In this document: piece after piece, positions 1 through 44,196 of the stretch | How positions within the stretch are numbered: position 1 is the first letter of the stretch | Layout: the number at the start of each line of letters is the position of its first letter | DNA from: a virus | Lineage: Duplodnaviria > Heunggongvirae > Uroviricota > Caudoviricetes | Reading direction: 5' to 3' (one strand) | Length of the DNA: 44,196 nt | IMG/VR virus record: IMGVR_UViG_2778261274_000007 | Location: 1-44,196 of that record | Notes under the pieces: generated by a model | Told to the model about the DNA's origin: nothing | The model's database searches: none | What the model saw: the letters and a program-made list of their open reading frames with translations, nothing else | Program-made: the position numbers and the translations under genes

Positions 1-8654: not shown

Positions 8655-9585
8655 ATTAACCGGCTATGTATGGGATGGTTGCGCTGCGTCAGGCATGAAA
8701 TTATCCAGCGTGGCAATTATGGCCCGCCTGGCTGATTTCAGTAATGACGAAGGTGTGTGCTGGCCATCAATTGAAACCATTGCCCGTCAGATTGGCGCGG
8801 GGATGAGTACCGTCAGAACGGCTATCGCACGGCTGGAAGCAGAAGGCTGGTTAACGCGTAAGGCGCGTCGCCAGGGTAACCGCAATGCGTCGAATGTTTA
8901 TCAGCTTAACGTTGCGAAGCTTCAGGCAGCGGCATTTTCTCAATTGTCAGATTCTGACCCGTCAAAATCTGACGCATCAAAATCTGACCCGTCAAAATTT
9001 GATGCGTCGAAATCTGGCAAAAAAGCGGGTTTTCACCCGTCAGAATCTGGCGGGGATCCGTCAGTAAAATCAAAACATGATCCGTCAGATAAAAAAACTT
9101 CTCGTCCGGACGCTTCGCAACCGGACACGCAGACGGCTGAACAGGAGTTTTTAACTCGCCATCCTGATGCGGTTGTATTCAGCCCTAAAAAGCGCCAGTG
9201 GGGAACGCAGGATGATTTGACCTGCGCACAGTGGCTCTGGAAAAAAATCATCGCCCTGTACGAGCAGGCCGCCGAATGTGACGGCGAGGTGGTTCGTCCC
9301 AAAGAACCGAACTGGACAGCCTGGGCAAACGAAATTCGCCTGATGTGTGTGCAGGATGGTCGTACTCACAAACAAATCTGCGAGATGTACAGCCGCGTCA
9401 GCCGCGATCCGTTCTGGTGCCGTAACGTGCTCAGCCCGTCGAAGCTGCGGGAAAAATGGGATGAGCTTTCCCTGCGCTTATCGCCGTCCGTCAGCACGTA
9501 CACAGAAAAACGCGAAGACCCGTACTTCAAAGCCAGTTACGACAACGTGGACTACAGCCAGATCCCGGCAGGATTCAGGGGGTGA
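8644..9585 (+). CDS. Replication initiator, O-like (N-terminal HTH, DnaT-like C-terminus; 313 aa)
   Basis: Position after the cII-like gene; iteron array embedded in the coding sequence, encoding an SDPSKSDASKSDPSKFDASKS repeat. Confidence 0.7.
   Translation: MSTKLTGYVWDGCAASGMKLSSVAIMARLADFSNDEGVCWPSIETIARQIGAGMSTVRTAIARLEAEGWLTRKARRQGNRNASNVYQLNVAKLQAAAFSQLSDSDPSKSDASKSDPSKFDASKSGKKAGFHPSESGGDPSVKSKHDPSDKKTSRPDASQPDTQTAEQEFLTRHPDAVVFSPKKRQWGTQDDLTCAQWLWKKIIALYEQAAECDGEVVRPKEPNWTAWANEIRLMCVQDGRTHKQICEMYSRVSRDPFWCRNVLSPSKLREKWDELSLRLSPSVSTYTEKREDPYFKASYDNVDYSQIPAGFRG
8950..9100. repeat. Replication origin iterons inside the O-like gene
   Basis: About 7 tandem copies of CCGTCA(A/G)AATCTG-like units at roughly 15-16 bp spacing, followed by an A-rich stretch. 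Confidence 0.55.
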
Positions 9586-9587
9586 TC

Positions 9588-10076
9588 ATGAGTCTTTTGA
9601 ATGAAGTTCAGAAATACATTGAAGCCCATCCGGGGTGTACTTCCGGAGACATTGCGGATGCTTTTGCAGGTTACTCACGGCAGCGCGTTCTGCAGTCAGC
9701 AAGCAAGTTACGTCAGAGTGGGCGTGTGGCTCACCGTTGTGAAGGGGATACACGCAGACATTTCCCGCGCCTGACTGAGAGAGCGCAGGAGGCGGAACCG
9801 CAACCAGTTCGTGAAACCAGACCTGTGCGCAATTTCTATGTCGGCACTAACGACCCGCGGGAGATTTTGTGCCTGACCCGCCAGGCTGAAGAACTGGAGT
9901 CCAGGGGCTTATACCGTCGTGCTGCAACGGTGTGGATGGCGGCATTCCGTGAAAGCCACTCCCAGCCAGAACGAAACAATTTTCTGGCGCGTCGTGAGCA
10001 GTGTTTACGGAAAAGCAGCAAGCGCGCTGTATCGAGTGATGAGTGGTATCTGTCAGGGAATTACGTGGGGGCGTAA
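9588..10076 (+). CDS. Hypothetical protein, possibly a winged-helix / PerC-ANR-like regulator (162 aa)
   Basis: ORF; ATG at 9588 just after the O-like stop; weak resemblance only. Confidence 0.4.
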   Translation: MSLLNEVQKYIEAHPGCTSGDIADAFAGYSRQRVLQSASKLRQSGRVAHRCEGDTRRHFPRLTERAQEAEPQPVRETRPVRNFYVGTNDPREILCLTRQAEELESRGLYRRAATVWMAAFRESHSQPERNNFLARREQCLRKSSKRAVSSDEWYLSGNYVGA

Positions 10077-10402
10077 TGACGACGTTAACTCAATGCCAGC
10101 AGCAGGTGCTGGATATGCTGATTTCTTATCAGAAAGAGCGTGGCTTTCCGCCAACCAATCAGGAGGTGGCAACCATGCTGGGATACCGTTCAGTGAATGC
10201 AGCGGTAGAGCATCTTCGCGCACTGGAGAAAAAAGGCGTCATCACGATAAAGCGTGGCGTGGCCCGGGGGATAACGCTTCATACCGCGGTGAAGGACGAC
10301 GACAGCGAGGCGGTCGGGATTATCCGCGCACTGCTTGCCGGTGAGGAAAACGCAAGGCTGCGTGCAACCCACTGGTTACATGAGAGGGGCCTGAAAGTAT
10401 GA
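10076..10402 (+). CDS. LexA N-terminal DNA-binding-domain protein lacking the peptidase domain (108 aa)
   Basis: QQQVLDMLISYQKERGFPPTNQEVATMLGYRSVNAAVEHLRALEKKGVI resembles the LexA N-terminus; TAATG overlap with the upstream gene. Confidence 0.6.
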   Translation: MTTLTQCQQQVLDMLISYQKERGFPPTNQEVATMLGYRSVNAAVEHLRALEKKGVITIKRGVARGITLHTAVKDDDSEAVGIIRALLAGEENARLRATHWLHERGLKV

Positions 10403-10788
10403 AGCTGATCCTGCCTTTTCCGCCCAGCGTGAACACGTACTGGCGACACCCCAACAAAGGGGCGTTTGCAGGTAAGAGCCTGATAAGCGCGGCGGGGCGC
10501 AAATTCCAGAGCGCGGCGTGTGCAGCAATAGTTGAGCAGTTACGTCGTCTGCCAAAACCAACGTCGGCACCTGCTTCAGTGGAGATCGTGTTGTTTCCTC
10601 CGGATAACCGGATCCGCGATCTGGACAACTATAACAAGGCGCTGTTTGACGCCCTGACCCACGCGGGTGTGTGGGAAGACGACAGCCAGGTGAAAAGAAT
10701 GCTGGTGGAGTGGGGACCGGTTATCCCGGAAGGGAAGGTCGAGATCACTATCAGTAAGTACGAGAAAACGGCGGGTGCAGCCGCCTGA
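10399..10788 (+). CDS. rusA: Holliday-junction resolvase RusA (129 aa)
   Basis: RusA-family sequence and position in the nin-like region. Confidence 0.8.
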   Translation: MKLILPFPPSVNTYWRHPNKGAFAGKSLISAAGRKFQSAACAAIVEQLRRLPKPTSAPASVEIVLFPPDNRIRDLDNYNKALFDALTHAGVWEDDSQVKRMLVEWGPVIPEGKVEITISKYEKTAGAAA

Positions 10789-10807
10789 TCAAGAGGAGAA
10801 ACGAAGT

Positions 10808-11617
10808 ATGAATAATCTGATGGTCATTGATGGTATTGAAGTTCGTCGTGATGCTTATGGGCGTTACAGCCTGAACGATCTGCATCGCGCAGCAGTAGCA
10901 TCTGGTGCAAATGCCAGAACCAAGGAGCCGGGAAAGTTTCTTTCCAGCCAACAAACTGTTGAGCTTGTTCATGAATTGACCAACACCCAGAATTTGGGTG
11001 TTGACCCGGTGAGTGTGATTCATGGGGGAAATGAACGGGGAACTTATGTCTGCAAGGAACTGGTGTATGCCTATGCAATGTGGATCAGCCCGTCATTCCA
11101 TCTGAAGGTGATCCGTACTTTCGACATGGTAACCAGCGCACCGGAAAAATTATCCGGACAGGCTGCTGACAAGATGCAGGCTGGTGTGATTCTGCTGGAC
11201 TTTATGCGTCGGGAGTTAAACCTGTCTAACTCATCTGTGCTTGGTGCCTGTCAGAAACTCCAGGAGGCTGTTGGCTTACCGAATCTGGCACCGCGCTATG
11301 CCATTGATGCTCCTGCTGATGCACACGATGGCTCAAGTCGCCCGACACTGTCACTGAGTGCACTGCTGAAACAGTATGGTATCCGCCTGACGGCTAATCA
11401 GGCATATCACCAGATGGCGAAGCTGGGGATCGTTGAACAACGCGAACGATACAGTCGTACCGCGATTAACAACATCAAAAAATTCTGGTCGCTGACAGCG
11501 AAAGGCTGCATGTTCGGCAAGAACATCACCAGTCCCGCAAATCCGCGCGAGACGCAGCCGCATTTCTTCGAATCCCGATTCCCTGAGCTGTTAAAGCTGC
11601 TCGATACCGTTCATTGA
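10808..11617 (+). CDS. KilA-N domain protein (269 aa)
   Basis: N-terminal KilA-N-like sequence; GAGGAG RBS. Confidence 0.6.
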   Translation: MNNLMVIDGIEVRRDAYGRYSLNDLHRAAVASGANARTKEPGKFLSSQQTVELVHELTNTQNLGVDPVSVIHGGNERGTYVCKELVYAYAMWISPSFHLKVIRTFDMVTSAPEKLSGQAADKMQAGVILLDFMRRELNLSNSSVLGACQKLQEAVGLPNLAPRYAIDAPADAHDGSSRPTLSLSALLKQYGIRLTANQAYHQMAKLGIVEQRERYSRTAINNIKKFWSLTAKGCMFGKNITSPANPRETQPHFFESRFPELLKLLDTVH

Positions 11618-11618
11618 G

Positions 11619-12614
11619 GTGACCGTGAGAGCACTACTGACCCCTGAAATTGCCCCACGTATGGGGATCGTATTGTTCAGACCAGGTTCAGAGCTGATGC
11701 CCCTGTTTATGCAGGGGCGTGTCCTGCTGGAGCCTGAGCCGGAGCGTTATTCATCTTTCGCCAGTGGTGCCGTTCCGGCGGCATCACAACCGCTGGTGGA
11801 TGATCCTGCCGTTCGGGCCGTGTTCCGCAATGAGGCAGTGATCCGTCGTGCTGGTGGCGTGGAATGTCTTGAAAGCTGGTTACTTCGTGAAAAAGGCTGC
11901 CAGTGGCCTCATTCCGACTGGCACAGCGAGAACATGACCACAATGCGACACGCTCCGGGCGCAATCCGTCTGTGCTGGCACTGCGATAACCAGCTGCGCG
12001 ATCAGTTCACGGAACGGCTGGAATCAATGGCAACGGATAACTGTGCCCGCTGGGTGTTGTCTGTTGTGCGTCGGGATCTCGGTTTTGATGACAGTCACGT
12101 TGTGACAATGCCGGAACTGTGCTGGTGGCTGATTCGTAATGATCTGGCGGATGCCTTACCGGAAAGTGCAGCCCGTAAGGCACTGAGATTACCGAAGCCT
12201 TTTGTGCCGTCTGTCACCCGGGAAAGTGACCTTGTGCCTTCGGTTCCTGCCACCAGCATCATCCAGGATAAGGCGAAAAAGGTGCTGGCGCTGAAAGTGG
12301 ATCCGGAGTCGCCGGAGTCTTTTATGTTACGCCCAAAACGTCGCCGCTGGGTTAATGAAAAGTACACGCGCTGGGTTAAGACACAGCCGTGTGCATGTTG
12401 TGGAAAGCCTGCTGATGATCCCCACCACCTGATAGGCTACGGTCAGGGTGGGATGGGTACAAAAGCGCATGACCTCTTTGTGTTGCCTTTGTGCAGAAAG
12501 CATCACGACGAGCTGCATGCGGATACCGTGGCATTTGAAGAGAAGTATGGCTCCCAGCTGGAGCTGATATTTCGTTTTATCGATCGTGCGCTGGCAATTG
12601 GCGTGCTGGCCTGA
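11619..12614 (+). CDS. DUF968 (YdfU-like) protein with C-terminal Cys/His motif (331 aa, GTG start)
   Basis: C-terminal CACCGKPADDPHHL...PLCRKHHDELH. Confidence 0.55.
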   Translation: MTVRALLTPEIAPRMGIVLFRPGSELMPLFMQGRVLLEPEPERYSSFASGAVPAASQPLVDDPAVRAVFRNEAVIRRAGGVECLESWLLREKGCQWPHSDWHSENMTTMRHAPGAIRLCWHCDNQLRDQFTERLESMATDNCARWVLSVVRRDLGFDDSHVVTMPELCWWLIRNDLADALPESAARKALRLPKPFVPSVTRESDLVPSVPATSIIQDKAKKVLALKVDPESPESFMLRPKRRRWVNEKYTRWVKTQPCACCGKPADDPHHLIGYGQGGMGTKAHDLFVLPLCRKHHDELHADTVAFEEKYGSQLELIFRFIDRALAIGVLA

Positions 12615-12631
12615 TTTTGTGGAGAAAGTTG

Positions 12632-12979
12632 ATGCGTGATATGTATGAAGTATTGGACCGCTGGGGAGCATGGGCTGCAGCAGATAACAGTGGCGTGGAC
12701 TGGCAGCCGATAGCAGCAGGCTTCAAGGGGCTTTTACCTCATGGCAAAAAGTCCCGGATTCAGTGTGATGATGATGAGGGGCTCATGATCGATGGGTGCG
12801 TAGCTAGATTAAGAAAGTACAAACCAGAAGAGTATGAACTTATCGTTGCCCATTTTGTTATAGGAGTATCAATACGTACCATTGCAAAGAAAAGGAAATG
12901 TTCAGATGGGACTGTCAGAAAAGAATTGCAAGCCGCAATTGGATTTGTGGAAGGCGTATTTAGTATTTTAAATATGTAA
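12632..12979 (+). CDS. Q: Late antiterminator Q (phage 82/21 type; 115 aa)
   Basis: MRDMYEVLDRWGAWAA... N-terminus typical of Q82-type; GGAG RBS. Confidence 0.7.
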   Translation: MRDMYEVLDRWGAWAAADNSGVDWQPIAAGFKGLLPHGKKSRIQCDDDEGLMIDGCVARLRKYKPEEYELIVAHFVIGVSIRTIAKKRKCSDGTVRKELQAAIGFVEGVFSILNM

Positions 12980-12994
12980 GGGGCGGTGCCCCTT
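12978..12994. terminator. Stem-loop between the convergent Q and MBL genes (possible bidirectional terminator)
   Basis: AAGGGG-CGGTG-CCCCTT hairpin overlapping both stop codons; weak T-tract. Confidence 0.3.
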
Positions 12995-14084
12995 ATAAGC
13001 AAACAGCAGCGTAATGTGTTTCAACCTTAGGACTAGACGTTAAGCAATTACTAACAGCAACTATTCCAAATTTATTGTTATTATTTGAAAATGAAACTGA
13101 ACTTTTCATCTTCGCTAATATGCTCCGTGCTTCAGCAATCGCAGGTGATTTTTCTTGAGCGTTATCACTTTTAGGCATCGATGTACAGTATAATGCTGAT
13201 GATTTTGATTTGTAGAGGTCGATCATATCCTGCCGTGGTAGTGATGATTTATCATAAGTGGTTAAAATCGAAATAGGGCCTTTTTTGATTAGCTTGTTCC
13301 ATGTTTCCTCATGAAAGCCTGTTTGGGAACCGTGGTGTGGAAGTTTGAAAATACCTGCTAAGTTTGGTTCTGGACGATTTATTGCATTGCAAACGGAATT
13401 CCATCCAGTGTTTTTACTAACTTCTAAATCTGCGCCTAATAATACTTCATTATTTTCTGATGTTGGAGAGCATATTCTGATTACAACGCAGTAGTGATTA
13501 GGATTAACTAATTTAGCAGACATGGCTATTTCGCTAAAATTTGATGATAATTTTGTAGAGTTTGCGAATTCAAGATCAGAGTTTGTTATATCCATATCAG
13601 AAGGCGATAACGAATGTACTTGAATATTCTCGCTGCTTTTGAATAGTATGCAGTCTTTTTTTGCATGGACAAGACGATCATTTTTGTGCAAATCATAGAA
13701 TAAAGACATGACCTTGTTTATTTCTTTAGTTTTTGCCATATCCTCACCATTAACACTTAGTGCATTAATATATCCTCTAAATTCAGATGTGTTCAATGCT
13801 GCGCTAATTACAACTTTTGCATTTTTGCAACTATTAATAATTTCGGCTATCCCTTTAATATGATCATCGTGAAAATGACTAATGACTATCAGTTTTACTT
13901 CATCTTGTGGATTAACACCTTTTTCTTTCAGATAATCTAATGCTGCGGGGCGTTTATTATCATTTAAACAGGAATCAATAATCATCCATTCATTTAACCC
14001 AAGACGAACGGCAATTGATTCGCCAATACCTTTACCAAAAACAATTGTTTCACAGATAGAGTTTTGAACAGTAGGCACCTGCAT
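12993..14084 (-). CDS. MBL-fold metallo-hydrolase, ComEC/Rec2-like (363 aa), predicted nuclease
   Basis: HxHxDH motif (ISHFHDDHIKG) and downstream PHHGS motif; AT-rich. Confidence 0.6.
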   Translation of the reverse strand: MQVPTVQNSICETIVFGKGIGESIAVRLGLNEWMIIDSCLNDNKRPAALDYLKEKGVNPQDEVKLIVISHFHDDHIKGIAEIINSCKNAKVVISAALNTSEFRGYINALSVNGEDMAKTKEINKVMSLFYDLHKNDRLVHAKKDCILFKSSENIQVHSLSPSDMDITNSDLEFANSTKLSSNFSEIAMSAKLVNPNHYCVVIRICSPTSENNEVLLGADLEVSKNTGWNSVCNAINRPEPNLAGIFKLPHHGSQTGFHEETWNKLIKKGPISILTTYDKSSLPRQDMIDLYKSKSSALYCTSMPKSDNAQEKSPAIAEARSILAKMKSSVSFSNNNNKFGIVAVSNCLTSSPKVETHYAAVCL

Positions 14085-14107
14085 TCACCGTATTGCGTAA
14101 TTTCTAA

Positions 14108-14680
14108 TTATTGTTTAAAAATTCTTCTTAGGCGAAATTCGGATACTCTTTTTTCTTGTCCAAATAAAGTTTTTTCCATACCAACATACCAATAAAAAAT
14201 AGCGTTTTCGACAAGTTTTTGTTGATCGCTTTTACTAAATTCATCTGAAGAGAACGTTATCTCATCAATGAATTCATGAGAGTTTATATCATATACTCTA
14301 GCATGTATTTCTTTATTTGATTTCATATTGACAATTTTGTCAATTATACCATAAGTATCTAATGCCTTTTCAAGAAAGGTTATTTTTTCTTTAAGTCTTG
14401 CCTTGAGTTTTTTATGCTGAGTTCTATTTTTCACTCCTTTTTGTGTAGATGGGAATGGTTGCGGAGTAGGTATTTCAATTATATTTGTTGAATATTTTGT
14501 GCTGCAAGTTTCTTGCTGCTGTTCAAATGTTTCAGAATAATTTTCAAAACCTGTCTTAATTATACAGGAAAGAGTTATGTTGTGGGTCTTTACAAATGTT
14601 TCAATGTTTTTTTCTTTTTTTGTTACGCAACGTGTATTACTAAGGCTGGAAGAATTTTCAGGATAGGTTAATATATTCAT
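14108..14680 (-). CDS. Hypothetical protein (190 aa), middle gene of the AT-rich cassette
   Basis: ORF; start overlaps the upstream gene's stop (ATGA); no recognisable domain. Confidence 0.45.
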   Translation of the reverse strand: MNILTYPENSSSLSNTRCVTKKEKNIETFVKTHNITLSCIIKTGFENYSETFEQQQETCSTKYSTNIIEIPTPQPFPSTQKGVKNRTQHKKLKARLKEKITFLEKALDTYGIIDKIVNMKSNKEIHARVYDINSHEFIDEITFSSDEFSKSDQQKLVENAIFYWYVGMEKTLFGQEKRVSEFRLRRIFKQ

Positions 14681-15432
14681 GATAGAATCCGCTTAAACAT
14701 TTGTTCATGGCTGAGGATATCATTCTTAATTGCTGCGGAAATATGTTTTTGAATTATATTTGGGAGTAATTGAGTGAATGCAACAGCGTCACGAATATCT
14801 TTCAAAGCTAGATCGTGATTGTATTGAACATTTAAACCAAATACATCTGGACTAACTTTTCTATACGAAGCATAAGAGACATTGATAGCCTCTTTGTAAA
14901 TTGATTTATCTTCCTTGTTAGAGTTTTCTATTGCAATGACTAAATTTCTCATCCCATAATGATATTCAACTTCATCCTGAAGTATTTCTGATTTATTGTG
15001 TTCTTGCCAATAAATTTTGGGGACTAATGCATCTCCTAACTGATTCCAGTTGGTTTCATTATTAAAATGATAATCAAAAAGGGTGTTTATTCCAACAGCT
15101 TGTGTCTCAGAATGAGGAAACATAGAAAATATTGATGACACTAAGTCTGCCAAGGAATTTTCAAGCCCTGTTTTTTTCAGTTGAAATACTACTTTTGTTG
15201 GTATGCACGTAATCTCAATCCAACCGTAATCTGTTGTTATTGAATCACCATCAAAAGTTGTGTTTGAATTTGCTATATCTTCCTCTCTTAGCAAATCGTA
15301 TCTTCTAAACCATTCAGATGAAAACATCAATGGAGTAATGATGTTAGAGATCCATACAACATTAATCGTATGCTTAATAAGTTTGAAAGTCATAAATTGT
15401 TCTTGGCCCTCAGAATGAAAACCTAAGTGCAT
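14677..15432 (-). CDS. Hypothetical protein (251 aa), first gene of the AT-rich cassette
   Basis: ORF; weak RBS; no recognisable domain. Confidence 0.45.
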   Translation of the reverse strand: MHLGFHSEGQEQFMTFKLIKHTINVVWISNIITPLMFSSEWFRRYDLLREEDIANSNTTFDGDSITTDYGWIEITCIPTKVVFQLKKTGLENSLADLVSSIFSMFPHSETQAVGINTLFDYHFNNETNWNQLGDALVPKIYWQEHNKSEILQDEVEYHYGMRNLVIAIENSNKEDKSIYKEAINVSYASYRKVSPDVFGLNVQYNHDLALKDIRDAVAFTQLLPNIIQKHISAAIKNDILSHEQMFKRILS

Positions 15433-15598
15433 TTAGGCATAGCTACCGCACGACTGTTTTTAATAAAACAATCCGATTGATAGCTATAACCTATTGATGT
15501 CTAACGTTATAGTGCATAAGAAACATAGCAAAAATCTAACGCGTACGCAAAAATTCTTGTAATCTGTTAAGAGTGGTTACTTTGCCACGCAGATTAAC

Positions 15599-15626
15599 CC
15601 CGCCGATGAGCGGGTTTTGTTGTTTC
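15599..15626 (+). terminator. tR'-like terminator upstream of the lysis genes (expected target of Q antitermination)
   Basis: CCCGC-CGATGA-GCGGG hairpin followed by TTTTGTTGTTT. Confidence 0.4.
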
Positions 15627-15768
15627 TAGGCCTGGGTGTTCGTTGGGGTTGGTCTATCCCGTAGTTACCTGTGGCTCGGCTTCTTTTACGTTTCCGCTTC
15701 TGATTTGCGGTTCGTGGTACTCCCTCAATTTGCACCTCCTGTATCGGCGAGGTGAGAGATAACTACAA

Positions 15769-16095
15769 ATGCCTCATAACCCAAATACCTGGCTGGAGTT
15801 GGTCCAGAGCTGGTGGCGTGGAGACACACCGCTGGGCGCAGTGATTATGTCGATCGTTATGGCTGGCTTGCGCATTGCCTATTTTGGCGGTGGTGGTGGC
15901 TGGAAGCGAAAAACGCTCGAGATTTTGCTCTGTGGCGCTTTGACGCTGACCTTTGCATCCGCTCTTGAGTATGTCGGATGGCCTAAATCGCTTTCTGTTG
16001 CCATTGGTGGCGGTGTTGGGCTGATCGGTGTCGATGCTATTCGTGGGGCTGCAATGCGAGTAATCGGTAACAAATTTGGTAGCACGAAGGAGTAA
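15769..16095 (+). CDS. Holin, class I, lambda S-like (108 aa)
   Basis: Three hydrophobic segments; immediately upstream of the endolysin. Confidence 0.7.
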   Translation: MPHNPNTWLELVQSWWRGDTPLGAVIMSIVMAGLRIAYFGGGGGWKRKTLEILLCGALTLTFASALEYVGWPKSLSVAIGGGVGLIGVDAIRGAAMRVIGNKFGSTKE

Positions 16096-16098
16096 TTT

Positions 16099-16575
16099 AT
16101 GCAGGCACTAAATTCCCAGCGTAAAGCTTTCCTCGATATGGTGGCATGGTCAGAAGGAACGGATAACGGGCGACAACCGACACGTAACCACGGTTATGAC
16201 GTTATTGTCGGTGGTGAACTGTTTACTGATTACTCCGATCATCCTCGCAAACTTGTCACGCTAAACCCGAAACTCAAATCAACAGCAGCCGGACGTTACC
16301 AGCTTCTTTCCCGTTGGTGGGATGCCTACCGCAAGCAGCTAGGGCTGAAAGACTTCTCTCCCAGAAGCCAGGACTCCGTGGCATTACAGCAGATTAAAGA
16401 GTGTGGCGCTTTAACGATGATTGATCGCGGTGATATCCGTCAGGCTATCGACCGTTGCAGCAATATCTGGGCGTCGCTACCTGGTGCAGGTTACGGTCAG
16501 TATGAACATAAAATCGGTGACCTGATTTCCCGGTTTAAAGAGGCTGGTGGGGTGGTAAATGAAGTTGAGCTATAA
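16099..16575 (+). CDS. R: Endolysin, lambda R-type lytic transglycosylase (158 aa)
   Basis: Close match to lambda R (QRKAFLDMxAWSEGTDNGRQ...). Confidence 0.9.
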   Translation: MQALNSQRKAFLDMVAWSEGTDNGRQPTRNHGYDVIVGGELFTDYSDHPRKLVTLNPKLKSTAAGRYQLLSRWWDAYRKQLGLKDFSPRSQDSVALQQIKECGALTMIDRGDIRQAIDRCSNIWASLPGAGYGQYEHKIGDLISRFKEAGGVVNEVEL

Positions 16576-16951
16576 GCTGGTTATCGCTGCATTCTTCTTT
16601 ACCGTCATCGGTTCTTTCATCTGGTCTGCCAACCACTACTACAGCAAATATCAGCACGAAAAGAAACGTGCTGATGAGGCTGTACGAAATGCTGAATCAG
16701 CAACAGCCATTACCAATAACGTCCTGCAATCACTACAAATCGTCAATACAGTTCTGGAGGCTAACCAGCATGCAAAACAGCAGATCGCACTGGAGTCACA
16801 GAGAACCCAGGAAGATATCAAAGTGGCTGTTGAGAATGATGATTGCGCTTCACGTGCTGTGCCTGCTGCCGCTGCTGACCGGTTGCGGAAGTACGCGGAC
16901 AGTTTACGTGCAGGTTCCAACGATGCCGTTACCGGCGAACCTGCTCGCTGA
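16559..16951 (+). CDS. Rz: i-spanin Rz (130 aa)
   Basis: N-terminal TM segment; overlaps the end of R; follows the endolysin. Confidence 0.65.
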   Translation: MKLSYKLVIAAFFFTVIGSFIWSANHYYSKYQHEKKRADEAVRNAESATAITNNVLQSLQIVNTVLEANQHAKQQIALESQRTQEDIKVAVENDDCASRAVPAAAADRLRKYADSLRAGSNDAVTGEPAR

Positions 16952-17111
16952 AACTCCACAGCCAGTTATCCCCAATCCTCTGACTTATGGAGGTAGCCTA
17001 GATTTAAATGTCAGTTTATTGTCGGCATTATGGCAGTGCAATTTGGATAAAGCGGGGATTAGAAAGATAGAGGCGAGCCGGTCAGGTAGAAGTGAATCAG
17101 GCTCAAAGTGA
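16836..17111 (+). CDS. Rz1: o-spanin Rz1 lipoprotein (91 aa), +1 frame overlapping Rz
   Basis: Lipobox LLTGC and Pro-rich mature region; starts inside Rz and extends past it. Confidence 0.55.
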   Translation: MMIALHVLCLLPLLTGCGSTRTVYVQVPTMPLPANLLAETPQPVIPNPLTYGGSLDLNVSLLSALWQCNLDKAGIRKIEASRSGRSESGSK

Positions 17112-17403
17112 AGCGGAAAAGCTCTTTGGCATAAGGTGACGTAATAATAATTACAGTCAACTGACTTTTGGAACGAAACATGTTTAACCTCCTTAATTGA
17201 TGTTATTCGAGTGATGAAGGCATTCTGTCCTTCTGTAGTGTCCAGTAAATCAAACAGGAAACTTGTCCAACGTGTTGGACAAGCCTCTCCATTAGTGAGT
17301 TGTATTGATCACAACTCTACAAAGAATTCATTACTGGGTAGATGAAAATAGTTTCACGATGAATGGAGGAGGCTATGTCGGTGGCTTCTTCATTGGAGTA
17401 CAT

Positions 17404-17754
17404 ATGCCATCACGAATCCCAAAAGCCTGCCGTGTTCGTGGCTGCCGCCATACCACCACAGACCCGTCAGGCTACTGCGAAAGCCACAAAAGCGAAGGCT
17501 GGAAGCAATACAAGCCAGGCCAGTCCCGTCATCAGCGCGGCTACGGTTCGAAATGGGATGCTATCCGTGAACGTGTACTGCAACGTGACAAAGGCCTGTG
17601 TCAGTTATGTCTGCGTGCCGGTGTGGTGCGTGAGGCGAAAACCGTTGACCACATCATCCCTAAAGCACATGGCGGCACTGATGCCGACAGTAATCTGCAG
17701 AGTCTGTGCTGGCCGTGTCATAAGGCGAAGACGGCCCGTGAACGGTTAAAGTGA
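17404..17754 (+). CDS. HNH endonuclease associated with the terminase (116 aa)
   Basis: HNH motif (VDHIIPKAHGG...N...CWPCH); GGAG RBS. Confidence 0.75.
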   Translation: MPSRIPKACRVRGCRHTTTDPSGYCESHKSEGWKQYKPGQSRHQRGYGSKWDAIRERVLQRDKGLCQLCLRAGVVREAKTVDHIIPKAHGGTDADSNLQSLCWPCHKAKTARERLK

Positions 17755-17880
17755 TAATAATTCTCAACTGTCTGTGGGGGAGGGGCGGGTCAAATCCCTG
17801 TGACCTGACGTCTTCCGGACTGCCCGCCCCATCGTTTTTTTATACCCGCGAAAAATGAAATTTAACCAGGAGTGCCGCAT

Positions 17881-18375
17881 ATGGCTGGAACGGCGGGGCG
17901 TTCCGGGCGTCGCCCCAAGCCAACGGCGCGCAAGGCGCTGGCCGGAAACCCCGGCAAGCGAGCCCTGAATAAAGATGAACCTGTTTTTACGCCCATCAAA
18001 GGTGTTGAGCCACCGGAGTGGTTCGCTGAAGAAGATCTCCCTCTCGCCACGATCATGTGGCAATTGACAACTAAAGAACTTTGCGGTCAGGGCCTGCTGT
18101 GCGTGACTGACCTCGCGGTGCTTGAGCGGTGGTGTGTGGCCTATGAGTTCTGGCGACGTGCCGTGAAAAATATTGCCAGACAGGGCAACACCATCACCGG
18201 TGCAATGGGCGGTATGGTCAAAAATCCTGAGCTGACCGCCAAAAAAGAACAGGAGTCCGAGATGAGCAGCACGGGGGCAATGCTCGGACTCGACCCCAGC
18301 AGCCGCCAGCGTCTGATTGGCCTGGCGGGGCAGAAGAAAGCTACTAACCCGTTTCTGAAAATCATCGAATCATGA
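17881..18375 (+). CDS. Terminase small subunit (P27 family; 164 aa)
   Basis: ORF upstream of and overlapping terL; AGGAG RBS. Confidence 0.7.
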
Positions 18376-20105
18376 GCCGGAAATCTTACCCCAACGTAAA
18401 TGCTGCCAATCAGTATGCCCGGGATGTCGTTCGCGGAAAGATTGTGGCCTGCCAGTTTGTGATTCAGGCCTGCCAGCGCCATCTTGATGACCTGATGGCG
18501 GAAAAAAGTAAGTCGTTTCGTTACCGCTTCGACAAGGACCTGGCTGAACGGGCCGCCAAATTTATTCAGCTGTTGCCGCACACCAAGGGTGAGTGGGCAT
18601 TCAAACGGATGCCCATCACGCTGGAGCCGTGGCAGCTCTTTGTGATCTGCTGTGCGTTTGGCTGGGTCAATAAAGGCTCCCGGCTGCGCCGCTTCCGGGA
18701 GGTGTATACCGAAATCCCCCGTAAGAACGGCAAATCGGCAATCTCTGCCGGTGTCGCCCTGTATTGTTTTGCCTGTGATAACGAGTTTGGCGCGGAAGTG
18801 TATTCCGGTGCCACGACAGAGAAACAGGCGTGGGAAGTCTTTCGCCCGGCGCGACTGATGTGTAAACGCACGCCCATGCTGACGGAAGCGTTCGGGATTG
18901 AGGTTAACGCCTCAAACATGAACCGTCCGGAGGATGGCGCGCGGTTTGAACCGCTGATCGGTAACCCCGGTGATGGATCATCACCCCACTGTGCGGTGGT
19001 GGATGAATATCACGAGCACGCCACCGATGCGCTTTACACCACGATGCTTACCGGGATGGGGGCGCGACGTCAGCCACTGATGTGGGCCATTACTACTGCC
19101 GGGTACAACATTGAGGGGCCGTGCTACGACAAGCGGCGGGAAGTCATCGAGATGCTCAACGGCTCGGTGCCCAACGATGAACTGTTCGGGATCATCTATA
19201 CCGTTGATGAAGGTGACGACTGGACCGACCCGCAGGTGCTGGAAAAAGCCAATCCAAATATTGGCGTGTCGGTTTATCGCGAATTTTTGTTAAGTCAGCA
19301 GCAGCGTGCGAAAAATAACGCCCGTCTGGCAAACGTCTTTAAAACAAAACACCTCAATATCTGGGTGTCGGCGCGTTCGGCGTATTTCAACCTGGTGAGC
19401 TGGCAGAGCTGCGAGGATAAATCACTGACCCTTGAGCAGTTCGAGGGGCAGCCGTGCATTCTGGCCTTTGACCTGGCGCGTAAGCTGGATATGAACAGCA
19501 TGGCGCGACTTTATACCCGCGAGATTGACGGTAAAACGCATTACTACAGTGTGGCCCCGCGTTTCTGGGTACCGTATGACACGGTGTACAGCGTCGAGAA
19601 AAATGAAGATCGCCGGACAGCCGAACGCTTTCAGAAATGGGTGGAAATGGGCGTCCTGACCGTTACCGATGGTGCAGAGGTGGATTATCGCTACATCCTC
19701 GAAGAGGCCAAAGCAGCGAACAAAATCAGCCCGGTCAGCGAGTCACCCATCGACCCCTTCGGGGCGACCGGGCTGTCACATGACCTTGCTGATGAAGACC
19801 TGAATCCCATCACCATCATTCAGAACTACACCAACATGTCCGACCCGATGAAAGAGCTGGAAGCGGCAATTGAATCGGGGCGCTTTCATCATGACGGCAA
19901 TCCCATCATGACCTGGTGTATCGGCAACGTGGTCGGCAAAACCATTCCGGGTAACGATGATGTGGTGAAGCCCGTCAAAGAGCAGGCGGAAAACAAAATC
20001 GATGGTGCAGTTGCGCTGATTATGGCGGTTGGCAGAGCCATGCTGTATGAGAAAGAAGACACGCTGTCCGACCACATTGAGTCCTACGGGATCCGCTCGC
20101 TTTAA
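18372..20105 (+). CDS. Terminase large subunit (577 aa)
   Basis: Walker-A-like PRKNGKS; typical length and position. Confidence 0.9.
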
Positions 20106-20116
20106 CTGAGGTAATT

Positions 20117-20299
20117 ATGATCATGCTGATTCTCGCGCCTCTGGTGGGCGTGCTGGGGGTGCTTTTGCTGGCGTATGGTGCCTGGCTGATTTATCCCCCG
20201 GCGGGGTTTGTTGTTGCCGGGGCGTTGTGCCTGTTCTGGTCGTGGCTGGTAGCGCGATATCTCGACCGTACACAGATGTCTGTTGGTGGAGGTAAATAG
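20117..20299 (+). CDS. Small hydrophobic protein (60 aa)
   Basis: ORF with two predicted TM segments between terL and portal. Confidence 0.35.
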
Positions 20300-21540
20300 T
20301 GTTCTTTTCGGGATTATTTCAACGAAAAAGTGACGCACCAGTGACCACGCCAGCAGAGCTGGTGGATGCTATCGGGCTGTCATACGACACCTATACCGGA
20401 AAGCAGATCAGCAGCCAGAGGGCCATGCGACTGACGGCGGTTTTTTCCTGCGTCAGGGTGCTGGCGGAGTCGGTCGGGATGTTGCCCTGCAACCTGTATC
20501 ACCTGAACGGCAGCCTGAAGCAGAGAGCCACTGGCGAACGTCTGCATAAGCTGATCTCCACGCATCCCAATGGCTATATGACGCCGCAGGAGTTCTGGGA
20601 GCTGGTGGTCACCTGTCTGTGCCTGCGGGGAAACTTTTACGCCTACAAAGTGAAAGCATTTGGCGAAGTGGCTGAACTGCTGCCCGTCGATCCCGGCTGT
20701 GTGGTACCGAAGCTTAACAGTAGCTGGGAGCCGGTCTATCAGGTCACATTCCCGGATGGCTCCACGGATGTACTGAGCCAGGAGGATATCTGGCATGTGC
20801 GCACGCTGACGCTGGACGGACTGGTGGGGCTGAATCCCATCGCCTATGCCCGCGAGGCAATATCGCTGGCAGCTGCGACCGAAGAGCACGGGGCCAGACT
20901 GTTCAGCAATGGCGCGGTGACGTCGGGTGTGTTGCGTACAGAGCAGACGCTGTCAGATCAGGCTTATGAGCGCCTGAAGAAAGATTTTGAGGAGCGTCAC
21001 ACCGGGCTTGGCAATGCTCACCGCCCGATGATCCTTGAGATGGGGCTGGACTGGAAGTCGATGGCGCTGAACGCCGAGGACAGCCAGTTCCTGGAAACCC
21101 GCAAGTTTCAGCTTGAAGAAATCTGTCGTCTGTTCCGTGTGCCATTGCACATGGTGCAGAACACCGATCGTGCCACCTTCAACAATATCGAAGAACTGGG
21201 GCTGGGATTTATCAACTATTCACTGGTGCCGTATCTGACCCGCATTGAGCAGCGGATCAACACCGGACTGGTACGAAAAAGTAAGCAGGGCGTTTATTAC
21301 GCCAAATTTAACGCCGGGGCGTTACTGCGCGGGGATATGAAGTCCCGTTTTGAAGCCTACGCCACCGGGATTAACTGGGGAATTTACTCTCCCAATGACT
21401 GCCGCGACCTGGAAGATATGAATCCGCGTCCCGGTGGGGATGTCTATCTCACACCGATGAACATGACCACGAAACCCTCCGATGGCAGTAAAGCCGGTAA
21501 GCAGAAGGATAACGCCAATGCAGACGAAACAACGTCTTGA
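20299..21540 (+). CDS. Portal protein, HK97 family (413 aa, GTG start)
   Basis: Position after terminase; HK97-portal-like sequence. Confidence 0.85.
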   Translation: MFFSGLFQRKSDAPVTTPAELVDAIGLSYDTYTGKQISSQRAMRLTAVFSCVRVLAESVGMLPCNLYHLNGSLKQRATGERLHKLISTHPNGYMTPQEFWELVVTCLCLRGNFYAYKVKAFGEVAELLPVDPGCVVPKLNSSWEPVYQVTFPDGSTDVLSQEDIWHVRTLTLDGLVGLNPIAYAREAISLAAATEEHGARLFSNGAVTSGVLRTEQTLSDQAYERLKKDFEERHTGLGNAHRPMILEMGLDWKSMALNAEDSQFLETRKFQLEEICRLFRVPLHMVQNTDRATFNNIEELGLGFINYSLVPYLTRIEQRINTGLVRKSKQGVYYAKFNAGALLRGDMKSRFEAYATGINWGIYSPNDCRDLEDMNPRPGGDVYLTPMNMTTKPSDGSKAGKQKDNANADETTS

Positions 21541-22168
21541 TGTACCGCTGAGTCTGAAATCTGTCAGTGACTCCGGTGAGTTTGAAGGGTATGGCTCCGT
21601 CTTTGGTGTAAAGGACAGCCACGATGATGTGGTGATGTCCGGGGCATTTGCTGCTTCCCTGCGGGCGTGGAGTGACAGAAAAGCGTTACCTGCGCTGCTC
21701 TGGCAGCACCGCATGGATGAACCCATCGGTGTTTACACTGAAATGAAGGAAGACGATGTCGGACTTTACGTCAGGGGACGGTTGCTTATTGATGATGATC
21801 CCCTCGCAAAACGCGCACATGCACACATGAAGGCCGGTTCGTTAACCGGCCTTTCTATTGGGTACGTCCTGAAAGACTGGGAATACGACCGGAGCAAAGA
21901 AGCCTTTCTGTTGAAAGAAATCGACCTCTGGGAAGTCAGTCTGGTGACGTTTCCGTCTAACGACGAGGCGCGGATCAGCGACGTCAAGAACGCGCTGGCC
22001 CGCGGGGAAATCCCCGAACAGAAAAAAATCGAAAGAGTCCTGCGTGATGTCGGACTCTCCCGTACCCAGGCCAAAGCATTCATGGCCGGGGGCTATGGCG
22101 CACTGTCCCTGCGCGACGCTGAGGATGTGGGCTCTGCACTGAATGCACTGAAAAATCTGAACTTCTAA
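21518..22168 (+). CDS. Prohead protease, HK97 family (216 aa from internal Met)
   Basis: Between portal and capsid; alternative start at 21482. Confidence 0.8.
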   Translation: MQTKQRLDVPLSLKSVSDSGEFEGYGSVFGVKDSHDDVVMSGAFAASLRAWSDRKALPALLWQHRMDEPIGVYTEMKEDDVGLYVRGRLLIDDDPLAKRAHAHMKAGSLTGLSIGYVLKDWEYDRSKEAFLLKEIDLWEVSLVTFPSNDEARISDVKNALARGEIPEQKKIERVLRDVGLSRTQAKAFMAGGYGALSLRDAEDVGSALNALKNLNF

Positions 22169-22182
22169 TCAGGAGAAATACG

Positions 22183-23388
22183 ATGGCGGTTGATATTAAA
22201 GATGTGGAACAGGTCGCGCAGGAGCTGCAGCAGAAGTTTGACGACTTCAAGGCAAAGAACGACAAGCGCGTGGATGCGATTGAGCAGGAAAAAGGCAAAC
22301 TTGCCGGGCAGGTGGAAACCCTGAACGGGAAACTCAGCGAGCTGGAAAATCTCAAAAGCGACCTTGAAAAAGAGCTGCTTGAGCTGAAACGTCCGGCTGG
22401 TGGAGCGCAAAATAAACTGGCCACCGAGCATAAAGAGGCGTTTGTGGGCTTCCTGCGTAAAGGCCGTGAAGACGGTCTGCGCGATCTGGAGCGTAAGGCA
22501 TTGCAGGTGGGTACCGATGAAGACGGTGGCTACGCCGTGCCGGAAGAACTGGATCGCAACATTCTTAACCTGCTGAAAGATGAAGTGGTGATGCGTCAGG
22601 AAGCCACGGTGATCACCGTTGGCGGTTCCGACTACAAAAAACTGGTGAATCTGGGCGGTACGGCTTCTGGATGGGTGGGGGAAACGGATACGCGATCCCA
22701 GACTGCCACCTCCAGACTGGAGCTGATTGAACCTCTCATGGGGGAAATTTACGGCAACCCGCAGGCTACCCAGAAAATGCTGGACGATGCCTTCTTCAAC
22801 GTGGAGGCCTGGATCAACAGCGAGCTGGCAACCGAATTTGCCGAACAGGAAGAAATTGCCTTTACCTCAGGCGATGGCACCAAGAAGCTGAAAGGGTTCC
22901 TGGCGTATGAATCCACTGATGAAACCGACAAGGTCCGGGCGTTCGGCAAACTTCAGCATATTGTATCCGGCGAAGCGACCGCGGTGACCGCAGACGCCAT
23001 TATCAAACTGATTTACACGCTGCGTAAGGCACACCGCACTGGCGCGAAGTTCATGATGAACAACAACAGCCTGTTTGCCATCCGTCTGCTGAAAGACACC
23101 GAGGGTAACTATCTGTGGCGTCCGGGGCTGGAACTGGGGCAGCCGTCCTCTCTGGCGGGTTACGGTATCGCTGAAAACGAACAGATGCCGGATATCGCCG
23201 CTGATGCGAAAGCCATTGCATTTGGTAACTTCAAACGGGGTTACACCATCGTTGACCGTATCGGCACCCGCATTCTGCGTGACCCGTACACCAATAAACC
23301 GTTTGTCGGTTTTTATACCACCAAGCGCACCGGCGGGATGCTGGTCGATTCGCAGGCCATCAAACTGCTGAAGATTGCAGCGGCGTAA
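22183..23388 (+). CDS. Major capsid protein, HK97 fold (401 aa)
   Basis: N-terminal coiled-coil delta-domain-like region; follows the protease. Confidence 0.9.
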   Translation: MAVDIKDVEQVAQELQQKFDDFKAKNDKRVDAIEQEKGKLAGQVETLNGKLSELENLKSDLEKELLELKRPAGGAQNKLATEHKEAFVGFLRKGREDGLRDLERKALQVGTDEDGGYAVPEELDRNILNLLKDEVVMRQEATVITVGGSDYKKLVNLGGTASGWVGETDTRSQTATSRLELIEPLMGEIYGNPQATQKMLDDAFFNVEAWINSELATEFAEQEEIAFTSGDGTKKLKGFLAYESTDETDKVRAFGKLQHIVSGEATAVTADAIIKLIYTLRKAHRTGAKFMMNNNSLFAIRLLKDTEGNYLWRPGLELGQPSSLAGYGIAENEQMPDIAADAKAIAFGNFKRGYTIVDRIGTRILRDPYTNKPFVGFYTTKRTGGMLVDSQAIKLLKIAAA

Positions 23389-23437
23389 TCACTCAGGGGC
23401 GTGGAACCGCGCCCCCTGTTCTGACGGGTGAAGAATC

Positions 23438-23638
23438 ATGATCCTGAAACAAGATCTGAAATGGTCACCGGACGGTATGCGTGTTGAGGTCATTCGGGCC
23501 GGTGAGTATGACGACGGGGCGCTTCCTGCCCGGGTGCAGGAGATTGCACTTCAGGCCGGGTTAGCAGAGCGCGGAACCAGTGCAAAAAGCAGTAAAGCGA
23601 CAAAAGAGAAAAAAGCCACGACCAGTAAAGAGGGCTGA
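23438..23638 (+). CDS. Hypothetical small head-module protein (66 aa)
   Basis: ORF in the head operon. Confidence 0.4.
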   Translation: MILKQDLKWSPDGMRVEVIRAGEYDDGALPARVQEIALQAGLAERGTSAKSSKATKEKKATTSKEG

Positions 23639-23640
23639 GT

Positions 23641-23964
23641 ATGCTTCTGACAATGGAAGAGATTAAAGCCCAACTCCGGCTGGATGAGGATTTCGATGCT
23701 GATGACCGCCATCTGCAACTGCTGGCCTGTGCGGCGCAAAAGCGGACGGAAACGTATCTGAACCGGAAGCTCTATGCACCGGATGAAACCATTCCGGAGA
23801 GCGATCCGGACGGGCTGCACCTGCCGGATGATATTCGTCTGGGGATGCTGATGCTTATCAGCCATTTTTACGAAAACCGCTCGTCGGTTACGGAAGTGGA
23901 GAAACTCGACATGCCGCAGAGTTTTGGCTGGCTTGTCGGCCCGTACAGGTACTTTCCGCAATGA
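23641..23964 (+). CDS. Head-tail connector (gp6-like; 107 aa)
   Basis: Position and family resemblance. Confidence 0.65.
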   Translation: MLLTMEEIKAQLRLDEDFDADDRHLQLLACAAQKRTETYLNRKLYAPDETIPESDPDGLHLPDDIRLGMLMLISHFYENRSSVTEVEKLDMPQSFGWLVGPYRYFPQ

Positions 23965-24371
23965 AAATTCGTCAGGCGCAGACCAGCGCAACCTACATTC
24001 TGCCGGACCCCGGTGAACTGAATAAACGCGTCCTGATCCGCCTGCGGGTGGATATGCCCGCGGATAACTTTGGCGTGGAGCCTCAATACCCGGTTACGTT
24101 CCGGACATGGGCGAAGGTTATCCAGACCAGTGCCACCACCTGGCAGGAAACCGCGCAGACCGGGGACGCCATCACCCATTACATCACCATTCGTTACCGC
24201 CGGGGGATCACCGCTGATTATGAGGTGGTCTGCGGTGACAGTGTGTACCGGGTGAAACGTCAGCGCGATCTGAACGGGGCGCGGCGCTTTCTGCTGCTGG
24301 AGTGTACGGAGCTGGGCGAATGTAGGCAGAGTCACGGAGGCAGCAATGGCGACTCCCTTTTTTCACGTTGA
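23961..24371 (+). CDS. Head closure / head-tail adaptor protein (136 aa)
   Basis: Position; overlapping starts and stops in the operon. Confidence 0.55.
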   Translation: MKIRQAQTSATYILPDPGELNKRVLIRLRVDMPADNFGVEPQYPVTFRTWAKVIQTSATTWQETAQTGDAITHYITIRYRRGITADYEVVCGDSVYRVKRQRDLNGARRFLLLECTELGECRQSHGGSNGDSLFSR

Positions 24372-24852
24372 TGTTCAGCCGCCCGCCGAGATGCGCTTTA
24401 ACCGCGCCCGTGTCCGGCGGGCGTTTGTCACGATTGGGCAGCGTCATATGCGTGATGCCCGTCGGCTGGTGATGCGCCGTGCGCGGTCGGCACCGGGTGA
24501 AAACCCCGGTTATCAGACCGGACGCCTGGCTCGTTCGATTGGTTATATGGTGCCGAGAGCCAGTAAAAAGCGAGCCGGTTTTATGACACGCATTGCCCCT
24601 AACCAGCGCAACGGGAAGGGGAACCGGATGATCTCTGGTGACTTCTATCCGGCGTTTCTGTTTTTTGGTGTCCGGGGAGGAGCAAAACGTCGTCGTAGTC
24701 ATCATCGTGGTGCATCCGGTGGCAGCGGCTGGCGACTGGCTCCACGTAATAACTTCATGGTGGAAGCGCTTGAAAAGAACCGCAGCTGGACACGCTATTT
24801 TCTGGCGCGGGAATTGCGTAAATCACTGAAGCCGGAGCGACGACACAGATGA
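24346..24852 (+). CDS. HK97 gp10-like tail-component protein (168 aa)
   Basis: Position; basic C-terminus. Confidence 0.55.
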   Translation: MATPFFHVDVQPPAEMRFNRARVRRAFVTIGQRHMRDARRLVMRRARSAPGENPGYQTGRLARSIGYMVPRASKKRAGFMTRIAPNQRNGKGNRMISGDFYPAFLFFGVRGGAKRRRSHHRGASGGSGWRLAPRNNFMVEALEKNRSWTRYFLARELRKSLKPERRHR

Positions 24853-25433
24853 AACTGACGCCTGTTATTGCTGCGCTGCGTGCCCGCTGCCCGTATTTTG
24901 AAAACCGGGTGGCAGGCGCGGCACAGTTCAAAAATCTGCCGGAGGTCGGAAAGCTGAGACTCCCGGCGGCGTATGTGGTACCGGGTGATGACTCTCCGGG
25001 AGAAAACAAAAGCCAGACCGACTACTGGCAGGAGCTGAAAGAGGGCTTCTCCGTGGTTGTCATACTGAGTAACGGGCGTGATGAGCGCGGTCAGTTTGCC
25101 TCGTATGATGTGGTGGACGATGTCCGGCAGATGCTCTTTAAGGCCCTGCTGGGCTGGAACCCGGAAGCGTGCGGTAACCCGATTACCTATGACGGCGGCA
25201 CGCTGCTGGATCTGAATCGTCATGAGCTGATTTATCAGTTCGATTTTTCGGTCATCAGCGAGCTGACTGAAGACGATACCCGCCAGCAGGATGATCTGAA
25301 CAGTCTGGATGAACTGCAAACGCTGGCGATTGATGTTGATTATCTCGAGCCCGGTAACGGGCCTGACGGCGATATCGAACATCACACCGAAATAACCCTT
25401 CCTGAGGATCCTCATGTTTGTCAAACCTGTTAA
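24849..25433 (+). CDS. Mu gp37-like (DUF1834) tail protein (194 aa)
   Basis: Precedes a DUF2635 gene and the sheath, as in Mu-like tail modules. Confidence 0.5.
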   Translation: MKLTPVIAALRARCPYFENRVAGAAQFKNLPEVGKLRLPAAYVVPGDDSPGENKSQTDYWQELKEGFSVVVILSNGRDERGQFASYDVVDDVRQMLFKALLGWNPEACGNPITYDGGTLLDLNRHELIYQFDFSVISELTEDDTRQQDDLNSLDELQTLAIDVDYLEPGNGPDGDIEHHTEITLPEDPHVCQTC

Positions 25434-25584
25434 AGGGCGGTCAGTGCCTGACCCTGCCCGCGGCGACCTTTTGCCCGCCGAAGGGCGAAATGTTGACGAG
25501 AACAACTACTGGCTGCGCCGTGAAGCAGCGGGTGATATCCGGCGCGTGAATAAAAAGGTGAATACCGATGACGATAAGCTTTAA
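25414..25584 (+). CDS. DUF2635 (Mu gp38-like) small protein (56 aa)
   Basis: ATG at 25414 with GAGGA RBS; translation MFVKPVKGRSVPDPARGDLLPAEGRNVDENNYWLRR...; not in the ORF track (<60 aa). Confidence 0.45.
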   Translation: MFVKPVKGRSVPDPARGDLLPAEGRNVDENNYWLRREAAGDIRRVNKKVNTDDDKL

Positions 25585-27064
25585 CACCATTCCGTCGAAT
25601 ACGCTGGTTCCGTTGTTTTATGCGGAAATGGATAACCAGGCGGCGAATACTGCACAGGACAGCGGAGCATCGCTGCTGATTGGTCATGCCAATAACGGTG
25701 CAGAGATTGTTGCCAACAGTCTGGTACTGATGCCGTCGGCAGACTATGCACGCCAGATTTGTGGTGCGGGAAGTCAGCTGGCGCGTATGGTCGAGGCTTA
25801 TCGCCAGACCGATCCGTTTGGCGAGCTGTATGTGATTGCCGTTCCTGAATCCACAGGCGCGGCGGCAACAGTTACGCTGACGGTGACCGGGGCAGCAACC
25901 GAAACCGGCACGGTGAATGTTTATGTGGGACGTACCCGCGTGCAGGCACCGGTGACCAACGGCGATAACGTCGCGACGATTGCCAGCAGTATCAAAGATG
26001 CCATCAATGCCGTTCCGGCCCTGCCGTTTACGGCCTCATCTTCGGCTGGTGTGGTTACATTGACCGCTCGCCATAAGGGGCTTTGCGGGAATGAAATTCC
26101 TGTCAGCCTCAATTACTACGGCTTCGGTGGGGGCGAAGTGCTGCCAGCGGGCGTACAGATTGCCGTGGCGACGGGGACCGCCGGAACGGGCGCTCCGGTT
26201 CTCACCGGCGCGGTGGCTGCAATGGCGGATGAGCCGTTTGATTATATCGGTCTGCCGTTCAACGACACGGCCTCTGTTAACACGCTGGTGACCGAGATGA
26301 ACGATACCAGCGGTCGCTGGAGCTATGCGCGTCAGCTGTATGGTCATGTGTATACGGCAAAGGCCGGCACACTGTCAGAACTGGTGAACGCAGGTGCCCA
26401 GTTTAACCAGCAGCACATCACCCTGGCGGGGTACGAAAAAGAGACCCAGACGCCTGCCGACGAGCTGGCAGCCAGCCGTACCGCCCGCGCAGCGGTGTTT
26501 ATCCGCAACGATCCGGCACGTCCCACGCAGACCGGTGAGATGGTGGGTATGCTGCCTGCGCCGAAGGGGAAACGGTTCACGATGACCGAACAACAGACCC
26601 TGCTGTCTCATGGCGTGGCAACGGCGTATGTCGAAAGCGGGGTACTGCGCATTCAGCGTGATGTCACCACGTACAGGAAAAACGCTTACGGGGTTGCGGA
26701 TAACAGCTACCTCGACAGTGAGACACTGCATACCAGCGCGTATGTACTGCGCAAACTGAAATCCGTCATTACCAGTAAGTACGGGCGTCACAAGCTTGCC
26801 AGTGACGGTACCCGCTTTGGTCCCGGTCAGGCGATTGTCACCCCGGCGGTGATCAAAGGGGAACTGCTGGCAACCTACCGTCAGCTTGAGCGTGCGGGGA
26901 TCGTGGAAAACTACGAACTGTTTAAGCAGTACCTGGTTGTGGAGCGTGATGCCAGCGATCCGAACCGCCTGAACACGCTGTTCCCGCCTGACTATGTTAA
27001 CCAGTTGCGTGTCTTTGCCGTGGTTAACCAGTTCCGTCTTCAGTATTCAGAGGAGTCTGCATAA
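25568..27064 (+). CDS. Contractile tail sheath protein (Mu L-like; 498 aa)
   Basis: Size, position and family resemblance. Confidence 0.85.
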   Translation: MTISFNTIPSNTLVPLFYAEMDNQAANTAQDSGASLLIGHANNGAEIVANSLVLMPSADYARQICGAGSQLARMVEAYRQTDPFGELYVIAVPESTGAAATVTLTVTGAATETGTVNVYVGRTRVQAPVTNGDNVATIASSIKDAINAVPALPFTASSSAGVVTLTARHKGLCGNEIPVSLNYYGFGGGEVLPAGVQIAVATGTAGTGAPVLTGAVAAMADEPFDYIGLPFNDTASVNTLVTEMNDTSGRWSYARQLYGHVYTAKAGTLSELVNAGAQFNQQHITLAGYEKETQTPADELAASRTARAAVFIRNDPARPTQTGEMVGMLPAPKGKRFTMTEQQTLLSHGVATAYVESGVLRIQRDVTTYRKNAYGVADNSYLDSETLHTSAYVLRKLKSVITSKYGRHKLASDGTRFGPGQAIVTPAVIKGELLATYRQLERAGIVENYELFKQYLVVERDASDPNRLNTLFPPDYVNQLRVFAVVNQFRLQYSEESA

Positions 27065-27420
27065 TGGCCCGTATCGGGGGAACCTGTTATTTCAAAATTG
27101 ACGGTCAGCAGCTATCGCTGACCGGCGGCATTGAGGTGCCCATGAACAGGACGGTCAATGATGACATCATCGGCCTGGACGGTTCAGTGGACCGCAAGGA
27201 AACTCACCGTGCGCCCTATGTCAAAGGGACCTTCAAGGTGCCGAAGAATTTTCCGGTGAGCAAAATCACCTCGTCTGATGAGATGACCATCACTGCCGAG
27301 CTGGCGAACGGTCAGGTCTATGTACTGTCGTCTGCCTGGCTGCACGGCGAAGCGAACCATAATGCCGAAGAAGGCACGGTTGATCTTGAGTTCCACGGTG
27401 AAGAAGGGGATTACCAGTGA
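27064..27420 (+). CDS. Tail tube protein (118 aa)
   Basis: Follows the sheath. Confidence 0.75.
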   Translation: MARIGGTCYFKIDGQQLSLTGGIEVPMNRTVNDDIIGLDGSVDRKETHRAPYVKGTFKVPKNFPVSKITSSDEMTITAELANGQVYVLSSAWLHGEANHNAEEGTVDLEFHGEEGDYQ

Positions 27421-27740
27421 TTGAGCTTGTACTTAAAAAACCGATCATCGCCCACAAAGAAACACTGCATGTGCTGGAAATACGTGAGCCTACGTATGAC
27501 GAGATTGAGGCGCTGGGGTTCCCTTTCTCTGTTTCACCTGATGGTGGTATGAAAATGGACAGTCAGGTAGCGCTGAAATATATCCCGCTTCTGGCCGGGA
27601 TCCCGCGCTCGTCTGCAGCGCAGATGACGAAGCTGGATATTTTCAAGGCAGGCATGATTGTAATGCGTTTTTTTACCGGCTTGGAGACGGAAGAGACCTC
27701 CGGAAGCGATTCTACAATGTCGCGTGGTTCTGGAAATTAA
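27417..27740 (+). CDS. Tail assembly chaperone (107 aa, GTG start); probable -1 frameshift isoform extends to 27832
   Basis: Position between tube and tape measure; in-frame slippery heptamer T_TTT_TTT. Confidence 0.6.
   Translation: MIELVLKKPIIAHKETLHVLEIREPTYDEIEALGFPFSVSPDGGMKMDSQVALKYIPLLAGIPRSSAAQMTKLDIFKAGMIVMRFFTGLETEETSGSDSTMSRGSGN
27668..27674 (+). promoter_or_regulatory. Candidate programmed -1 ribosomal frameshift site (T TTT TTT)
   Basis: Heptamer in the zero frame of the chaperone; the -1 frame is open from here to the TGA at 27830..27832. Confidence 0.35.
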
Positions 27741-27824
27741 ACCCCCTTGAACTTCGCCGGACGGCTATTTCCCACTTTGCTGATCTGGAGGCAGAGGCCG
27801 TCCGTATAAATGAGGAGATGAAGC

Positions 27825-29732
27825 ATGGCTGATAATTTTCAGCTGAAAGCCATCATCACCGCCGTTGACAGGCTGTCCGGCCCGCTTAAAGGTATGCAGC
27901 GTCAGCTTAAGGGGTTTCAGAAAGAAGTCTCCAGCCTTGCTCTGGGCGCTGCCGGGGCGGGTACTGCAATAATGGGGGCACTGGCACTCCCTGTAAAATC
28001 AGCCATCACCCTTGAATCGAAGATGGCTGATGTCCGCAAAGTGGTAGACGGTCTGGATACGCCGGATGCGTTTAAGGCCATGACGGAGCAGGTACGCGCT
28101 TTGTCTACTGAGCTTCCCATGTCTGCAGACGGGATCGCGGAAATTGTGGCGGCTGGCGGTCAGGCCGGGATTGCACGTGATGAACTGATGCAGTTTGCCA
28201 CTGATGCGGTGAAGATGGGCGTGGCCTTTGATACCACGGCTGAAGAGTCCGGGCAGATGATGGCCCAGTGGCGTACTGCGTTTAATATGACGCAGGATGA
28301 AGTGGCCGGGCTGGCTGACAAAATCAACTACCTTGGTAATACCGGCCCGGCGAATGCGAAGAAAATCTCCGATATTGTTACGCGTATTGGTCCTTTAGGT
28401 GGTGTTGCAGGTGTGGCTTCCGGCGAAATCGCGGCAATGGGGGCAACCATTGCCGGGATGGGCGTGGAGTCAGAAATTGCCGCCACAGGGATCAAGAACT
28501 TCATGCTTTCCCTGACCGCGGGAAATTCCGCGACAAAATCGCAGAAACAGGCATTACGTTTTCTGCGGATCAATCCGAAGAAATTAGCTGCTGATATGCA
28601 GAAAGATGCCCGGGGAACCATGCTGTCTGTACTGGATGCGATGGCTAAAGTGCCCAAAGAAAAACAGGCAGCTGTGCTGAATGCCCTGTTCGGGAAAGAG
28701 TCTCTGGGCGCGATAGCACCTCTGCTGACTAACCTTGATTTGTTGCGTACCAACTTCAGGCGGGTTGCGGATTCCCAGCAGTATGGCAGTTCGATGCAGA
28801 AGGAATATGCTTCGAGGGCAGCGACGACGGAAAACCAGCTTTTACTTCTGCAAAATCAACTTGATGCCATTTCTTCCACGCTGGGGGAAACGTTTCTTCC
28901 TGAGGTTAATGATGGTCTTGAAGCGGTAAAACCGCTCCTTGAGGAAGTGAGAACGTTTGTCCGTGAAAACCCGGAGCTCGTTAAGACCATTGCTAAAATC
29001 GGTCTGGCCTTACTGACGGTGGGAGCCGCTGCAGGCTCTTTGTCCAGAATTATGAAAGTTCTCGGCGGTGTGATGAATATGACGCCTGCTAAGGGGCTGA
29101 TTGCTCTTCTGGTTGGTGGCGCTTACCTCATTATTGATAACTGGGAAACCGTAGGTCCTGTCATAAAAAAAGTCTGGCACGTGGTGGATGAAACGGCGCA
29201 GGCGATGGGGGGATGGGAAACTGTTCTGAAAGCGATTGCCCTGTTTATGGCAACCAAATGGGTTGCTGACGTTACCAAATCCATTACCGCAGTGACCAGA
29301 GAGATGCGTACGCTGGGGAAGGTATCGGCAGAAACGGGATTGATGGGGAAAGGCCGCGGCTTTATCGGGAAGGCCGGGGTATATGGTTTTCTGGGAACCC
29401 TGATGTATGAGCCGGTTAAAGATACTCTGGAAAGTGTTGTTCCTGAAGATACGGTTAACTGGCTGGATAATAAAGGGCTGTTTCTGGCTTCAGACTGGAC
29501 GCCTTTTTTTGATCGTAAAGAGTACGAGCAGTATCAGGCCAGCCTGAGTCAGTACAAACCCAATGTTCCGCTGTTGAATCCATCTTCTTCCATGACACAG
29601 CACAGCGAGCTGAAAGTCACGTTCGAGAATGCTCCGCCAAGTATGAAGATAATTGATGTACCGGGCAAAGCCGATCCCCTGATGAAAATCACGCACGATG
29701 TGGGGTATTCCCCTTTTCGTTTTCCACGATAA
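27825..29732 (+). CDS. Tail tape measure protein (635 aa)
   Basis: Long Ala/Gly-rich alpha-helical protein in the expected position. Confidence 0.85.
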   Translation: MADNFQLKAIITAVDRLSGPLKGMQRQLKGFQKEVSSLALGAAGAGTAIMGALALPVKSAITLESKMADVRKVVDGLDTPDAFKAMTEQVRALSTELPMSADGIAEIVAAGGQAGIARDELMQFATDAVKMGVAFDTTAEESGQMMAQWRTAFNMTQDEVAGLADKINYLGNTGPANAKKISDIVTRIGPLGGVAGVASGEIAAMGATIAGMGVESEIAATGIKNFMLSLTAGNSATKSQKQALRFLRINPKKLAADMQKDARGTMLSVLDAMAKVPKEKQAAVLNALFGKESLGAIAPLLTNLDLLRTNFRRVADSQQYGSSMQKEYASRAATTENQLLLLQNQLDAISSTLGETFLPEVNDGLEAVKPLLEEVRTFVRENPELVKTIAKIGLALLTVGAAAGSLSRIMKVLGGVMNMTPAKGLIALLVGGAYLIIDNWETVGPVIKKVWHVVDETAQAMGGWETVLKAIALFMATKWVADVTKSITAVTREMRTLGKVSAETGLMGKGRGFIGKAGVYGFLGTLMYEPVKDTLESVVPEDTVNWLDNKGLFLASDWTPFFDRKEYEQYQASLSQYKPNVPLLNPSSSMTQHSELKVTFENAPPSMKIIDVPGKADPLMKITHDVGYSPFRFPR

Positions 29733-29756
29733 CGCAGTCCTTTTTGAGGTCAGTCT

Positions 29757-31133
29757 ATGGATTTATCCTCATTTCCCACCCGACCTTCATTACTTTCGTC
29801 GTCTTCAGGCTGGCGTGACAGACTTCAGGACGCGTCATTTCGCGGCGTGCCGTTTAAGGTTGAAGAAGAAAGTGCGGGAACCGGTCGCCGTGTGGAAACA
29901 CATGAATACCCGAACCGCGACAAACCCTATACCGAAGACCTGGGGAAAATCACTTTTCGCCCGTCCATCACGGCTTATGTGGTGGGAGATGACTGCTTTG
30001 ACCAGCGCGATCGCCTGATTGACGCGCTGAATAAACCCGGTCCCGGCACGCTTGTCCATCCGACATACGGTGAGCTGAAAGTCTGTGTTGACGGAGAAGT
30101 TCGGGTCAGCACATCGAAGAGTGAAGGGCGTATTGTCCGCTTTGACCTGAAGTTTGTCGAAGCGGGAGAACTCTCTTACCCCACTTCAGGTGCGGCGACG
30201 GCGCAGACGCTGATGTCATCCTGTTCTGCACTGGATGACTGCATCAGTGACAGCTTCAGAGGTTTCAGTATCGATGGCGTGGCGGATTTCGTGCAGAACG
30301 ACGTCGTTGGTAATGTCAGCACAATGCTTGGGTATGTTTCTGATGCGATGAAAGTGGTGGATTCTGCCGTATCGGATGCTGCCAGGCTGTTGCAGGGGGA
30401 TATCTCGGTACTTCTGCCGCCACCATCGTCAGGCAAAAATCTCGTTGAGCAGGTGCAGAAAATGTGGCGTACCGGGAAACGCCTTTATGGTAACGCCAGC
30501 GACCTGGTCACCATGATCAAAACGCTTTCCGGTGTCAGCCTCGGCAGCGATCTGCAACCGCGCGGCGTCTGGAAAACGGACAGTAAAACCACCGCCACGG
30601 CTACGCAGCAGCGTAATGTGGTTGCCAGCACCCTTCGTACGACCGCAATCAGTGAAGCGGCGTATGCCGTCACCCGATTGCCTGCGCCAACAACTTCCGC
30701 GGTGATGCAGAATTCCGCAGTGGGGCAGGCAACAACACCTGCGCAGAGCACTGGCTGGCCTTCCGTCACGCATCCGGCACTGAACAATGCACCGGCGGTG
30801 AAAAACACGGTTGACCTGCCGACGTGGGAAGAACTGACTGACATTCGCGACACACTGAATACGGCAATTGATAAGGAGTTGTCCCGTACAACCAGTGATG
30901 CGCTGTTTCTGGCGCTGCGCCGGGTGAAAGCAGATCTGAATGCGGATATCAACACGCGCCTTGAACAGTCTGCACGGATCATTCAGCGCACACCGGATGA
31001 GGTTTTACCCGCGCTGGTGCTGGCGGCGACCTGGTTTGATAACGCGGCGCGTGACGCGGACATTATCCGGCGTAATGCCATTACGCATCCCGGCTTTGTG
31101 CCGGTGATCCCTCTGAAGGTGCCAGTGCAATGA
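29757..31133 (+). CDS. Mu N-like DNA circularisation protein (458 aa)
   Basis: Position after the tape measure in the Mu-like order. Confidence 0.7.
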   Translation: MDLSSFPTRPSLLSSSSGWRDRLQDASFRGVPFKVEEESAGTGRRVETHEYPNRDKPYTEDLGKITFRPSITAYVVGDDCFDQRDRLIDALNKPGPGTLVHPTYGELKVCVDGEVRVSTSKSEGRIVRFDLKFVEAGELSYPTSGAATAQTLMSSCSALDDCISDSFRGFSIDGVADFVQNDVVGNVSTMLGYVSDAMKVVDSAVSDAARLLQGDISVLLPPPSSGKNLVEQVQKMWRTGKRLYGNASDLVTMIKTLSGVSLGSDLQPRGVWKTDSKTTATATQQRNVVASTLRTTAISEAAYAVTRLPAPTTSAVMQNSAVGQATTPAQSTGWPSVTHPALNNAPAVKNTVDLPTWEELTDIRDTLNTAIDKELSRTTSDALFLALRRVKADLNADINTRLEQSARIIQRTPDEVLPALVLAATWFDNAARDADIIRRNAITHPGFVPVIPLKVPVQ

Positions 31134-32209
31134 ACGACAATGTCACGCTACGGGTAAATGGCCGGGAGTGGAATGGCTGGACATCGGTGCGCATCGGTGC
31201 CGGTATTGAACGGCTGGCGCGGGATTTCAGTGTGGAGATCACTCGCCAGTGGCCGGGAGATGAGGGTATCACCACGCTTCAGCCGCGCATTAAAAACGGT
31301 TCAAAAGTGGAAGTGCTGATTGGTGATGAGCTGGTGATCACCGGCTGGGTGGAGGCGACTCCCGTTCGTTACGATGCCCGTTCGGTCAGCACCGGTATTG
31401 CCGGACGTAGTCTGACGGCTGACCTGATTGACTGTGCAGCCGAACCGACACAGTTTAACGGACGCTCGCTGGTGCAGATTGCGCAGGCGCTTGCTGCGCC
31501 TTTCGGCATTGAGGTGGTGAACAGCGATGCGCCGTCGGGTGTTATTCCTGATGTTCAGCCTGATCACGGTGAAACGGTGATTGAGGTAATCAACAAAATA
31601 CTCGGTCAGCAGCAGGCACTGGCTTACGACGACCCGCACGGCAGGCTGGTGATTGGCGGTATTGGCTCAACGCGGGCACATACTGCGCTGGTACTCGGGG
31701 AAAACATCCTTTCCTGCGATACGGAGAAGAGTATCCGGGAGCGATTTTCTGTTTACCAGGTGGCGGGGCAGCGTGCCGGGAACGACGATGATTTCGGTGA
31801 GGCCACCACCACCGCGCTGCGGGCCCGCACAGAGGACGCATTTATTGCCCGTTACCGTCCGATGTATATCAGGCAGACAGGGCAGGCCACGGGGGCAGGC
31901 TGTATTGCGCGTGCTGACTTTGAAGCCCGACAACGGGCGGCGCGGACGGATGAAACCACCTATTTGGTGCAGGGCTGGCGACAGGGTAACGGTACGCTGT
32001 GGCAGCCCAACCAGCGGGTGATTGTCTTCGATCCGGTCTGTGGTTTCGACAATACCGAACTGCTTGTCTCGGAAGTCACGTTCACTCAGGACCAGAACGG
32101 CACCATGACGGAAATCCGTGTCGGCCCACCTGATGCTTATCTGCCTGAACCCGAAGCCCCCGGCGCGCGGAAAAAGAAAAAAGCCAGAGTACAGGAGGAC
32201 TCGTTCTGA
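31130..32209 (+). CDS. Baseplate hub protein (Mu P-like; 359 aa)
   Basis: Position and family resemblance. Confidence 0.65.
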   Translation: MNDNVTLRVNGREWNGWTSVRIGAGIERLARDFSVEITRQWPGDEGITTLQPRIKNGSKVEVLIGDELVITGWVEATPVRYDARSVSTGIAGRSLTADLIDCAAEPTQFNGRSLVQIAQALAAPFGIEVVNSDAPSGVIPDVQPDHGETVIEVINKILGQQQALAYDDPHGRLVIGGIGSTRAHTALVLGENILSCDTEKSIRERFSVYQVAGQRAGNDDDFGEATTTALRARTEDAFIARYRPMYIRQTGQATGAGCIARADFEARQRAARTDETTYLVQGWRQGNGTLWQPNQRVIVFDPVCGFDNTELLVSEVTFTQDQNGTMTEIRVGPPDAYLPEPEAPGARKKKKARVQEDSF

Positions 32210-32757
32210 TGAGGACGATTGAAGCCATGCAGCGACAACTCCTCGGCCTGATTGGGCGGGCAGTGGTGAAAAGCATCAGTGCCGCCACGAAATGTCAGAC
32301 CGTGGATGTGTCCCTGATTGCCGGTGAACCCAAAGCCGGGGTTGAACATCTTGAACCCTACGGTTTTACCGCAAGGGCAAACAGCGGTGCGGAAGCGGTG
32401 GTGTTGTTTCCGGATGGCGACCGTTCTCATGCGGTGGTTGTTACGGTGTCGGACCGGCGCTACCGCCTGAAAGGGCTGCAGACGGGTGAGGTGGCTGTCT
32501 ATGACGATCAGGGGCAGTCTGTGACGCTGACCCGGGAGGGGATCGTGGTGGACGGTGCAGGTAAAACGATCACGTTTCGCAATGCGCCCAGAGCACGTTT
32601 TGAAATGGACCTGGAAGTGACCGGACAGGTGAAAGACCTGTGCGACTCCGGCGGCACCACCATGTCAGCGATGCGGCTTGCCTATAACGGCCATTGTCAC
32701 AGAGAGAACGGTCAGGGCAGTAACACCGACAAACCGGATAAAGCGATGGAGGCATGA
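32209..32757 (+). CDS. Baseplate spike / assembly protein V-like (Mu gp45-like; 182 aa)
   Basis: Position and family resemblance. Confidence 0.65.
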   Translation: MRTIEAMQRQLLGLIGRAVVKSISAATKCQTVDVSLIAGEPKAGVEHLEPYGFTARANSGAEAVVLFPDGDRSHAVVVTVSDRRYRLKGLQTGEVAVYDDQGQSVTLTREGIVVDGAGKTITFRNAPRARFEMDLEVTGQVKDLCDSGGTTMSAMRLAYNGHCHRENGQGSNTDKPDKAMEA

Positions 32758-33182
32758 TGGAACTGTGGCTGACGGTGAACGGTAAACGCACCTGCGCCAG
32801 CGCACCGCTGGATCCGCTGACCCGCGCCGTGGTGATTTCCCTGTTTACCTGGCGGCGGGCGGAGCCTGATGACAACGCCGACGTCCCGATGGGATGGTGG
32901 GGGGATACCTGGCCTGCGGTACAGAATGACCGTTACGGCTCCCGACTGTGGCTGCTTCAGCGCAGCAAACTGACCAATCAGCTGGTGCAGACGGTAAGGG
33001 GGTATATCCGCGAATGCCTGCAATGGATGATTGATGATGGCGTGGTGTCCCGTATTGATCTGGATATCCGCCGCACCGGGATTAATGAACTGGGTAACAG
33101 TATCACTCTCTGGCGTCGTGACGGACCGGTAATGATTTCTTTTGATGATCTGTGGAGTGCGATAACGCATGGCGGACAGTGA
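32754..33182 (+). CDS. Mu gp46-like baseplate protein (142 aa)
   Basis: Position and family resemblance. Confidence 0.65.
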   Translation: MMELWLTVNGKRTCASAPLDPLTRAVVISLFTWRRAEPDDNADVPMGWWGDTWPAVQNDRYGSRLWLLQRSKLTNQLVQTVRGYIRECLQWMIDDGVVSRIDLDIRRTGINELGNSITLWRRDGPVMISFDDLWSAITHGGQ

Positions 33183-34227
33183 ATTTCAGCGCCCGACGCT
33201 GGCAGAAAATATCAGTATGCTCCGTAACGATTTATTCGCCAGGCTGGACGTCAGCGACACGCTCCGGCGCATGGATGAAGACGTGCGGGCAAAGGTGTAT
33301 GCGGCGGCGCTGCATACGGTTTACGGTTACATCGATTATCTGGCAATGAACATGCTGCCTGACCTGTGCGATGAGTCCTGGCTGGCGCGACATGCTGCGA
33401 TGAAACGGTGTCCGCGCAAGGGGGCCACGGCTGCCAGCGGGTATATGCGCTGGGAAGGTGTCAGCGATGGCCTGAAGGTGACTGCCGGGAGCGTGATTCA
33501 GCGCGATGACCTGGTTCAGTACACGGCAACTGCCGATGCAACCAGCACCGGTGGTGTCCTGCGTGTGCCGATCACTTGCTCAAGTGCAGGCGCGGTCGGT
33601 AACGCTGAAGACGGTACGGCATTAATCCTGGTCACGCCGGTGAATGGTCTGCCGTCTTCCGGTGTTGCAGATACCCTGACTGGCGGATTCGATACTGAAG
33701 ATCTGGAAACGTGGCGCGCCCGCGTCATTGAGCGGTATTACTGGACGCCGCAGGGCGGGGCTGACGGGGACTATGTCGTCTGGGCTAAAGAAGTGCCCGG
33801 CATTACCCGCGCATGGACATACCGTCACTGGATGGGAACGGGAACTGTCGGTGTGATGATTGCCAGCAGTGACCTGATTAATCCCATTCCGGAAGAATCA
33901 ACGGAAACGGCGGCAAGACAACATATCGGGCCACTGGCCCCGGTGGCAGGCTCTGATTTGTATGTGTTCAGGCCGGTAGCACATACGGTGGATTTTCATA
34001 TCCGCGTGACGCCGGACACACCGGAAATACGGGCTGCCATCACCGCCGAGTTGCGTTCGTTCCTGCTGCGTGATGGTTATCCGCAGGGAGAACTGAAGGT
34101 GTCACGTATCAGTGAAGCGATTTCCGGTGCGAACGGGGAATACAGCCATCAGTTGCTTGCCCCGGCGGACAATATCTCCATTGCAAAAAATGAGCTGGCA
34201 GTTCTGGGGACGATTTCATGGACGTGA
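33169..34227 (+). CDS. Baseplate J-like protein (Mu gp47-like; 352 aa)
   Basis: Size and family resemblance. Confidence 0.8.
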
Positions 34228-34802
34228 CAAACGATGATTATATCCGTCTGTTGTCGGCACTGTTGCCGCCCGGTCCGGCGTGGTCAGTCAGCGATCCGGC
34301 GATTGCCGGTGCGGCACCGTCATTAACCCGCGTTCATCAGCGTGCGGATGCCCTGATGCGGGAGCTGGATCCGCGCACCACCACTGAACTGATAAACCGC
34401 TGGGAGCGTCTGTGCGGTCTGCCGGATGAATGTATTCCCGCAGGGACACAAACCCTTCGCCAGCGTCAGCAACGGCTGGATGCGAAGGTTAATCTGGCGG
34501 GCGGCATCAATGAGGATTTTTACCTTGCACAGCTTGCTGCCCTGGGCAGACCAGACGCCACTATCACGCGATACGATAAAAGCACGTTCACCTGCTCATC
34601 GGCCTGTACTGACGCAGTGAATGCGCCGGAATGGCGGTATTACTGGCAGGTCAACATGCCAGCCGCCACCAACACCACCTGGATGACATGTGGCGATCCC
34701 TGTGATTCCGCACTGCGTATCTGGGGCGACACCGTTGTCGAGTGCGTGCTTAACAAACTCTGCCCTTCGCATACCTACGTAATTTTTAAATATCCGGAGT
34801 AA
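34218..34802 (+). CDS. Mu gp48-like / DUF2313 tail protein (194 aa)
   Basis: Position and family resemblance. Confidence 0.65.
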
Positions 34803-34805
34803 TCC

Positions 34806-35486
34806 ATGCATCGTATAGACACGAAAACCGCGCAGAAGGATAAGTTCGGCGCGGGTAAGAACGGTTTTACCCGTGGTAACCCCCAAACCGGCACACCTGC
34901 CACCGATCTGGATGATGACTACTTTGATATGTTGCAGGAAGAACTCTGCAGCGTGGTGGAGGCATCCGGTGCCAGCCTGGAGAAGGCGCGGCACGACCAG
35001 TTGCTTACCGCGCTTCGTGCGCTGCTGTTAAGCCGCAAGAATCCGTTTGGCGATATCAAATCGGATGGCACGGTGAAAACGGCTCTCGAAAACCTTGGTT
35101 TGGGAGAAGCGGCAACGAGGAACGTCGGAACGGATACCGGGCAAGTACCAGATATGAGTAGTTTTACAACGGGGCACTCTGGAGCAGCAGACTGGCCGAA
35201 TCCTAAATCTGGATGGAGTAAGGGGCCGGATGGGGTAATTACACAATGGGGTATTTTCGGTTTCCCCGTTGGACAGACAGGGACGAATGTTGTTTTCCCG
35301 CTACCTTTCCCCGCGCGGGTCGAATCAATTACACTGACAATGGCAGATATCCAGGAGTCTCTGCTTTCTCCAGCAACCATGCCTGCTTATGGAGTTAAAT
35401 CAACTGGTACTTCAAGAACGGGTTTTACAGCCCGTATGTCAGGCGCCGGTGGGTTTAATCTTTGCTATATAGCGAAAGGGAGATAA
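34806..35486 (+). CDS. Tail fibre protein: constant N-terminus fused to the currently expressed variable tip (226 aa)
   Basis: Crossover site lies inside the ORF at 35084..35109. Confidence 0.65.
35084..35109. repeat. Invertase crossover site (hix/gix-like), left
   Basis: TCTCGAAAACCTTGGTTTGGGAGAAG; its reverse complement matches 37032..37057. Confidence 0.55.
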
Positions 35487-35490
35487 CAGA

Positions 35491-35934
35491 ATGAATAAAG
35501 TTAAAAGTGTTTACAGCCCGTCCGAAAATGCAATCTACAACGCAGCGCTATATGAAAGTTATATCAAGGAGGGGACATGGCCGCAGGATGGTATTGAAAT
35601 CAGCGATGAGGATGCTGTCAGATTTAATGGGGGAAATAAGCCAACAGGAAAAATGCTGGGAATGGTTTCAGGGGCCCTTGCATGGGTTGATGAGCCGCCG
35701 CTTTCACCAGAACAGAAAATATCAGATGCAGAAAACATGAAAGCCACATTTCGTGCAAAAGCTGACAGTGAAATATCCTGGCGTCAGGATGCTGTTGATG
35801 CGGGCATTGCAACTGATGAAGAAACTTCAACTCTCACCCAATGGAAGAAATACCGTGTGCTGCTGATGCGTGTTGATACTTCAACAGCCCCCGATATTGA
35901 ATGGCCTACGCCTCCGGCAGTTCAGGCCAGATGA
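35491..35934 (+). CDS. Tail fibre assembly chaperone, current orientation (147 aa)
   Basis: Immediately downstream of the tail fibre gene. Confidence 0.65.
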   Translation: MNKVKSVYSPSENAIYNAALYESYIKEGTWPQDGIEISDEDAVRFNGGNKPTGKMLGMVSGALAWVDEPPLSPEQKISDAENMKATFRAKADSEISWRQDAVDAGIATDEETSTLTQWKKYRVLLMRVDTSTAPDIEWPTPPAVQAR

Positions 35935-36511
35935 CATCCGGCGCGGTGCTGGTATCTGTTACCGTCACCGCGTCAATGTAATCCAGCACGACGTTAAGTC
36001 GGGTTGTTTCTGCCTGCGTCAGCTTCCGCCCGGCCTGTAATTTCAGTTGAATCAGACTGATGGAAGCCATTGCAGCATCAATCAGCGACTGGCGCTGTGC
36101 TTCTGCCGCGTCTACTGCGGCACTATGCTGTGCCTCAGTATCTGTCACCCATTTCTCACCATCCCATTTATCGTATGGCGTTAACGGGACGATAGTGGTT
36201 GTATTTTCAGGGTAATCACACGGAGCTGTGATTTCTTTTGATTCTCCCGTTTCGGTGTTATAGACAACTTCACCGCGATGGTCTGGCACATATTCCCATG
36301 AGTTTAAATCTGCCGAACGGCAGATTGCATAACCAACCTTATGTGTGCCAGGAGCATCTAAACAGGAATATGCAGGGATACCGACACCCACAGCAAGATA
36401 TTCAGTTGATGCAGAAATATACTCCCGTGTCTCACTGTCATAGTTATAAACGGTAATCTCTCCTGCCTTTGTGGCAATAAATTTACTATTCAAGATGGCG
36501 TTATACATCAT
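35906..36511 (-). CDS. Alternative tail fibre assembly chaperone (201 aa)
   Basis: Inverted partner gene inside the invertible segment; C-terminus ...DTSTAPD(V/I)WPE shared with the plus-strand chaperone. Confidence 0.6.
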   Translation of the reverse strand: MMYNAILNSKFIATKAGEITVYNYDSETREYISASTEYLAVGVGIPAYSCLDAPGTHKVGYAICRSADLNSWEYVPDHRGEVVYNTETGESKEITAPCDYPENTTTIVPLTPYDKWDGEKWVTDTEAQHSAAVDAAEAQRQSLIDAAMASISLIQLKLQAGRKLTQAETTRLNVVLDYIDAVTVTDTSTAPDVIWPELPEA

Positions 36512-37086
36512 GCAGCCCTCACAATGTAATTAAATGAAATATTACGTGGGCGTGTCTCTGCTGCACCGACAATACTGGTACTCAACCCCGTCGCTGTTCG
36601 TTTGTTATTTTTATTTCCTTCAATCAGACAGTTGTAATCATCATTACCAATTAACGAATTAGTGGCATCAATACCGTCCGGGGACAAGGCATTAGTTGTA
36701 GAACTTAAAGTCAGCATCTCGTCTGAACTTGGAAGATTTTTTAATGGTATTTCATTGCGAGAAATACCCGCGTAAAAAAAGGACTCATGCCTGTGCGCTT
36801 CAAAAGAGTCATCCTGAAGACTTAGCAAGGCACGTCCCGCATCCACTCCACGCCCGTCATCCCAGCCACGAATAAACTCACCACGTAAATCAGGCAATTT
36901 ATTTGTCGGATAAGCCTTTGCCAGTTCCGGGTATTCTTCTGCAGAAAAAGCGGCACCGTTGCATTTCAGCCAGCCTGTTGGCGGAGTGGCGGAAGGCCAC
37001 GGAACAGGCACGCCAACGGGTAATGCCGAACCTTCTCCCAAACCAACGTTTATGAAAATGCAGAAATAACGAGCAAATGGCATCAT
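36508..37086 (-). CDS. Alternative tail fibre tip with tail-collar domain, silent until inversion (192 aa)
   Basis: Starts at the right crossover site; encodes ...NVGLGEG... matching the ...NLGLGE... junction of the expressed fibre; PDLRGEFIRGWDDGRG collar motif. Confidence 0.55.
   Translation of the reverse strand: MMPFARYFCIFINVGLGEGSALPVGVPVPWPSATPPTGWLKCNGAAFSAEEYPELAKAYPTNKLPDLRGEFIRGWDDGRGVDAGRALLSLQDDSFEAHRHESFFYAGISRNEIPLKNLPSSDEMLTLSSTTNALSPDGIDATNSLIGNDDYNCLIEGNKNNKRTATGLSTSIVGAAETRPRNISFNYIVRAA
37032..37057. repeat. Invertase crossover site (hix/gix-like), right, inverted
   Basis: CTTCTCCCAAACCAACGTTTATGAAA; inverted repeat of the left site. Confidence 0.55.
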
Positions 37087-37112
37087 TCCTGCTTTTGTCA
37101 GGGAGATCTACC

Positions 37113-37667
37113 ATGCTTATTGGCTATGTACGTGTGTCAACAAATGACCAGAACACAGATCTACAACGTAATGCGCTGAACTGTGCAGGATGCGAGCTGA
37201 TTTTTGAAGACAAGATAAGCGGTACAAAGTCCGACAGACCAGGACTGAAAAAGCTGCTCAGGACATTATCGGCAGGTGACACGCTGGTGGTCTGGAAACT
37301 GGACCGACTGGGGCGCAGTATGCGGCATCTTGTCGTGCTGGTGGAGGAGTTGCGCGAACGAGGCATCAACTTTCGTAGTCTGACGGATTCAATTGATACC
37401 AGTACCCCAATGGGGCGCTTTTTCTTTCATGTGATGGGTGCCCTGGCTGAAATGGAGCGTGAACTGATTGTTGAACGAACAAAAGCTGGACTGGAAGCTG
37501 CTCGCGCACAGGGACGAATTGGTGGACGTCGTCCCAAACTTACACCAGAACAATGGGCGCAGGCCGGGCGATTAATTGCATCAGGCGTTCCTCGCCAGAA
37601 GGTGGCGATCATCTATGATGTTGGTATATCGACACTGTATAAGAAGTTTTCGGTCGGAGATAAATGA
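37113..37667 (+). CDS. pin: Serine DNA invertase, Pin/Gin/Hin family (184 aa)
   Basis: MLIGYVRVSTNDQ catalytic-serine motif; C-terminal HTH; adjacent to the invertible segment. Confidence 0.85.
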   Translation: MLIGYVRVSTNDQNTDLQRNALNCAGCELIFEDKISGTKSDRPGLKKLLRTLSAGDTLVVWKLDRLGRSMRHLVVLVEELRERGINFRSLTDSIDTSTPMGRFFFHVMGALAEMERELIVERTKAGLEAARAQGRIGGRRPKLTPEQWAQAGRLIASGVPRQKVAIIYDVGISTLYKKFSVGDK

Positions 37668-37704
37668 AACCGTAGCACGTCGTATGCAAGATCGTGCTGC
37701 GGTT
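37665..37704. repeat. Direct repeat copy 1 (imperfect palindromic stem-loop) at the left edge of the nuclease/R-M cassette
   Basis: TGAAACCGTAGCACGTCGTATGCAAGATCGTGCTGCGGTT; near-identical copy at 41835..41875. Confidence 0.5.
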
Positions 37705-37724
37705 TATGCTTATCACTTAAAGAC

Positions 37725-38543
<819 letters not shown>

Positions 38544-38904
38544 TCATTGCAAGGGCTCACAACCAGTAGTGTTGAGAAAACCATCGGAGAAATGAGGCTA
38601 AGCCTTTGAATTTACATAGTACAAAAAAGATACTTTTCCTCATAATGTGAGCTAATTTTATGTTTCGTTTGATGATTGGACCGGTCTCGAAAACCGTAGA
38701 CACATAGTATGCGTTAATTTATGAACAAACTACTTGTCTGCTGTTTTTCTGTCATTAGTCGTATATAGAATGATTCTCTATGCCTAACAAAGCATCACCA
38801 GTGCTAGATTACGTTGTAGTCACTGTTTAAATATCCAGATAAAACATTTCCTTCTGGGTTGAATGAGTGATAAAGTTTCACCCATTAGACCCCTTGGAGG
38901 AATT

Positions 38905-40338
38905 ATGTCTGAATTTGAAGTGTTGGCACAGCATCTGCTGAAGGAAGCCGAGGCGGAAGAAAAGCTGCGACAGGAAAATGATAAAAAGCTTATCGAGAAA
39001 GTGCTGGAAATCTATGATCAGAAGTATGTGGCTGAATTACTGAGAAAAGTCGGAAAAAATGAGTGGAGCCGTGAAACCATTAACCGCTGGATTAATGGCA
39101 AGTGTTTACCAAAATCGTTGACTTCAGTAGAAGAGTCTCTTCTGCGTAAGATGCTACCAGAACCACCTGCAAACCATCCGGAATATGCTTTCCGCTTCAT
39201 TGACTTATTTGCTGGAATTGGAGGGATACGGAAAGGTTTTGAGGCCATTGGAGGCCAGTGTGTTTTTACCAGTGAATGGAATAAAGATGCTGTGCGTACA
39301 TACAAGGCCAACTGGTTTAACGATGAACAGGTGCATAAATTCAATCTCGATATTCGGGAAGTCACGCTGAGTGATAAAACCGATGTATTGGAAACGGATG
39401 CTTATGCATATATTGATGAGCATGTGCCGGATCATGATGTGCTTCTTGCGGGGTTCCCGTGCCAGCCATTTAGCCTTGCTGGTGTTAGTAAGAAAAACTC
39501 ACTTGGTCGTGCGCATGGTTTTGAATGTGAAGCACAAGGAACACTTTTTTTTGACGTGGCACGTATTATACGAGCAAAAAAACCGGCAATTTTTGTGCTG
39601 GAAAATGTCAAAAATCTGAAGAGCCATGATAAGGGTAAAACTTTCAAAGTCATTATGGAGACCCTTGACGAGCTGGGCTACGAAGTTGCCGATGCTGCAG
39701 AAATGGGAAAAAACGATCCAAAGATTATCGATGGGAAGCATTTTTTGCCTCAGCATCGTGAACGCATTGTTCTGGTCGGATTTAGACGAGATCTGAATAT
39801 TCACAAGGGGTTTACCTTGCGTGATATCAGTCGTTTTTATCCGGAACACCGCCCATCATTTGGTGAATTGCTGGAGCCTGTAGTCGACAGTAAATATATA
39901 CTTACGCCAAAACTATGGGAGTACCTTTATAACTACGCCAAAAAGCATGCAGCCAAGGGGAATGGTTTTGGCTTTGGGTTGGTCAATCCTGAGAATAAGG
40001 AAAGCATTGCACGCACACTTTCTGCCAGATATCACAAAGACGGATCAGAAATTCTTATTGATCGTGGTTGGGATATGGCAACGGGAGAGGCTGACTTTAT
40101 GAATGAGAGTAATCAGGCTCGTCGACCACGCAGGCTGACTCCCCGAGAGTGCGCACGCCTTATGGGATTTGAAAAACCTGGAGGGAAACCATTCCGTATT
40201 CCGGTTTCAGATACTCAGTCATATCGGCAGTTCGGTAACTCAGTTGTGGTGCCAGTATTTGAAGCTGTTGCCAGACTTCTGGAACCCTATATCCTCAAAG
40301 CTGTTTCTGCTGATGCTGGTAAGACTGGGCAGCCTTGA
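38905..40338 (+). CDS. ecoRIIM: DNA C5-cytosine methyltransferase, Dcm / M.EcoRII family (477 aa from internal Met)
   Basis: Motifs I ([10 protein letters not shown]), IV (GFPCQPFS) and VI (ENVKNL); close resemblance to E. coli Dcm; GGAGG RBS at 38896. Confidence 0.8.
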
Positions 40339-40372
40339 GAACATCTCCCGGCCTTTTAAGCCGGGAGTCAGC

Positions 40373-41587
40373 CTATGATAGTTCAGCGTAAAGCTCTATC
40401 AGCTCAGTAATGAATGCTCCGAGCGTTATTAATTCTTCTCTAACTGCTTCTGGGTATTTTTTATGTAAAGTTGATGGTACAACGAGTCTGACACCCGCAT
40501 CTTTCATTTCTCGGTATTGTGCTGAAGAAACACCTTCTTGCAGTGTAAATAAATGTACCTGATGGATTTTATCTGCTTCATTCAGTATCTGACGCCAGCG
40601 ATCTTTGCAGGTGGTCTTTACTGCCAGCATACGTAAGTTTTCTACAGGAAATTCAACGTTATGATATGCCTCTGCTGAAGGAAACAGGAAATCTGGTTTT
40701 TTATTACCTTCAGTAACTGCCTGAGTGGAGAAATGCCGTAGTCCGTGCTCGATAAAAAGCTTCTCTAGGTGAAGTTCAAGTGATTTGCCTGCCCTTGATT
40801 TACGTCGATTACTGACAGAGTTGGCTAATGCAATAAACTCATCTACAGAATCGAATCCTTTCTTAATAATATCAAGAACATGTAATTCCTCGACGAGTAG
40901 AAAAATATCATACTCGACACGCCGACGGTCAATCAGTTGCTCATCTGGATCCTTGGAGTTTTTAGCATAATGGCCAGCAGCATATTGAATAATTTCGTTT
41001 CCAGAAGGAAAACGCTTCTTCCAGTCTTCAGGAATAACATATTTATGATTTACTGGAGTTTGCTGAAGAGACAATCCGCCCAAAATTTGTCCGGCAGGGC
41101 CGGAAATTAGGGTTCCAGGTATGATTTCGCCAATAGCAGACTCGATGATATCCTCTTCATCGGGATTGACGCAGACCCATATATCTACCTCGGAACAGTC
41201 AGTGTTCTGTTCGTTTAACCTGAAAGCAAGAATTGTGAGGGCTCCTGTATTTTCAGGGTTCTGTAATGGACTTCCTCTCCCCCAGCGCGTAATTCTTTTT
41301 TCGTTTCGGGTCTTACCAAAATAACGGTTGTTGTAATAAATTGCGCGTGCTTGGGTATCAGGGCAATCATGGGATGATACATGCGCAGTAAGGAAGACTG
41401 AAGGGTTCAGTTCGCGAGTATGATTGATAGATGGAAAAAGCTTTTCAACGATATTTGAGGGGATATAAAGTCCGACCTGATGGCCACCTGTTGCGCCTGT
41501 GTCGTTTGCAGAAAGGCGTTTGATGTAGATAAAGTAATTCCCGCTTGCGATATCAAGCAGCCAGTTATGAAAAACCGACATATACAT
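40373..41587 (-). CDS. ecoRIIR: Type IIE restriction endonuclease, EcoRII-like (404 aa)
   Basis: Convergent with the Dcm-family methyltransferase; length and N-terminal sequence consistent with R.EcoRII as recalled. Confidence 0.7.
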   Translation of the reverse strand: MYMSVFHNWLLDIASGNYFIYIKRLSANDTGATGGHQVGLYIPSNIVEKLFPSINHTRELNPSVFLTAHVSSHDCPDTQARAIYYNNRYFGKTRNEKRITRWGRGSPLQNPENTGALTILAFRLNEQNTDCSEVDIWVCVNPDEEDIIESAIGEIIPGTLISGPAGQILGGLSLQQTPVNHKYVIPEDWKKRFPSGNEIIQYAAGHYAKNSKDPDEQLIDRRRVEYDIFLLVEELHVLDIIKKGFDSVDEFIALANSVSNRRKSRAGKSLELHLEKLFIEHGLRHFSTQAVTEGNKKPDFLFPSAEAYHNVEFPVENLRMLAVKTTCKDRWRQILNEADKIHQVHLFTLQEGVSSAQYREMKDAGVRLVVPSTLHKKYPEAVREELITLGAFITELIELYAELS

Positions 41588-41667
41588 CCCTTTGTTAACA
41601 TACAGTCAGGGTTAACATTTTTCCATAGTTATAGATAAGCGGCTAGGAACTTAAGGGAAAAACAAAA

Positions 41668-41690
41668 AGCCCGCATAAGCGGGCTTTTGT
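41668..41690 (-). terminator. Rho-independent terminator (strong on the minus strand)
   Basis: AGCCCGC-ATAA-GCGGGCT hairpin; minus strand followed by TTTTTGTTTTT. Confidence 0.4.
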
Positions 41691-41834
41691 GTCACTCGAG
41701 AGCCGCGGCTCCTTTGCGTATCCTTTTTTGTCTCCTCACCGTCTGGTCGGTGTCCTGCTGAGACTGCTAACTTCCTGTTTTTGTTGGTGTTGTCCTTACA
41801 CCGTCCAATCATGATTGGTGGAGCTGGCGGGAGT

Positions 41835-41875
41835 TGAAACCGCAGCCACGTCGTATGCAAGAACGTGCTGCGGTT
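41835..41875. repeat. Direct repeat copy 2 (stem-loop) at the right edge of the nuclease/R-M cassette
   Basis: TGAAACCGCAGCCACGTCGTATGCAAGAACGTGCTGCGGTT; arms AACCGCAGC / GCTGCGGTT are self-complementary. Confidence 0.5.
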
Positions 41876-42233
41876 GGCTGGTGAACTTCCGATAGGGCGA
41901 GTATTGAATGATTTACAGCCGTTATTGATTTTACATATTTTTTGTATGAAAGGATTAGCGCCTCCTTCCACCGATCATCCATGACTTTACGCCACTGTCT
42001 CTAGGACTGCTATGTATGCTGATTGGGGAAAGTGTGAAAGAAAAGAAGACTGCTGCGCTGTTTGTCGTCACCTTTATCTTCATTGGCTATGCAAGTCATA
42101 ATACAAGGTGGGACAAAACTGAGACACATAAGGCCTCACAATGGCTTGCAAGGCTTTACATGTTTTGATGTGGTGGGACGTGTGAGCGCAGTGTTGATGG
42201 GGTAATACTTTGAATTAGAAGCGGATTCTTATA

Positions 42234-42279
42234 ATTCGTAATGCGAAGGTCGTAGGTTCGACTCCTATTATCGGCACCA
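42234..42279 (+). repeat. attR: partial copy of the thrW 3' end
   Basis: 46 bp identical to 1399..1444. Confidence 0.8.
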
Positions 42280-42454
42280 TCCTACCTATTTTAACGTCTC
42301 CTTAAGTCTACTCAAATACCTTTTAAACCCTTATAATACGCGGCTTCACGGCCCTTGTTGTCTCTGCTCGTCTACTCACGTTCACAGAAATCTACGGTGA
42401 GTTGGGGGTATCAATGGGGGTATTCGCTGTTCGGTCTAAAGGAGATACCCCCAG

Positions 42455-43669
42455 ATGAAGCTCAATGCCAGACAGGTCGAGACTGCCAAGCCCAAAGATA
42501 AACCCTACAAGATGGCTGATGGTGGTGGCCTCTACTTATTGGTTAAAACTAACGGGTCACGCTACTGGCGTTTAAAGTATCGTATCGATGGAAAGGAAAA
42601 GTTATTGGCGCTGGGGGTATATCCCGATGTGTCTTTGGCTGATGCCAGAGCAAAGCGTGATGAAGCTCGAAAAGGTATCGCTGGGGGTATCGATCCTTTA
42701 GAGCTTAAGAAAGAACATAAAGCTGAGCGTGAAGCGCAGGTCAAAAACACCTTTCAGCAAATTGCGCTCGAATGGCACAGCATGAAAGTGAAAAAATGGT
42801 CAGTTGGGTATGCCTCTGACATTCTCGAAGCTTTCAATAAAGATATTTTTCCTTTTCTTGGTCAACGGCCTGTTGCGGACATTAAGCCATTAGAGCTTCT
42901 TAATGTGCTTAAAAAAATCGAAGCCAGAGGTGCAACAGAGAAAGCAAAGAAAGTGCGCCAACGATGTGGTGAAGTGTTTCGCTATGCCATCGTGACAGGC
43001 AGAGCCGAGTATAATCCCGCTCCTGATCTCACCAGTGCCATGCAGGGGCATGAATCTACACATTACCCGTTCCTGACCACCGAAGAGCTTCCTGCCTTTT
43101 TTAAAGCCCTTGCTGGCTACTCTGGTAGTGAATTGATGGTGTTGGCAGCAAGATTATTGATCCTTACTGGCCTAAGAACGGGTGAATTGCGTGGTGCCTT
43201 ATGGTCGGAAATCGATTCCGAGAAAGCGCTATGGGAAATTTCTGCTGAACGCATGAAAATGCGCCGTCCTCATATCATCCCGCTATCTACCCAAGCGTTA
43301 GCCATTATCGAAAAGATCAGAGCAATGACGGGACAATTCCCTTTGCTGTTTCCGGGCCGCAATGATCCAAGTAAGACCATGAGCGAAGCCAGTATCAATC
43401 AGGTATTTAAGCGAATCGGCTATACAGGACGGGTTACGGGTCACGGCTTCCGTCATACCATGAGCACCGTTCTTCATGAACAGGGCTACAACACCGCATG
43501 GATTGAAACCCAACTAGCCCATGTTGATAAGAATGCTATCCGTGGCACCTACAACCATGCGCAATATCTCGATGGCAGACGCGAGATGCTGCAATGGTAT
43601 GCCGACTACATGGTAAGCCTTGAGAAAGGCGGTAATGTCGTACAGGGAACGTTTAATCGGTGTGGGTAA
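42455..43669 (+). CDS. Tyrosine integrase, P4-like (404 aa)
   Basis: N-terminal KYRIDGKEKLLALGVYP arm-binding-type region; C-terminal HGFRHT and RGTYNHAQY. Confidence 0.85.
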   Translation: MKLNARQVETAKPKDKPYKMADGGGLYLLVKTNGSRYWRLKYRIDGKEKLLALGVYPDVSLADARAKRDEARKGIAGGIDPLELKKEHKAEREAQVKNTFQQIALEWHSMKVKKWSVGYASDILEAFNKDIFPFLGQRPVADIKPLELLNVLKKIEARGATEKAKKVRQRCGEVFRYAIVTGRAEYNPAPDLTSAMQGHESTHYPFLTTEELPAFFKALAGYSGSELMVLAARLLILTGLRTGELRGALWSEIDSEKALWEISAERMKMRRPHIIPLSTQALAIIEKIRAMTGQFPLLFPGRNDPSKTMSEASINQVFKRIGYTGRVTGHGFRHTMSTVLHEQGYNTAWIETQLAHVDKNAIRGTYNHAQYLDGRREMLQWYADYMVSLEKGGNVVQGTFNRCG

Positions 43670-43995
43670 GGATAACTGCTGATGAAAGAAGGGTTATGTC
43701 TTAACGGCCATAGCCCTTTTTCTTGGCTAATGCAGATAAGAATTAAGTCAGAATTTAAACTGATGTTTATTAAGTAATTGATTAATATGAAAATTATAAA
43801 ATACCTTGAAACAGGAAAATAAATAGCACTTATTGCTAAATCGCTCTACACCCCGCCCAGTGACAGCTCTCCCGCCATTTCATCTGTTTTTGTATGAAAA
43901 ACACTCAATTCGAGTTCAATTCTGATTTTCCGAGGGTTGAACGTCATAAGCGATCTGAAGATACTACATTCATCAAAACAACAACGGAGAAATAT

Positions 43996-44196
43996 ATGAC
44001 AACAAAAAAACTTATTCGCATGCCGGAAGTGATCAATAAAACAGGATTTAGCAAAGCATGGATCTATAGACTTATTAGTAAGGGGGATTTCCCTAAGCCG
44101 ATTAAGATTGGAATAAGAGCCAGTGCCTTTGTTGAAAGTGAGATTGATGAATGGATTGAACAACTGATCTATTCATCACGTAATACAGCTGCATAA
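43996..44196 (+). CDS. alpA: AlpA-family transcriptional regulator (66 aa)
   Basis: MTTKKLIRMPEVINKTGFSKAWIYRLISKGDFPKP resembles AlpA; GGAGA RBS; stop is the last codon of the window. Confidence 0.7.
   Translation: MTTKKLIRMPEVINKTGFSKAWIYRLISKGDFPKPIKIGIRASAFVESEIDEWIEQLIYSSRNTAA

Follow-up and report, generated by a model that had tools for sequence, protein, structure and literature searches.

Does the tail assembly chaperone gene of this E. coli prophage specify one protein or two? The first-pass annotation of the window (the whole 44,196-nt stretch analyzed here) had proposed a programmed −1 frameshift in this gene, as part of a conserved G/GT-type arrangement upstream of the tape measure gene. 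Such recoding is well known in tailed phages. In the class of Xu, Hendrix and Duda 2004, a short product and a fusion are reportedly made at a fixed ratio, both being essential for tail assembly and absent from virions. The sequence evidence from the window and its relatives makes it highly likely that a 107-aa protein, G, and a 138-aa fusion, GT, are produced from one start by a ribosomal −1 slip at T_TTT_TTT.

Gene organization around the chaperone gene

The chaperone gene lies between the tail tube and tape measure genes, with all three on the + strand. The tail tube gene (27064..27420, 118 aa) matches PF10618 (E=2.4e-33) and phrog_185, and the tape measure gene (27825..29732, 635 aa) matches PF10145 (E=2.2e-42) and phrog_28 (E=1.1e-142). 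The zero-frame product of the chaperone gene, G (27417..27740, GTG start, TAA stop, 107 aa), scores 32.1 bits against PF10109 (Phage_TAC_7), above the gathering cut-off of 25 across the whole domain (residues 5-86 on profile positions 3-78 of 79), and matches phrog_166 (E=1.3e-25). RefSeq lists the same protein, from the same GTG at 27417, as 'phage tail assembly protein' WP_000571713.1. The three genes belong to a Mu-like, contractile tail module that also includes a sheath, a DNA circulation protein and a gp44-like hub.

The operon is tightly packed. The tube stop and chaperone start overlap as GTGA, and the 84-nt gap between the G stop and the tape measure start, in which we found no promoter-like or terminator-like site on the + strand, is filled exactly by the −1 frame extension, T. 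The T stop (TGA, 27830-27832) and the tape measure ATG (27825) overlap as ATGGCTGA, and the tape measure ribosome-binding site, GAGGAG, is located within the last T codons.

The heptamer and the −1 frame in the window

Seven T's occupy positions 27668-27674 in the local sequence ATG CGT TTT TTT ACC GGC. Since (27668-27417) mod 3 = 2, base 27668 is the third base of CGT (Arg84), and 27669-71 and 27672-74 are the zero-frame TTT codons of Phe85 and Phe86. The heptamer is therefore in the X_XXY_YYZ register, and it is the only in-register heptamer within the overlap of the zero and −1 frames. An open −1 frame of 96 codons spans 27542 to 27832. The first-pass annotation had placed the heptamer in the zero frame of the chaperone and counted about 53 open −1 codons up to the TGA at 27830..27832, overlapping the tape measure start; both statements hold, the 53 being 52 sense codons (YRLGDG...EEMKHG) and the stop. 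The predicted fusion joins 27417-27674 to 27674-27832, with base 27674 read twice, to give 138 aa. T thus covers 27674..27832 on the + strand, of which 27674..27740 would be dual-coding, as the zero-frame tail of G (21 codons past the heptamer and the stop) runs through the start of T. Predicted T-frame peptides include FYNVAWFWK, LNPLELR and TAISHFADLEAEAVR; the predicted junction peptide is FFYR, and FFTGLETEETSGSDSTMSR is specific to G.

Taken alone, the window sequence is weak evidence for recoding and only suggestive. Runs of seven or more T's number 13 in the 44-kb window, compared to approximately 4 expected from a first-order Markov model. Under the same model, the probability of 52 open codons is approximately 0.09, and 52 open codons occur at 25% of all + strand positions. 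It is the comparison with relatives that places the recoding site far beyond chance.

Conservation of the slip site and the −1 frame

Related phages, to which the annotation had pointed as a check, retain the arrangement. A scan of genome contigs with a single protein gave 204 related loci, representing 138 distinct DNA sequences. All but three (201/204), found in Escherichia, Shigella, Salmonella, Yersinia, Pantoea, Edwardsiella and Pseudomonas, carry T_TTT_TTY in register at the same Phe-Phe codons together with an open −1 frame of 50-55 codons. In the 11 representatives that were inspected individually, this frame stops at the tape measure start or no more than a few bases away. Two more distant relatives contain T_TTT_TTG and T_TTT_TTC. 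In tblastn searches with the predicted fusion, 28 of 30 phage records yielded both halves, in two frames, with identities as low as 34%.

Across divergent relatives, the heptamer is the only invariant nucleotide block of the region. Comparison of 10 divergent phages revealed T at each of the first six positions in every case, followed by either T or C. The codon preceding the two Phe codons varies (CGT, AAT, GGT or AGT, encoding R, N, G or S), its third base is always T, and the first Phe codon is always TTT. Since a fixed T followed by TTT, with T or C free to alternate at the seventh base, is exactly what tandem tRNA re-pairing requires, we count this pattern as nucleotide-level selection for the slip site.

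The heptamer marks exactly where protein conservation leaves the zero frame and continues in the −1 frame. The zero-frame tail past the heptamer is 3, 8, 10 or 21 codons long in relatives, while T keeps a constant length of 50-55 codons. Over the 50 codons after the slip, Nei-Gojobori dN/dS values for the −1 frame were 0.07, 0.20 and 0.43; three further pairs gave saturated synonymous sites in this frame. The zero and +1 frames past the slip gave values of about 0.7-2.8 and contain stops. By this measure, purifying selection acts on the −1 frame only.

These data bear on whether the heptamer and open frame might be a coincidence without recoding function, or a DNA-level switch between T7 and T8 (phase variation). 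The weak single-sequence statistics would fit the first idea, and the occurrence of T8 and T5-type variants in a few assemblies would fit the second. Coincidence is excluded by the purifying selection on the −1 frame and the invariance of the heptamer across genera. T8 assemblies contain a single ORF that equals the predicted fusion residue for residue, but they are rare (2-5 contigs, compared to at least 1000 contigs with the T7 product) and may be homopolymer sequencing errors. A switch would also remove G, yet lambda requires both G and GT, and tail assembly depends critically on the ratio between them, according to PMC5009743. We regard coincidence or a switch as extremely improbable.

Could the −1 frame instead be a small gene in its own right, translated from a start codon of its own or by ribosomes that terminate on G and reinitiate? 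Some annotators do call it as a separate ORF: T matches phrog_32181 (E=4.5e-6), a family of unassigned function made up of such calls, and vB_EcoM-689R6 has a 'hypothetical protein' between E and the tape measure gene. Moreover, SfV-type sequences carry a GTG 5 codons upstream of the heptamer. However, this GTG lacks an SD-like sequence and is not conserved, and the window, SfIV, phiP27 and ST64B contain no ATG, GTG or TTG upstream of the conserved T motif, FYNVAWFWKLNP. In the window, the −1 frame is free of these start codons over a stretch that begins 30 codons ahead of the slip and ends 4 codons short of the stop. As the conserved T motif is located upstream of the G stop, reinitiation after G is excluded, and an independent start could not reach the motif either. 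Protein conservation also changes frame precisely at the heptamer. A separate gene is almost certainly not the answer.

A further possibility is that RNA polymerase adds one U at the T7 run, so that the mRNA reads CGU UUU UUU UAC in frame and the same GT is made from an altered transcript. The run is a homopolymer, and one extra U yields exactly the predicted fusion, as the T8 assemblies illustrate. However, efficient slippage by E. coli RNA polymerase usually takes runs of about 9 or more, longer than the run of seven in the window. The interrupted runs of relatives, T6C in about half of the family lineages (SfV, SfII, AH07, EPP-1, DVM-2008 and BgVeeders33) and T6G in P2 and PG1, would slip much less, and the arrangement is kept in them nonetheless. 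In addition, the constant X_XXY_YYZ register and the forced third-position T are needed for tandem tRNA slippage and not for slippage by the polymerase. In favor of slippage by the polymerase, E. coli genes contain far fewer UUUUUUU runs than expected, whichever the phase, and transcriptional slippage or indels have been held partly responsible (PMC4066793). On balance, transcriptional slippage as the source of GT is very unlikely, and we favor the ribosomal −1 slip.

Every element of the G/GT-type arrangement that sequence can address was found: the gene order, the register of the heptamer, the conservation of the arrangement in relatives, the coding-type evolution of the second frame and the lack of a start of T's own.

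A search for RNA stimulators

We asked if RNA signals flank the heptamer. Folds of the 46, 86 and 161 nt after it did not stand out from shuffled controls. The z-scores were between -0.8 and +0.8 for 7 of the 8 sequences, and a consensus fold computed from 8 relatives had an energy of -1.85 kcal/mol, so that we found neither a hairpin nor a pseudoknot conserved downstream. Inspection by eye revealed no conserved SD-like element upstream. Since no stimulator was detected, the heptamer alone probably determines the GT:G ratio.

In an E. coli reporter without a stimulator, UUUUUUU gave 0.33% −1 frameshifting, at least as high as the values obtained in the same reporter for the lambda heptamer GGGAAAG (0.28%) and UUUUUUG of P2 (0.12%; PMC4066793). 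The same study ranks U_UU.Y as the second-best A-site class and describes this motif class as frameshift-prone in E. coli (PMC4066793). With no conserved stimulator, efficiency could be as low as about 0.3%, and GT probably amounts to a few percent of G or less.

Comparison with P2, lambda and Mu

In P2, genes E and E+E′ are connected by a −1 frameshift at TTTTTTG (Christie et al., 2002; Xu et al., 2004; as cited in PMC3091744), and in the P2 record the CDS is annotated as joined, with a marked 'site of -1 translational frameshift'. The window resembles P2 in several respects. In both contractile-tail phages, the gene is directly upstream of the tape measure gene, its upstream part belongs to PF10109, and the slip codon falls at the same profile position, 78 of 79 (residue 85 in GFL of P2, residue 86 in RFF of the window). 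Both have a T-rich heptamer, a −1 extension of 51-52 codons and an 8-nt overlap between the stop of this extension and the tape measure ATG; no RNA stimulator was found in either. Product sizes are similar, at 91 and 142 aa in P2 and 107 and 138 aa in the window. The two differ in the seventh base of the heptamer (G in P2, T in the window) and in their tail modules, since that of the window, with its DNA circulation protein and gp44-like hub, is Mu-like and not P2-like. Moreover, the T part of the window has no match to PF06528 (Phage_P2_GpE) at E<=10, while P2 E+E′ matches at 1.2e-21. With hhalign, the T part could be aligned to E′ only remotely (16% identity, with a probability of 50% and E=1.6e-4 over both parts).

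Lambda makes G and GT by a −1 frameshift at G_GGA_AAG (Levin et al., 1993; Xu et al., 2004, 2013, 2014; as given in PMC5009743). As in the window, the lambda chaperone gene lies between the major tail and tape measure genes, and ribosomes shift to the −1 frame at a low level close to its 3′ end, which yields a minor product with a C-terminal extension. However, there is no detectable sequence similarity, the slipping tRNAs are Gly-Lys in lambda and Phe-Phe in the window, and the lambda tail is non-contractile. Functions of the G and T parts have been demonstrated for lambda only.

For the Mu tail assembly chaperone gp41, a −2 frameshift was proposed by Xu et al. (2004; as cited in PMC2628397). 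The genes neighboring the chaperone in the window are Mu-like, and Mu gp41 scores weakly on PF10109. In contrast, gp41 (144 aa) belongs to PF23746, while the window protein has no PF23746 match (only PF10109 at E<=0.01); gp41 also lacks a T-rich heptamer, and its extension is in the +1/−2 frame beside a GGGGGCG run. Searches by tblastn with the window fusion did not recover Mu. We rejected a Mu-type −2 shift for the window, as there is no PF23746 match and the +1 frame is open for 28 codons only.

Judged by these comparisons of sequence, the site is an ordinary G/GT-type recoding site of the P2 type.

A model for G and GT

In the model that we favor, most ribosomes would translate 27417-27740 to its end, yielding the 107-aa chaperone G. 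In a minority of cases, with two tRNA-Phe on UUU UUU of U_UUU_UUU (27668-27674), the ribosome would slip back one base; the tRNAs would re-pair with UUU UUU in the −1 frame, the next codon would be UAC, and translation would continue for 52 codons to the TGA at 27830-27832. The product would be the 138-aa GT fusion, ...VMRFF|YRLGDG...EEMKHG. If lambda G/GT and P2 E/E+E′ serve as a guide, the G part may coat the tape measure protein, while the rarer T part may recruit the tail tube protein so that the tube polymerizes around the tape measure. Both G and GT would be absent from the finished virion, as in lambda and P2.

To characterize the T part, we searched for family and structural matches. 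No Pfam or NCBIfam family was identified (no Pfam match even at E<=10). An AlphaFold2 model of one GT protein (P0002), made with an 18-sequence alignment, had a mean pLDDT of 68.8, with the G part moderately confident and the T part poor (pLDDT 38-56). A sequence search of solved structures gave only a chance match (E=0.22), and Foldseek of the GT model against the PDB gave nothing with E<1. Foldseek matches in BFVD were weak and consistently named 'tape measure chaperone' or 'tail assembly chaperone' (best E=5e-4, TM 0.47). As T has no family and a low-confidence model, a tube-binding role for it is pure analogy.

Comparison of the window with SfV raises the possibility of other partners. The tube proteins of the two are 100% identical, yet their T parts are only 34% identical and their tape measure proteins 27% identical. 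T and G co-vary with the tape measure and T does not with the tube; G, T and the tape measure are exchanged as one module. Seven residues of T are invariant (L95, A103, W106, P110, A128, R130 and I131). Because T differs so much between phages with identical tubes, we considered that T may not recognize the tube in the manner of the lambda model: it may dock on the tape measure or another partner, or may see the tube through the few invariant residues. Separately, part of GT may come from RNA polymerase slippage at T7. We rate these departures from the model as rather unlikely.

Annotation status and implications

The 138-aa GT isoform is absent from the RefSeq E. coli annotation of the prophage and from SfIV and vB_EcoM-720R4, and no joined CDS is listed for SfV, SfII, phiP27, ST64B and others. 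The SfIV genome paper terms ORF-12 hypothetical and does not mention a frameshift. A literature search that stopped short of the tables of Xu 2004 and Christie 2002 found no report of the fusion for SfIV, SfV, ST64B or phiP27. G/GT recoding is thus unannotated here and in the reference phages of the group. The region matches 1,095 of 5,426 complete E. coli genomes and is full-length in 236. Shigella flexneri carries a fixed G-T fusion, which appears as a 'frameshifted' chaperone gene.

The main value of the finding is for annotation, and the understanding of recoding itself is unchanged. By analogy with lambda, an unrecognized GT would matter for any assessment of the intactness of these prophages. 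GT is also relevant to work that engineers these serotype-converting and Stx-associated phages or their tails, and to the reading of 'frameshifted' chaperone genes such as that of S. flexneri.

A heptamer and an open -1 frame in the chaperone gene

The chaperone gene lies within a Mu-like contractile tail module, as gene calls and profile matches in the window revealed. Sheath (25568-27064) and tube (27064-27420) genes precede the 107-aa ORF (27417-27740), while genes for the tape measure (27825-29732), a DNA-circulation protein (29757-31133) and a gp44-type hub (31130-32209) follow it. The 107-aa product, G, has an above-threshold match to Pfam PF10109 (Phage_TAC_7, "tail assembly chaperone proteins E, or 41 or 14") and matches phrog_166 (E=1.3e-25).

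The first-pass annotation had proposed a slip site in the zero frame of this gene and a -1 frame ending over the tape measure start. Seven T's at 27668-27674 are read as ATG CGT TTT TTT ACC GGC (VMRFFTGLE in G) and, counted from the ORF start at 27417, are phased T_TTT_TTT, as proposed. The -1 frame stays open over positions 27542-27832. Past the slip it reads YRLGDGRDLRKRFYNVAWFWKLNPLELRRTAISHFADLEAEAVRINEEMKHG, 52 codons, before the TGA at 27830-27832, which shares bases with the tape measure ATG at 27825: ATGGCTGA. The coordinates of this stop, like those of the heptamer, agree with the proposal. By themselves, the heptamer and open frame of one sequence are not compelling, since the window holds 13 runs of at least seven T's and a frame stays open for 52 codons by chance with a probability of ~0.09.

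As an E. coli prophage, the window falls in the SfIV/SfV/ST64B/phiP27 group. Positions 27000-28000 are 100% identical to Escherichia phage vB_EcoM-720R4 (720R4) and many E. coli chromosomes, and 99.1% identical to Shigella phage SfIV. At the left end, a tRNA-Thr (CGU) gene (1369-1444) directly adjoins a phage integrase gene (1459-2622, minus strand). This end (1369-2622) is likely the attachment end of the prophage, as in SfV, and agrees with the integration of SfV at thrW (PMC3091744). The window also encodes a GIY-YIG domain protein (37725-38498, minus strand), an EcoRII-type restriction-modification pair (C5 cytosine methylase, 38863-40338, plus strand; EcoRII endonuclease, 40373-41587, minus strand) and a second tyrosine integrase (42455-43669, plus strand).

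The arrangement is conserved in relatives

When we used the predicted 138-aa fusion (GT) as a tblastn query, 30 phage records matched. In 28, the match came in two pieces that together covered at least 80% of the fusion, with the halves in different frames. Identity reached down to 34%, and the records were those of Escherichia, Shigella, Salmonella, Yersinia, Pantoea, Edwardsiella, Paraburkholderia and Pseudomonas phages. Every representative had T_TTT_TTT or T_TTT_TTC in register on two Phe codons that close the conserved chaperone domain, and a -1 frame open between the heptamer and the tape measure start. In a nucleotide alignment of ten representatives, the six T's at 27668-27673 were the sole invariant block nearby; the seventh base was T or C.

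Scans of IMG/VR and GTDB genomes enlarged the sample to 204 loci with a chaperone homologue. In 201 of them (138 distinct DNA sequences), the heptamer stood in register ahead of a -1 ORF of 50-55 codons, while the zero-frame tail past the heptamer was 3, 8, 10 or 21 codons, depending on lineage. The layout was unchanged in two more distant relatives, Pseudomonas phage PG1 (T_TTT_TTG) and Burkholderia phage BgVeeders33 (T_TTT_TTC). Thus, related phages keep the open -1 frame, and the G/GT-type arrangement upstream of the tape measure is conserved, as the first-pass annotation had supposed. Of the three exceptional loci, two retain the heptamer, with a 1-nt indel farther 3', and the third comes from an unverified record of a Paraburkholderia phage.

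Phage IPK of Paraburkholderia (L012 650-740, an UNVERIFIED record) is the sole relative lacking the heptamer. Its Phe-Phe codons are TTC TTC, where the -1 frame is closed; that frame does not open until 3 codons short of the chaperone's stop (ACT GAG GGC GCG TAA). IPK has either a different, non-classical shift site or errors in the record. Salmonella phage 118970_sal3 (L007 646-810), an atypical assembly of 77 kb that matches in two places, keeps the heptamer, but a 1-nt indel near the VYNTAYFW motif breaks the T frame, which is why its annotated "tail protein" is aberrant, at 132 aa.

In all inspected records of the group, a joined CDS of both frames was absent. The RefSeq E. coli, SfIV and 720R4 records have one 324-nt CDS followed by an 84-nt "gap", and one CDS then a gap, with the frames unjoined, is also found in the SfV, SfII, phiP27, ST64B, YeP2, AH07, EPP-1 and DVM-2008 records. 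Pfam and NCBIfam hold no family for the -1 extension. By itself the extension matches phrog_32181 (E=4.5e-6), a family of short unannotated phage ORFs; other annotators have therefore treated this frame as an ORF in its own right.

The -1 frame is probably reached from within G

We compared the 50 codons after the slip by the Nei-Gojobori method within two subgroups, window/phiP27/ST64B and SfV/AH07/EPP-1. The -1 frame gave dN/dS values of 0.07, 0.20 and 0.43 for three pairs; in the other three, synonymous sites were saturated (pS 0.75-0.92), with pN of 0.13-0.31. The zero and +1 frames both contained stops and gave dN/dS of ~0.7-2.8. Aligned fusions share invariant T-part residues (L95, A103, W106, P110, A128, R130 and I131) and the motif [FY][ND]xAx[FY]W[KR]x[ND]P. 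Chance is contradicted by these frame results and the comparative ones, and a DNA-level switch is contradicted by the results as well.

No ATG, GTG or TTG occurs in the -1 frame of the window over the stretch that begins 30 codons upstream of the heptamer and ends 4 codons short of the stop, a result that contradicts separate initiation of T. The conserved T motif lies upstream of G's own stop, contradicting reinitiation. T is therefore reachable only via a frame change within G. Across the family, the zone open in the zero and -1 frames alike shrinks to some ten codons surrounding the heptamer: in phiP27 the -1 frame opens just 7 codons upstream, and in the SfV type G stops 3 codons downstream.

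Within this zone the first Phe codon is always TTT and the second TTT or TTC. The preceding codon encodes R, N, G or S and always ends in T (CGT, AAT, GGT, AGT). Simultaneous re-pairing of tRNA-Phe in the P and A sites requires exactly this pattern. From codon usage in the window (TTT, 61% of Phe; GGT, 30% of Gly; CGT, 33% of Arg; AAT, 40% of Asn), the chance of the pattern in about five diverged lineages is roughly 1e-4. This figure is a rough estimate, and the lineages are not fully independent.

One extra U added at the run by transcriptional slippage would yield an identical protein, and the exact 138-aa fusion does exist in NCBI (WP_250113089.1 and others). These entries arise because a few E. 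coli assemblies carry T8 rather than T7. The ribosome is favored over the polymerase by the constant register, by the T enforced ahead of the first Phe codon and by the occurrence of T6C and T6G variants in about half of the lineages. A minor polymerase contribution at T7 is possible.

Variants of run length were also recovered. T8 in two E. coli assemblies (L208 and L209, 852-859) puts G and T in one frame, as does a product one Phe short (P0002, RFYRL). Such variants occur on 2-5 contigs, versus at least 1000 for the T7 product, and reflect real indels or else sequencing errors in the homopolymer. In a phiP27-like chaperone of Shigella flexneri (L014 1195-1617), a 1-nt deletion ~13 codons past the T7 heptamer joins G to T in the zero frame: RFFTQSETGSTSGKRLYNVAWFWKLNP (proteins P0029, P0030, P0031 and P0033). 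Since these variants occur on 661, 112 and 105 contigs, the deletion looks fixed rather than an error. It would mean constitutive GT without G, as expected of a defective prophage.

The layout resembles that of P2

The P2 record annotates E (91 aa), a joined E+E' CDS (142 aa) and a "site of -1 translational frameshift" at TTTTTTG. PF10109 covers residues 7-85 of E+E' (profile 2-78 of 79) and 5-86 of the window protein (profile 3-78 of 79), and in both the domain terminates on the slip codon. Both also have a -1 ORF of 51-52 codons, with an 8-nt overlap between its stop and the tape measure ATG. P2 E' belongs to PF06528, whereas the T part has no match to this family. Profile alignment of the fusion family with E+E' spanned both parts but was weak (probability 50%, E=1.6e-4, 16% identity).

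Mu gp41 (L206 2053-2640) differs from the window chaperone in belonging to PF23746 and lacking a T run. Its extension is in the +1/-2 frame, near a GGGGGCG run, whereas that of the window is in the -1 frame; the Mu-like tail module thus lacks Mu's own recoding solution. The Mu layout agrees with the -2 shift that Xu et al. 2004 (cited in PMC2628397) attributed to this phage.

We found no conserved RNA structure 3' of the heptamer; such structure is likewise reported to be missing in P2 and relatives (PMC3091744). U_UU.Y is the second-ranked A-site tetramer (PMC4066793). In an E. coli reporter without a stimulator, -1 frameshifting was 0.33% for UUUUUUU, 0.12% for both UUUUUUC and UUUUUUG (the P2 site) and 0.28% for GGGAAAG (the lambda site) (Sharma et al. 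2014; PMC4066793, Table S3). In the same assay, the window heptamer is therefore at least as slippery as those of P2 and lambda. The lambda G:GT ratio is ~30:1, and P2 frameshifting is 2- to 3-fold more efficient than lambda's (PMC5009743). By inference from these phages, GT would be a minor product, up to a few percent. As in lambda, G would bind the tape measure and T would recruit the tube.

When a GT protein was modelled with AlphaFold2, confidence was moderate for the G part, which forms two strands and then helices, and low for the T part, which is helical. Sequence and model searches of the PDB gave no match; the best BFVD matches, with weak scores, were named tape measure chaperone or tail assembly chaperone.

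The window and SfV share a tube protein at 100% identity. Similarity to SfV collapses ~30 nt into the chaperone gene (junction near 27446-27455), and identity is 43% for the G part, 34% for the T part and 27% for the tape measure N-terminus. Chaperone, T extension and tape measure are swapped as one module, independent of the tube.

We conclude that the heptamer and -1 ORF are a real finding, rightly interpreted in the first-pass annotation. Sequence comparison identifies, within the chaperone gene of this Mu-like tail module, a predicted programmed -1 frameshift site of the P2 type (E/E+E') that is conserved across a wide family. The site belongs to a textbook class, of which it is a new member or at least one lacking annotation.

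Follow-up and report, generated by a model that had tools for sequence, protein, structure and literature searches.

A probable Pin-dependent host-range switch of the e14 P and Mu G kind in the tail-fibre locus of a complete SfV-like prophage

Described switches and the prophage carrying the locus

The closest described relatives of the locus analysed here are the G segment of phage Mu, inverted by Gin, and the P segment of the e14 element of E. coli K-12, inverted by PinE; the C segment of P1, with its invertase Cin, is a further switch of the Mu G kind. In Mu, a constant fibre part is followed by the left crossover site, a tip, its chaperone, a second chaperone, a second tip, the right site, the invertase and cargo for DNA modification, and the genes run in the order gp47-gp48-S-U-U'-S'-gin. 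The e14 order is ymfQ-stfP-tfaP-tfaE-stfE-pinE, and a gp53-like tip is likewise paired there with a tail-collar tip. Inversion in e14 has been demonstrated by WGS and PCR (PMC4272514) and by qPCR, which showed it to depend on PinE and PinQ, with pinE and pinE pinQ mutants of K-12 being locked in a single orientation (PMC12529663). It is also reported to yield StfE2, a leader joined to the gp53-like tip, which blocks adsorption of T2 (PMC12529663).

The window (the whole 44,196-nt stretch of DNA that was analysed) has the same layout as Mu and shares the gene orders of both systems. Its sequence-level identity to these characterised systems settles what the locus is: an intact copy of the e14/Mu-type Pin/P-segment switch with allelic tips, an ordinary feature of an already known kind. 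That it acts as a Pin-invertible tail-fibre tip segment, a host-range switch with two alternative tips and their chaperones, is the reading favoured here, with a probability of roughly 0.85.

The element carrying the locus is a complete SfV/SfIV-like myovirus prophage of roughly 41 kb, inserted in tRNA-Thr, with attL and attR, a complete structural module and an intact late operon. The structural module is about 97.5% identical to those of the isolated phages SfIV, SfII, SfI and vB_EcoM-720R4, and the cargo past pin consists of PD-T4-3 and EcoRII restriction-modification genes.

Tips, chaperones and crossover sites

Coordinates of the features are collected in Table 1. Upstream of the constant fibre part lie Mu gp47-like and gp48-like (YmfQ) baseplate genes, and the constant part itself weakly matches the N-terminal end of Mu tail fibre S (PDB 5yvq/8ju3). 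Between the sites, the 1,950-bp segment holds tip A and chaperone A, followed by chaperone B and tip B on the minus strand. Tip A is the C-terminus currently in the fibre reading frame in the window orientation and has weak PDB matches to the short tail fibre gp92 (9zd7) and a putative tail fibre protein (4mtm). Tip B, for which a weak match to S_tail_recep_bd and PDB matches (9cuy, 2xgf, T4 gp12) were also found, is the silent alternative C-terminus in this orientation. Each tip has a chaperone of its own, the two Caudo_TAP genes lying one on each strand: chaperone A starts 4 nt past the fibre stop codon, and the ATG of chaperone B overlaps the stop codon of tip B (ATGA). The two genes are convergent and overlap by 29 nt. 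The frame of tip B runs on to an ATG at 37086, giving it an 18-aa leader and making it an orphan ORF equivalent to the 'stfE' of K-12. The minus-strand tip and chaperone should be annotated as a silent alternative allele, and not as pseudogenes or fragments with a 'missing N-terminus'.

Table 1. Features of the invertible tail-fibre locus, in positions of the window
Feature	Position	Strand	Evidence or remarks
Tail fibre ORF, 226 aa	34806..35486	+	LGLGE is residues 97-101; exchange point in the Leu97 codon
Constant N-terminal fibre part, residues 1-97, outside the segment	34806..35096	+	PHROG tail-fibre N-terminal families, E 1e-78
Left 26-bp crossover site	35083..35108	+	CTCTCGAAAACC-TT-GGTTTGGGAGAA, central TT at 35095-35096
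Tip A, gp53-like C-terminal domain, residues 98-226 (129)	35097..35486	+	Pfam PF21882 Gp53-like_C, E 2.5e-10
Chaperone A, tail-fibre assembly protein, 147 aa	35491..35934	+	Pfam Caudo_TAP, E 7e-33; phrog_188, E 3e-52
Chaperone B, TfaE-like, 201 aa	35906..36511	-	Pfam Caudo_TAP, E 6.5e-30
Tip B, tail-collar, gp12-like distal part, 178 residues	36508..37044	-	Pfam Collar PF07484, E 1.7e-15
Right 26-bp crossover site	37033..37058	+	TTCTCCCAAACC-AA-CGTTTATGAAAA, central AA at 37045-37046
pin, serine DNA invertase, 184 aa	37113..37667	+	Pfam Resolvase, E 1e-51; HTH_7, E 8e-13
Candidate Fis-dependent recombinational enhancer	37135..37197	+	Inside the 5' end of pin; placed by conservation

In a repeat search one inverted repeat stood out, its arms being 35090-35109 and 37032-37051 (20 nt, 95% complementary, 1922 nt apart), and any 20-nt inverted repeat with at most one mismatch appeared in only two of 200 shuffles of 34000..38500. 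The limits of the 26-bp sites were set in register with Mu gixL and gixR. Both sites are imperfect dyads around AAACC-NN-GGTTT, agree at 21 of 26 positions when compared in inverted orientation, and have the central dinucleotide (TT/AA) in common; each is identical to the respective K-12 e14 site at all 26 positions. The inner half of the left site codes for G-L-G-E of the fibre. With up to one mismatch allowed across the whole window, the core motif AAACCNNGGTTT was found elsewhere only at 6339 and 24501, where the core alone was compared. A shufflon-like system of multiple inversions was considered and rejected, the region having only two sites and these one-mismatch core matches lying far from the segment.

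A sequence-only reading of this DNA had described the present orientation as a fibre tip with a plus-strand chaperone and a second tip and chaperone on the minus strand, with which the ORFs and Pfam domains agree. The inverted sites it placed at 35084..35109 and 37032..37057 are also real, although their exact limits were one base off in each case, which is immaterial.

Invertase, inversion product and alternative readings

The ORF list starts pin at 37077, whereas homology favours the start MLIGYVRVS at 37113. The protein has the N-terminal catalytic domain and C-terminal HTH of small serine recombinases of the invertase subfamily, and residues 1-179 align to the Gin structures 3uj3 and 4m6f (E about 1e-94). 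Arg7, Ser9, Asp64, Arg65 and Arg68 are all kept, and the eight substitutions that separate Pin from K-12 PinE (95.7% identity) spare the catalytic positions. Within the candidate enhancer, two Fis-like 15-mers (37135..37149 and 37183..37197) have centres 48 bp apart, the first starting with T where the consensus has G. The region is identical to K-12 pinE at 62 of 63 positions and to Mu gin at 50 of 63, the 15-mers are conserved at 13-15 of 15 positions across the window pin, pinE and gin, and both the position and a TAATG element agree with the description of the Hin enhancer (PMC3798978). A scan with a degenerate Fis consensus gave many matches, elsewhere as well, and is not discriminating alone, so the enhancer was placed by its conservation in pinE and gin and by published descriptions. 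A simple scan of 34600..37800 for sigma-70 promoters and terminators gave no match ahead of either pin or the orphan ORF and is uninformative, promoter-like sites being fewer there than in shuffles.

Inversion in silico at the central dinucleotides makes an in-frame fusion of residues 1-96 with the tail-collar tip, a fibre of 275 aa. All 275 residues are identical to those of an annotated 'phage tail protein' of strains WP4-S18-ESBL-08 and B1S11, both of which carry the flipped segment. Both fibres, the 226-aa A form and the 275-aa B form, are open fusions of one constant N-terminus to alternative C-termini. In a set of 5,426 complete E. coli genomes, the tip pair occurs in the window orientation in 24 and flipped in 18, the records compared being complete-level assemblies, so that both orientations exist in nature as a difference between genomes. 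In two flipped records, L002 and L009, the inversion is clean and its breakpoints fall within the repeat; identity is 99.3% for the inner segment, which lies on the strand opposite to the flanks, and 92-97.9% for the flanks themselves. The prophage of L009 is orthologous to that of the window and shares its tRNA-Thr attachment site.

Strain RM9088 also carries junction A, at 100% identity, but its prophage lies at dusA and has a different recombinase, and it is not the same element.

The main claims of the sequence-only reading are borne out by these comparisons. The adjacent pin gene was said to supply the invertase, and it has no disruptive change, keeps its catalytic residues and is homologous to Gin and PinE; the predicted fusion of the constant N-terminus at LGLGE to the tail-collar tip, with the other chaperone brought in, corresponds to the 275-residue protein found in flipped genomes. 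A single orientation coupled with an inactivated pin had been named as evidence against a switch, and what was found is 24 against 18 genomes across the orientations and an intact pin. The attribution to the Mu G and e14 P type was exact, given the e14-identical sites, the 95.7% identity to PinE and the Mu gene order.

In the favoured reading, Pin would recombine the two inverted 26-bp sites and flip the 1,950-bp segment, presumably with host Fis bound to the candidate enhancer in the initial ~85 nt of pin. Since the left site lies inside the fibre gene at the Leu97 codon, the constant, baseplate-attaching N-terminus (residues 1-96) would be retained while one of two tips is gained: in orientation A, that of the window, the gp53-like tip of 129 residues with chaperone A downstream, and in orientation B the tail-collar tip of 178 residues with chaperone B downstream. 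Expression within the fibre would be limited to whichever tip and chaperone face the late operon. If switching occurs within a culture and the tips differ in host range, the virions released by a lysogen population would be of two kinds, differing in receptor specificity, a form of bet-hedging like that of Mu G, P1 C and e14 P, and a phage induced from such a lysogen may have two host ranges.

The segment might instead be a fossil, frozen in orientation A in this prophage, for example because the enhancer no longer works or pin is no longer expressed, with the flips seen elsewhere being old. Related isolated phages do exist without the switch (in SfIV an IS element stands in for tip B, the right site and pin), stfE of K-12 is annotated as a pseudogene, and the simple scan gave no promoter-like match upstream of pin. 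It is nevertheless very improbable that the switch is dead, as pin carries no disruptive change, the two sites match functional e14 sites at every position and the enhancer region is nearly that of pinE (62/63). Flipped and unflipped copies, moreover, occur at much the same frequency (24:18) and differ by just 0.7% in the segment, which indicates that flipping is recent and recurrent. It is scarcely credible that RecA-mediated recombination across the 20-bp repeats or faulty assembly, instead of Pin, accounts for the orientation differences, even if inverted repeats can in principle all mediate inversion and short-read assemblies can be confused by repeats. The repeat is just 20 nt long, probably not enough for RecA to recombine it efficiently, and the genome records are complete-level assemblies. 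The central dinucleotides match, a requirement of serine-invertase chemistry, and the pinE and pinE pinQ mutants of K-12 are held in one orientation (PMC12529663).

Another explanation accepts the inversion as real but sees its selected role in the lysogen as defence, the orphan protein masking outer-membrane receptors against other phages. Orientation B joins the 18-aa leader MMPFARYFCIFINVGLGE, which lies upstream of the right site, to the gp53-like tip, giving a predicted orphan protein of 143 aa that is annotated as a CDS in both L002 and L009; the e14 chimera StfE2 is a proposed precedent for such an adsorption block (PMC12529663), and the switch adjoins the defence cargo of PD-T4-3 and EcoRII genes. 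The setting, however, is that of the classical host-range function, a complete phage whose late operon is intact, and tip A has diverged from K-12 StfP, the whole proteins being 56% identical and mostly so in the constant part. The orphan ORF has no promoter-like site in the scan and its ATG lies just 26 nt from the pin start codon, and the published StfE2 mechanism is based on overexpression and docking (PMC12529663). Defence as the selected role is therefore considered unlikely. Similarly doubtful is a dual-purpose switch, suggested by analogy, that might serve virion host range and, in orientation B, also produce the 143-aa protein to mask receptors alongside PD-T4-3 and EcoRII; if true, tail-fibre inversion would be a phase-variable defence element within an otherwise intact prophage. 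The host-range switch remains the preferred reading. Its importance outside correct annotation is small, but prophages that differ by the flip alone should not be counted as different.

Relation to known systems

Compared with Mu, the window has a compact version of the same layout. Mu Gin aligns end-to-end with Pin and the 26-bp sites of Mu align in register, whereas the Mu S and S' tip domains are unrelated to those of the window, the only match being the weak one in the constant N-terminus. The window fibres are much shorter (226 and 275 aa, against a Mu fibre gene S of 1,515 nt), the constant part has about 97 aa against about 170 aa, and the segment of 1.95 kb compares with about 3.06 kb between the annotated boundaries of the Mu G segment.

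The P2-like Peduovirus pro483 has the same block of tail-collar tip, TfaE-like chaperone and invertase, with DNA 87.5% identical over 35872..37570 and the same layout, but differs in its P2-type baseplate and constant fibre part and in the partner tip. The Shigella serotype-converting phages SfIV, SfII, SfI and SfV are about 97.5% identical in the morphogenesis module up to the constant fibre part. SfIV lacks the switch because its tip B, right site and pin have given way to an IS element and gtr genes; besides the fibre it retains no more than one chaperone and a second in truncated form.

With e14, orthology covers the sites, the invertase and the flanking ymfQ and constant fibre part, and does not extend to the tip alleles (the StfP tip, TfaP and distal StfE). 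The ymfQ-stfP stretch of e14 is 95.8% identical to the window ymfQ and constant fibre part, up to 35115, where DNA homology ends; it is back over 35872..36560 and once more from 36813 onwards. The alleles that differ are accordingly those of tip A, of chaperone A in its N-terminal part and of tip B in its distal part. The fibre is 56% identical to StfP and tip B 57% to StfE as whole proteins, TfaP matches chaperone A over the C-terminal ~75 residues only, and TfaE is 89.5% identical to chaperone B. The segment measures 1,950 bp in the window and 1,827 bp between the K-12 e14 site centres. The cargo of e14 is mcrA, in place of PD-T4-3 and EcoRII restriction-modification genes, and e14 is a defective element beside the icd gene remnant icdC, whereas the carrier here is a complete SfV-like prophage in tRNA-Thr. 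The locus is an orthologue of the e14 Pin/P-segment switch preserved in a complete SfV-like prophage, which is likely to be the ancestral, functional context of the K-12 remnant.

Crossover sites, inversion product and orientation in other genomes

A repeat search returned a single outstanding inverted repeat in the region, with 20-nt arms at 35090-35109 and 37032-37051 that are 95% complementary and lie 1922 nt apart, and two 26-bp crossover sites were defined by register with gixL and gixR, taken from the Mu record. The sequence-only reading had recognized the pair but placed each site one base off. In inverted orientation the left and right sites match at 21/26 positions and have the same central dinucleotide, and the inner half-site of each encodes G-L-G-E. 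When the surrounding 4.5 kb was shuffled 200 times, an inverted repeat of 20 nt with no more than one mismatch turned up in just 2 of the shuffles; more decisively, the sites at both ends are identical (26/26) to those of the e14 P segment of E. coli K-12 MG1655. With one mismatch at most, the core motif occurs elsewhere in the whole window only at 6339 and 24501, so a multi-site shufflon was rejected.

Features of the invertible segment, its invertase and the adjoining cargo (window positions)
Feature	Position	Strand	Length	Description
Tail-fibre ORF	34806..35486	plus	226 aa	follows Mu gp47-like (Baseplate_J) and gp48-like (YmfQ) genes
Left crossover site	35083..35108		26 bp	CTCTCGAAAACC-TT-GGTTTGGGAGAA
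Tip A	fibre residues 98-226	plus		gp53-like C-terminal domain, Pfam E 2.5e-10
Chaperone A	35491..35934	plus	147 aa	Caudo_TAP; starts four nt past fibre stop codon
Chaperone B	35906..36511	minus	201 aa	Caudo_TAP
Tip B	36508..37044	minus		tail-collar domain, Pfam Collar E 1.7e-15
Right crossover site	37033..37058		26 bp	TTCTCCCAAACC-AA-CGTTTATGAAAA
pin	37113..37667		184 aa	Resolvase and HTH_7 domains
Candidate enhancer	37135..37197			pin nucleotides 23-85
PD-T4-3 GIY-YIG protein	37725..38498	minus		PADLOC E 5e-140
C5-cytosine methyltransferase	38863..40338	plus		M.EcoRII-like
Endonuclease	40373..41587	minus		EcoRII-type

The exchange point falls within the Leu97 codon of the tail fibre. Tip B has an additional, weak gp12-like receptor-binding match, and its stop codon is overlapped by the ATG of chaperone B, the second, minus-strand chaperone proposed earlier to accompany the alternative tip; the two chaperone genes are convergent and overlap by 29 nt. 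Inversion in silico of 35096..37045, cut at the central dinucleotides, gives a 275-aa fibre in which the constant part is joined in frame to the collar tip, as had been anticipated. This junction is missing from the window but found in other genomes. Strain WP4-S18-ESBL-08 has the inner segment (35090..37051) at 99.3% identity on one strand and both flanks (ymfQ and baseplate genes on one side, pin on the other) on the opposite strand. The breakpoints lie inside the repeat, and an annotated 'phage tail protein' is identical to the predicted product (275/275). Strain B1S11 shows the identical flip in an orthologous prophage that has the window's att sequence, and the same protein accession occurs there. 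Among 5,426 complete E. coli genomes, searches specific to each junction found the window orientation (constant part joined to the gp53-like tip) in 24, the flipped orientation of the same tip pair (gp53-like tip adjoining pin) in 18, and the constant part joined to the collar tip, with any partner tip, in 514. Both states are thus common and flipped and unflipped copies differ by <1%, which implies that inversion has been recent and recurrent.

The silent tip (36508..37086, minus strand) has an in-frame 18-aa leader, MMPFARYFCIFINVGLGE, that starts 26 nt from the pin ATG; whichever tip faces pin therefore forms an orphan ORF. An in-frame ATG likewise precedes the right site in the unrelated backbone of E. 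coli COL60J.

Invertase, mechanism and alternative explanations

The adjoining pin gene, put forward earlier as the invertase, specifies a Gin-like protein, with residues 1-179 aligning to Gin crystal-structure sequences (E about 1e-94). It is 95.7% identical to K-12 PinE, and the eight substitutions leave R7, S9, D64, R65 and R68 untouched. The Gin enhancer was reportedly located inside the invertase gene by Kahmann et al. in 1985. The candidate enhancer of pin (62/63 identical to pinE, 50/63 to Mu gin) contains a conserved pair of Fis-like 15-mers, spaced 48 bp centre to centre, and between them a TAATG element that belongs to the described Hin enhancer (PMC3798978). We infer a Fis-dependent enhancer at the 5' end of pin.

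Classical Pin/Fis inversion is the best-supported explanation. Pin dimers would bind both crossover sites and exchange strands at the central dinucleotide, with host Fis on the enhancer, and the resulting flip would select the tip and chaperone to be expressed from the late operon. The switch may, by analogy with Mu G, alter host range. Tail-fibre genes are a recognized target class of programmed inversion (PMC4272514; PMC9881135). At the K-12 locus both orientations occur together in clonal MG1655-derived cultures, as seen by WGS and PCR (PMC4272514), and inversion needs PinE and PinQ, the double mutant being locked (PMC12529663). Flips mediated by RecA, or of artefactual origin, are very unlikely. 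A fossil switch is also unlikely, because Pin is intact, the crossover sites are identical to those of e14 and the two orientations are split 24:18. The outcome that would have refuted the sequence-only reading, a single orientation together with an inactivated pin, was not seen among these genomes.

A different role is suggested by the proposal that StfE2, a K-12 inversion chimera of a short leader and gp53-like tip, blocks T2 adsorption (2025 NAR paper; PMC12529663). Inversion here is predicted to create a corresponding ORF of 143 aa, which PGAP annotates as a CDS in flipped genomes (WP4-S18-ESBL-08, 2966..3397; B1S11, 10760..11191), but a promoter scan found none for this ORF and the gp53-like tip is a diverged allele. 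That the orphan chimera blocks adsorption of other phages is improbable, though such a role would be compatible with a host-range switch.

Carrier prophage and its cargo

A prophage of roughly 41 kb is delimited by an exact 47-bp direct repeat, with one copy at 1399..1445, where it overlaps the 3' end of tRNA-Thr(CGT), and the other at 42234..42280. The prophage lies beside a 417-aa aldehyde-dehydrogenase-family gene that is probably proA. The prophage encodes an integrase, large terminase, portal, head protease, HK97-type capsid, sheath, tape measure, Mu-type DNA-circulation protein, baseplate and endolysin. Window positions 15500..35100 are 97.5% identical to SfIV, SfII and SfI, 96.9% to SfV, and 97.6% (97% query coverage) to vB_EcoM-720R4.

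Defence cargo lies in the interval from pin to attR, at 37725..41587. In K-12 e14 this slot is taken by mcrA, in Mu by com/mom, in SfIV by an IS plus gtr genes, and in B1S11, EC052 and WP4-S18 by other genes; the region downstream of the invertase looks like a variable cargo hotspot. Inside the prophage, a three-gene minus-strand block at 12993..15432 encodes a metallo-beta-lactamase-fold protein of 363 aa, which has weak matches in PADLOC (RTasMBL, E 2e-11; LmuA, E 6e-7), and 190-aa and 251-aa proteins without family. This block could belong to the early region, or it could be an insert with an accessory or defence role. A second tyrosine integrase (42455..43669, plus strand, 404 aa; Arm-DNA-bind_3, Phage_int_M and Phage_integrase domains) begins some 175 nt past attR, which suggests a further integrative element in tandem at the tRNA-Thr locus.

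Relationship to known switches

Phage SfIV (NC_022749.1, 3501..6225) keeps the fibre and two chaperones, the second of them truncated. In place of tip B, the right site and pin it has an IS element (ISEhe3-like orfA with a transposase) and then gtr serotype-conversion genes; this is the switch in a decayed and locked form. In COL60J (NZ_CP092244.1, 2738..5577) the same cassette, 93.8% identical over the whole aligned stretch and 99.4% within the segment, is joined to another baseplate module and another recombinase. Its inner half-sites, encoding LGLGE, are conserved and the outer ones differ, so the invertible cassette travels as a module from one phage backbone to another. The P2-like phage pro483 shares the collar tip, chaperone and invertase block on a different backbone. 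Both patterns are the familiar mosaic exchange of tail-fibre modules.

All the defining features of invertase switches that are open to in-silico testing were found here, and the earlier assignment to the Mu G / e14 P type holds on both crossover sites and Pin. The feature is already known, its parts being routinely annotated in RefSeq (pinE, tfaE, 'gp53-like domain-containing protein', 'phage tail protein'). DNA homology to K-12 e14 ends at 35115, returns over 35872..36560 and resumes from 36813, the tips being allelic; the segment measures 1,950 bp between site centres compared with 1,827 bp in e14, and the carrier element and cargo differ. The locus is the e14 P segment / PinE system, for which a complete SfV-like myovirus prophage is presumably the ancestral setting.

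Follow-up and report, generated by a model that had tools for sequence, protein, structure and literature searches.

The closest described counterpart of the locus reported here is the EcoRII restriction-modification (R-M) system of enterobacterial conjugative plasmids (PDB 1NA6, 3HQF, and 3HQG; M.EcoRII). It consists of the same two genes, for an endonuclease (R) and a methyltransferase (M) of 404 and 477 aa, respectively, and shares the convergent layout, a gap of about 34 bp with a hairpin, the domain architecture, and the catalytic and contact residues. M also keeps its conserved upstream block and its N-terminal regulatory domain. However, R differs at 14% and M at 10% of amino acid positions, the nucleotide sequences agree at about 80% of positions, and substitutions at synonymous sites have reached saturation. 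Moreover, the described system resides on plasmids, whereas the present pair is carried by a temperate phage, is accompanied by CMoRE, and is known from sequence. Dcm, the orphan CCWGG methyltransferase that Escherichia coli encodes on its chromosome together with the very-short-patch repair endonuclease Vsr, belongs with M to NCBIfam PRK10458 and has the same motifs, but it is without a partner endonuclease and overlaps vsr, whereas M has R as its partner and is without vsr. A temperate-phage precedent is the EcoRII-C endonuclease/Vsr/EcoRII methylase module of Burkholderia phage KL3 (PMC3091744). Its endonuclease, called an EcoRII-C domain protein (PMC3091744), aligns in tblastn with query residues 171–397 of R only, at 39% identity; the module genes, including vsr, are all co-directional, and the host context of this P2-like phage differs at the phylum level. 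When GenBank phages were searched by DNA and by protein, a close copy was present in no isolated phage, and protein matches were limited to KL3 and to a pair of faecal phage contigs that carry no annotation (about 38%–40%).

Two further systems bear on the surroundings of the pair. The gtrABC cassettes of Shigella phages SfI, SfII, SfIV, and SfV belong to the same phage family, use the same thrW site, and fill the same slot, flanked by the tail-fibre genes and attP/int, but their cargo serves O-antigen glucosylation, whereas the cargo described here is DNA-level defence (CMoRE and R-M). PD-T4-3/CMoRE (PDB 9U75 and 9U7U), biochemically a 5hmC/5ghmC-specific endonuclease (PMC12923530), is matched over its full length by a gene in our sequence. 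Its neighbour in O157:H7 is an AraC-type regulator, whereas the neighbour here is the R-M pair.

We consider it very probable that the window (the whole stretch of 44,196 nucleotides analysed) holds a functional-looking type IIE R-M system of the EcoRII family as accessory cargo of a temperate myovirus that belongs to the SfI/SfII/SfIV/SfV group, is apparently complete, and is integrated at thrW. The pair is ordinary, publicly annotated defence cargo and not a new kind of system. An earlier note on this DNA had described M and R as convergent, and both open reading frames (ORFs) lie exactly where it placed them, with stop codons separated by 34 bp. The locus comprises the following features.

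38905–40338, plus strand: M gene, C5 cytosine methyltransferase of the M.EcoRII/Dcm subfamily, 477 aa, predicted to methylate CCWGG
40373–41587, minus strand: R gene, type IIE endonuclease of the EcoRII family, ORF of 404 aa
40345–40367, no strand: hairpin CTCCCGGC-CTTTTAA-GCCGGGAG within the 34-bp gap between M and R, read from the sequence
38823–38904, plus strand: M upstream block of about 82 bp, conserved with the plasmid EcoRII-type locus, with the inverted repeat CCAGA...TCTGG
41588–41650, minus strand: region upstream of R, shared in part with the plasmid EcoRII-type locus, with a TATAAC -10-like element
41665–41688, no strand: GC-rich terminator-like hairpin (10-bp stem with 6 GC pairs, then a T run), which would insulate R from the right

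R aligns with crystallised R.EcoRII (PDB 1NA6) from end to end (E 3e-243), with 86% identity across 403 residues and zero gaps, and its N-terminus MYMSVFHNWLLDIASGNYF corresponds to MLMSVFHNWLLEIACENYF of R.EcoRII. The resemblance in size and N-terminus that had been pointed out earlier is thus that of an EcoRII orthologue. Both parts of the two-domain architecture are present, namely a B3-like effector-binding N-terminal domain (Pfam EcoRII-N, residues 18–165, E 4e-61) and a PD-(D/E)XK catalytic C-terminal domain (EcoRII-C, residues 229–393, E 2e-71). All 21 catalytic or DNA-contacting residues of R.EcoRII named in PMC2770665 are kept: the four active-site residues (E271, D299, K324, and E337), the CC:GG half-site readers of the catalytic domain (K328, D329, R330, and N260), and 13 of 13 base or backbone contacts of the effector domain (N28, H36, Q37, Y41, R81, Y85, K92, T93, R94, E96, R98, T100, and R101) are identical. 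Residue 88 is R in the window endonuclease and Ala in the 1NA6 chain. RefSeq, in which R has the accession WP_000110239.1, places the start of R 6 nt downstream of the ORF start (41581, 402 aa), and this is probably the true start, since it better fits the AAGG ribosome-binding site.

The ATG of M at 38905 follows a GGAGG Shine-Dalgarno sequence at a distance of 5–6 nt, while no such site lies ahead of the longer start obtained by extending the ORF to 38863; in loci of 100% identity, RefSeq likewise delimits M as a gene of 1434 nt (WP_001288444.1). M matches Pfam DNA_methylase (E 4e-78) and DNA_meth_N (PF18284, residues 28–84, E 7e-27), the latter in a region that is autoregulatory in M.EcoRII, and it also matches PRK10458 (927 bits; cutoff 710) and the cytosine-specific methyltransferase 3ME5 (E 4e-209). 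The canonical C5-MTase motifs ascribed to M in the earlier note were sought as patterns I (FxGxG), IV (PCQ), VI (ENV), VIII (QxRxR), IX, and X (GN), and all six are present (FAGIGG at 102, GFPCQPFS at 183, ENV at 233, QHRER at 283, TPRE at 412, and GNS at 444). M had also been called close to Dcm. Amino acid identity to K-12 Dcm is indeed 66%, although the plasmid M.EcoRII-type enzyme is closer still (90%). In the gapless alignment of the target-recognition region (296–408), identity is 94% to the plasmid enzyme versus 65% to Dcm; residues 1–95 are 84% identical to the plasmid enzyme, and in the N-terminal domain, identity to Dcm is only 35%.

For these Pfam and structure matches of M and R, chance is excluded by far. 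With plasmid EcoRII-type genes as reference, dS for M and R is about 1.5–1.8 and dN/dS is 0.03–0.04 (0.034 for M and 0.043 for R), and both genes are under strong purifying selection. No other specificity family is indicated for the endonuclease, given its identity to R.EcoRII, and no inactivating mutations were found in the two full-length ORFs, the points on which the earlier note had made its assignment depend. A specificity for CCWGG is suggested by the 86%–90% identity of the two proteins together with the conserved contact residues.

The convergent arrangement recurs, with a gap of 33 bp, in a plasmid locus that encodes an R with 96.5% identity to 1NA6, and a hairpin (TCCCGG...CCGGGA) is found at the same position in the plasmid EcoRII-type locus although the flanks diverge; the hairpin at 40345–40367 is probably a bidirectional terminator. 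Homology to the plasmid locus begins abruptly at the left edge of the M upstream block (38823) and, in blastn, stops at 41649 on the R side. The conserved 82-bp block, considered with the published autoregulation of M.EcoRII (reviewed in PMC12707154), makes 38823–38904 a candidate promoter/operator for autoregulation of M, and the region at 41588–41650 may act as the promoter of R. A simple consensus sigma-70 scan gave 12 promoter-like sites compared with 9.1 +/- 2.5 in shuffled sequence, with no above-background match in the M upstream block. As this does not rise above the shuffled background, no promoter call is made from the scan, and expression in the lysogen is predicted only.

The element that carries the pair is apparently a complete E. 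coli prophage of about 40.8 kb, similar to SfI/SfII/SfIV/SfV and integrated at thrW.

1369–1444, plus strand: thrW tRNA-Thr(CGT) on the attL side (ARAGORN and Rfam), with proA upstream
42234–42281, plus strand: attR, 48 bp identical to window positions 1399–1446 in the 3' part of thrW, from an exact-repeat search
1459–2622, minus strand: tyrosine integrase of the prophage (387 aa) with an intact ORF, as long as the gene for the SfIV integrase (1164 nt)
37113–37667, plus strand: pin-type serine invertase (Pfam Resolvase and HTH_7; pinE in matching loci), tail-fibre switch and left neighbour of the cargo slot

The ORFs for integrase, terminase, portal, capsid, sheath, tape-measure, and baseplate are intact, and the structural genes exhibit 97% nucleotide identity to SfIV/SfII/SfI. 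M and R occupy the slot between the tail fibres and attP where SfIV has gtrABC. That the pair is prophage-borne, as previously claimed, is supported by its position inside the att boundaries (1369–1444 and 42234–42281), by its presence on a circular phage genome, and by its occurrence on 34 IMG/VR viral contigs. The circular genome, a 43,671-bp record from E. coli CT01, represents a related complete phage in which CMoRE-M-R is flanked by the tail genes and int. Elsewhere in the window, a PADLOC scan of the low-GC genes at 12993–15432 returned only weak MBL-fold similarity, and Rfam at the gathering threshold returned tRNA only. The prophage contains 74 CCWGG sites (74.1 expected; median spacing 426 bp), so that by observed/expected count there is no avoidance of the sequence. 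With this number of sites, prophage DNA has to be protected and would serve R well as a substrate.

Among 5,426 complete E. coli genomes, about 261 (roughly 5%) carry the window R-M allele, and the cassette is found in both SfV-like and lambda-like prophages, usually beside CMoRE. The exact M and R proteins each occur on at least 1000 public contigs, and the 34 IMG/VR contigs carry R at 95% identity or more. In many independently predicted prophages the cassette lies 0.6–1.8 kb from the prophage end. The novelty is small: we document an EcoRII-type allele in a prophage cargo slot, in roughly this share of complete genomes. The locus offers a convenient natural case for judging what a restriction system is worth where the species already has a matching orphan methylase. 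Lysogeny by such phages can alter both the restriction barrier of a strain and its source of CCWGG methylation, which matters for transformation and conjugation and for studies of host range in phage therapy.

Coexistence with Dcm is the norm, as dcm-vsr is present in 5359 of 5426 complete E. coli genomes. The question raised earlier, whether the pair is redundant or addictive in Dcm-positive hosts, already has a published answer: where Dcm is present, the killing of hosts that lose EcoRII is attenuated (reviewed in PMC3874152), and incoming plasmids are no longer restricted by EcoRII if their donor has Dcm (PMC11602122). By analogy with published work on EcoRII, M would methylate the inner cytosine of CCWGG in the lysogen and would probably repress its own promoter via the N-terminal domain. 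The R dimer would be autoinhibited until its N-terminal domains bind an effector CCWGG, whereupon the C-terminal core would flip the central base pair and cut unmethylated DNA with multiple CCWGG sites. With CCWGG methylation by Dcm nearly universal in E. coli, the R-M pair is probably harmless to gain or lose in such hosts and blind to fully Dcm-modified DNA. Its targets would be DNA of Dcm-negative origin or under-methylated phage DNA, and M may also secure full CCWGG methylation of outgoing progeny phage. Since Dcm is nearly universal, the defensive gain within E. coli populations may be small.

It is possible, though we hold it to be rather unlikely, that the pair mainly benefits the phage, with M fully methylating phage DNA during replication and so shielding progeny from EcoRII-type restriction in the next host, R adding little where about 99% of strains are Dcm-positive, and the cassette hitch-hiking on a successful mosaic segment. 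The frequency of dcm-vsr and the escape of plasmids from dcm+ donors (PMC11602122) are consistent with this, copies across genomes are at least 99% identical, which fits the recent spread of one segment, and decayed copies of R are known. However, an orphan M would be enough for self-protection, purifying selection on R equals that on M, and R is intact over at least 99% of its length in 32 of the 34 IMG/VR loci. We note that benefit to the phage overlaps with our preferred explanation and differs from it only in which benefit dominates.

The reading of the pair as defence cargo extends to its neighbour, a defence nuclease that the earlier note had overlooked.

37725–38498, minus strand: PD-T4-3/CMoRE, GIY-YIG type IV endonuclease for 5hmC/5ghmC DNA, divergent from M
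41816–41875, no strand: relic att-like sequence, an ssrA-like piece overlapping a 41-bp repeat

The product matches PADLOC PDLC04031 over model positions 1–255 of 256 (E 5e-140) and differs from E. coli O157:H7 CMoRE (PDB 9U75) by 5 substitutions in 257 aligned residues. The family match is full-length, the GIYxY-YIG motif residues Y17, Y19, and Y31 are present (GWYVY...FYVG), and the C-terminal modification-sensing domain is present. Roles for this GIY-YIG gene as a homing endonuclease mobilising the cassette, or as a Vsr analogue, were considered and dropped on its identification as CMoRE. Because CMoRE adjoins M and R, the cargo slot holds two complementary defences; CMoRE would cover the T-even phages, whose hydroxymethylated cytosines evade restriction-modification. 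A more speculative proposal, to which we give only limited credence, is that CMoRE-M-R constitutes a co-selected defence module of temperate coliphages directed at cytosine status, captured once from an ssrA-integrating element and moved between the unrelated backbones of SfV-like and lambda-like prophages, with Dcm letting the restriction enzyme ride safely. If so, EcoRII would cut unmodified CCWGG, CMoRE would cut hydroxymethylated or glucosylated cytosine, and 5mC DNA alone would pass, 5mC being the state common to the host (through Dcm) and the phage (through M). Near-universal Dcm may then permit a restriction enzyme on a phage that enters naive cells.

CMoRE, M, and R are bracketed by a 41-bp imperfect direct repeat (37665–37704 and 41835–41875). 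The right copy is fused to a mimic of the ssrA 3' end, in that 41816–41843 (minus strand) is a 28-nt copy (27/28) of the ssrA/tmRNA 3' end, and in phage LLS the same relic stretch is annotated as 'tmRNA pseudogene / attP'. Rfam at E up to 1 on 41500–42400 scored the tmRNA-like piece at 9.5 bits against a threshold of 47, and it is thus a fragment and not a gene. The repeat with its mimic, which resembles the attP of ssrA-integrating phages, could indicate that the cassette is what remains of a small island of its own, lodged between the prophage and the element that follows at thrW; 38700–42029 is replaced by other genes in O157:H7, and a second integrase lies beyond attR. We regard this as improbable, because the cassette is within the 48-bp thrW repeats, lies between the tail genes and int on the circular 43.7-kb phage genome, and sits close to the end of many independently predicted prophages, and because the bracketed segment is without an integrase or transposase.

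Accessory cargo of the phage, then, remains our reading, and it is very improbable that M and R are inactive relics tolerated thanks to protection of the chromosome by Dcm. Some copies are disrupted (IS100 lies inside R in strain 203740, and R is frameshifted in IMG/VR contig L045), and Dcm would render loss of either gene harmless. In the window, however, both ORFs are full length, all checked functional residues and the upstream regulatory blocks are conserved, and dN/dS is low. A specificity other than CCWGG, such as the CCNGG or CCSGG of Ecl18kI/SsoII/PspGI, is scarcely credible, as the weak similarity of the R catalytic domain to Ecl18kI (E 2e-4) and PspGI (E 4e-4) is marginal beside its identity to R.EcoRII, the central T:A readers (N28, Q37, Y85, and R98) and the half-site readers are identical, and the target-recognition region of M is that of the plasmid enzyme at 94%.

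Finally, we note that two IMG/VR contigs whose R is intact have T7 in place of the T8 tract of M (39545–39552). Such alleles were looked at as possible natural R+ M- genotypes, which would show Dcm cross-protection in nature, but homopolymer errors are suspected. The complete genome AH02 carries frameshift flags on M and R alike, a pattern that points to sequencing errors in homopolymers behind the change from T8 to T7. Across an 88-bp stretch including the T8 tract, 253 of 263 E. coli records match the window.

Our reading of the R-M pair begins with its layout, and the elements that define its position in the E. coli prophage are listed here.

Features of the prophage setting and of the R-M pair
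Start of the window: proA, followed by thrW
1369-1444: thrW, a tRNA-Thr gene, after proA
34806-37667: invertible tail-fibre segment, made up of pin and two opposed sets of genes for tail-fibre C-termini and assembly chaperones
37113-37667: pin invertase gene, in the invertible segment
38905-40338, plus strand: M, the C5 cytosine methyltransferase gene (1434 nt, 477 aa; preferred start 38905)
Within the 34-bp gap between the stop codons of M and R: hairpin CTCCCGGC-CTTTTAA-GCCGGGAG, read from the sequence
41587 to 40373, minus strand: R, the EcoRII-type endonuclease gene (404 aa, or 402 aa from the RefSeq start two codons later)

Reading the ORFs of the window placed both genes exactly where the earlier note had put them, and its convergent arrangement holds, with M on the plus strand, R on the minus strand and stop codons 34 bp apart. 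The sequence GGAGG lies just 5' of the M start codon, an earlier in-frame ATG at 38863 lacks a ribosome-binding site, and the RefSeq gene model in identical loci has the same 1434-nt gene. For R, an AAGG motif is better spaced from the RefSeq start than from the 404-aa start.

M encodes DNA_methylase and N-terminal DNA_meth_N domains (Pfam), scores above the NCBIfam PRK10458 subfamily cutoff, and contains the canonical C5-methyltransferase motifs that had been claimed for it (I, IV, VI, VIII, IX, and X were found). The proposed resemblance to Dcm is also real, at 66% identity to the K-12 enzyme, but M is closer (90%) to its counterpart in an EcoRII-type plasmid locus, whose endonuclease is 96.5% identical to crystallised R.EcoRII (1NA6). 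Between motifs VIII and IX, the target-determining region is 94% identical to that of the plasmid enzyme. R was rightly recognised as R.EcoRII-like: it comprises EcoRII-N and EcoRII-C domains (Pfam), aligns with 1NA6 over its full length without gaps (E 3e-243; 86% global identity), and in a PDB search also matches 3HQF and 3HQG, in which the N- and C-domains were crystallised separately. In R.EcoRII, catalysis involves E271, D299, K324, and E337, the CC:GG half-site is read by K328, D329, R330, and N260, and the effector domain makes contacts through N28, H36, Q37, Y41, R81, Y85, K92, T93, R94, E96, R98, T100, and R101 (Golovenko et al., PMC2770665); all 21 of these residues are identical in R.

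Homology to the plasmid locus spans 38823-41649. Beyond the genes, it takes in a block of about 82 bp 5' of M that starts abruptly, the hairpin between the genes, and some 60 bp 5' of R. Measured against its plasmid counterpart, M has a dN/dS of 0.034 and R one of 0.043, and synonymous sites are close to saturated; both genes have therefore stayed functional over a long divergence. By every sequence-level criterion examined, the pair belongs to the EcoRII family, with CCWGG as its predicted specificity.

The pair was described as prophage-borne, and its surroundings bear this out. An exact-repeat search found the final 48 bp of the thrW region again at 42234-42281, and the DNA that the two copies enclose encodes an intact 387-aa integrase, early functions of lambdoid type, lysis proteins, terminase, HK97-type head proteins and Mu-type sheath, tube and baseplate proteins; next comes the invertible tail-fibre segment with the pin invertase, which is like those of e14 and Mu. 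The structural region shares 97% identity with the Shigella phages SfIV, SfII, SfI, and SfV. Where SfIV carries gtrA, gtrB, and gtrIV between its tail-fibre genes and int, the window carries pin, a GIY-YIG gene, M and R, which identifies the pair as cargo in the classic accessory slot beside attP. Independent support for this location comes from a complete related phage genome, a circular record of 43,671 bp from E. coli CT01 (gene order acyltransferase, GIY-YIG, M, R, DinI, int), and from 34 IMG/VR viral contigs on which a copy of R with at least 95% identity usually lies 0.6-1.8 kb from a predicted prophage end. A 4.3-kb stretch (37667-42015) also ends, at 99.6% identity, a lambda-like prophage with J, Lom, and Stf/Tfa in strain LR-17-1.

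The GIY-YIG gene (37725-38498, minus strand), divergent from M, is PD-T4-3 (PADLOC E 5e-140), and its product shows just 5 differences from crystallised E. coli O157:H7 CMoRE (9U75) over 257 aligned residues. As a type IV endonuclease, CMoRE degrades DNA containing 5hmC or 5ghmC, the cytosine substitutions by which T-even phages resist restriction-modification systems, with no binding or cleavage of unmodified or 5mC DNA (PMC12923530). It should therefore tolerate 5mC made by M and complement EcoRII, and the three genes together form a predicted two-system defence cargo. Among 5,426 complete E. coli genomes, CMoRE occurs in 823, the prophage-type M allele in 261 and the CMoRE-M junction in 242, so that the two often, but not always, occur together; a separate count of 377 genomes also takes in EcoRII copies of the plasmid type, which are about 80% identical.

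CMoRE, M and R are flanked by a direct repeat of 41 bp (imperfect, 38/41; 37665-37704 and 41835-41875), the right copy of which is joined to a 28-nt copy (27/28) of the ssrA/tmRNA 3' end (41816-41843, minus strand). The same stretch is annotated in phage LLS as "tmRNA pseudogene / attP", and the CT01 phage has a 76%-identical copy left of CMoRE as well (27957-28085). It may be a relic att site, the module having been captured from an ssrA-integrating element. In two E. coli O157:H7 loci, homology to the window stops at 38699 and restarts at 42030, and an AraC-type regulator and an IS remnant stand beside CMoRE in place of the pair; 38700-42029 is the variable segment of the slot.

As 5,359 of the 5,426 genomes have dcm-vsr, at least 194 of the 261 carriers of the M allele must have both enzymes. 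The question of redundancy or addiction in Dcm-positive hosts is already covered by the literature: host killing after EcoRII loss is attenuated by Dcm (reviewed in PMC3874152), and EcoRII restricts plasmids from dcm- but not from dcm+ donors (PMC11602122). The prophage contains 74 CCWGG sites, exactly the expected number, at a median spacing of 426 bp, and its DNA, if unmethylated, would be a good EcoRII substrate. We infer that in E. coli the system would be cheap to acquire and to lose, that its main targets would be DNA of Dcm-negative origin or phage DNA that is under-methylated while it replicates, and that it could also guarantee full CCWGG methylation of progeny phage.

The exact M and R proteins each occur on at least 1000 public contigs, named "DNA cytosine methyltransferase" and "type II restriction endonuclease" by NCBI. 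Burkholderia phage KL3 is a precedent for a phage-borne EcoRII-related module (PMC3091744), although its endonuclease aligns with R only over residues 171-397 and its module includes vsr. The papers searched contain no explicit account of this allele's prophage location or CMoRE pairing, which are modest contextual additions.

Two further loci were observed in the window. Directly after attR (42234-42281), a P4-type integrase gene (42455-43669, plus strand; Arm-DNA-bind_3, Phage_int_M, and Phage_integrase domains) and a small ORF (43894-44196, plus strand) begin a second element, in tandem at thrW, that runs past the window end. Between the Q antiterminator and holin genes, a low-GC (31-34%) three-gene insert (12993-15432, minus strand) encodes an MBL-fold hydrolase that in PADLOC weakly resembles DRT-associated (E 2e-11) and LmuA-like (E 6e-7) proteins; the other two genes had no family matches. 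This insert may be a further site of accessory or defence cargo.

Altered copies occur in other genomes. E. coli DP051 (NZ_CP156034.1, 3650491-3676390) has this prophage too, with 99.9-100% identity at either end, but an internal deletion has fused a truncated terminase gene to a tail-fibre assembly gene; the early region and CMoRE-M-R remain, making it a defective prophage with defence genes retained. In strain 203740 (NZ_CP025913.1, 2227847-2233106), IS100 (IS21 family) splits R into two annotated fragments and M is intact; in one genome IS1 separates CMoRE from M, and R is frameshifted in one IMG/VR contig. Within M, a T8 homopolymer (39545-39552) encodes Leu-Phe-Phe between motifs IV and VI. 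Two IMG/VR loci have T7 there, a frameshift in M, with R intact in both; these alleles may be real Dcm-sheltered R+ M- genotypes or sequencing errors. In the complete genome AH02, the match across this stretch is 1 nt shorter and both M and R are flagged as frameshifted, which looks like homopolymer sequencing error.

Follow-up and report, generated by a model that had tools for sequence, protein, structure and literature searches.

Repeats between the thrW core and the start of a P4-family integrase gene are most probably arm-type binding sites of the integrase

Arm repeats in the attP site of phage P4 were reportedly described by Pierson and Kahn in 1987. The P4 record (NC_001609) carries the annotation "attP arm sequence repeat" for a tandem pair of 12-bp repeats ahead of int, an inverted copy where int starts, and a copy within the gene; beyond the core, a second tandem pair is annotated on the other arm. 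The content on P4 (Piazzolla 2006; Pierson & Kahn 1987) is given here as far as it is covered by PMC2951348, PMC7286903, and the GenBank annotation. In ICEMlSymR7A, the attP site contains five IntS arm-type motifs, P1-P5, with the consensus TGKTGGTATC, all required for integration according to the account of Verdonk et al. (2019) in PMC11963761; the binding site of the recombination directionality factor (RDF) is immediately upstream of P3, and IntS is a repressor of the promoter from which it is expressed (PMC11963761). In KplE1 (CPS-53), attL overlaps the int promoter, which leads to negative autoregulation, and the same is summarised for P4 (Panis et al. 2010, PMC2951348).

Here we describe a P4-type attachment region in a 44,196-nt stretch of DNA from a virus record (IMGVR_UViG_2778261274_000007); this whole stretch is referred to as the window. 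It contains a complete tRNA-Thr(CGU) gene, thrW, at 1369-1444, and a partial second copy of this gene close to the other end, where the following features are located.

42234..42279, plus strand: repeat of the 3' 46 nt of tRNA-Thr(CGU) (thrW), identical to 1399-1444; attR of the upstream ~41-kb prophage.
42263-42279, plus strand: core of the P4-type island attL, the last ~17 nt of the tRNA repeat (TCCTATTATCGGCACCA); attR remnants of sister islands read TCCTATTATCG-CACCA.
42306..42395, plus strand: second repeat family, GTCTACTCA at 42306-42314 and 42370-42378, and ATCTAC at 42390-42395; between the core and the arm sites.
42332..42337, plus strand: exact TATAAT hexamer, poor -35; alternative candidate for the int promoter, found by sequence reading and missed by the promoter scan; TATAAT or TATACT in most thrW relatives.
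42385..42414, plus strand: position homologous to the P4-type int promoter, weak (CAGAAA, 18 nt, TATCAA; 7/12 consensus matches); the -10 overlaps copy 1.
42403..42412, plus strand: copy 1 of the probable arm-type sites (TGGGGGTATC); with copy 2 it forms the 12-bp tandem pair in the P' arm; position kept in 60+ relatives; homologous to P4 repeat 3954-3965.
42415..42424, plus strand: copy 2 of the probable arm-type sites (TGGGGGTATT), completing the tandem pair; position kept in 60+ relatives; homologous to P4 repeat 3942-3953.
42439..42444, plus strand: Shine-Dalgarno AAGGAG of int, from sequence reading; GGAG is kept in most relatives.
42444..42453, minus strand: probable arm-type site, copy 3, inverted (GATACCCCCA on the plus strand), between the Shine-Dalgarno and the ATG; homologous to the inverted P4 repeat 3915-3926 overlapping the int start; its variable base matches that of copies 1 and 2.
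42455..43669, plus strand: P4-family tyrosine integrase, 404 aa; Pfam Arm-DNA-bind_3 (PF13356) 4.8e-28, Phage_int_M (PF22022) 1.5e-33, Phage_integrase (PF00589) 1.6e-23.
42612..42621, plus strand: further motif copy (TGGGGGTATA) in codons LGVY, probably coincidental.
42670..42691, plus strand: candidate internal arm-site pair at +215/+227 of int, a degenerate AAAAGGTATC (42670-42679) and a full TGGGGGTATC (42682-42691), 12 bp apart; codes KGIAGGI.
43996..44196, plus strand: AlpA-family helix-turn-helix protein, probable excisionase/regulator of the island; Pfam Phage_AlpA 2.9e-20, and so annotated in sister strains.

The first-pass annotation had described two copies of an octamer and its complement as an inverted repeat bracketing the ribosome-binding site of the integrase gene. 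Reading of the sequence and a pattern search bear out all of its coordinates: GGGGGTAT is found on the plus strand at 42404-42411 and 42416-42423, whereas the complement ATACCCCC at 42445-42452 follows directly 3' of the AAGGAG at 42439-42444 and ends shortly before the ATG at 42455 of the 404-aa open reading frame. The extended motif is TGGGGGTATC, which forms a perfect 10-nt inverted repeat (42403-42412 / 42444-42453), and the two upstream copies are a tandem with a 12-bp period. This period, the plus-strand copies inside int at 42613 and 42683, and the nature of the whole region as an attachment site had been absent from that description.

The two tRNA copies enclose a ~41-kb prophage, whose own integrase gene (1459-2622, minus strand) abuts thrW. 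In prophage-free strains, intact thrW stands immediately before the same integrase gene as at 42455, and this gene heads a ~10-kb island with AlpA, MobC, and a relaxase, that is, an integrative mobilizable element. Thus, the motif copies are located in attL of that island, in its int-proximal (P') arm. In the window, int starts 175 bp after the tRNA-Thr 3' fragment, and the repeats at 42403-42453 sit between the tRNA core and int; thrW and int share orientation, with the att arm between them. The IntS/TorI module of KplE1 has this layout as well, with int behind a tRNA gene and read in the same direction (the "STI" shape); it differs in that its P' sites share a conserved TAAA motif and its RDF is TorI rather than an AlpA-family protein (PMC2951348).

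Most probably, the three copies of GGGGGTAT are P' arm-type binding sites of the downstream P4-family Int, located in attL of the ~10-kb integrative mobilizable island at E. coli thrW. The observed basis for this reading is the position of the sites in attL, the homology of their layout and sequence to the arm repeats annotated in P4, the occurrence of the motif on both arms of sister islands, and its joint switching with the N-terminal domain of Int. From these observations we infer that Int would bind the predicted sites, that recombination would need them, and that int would be autorepressed.

The closest likeness is to P4. The repeats agree in number, 12-bp tandem spacing, and orientation, and in where they lie with respect to the core and to the start and coding region of int. 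The P4 repeat sequence, TTGGGGGCATAATTGGGGGCAT...AAATGTGCCCCCAAATG / AAATGTGCCCCCAAATGAAGCTCAAC, is followed by the same N-terminal codons as in the window int; both proteins begin with MKLNARQVET, their N-domains are 67% identical, and the motifs are one base apart (GGGGGCAT in P4, GGGGGTAT here). The two systems differ in their target (leuX in P4, thrW here), in the rest of the integrase (33-41% identical), in the position of the internal copy (+282 in P4, +215/+227 here), and in the -35 and -10 elements at the P4 promoter position, which are degraded in the window. Moreover, P4 is a phage satellite, whereas the window element is an island that encodes MobC and a relaxase and is mobilizable. 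The ICEMlSymR7A consensus TGKTGGTATC matches TGGGGGTATC at 9/10 positions, and in both elements int is located directly downstream of attL; the differences are the alphaproteobacterial host, the 500-kb size of this ICE, an RDF gene far from int, and the five-site requirement, which was tested there.

The arrangement is conserved far beyond the window. We fetched 80 integrase-relative loci and scanned 60 of them for tRNAs; in 50 of these 60, int is preceded at a distance of ~165-175 bp by a complete tRNA-Thr(CGU), with relatives down to ~70% identity. Nearly all Enterobacterales relatives have a direct tandem pair and an inverted copy that adjoins the start codon, and the number, spacing, and orientation of the repeats are constant in >60 loci across Enterobacterales and in P4. 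The first-pass annotation had regarded absence of the motif upstream of related integrases as an argument against its own observation; the motif is present in essentially all relatives. Its variants among the relatives are GGGGGTAT, GGGGGTAC/T, GGGGGCAT, and GGGGGCAC/T. Of 43 distinct sequences, 23 have C at position 6 of the motif and 20 have T (C-type and T-type below), and this base is identical across all three upstream copies with no exception, the switch between the two types corresponding to few independent evolutionary events and the covariation being phylogenetically shallow. The consensus of the thrW-targeting P4-type sites is T-GGGGG-Y-A-Y, in two tandem copies 12 bp apart and one inverted copy. 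A similar architecture is built from unrelated motifs in E. coli K-12, where intA has TAGGCCCA twice and an inverted copy, and intB has TTGGTACA and ATGGTATT and an inverted copy.

The window ends at 44196, and the far arm was studied in islands whose int region is 99.6-99.7% identical to that of the window (KFu023 and W21) and in one C-type thrW island. In KFu023, attR contains a tandem pair, ATGGGGGTATTTTTGGGGGTAT, with a 12-bp period ~60 bp before the attR core. W21, which has a tandem arrangement like that of the window, has the attR pair TTGGGGGTATCTTTGGGGGTAT, again with a 12-bp period and ~60 bp from the core. In the C-type island of strain 1283, whose attL has GGGGGCAT, the same variant is found at attR (GTGGGGGCATTATTGGGGGCAT), ~60 bp from the core and with a 12-bp period. 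The attR tandem pair is 10-20 kb away from the int-proximal copies.

The motif switches together with one domain of the integrase. In the loci with GGGGGCAT (L007-L012 and L015), Int shares 94-96% identity with the window Int over residues 96-404 and 62% over residues 1-95, which constitute the arm-binding domain. Between the tRNA and the start of copy 1, the noncoding DNA of these loci is almost the same as that of the window. Since the N-domain is diverged while the flanking DNA and the remainder of Int are near-identical, the exchanged segment appears to be a cassette of arm sites and arm-binding domain, and the swapped module spans copy 1 to ~codon 95 of int. The residues that separate T-type from C-type Ints are 29 (L vs E/Q), 50 (L/I vs R), 53, 58, 74, 75, 77, and 93; residues 29, 50, 53, 58, and 74-77 are candidate specificity residues that may take part in base recognition.

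In phage lambda, transcription of int does not originate inside attL; the arm sites are clear of the int promoter and the ribosome-binding site, and the N-domain belongs to another family. What lambda Int has in common with the mechanism proposed here is its nature as a heterobivalent recombinase, with five arm sites (P1, P2, P'1-P'3) on two arms and an N-domain that reads them (PMC2951348; general knowledge). In the island at thrW, the arm-binding domain of Int (residues 1-95), which matches the solved apo homologues PDB 3JU0 and 3JTZ, would recognise T-GGGGG-T-A-Y, and the catalytic C-terminal part would bind the core in the tRNA 3' end. The five sites, that is, three in P' and the attR tandem pair outside the window, would bridge the arms and the core to form the intasome for integration and excision. 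Bending proteins and, for excision, the AlpA-type RDF would fold the arms onto the core, the RDF probably acting on the GTCTAC-family repeats at 42306-42395. These repeats are kept and co-vary between groups of relatives, with GTCAAC in one group and TCCGAG three times in P4. They are probably binding-site candidates for the RDF (AlpA), because their position matches that of the RdfS site directly upstream of the arm site P3 in ICEMlSymR7A (PMC11963761).

The location of the arm sites suggests a second effect. In P4, L052, and L017, the promoter scan yields TTGAAA-18-CATAAT, CACAAT, or TACATT at the homologous position, with the -10 formed from the end of copy 1; thus, by standard spacing, the transcript would begin inside copy 2. 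In the window, this position is weak and a sigma-70 promoter scan of 42100-42800 gave no match on the plus strand, which makes the geometry of autorepression less certain here. Should the TATAAT at 42332 serve as the promoter, the arm sites would be downstream of the transcription start, and a hairpin in the 5' UTR could then serve as a secondary brake. Because the tandem pair overlaps the promoter position of the family and the inverted copy lies on the translation start region, Int bound to copies 1 and 2 and to copy 3 would also lower int expression, that is, act as a negative autoregulator. By analogy with P4, KplE1, and ICEMlSymR7A, this autorepression is likely a by-product of the arm sites. 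The suggestion in the first-pass annotation that the repeats are a protein-binding site controlling integrase expression is therefore right in part: the protein is most likely Int itself, acting through its Arm-DNA-bind_3 domain, whereas the control of expression would be secondary to recombination, for which the sites would serve in assembling the attL/attP intasome.

The same annotation also offered a hairpin that sequesters the ribosome-binding site. According to this explanation, base pairing of copy 2 (or 1) with the inverted copy within the 5' UTR of int locks the region from the Shine-Dalgarno to the AUG and keeps translation low, this being the primary function of the repeats. A stable fold is indeed predicted, with a 10-pair stem and -18.3 kcal/mol for 42412-42460 or -28.2 kcal/mol for 42395-42475 (z about -2.7), and the predictions for P4 and intA give equivalent folds. 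With the TATAAT at 42332 as the promoter, the transcript would include both arms, and the P4 authors, as cited by Panis et al. (PMC2951348), propose that the int mRNA is a target of Vis, whose binding may inhibit its translation. In the predicted structure, the loop contains most of the Shine-Dalgarno, and a single nucleotide separates the stem from the AUG. In the alignment, 93% of the cells are paired, and columns 30 and 56 switch from U-A to C-G (20 U-A, 23 C-G); however, pairing of copy 1 with the inverted copy is backed equally by covariation. Covariation fits both pairings because all three copies change together, as a shared recognition sequence predicts, and it was rejected as evidence of RNA structure, being "positive" for two mutually exclusive hairpins. 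Also against the hairpin, the same motif in the same variant forms the attR tandem pair, beyond the reach of any int mRNA hairpin, and where a promoter is recognisable in relatives, its -10 shares bases with copy 1, so that the 5' arm would be largely untranscribed. In the distant relatives L063 and L067 all copies are direct, including the one adjoining the ATG, and in intA and intB the inverted copy is upstream of the Shine-Dalgarno and, in intB, unused in the minimum-free-energy fold. Occlusion of the translation start is thus not conserved in L063, L067, intA, intB, or the relatives with a promoter. A scan of the whole window at the Rfam gathering threshold yielded the tRNA at 1369 alone and no RNA family at the motif region. 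Translational control through the hairpin is therefore not favoured and, as the primary function of the repeats, is unlikely.

A different protein could in principle read the motif, if the repeats are operators for the AlpA-family regulator/excisionase or a host factor and not for Int. AlpA is encoded 330 bp downstream of int and is 68% identical between T-type and C-type islands, so it could co-vary with the motif; for the same reason, the coupled switch alone cannot separate Int from AlpA as the motif reader, and AlpA divergence was set aside as an uninformative discriminator between Int and the RDF. What speaks against such operators is the extent of the swapped module, which ends exactly with the arm-binding domain and leaves the upstream region and the rest of Int near-identical. 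In addition, the five near-identical-consensus sites of ICEMlSymR7A are IntS arm-type motifs, with the RDF on a separate 40-bp region upstream (PMC11963761), and in the window the RDF-site position is occupied by the separate GTCTAC repeat family. We consider operators of this kind very improbable. Finally, a G-rich octamer might recur by chance or be driven by coding, with no function, as the variation at synonymous sites of the copy at 42613 (codons LGVY) in relatives would allow. Six copies of GGGGGTAT are present in the 44-kb window against 0.69 expected, a number reached in 0 of 100 shuffles, and five of the six are clustered inside 290 bp. Together with the constant number, spacing, and orientation in >60 loci and in P4, this makes the explanation by chance negligible.

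As a set of Int arm sites, the element is most probably functional yet ordinary and belongs to a well-known class; what is new is a mobilizable island that is specific for thrW and uses the GGGGGTAT variant. When the literature was searched for earlier descriptions of a P4-like island at thrW, nothing specific was found. The value of the analysis is mainly in annotation: an unexplained inverted repeat becomes an attL with a core, arm sites, candidate RDF sites, and int, the left boundary is fixed for a ~10-kb mobilizable island in tandem with a prophage at thrW, and a usable arm-site consensus is gained for thrW-targeting P4-type integrases. The current understanding of site-specific recombination is unchanged.

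Mildly novel aspects are limited to the swap of the arm module and the pair embedded in the coding region. Tentatively, and with less than even confidence, we propose that thrW integrases with near-identical core-binding and catalytic domains have switched their arm specificity by exchange of a cassette, comprising the three P' sites and the N-domain (about -52 to +285 from the ATG), with matching attR sites, and that T-type Ints have a further, selected tandem pair (42670-42691), at which Int would bind inside its own gene. If this is true, the modules would be orthogonal and able to sit in tandem at one tRNA without cross-excision. The comparison of T-type and C-type loci gives a natural domain-swap series that points to the candidate specificity residues named above and could aid the engineering of integrases with orthogonal arm specificity.

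Within int, the segment 42674-42693 (GGTATCGCTGGGGGTATCGA, codons GIAGGID) shows the top nucleotide conservation of the gene among 15 diverged T-type relatives: its 12-mers are identical in 10 of the 15, compared with a mean of 0.4 over 1088 windows. The diverged T-type relatives have a full tandem pair with a 12-bp period at +217 and +229 of int. This conservation, and the internal arm repeat annotated in P4, make 42670-42691 a candidate additional arm-site pair. The copy at 42613 was rejected as an arm site because its synonymous sites vary freely among T-type relatives.

Some related integrases have an exchanged arm-binding domain. In E. coli strain 1283 (L082, 20356-21570) and in seven species loci (L007-L012 and L015), residues 96-404 of the integrase are 94-96% identical to those of the window integrase, whereas the N-terminal arm-binding domain has been swapped and shares only 62% identity with it. 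The arm sites at these loci are GGGGGCAT. A GGGGCAT copy lies at +70 within the integrase gene in all seven species loci (7/7), and strain 1283 carries the same copy.

A second repeat family occupies the part of the window that separates the att core from the arm sites:

42306-42314, plus strand: GTCTACTCA repeat
42370-42378, plus strand: GTCTACTCA repeat
42390-42395, plus strand: ATCTAC, the third member of the family

This family also co-varies with the integrase group, being represented by GTCAAC in one group and by three copies of TCCGAG in P4. In ICEMlSymR7A (PMC11963761), the excisionase (RDF) binds at the position occupied in the window by these repeats, which are therefore candidate sites for AlpA, the probable excisionase of the island. 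The spacer that separates arm copy 2 from the inverted copy, TGTTCGGTC (42428-42436), is nearly invariant across all relatives at thrW and is retained regardless of the arm-motif variant; P4 and intB have a related TTCGAT at the equivalent place.

In one group of loci (L045-L053, with the arm motif GGGGGCAC; for example, L052, 1485-1503), a very short upstream ORF arises from the inverted arm copy; it reads ATG TGC CCC CAA TGA and overlaps the start codon of int. The corresponding ATG of P4 lies in frame and is annotated as the start of int.

Two stretches inside int are conserved at the nucleotide level. Among diverged relatives of the T-type (base 6 of the arm motif is T), the highest conservation of the gene is observed for GGTATCGCTGGGGGTATCGA (42670-42693), which in these relatives is a tandem motif pair with a 12-bp period. 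This stretch may be a site within its own gene to which Int binds. The second most conserved is ATGCAGGGGCATGAATCT (43039-43056; codons MQGHES, +585 to +602 of int), with 12-mers identical in 7-8 of 15 relatives. Together with the next two bases, it contains a AGGGGCAT-like element and an ATCTAC-like element.

Ahead of the P4-type island, thrW carries a prophage of about 41 kb (1445-42233) with a phage-sized ORF layout; tail and baseplate genes are annotated in the prophage of the near-identical strain W21. The integrase ORF of the window prophage adjoins the tRNA:

1459-2622, minus strand: prophage integrase ORF

The prophage duplicates 46 nt of the tRNA, and thus two unrelated integrases with overlapping cores use one tRNA in tandem. 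In W21, a truncated "site-specific integrase" pseudogene is located directly beyond the island attR, and the approximately 45 nt preceding it are identical to the left end of the window prophage.

The right end of the prophage contains a 23-nt stretch, TGGTGGAGCTGGCGGGAGTTGAA (41816-41838, plus strand), whose reverse complement matches the 3' terminus of ssrA (tmRNA) from E. coli exactly, as compared with K-12. A search of the window for a tmRNA gene detected none, and the stretch looks like an att-site relic within the prophage end. Two ORFs lie beside it:

38863-40338: Dcm-like methyltransferase ORF
40373-41587: 404-aa ORF
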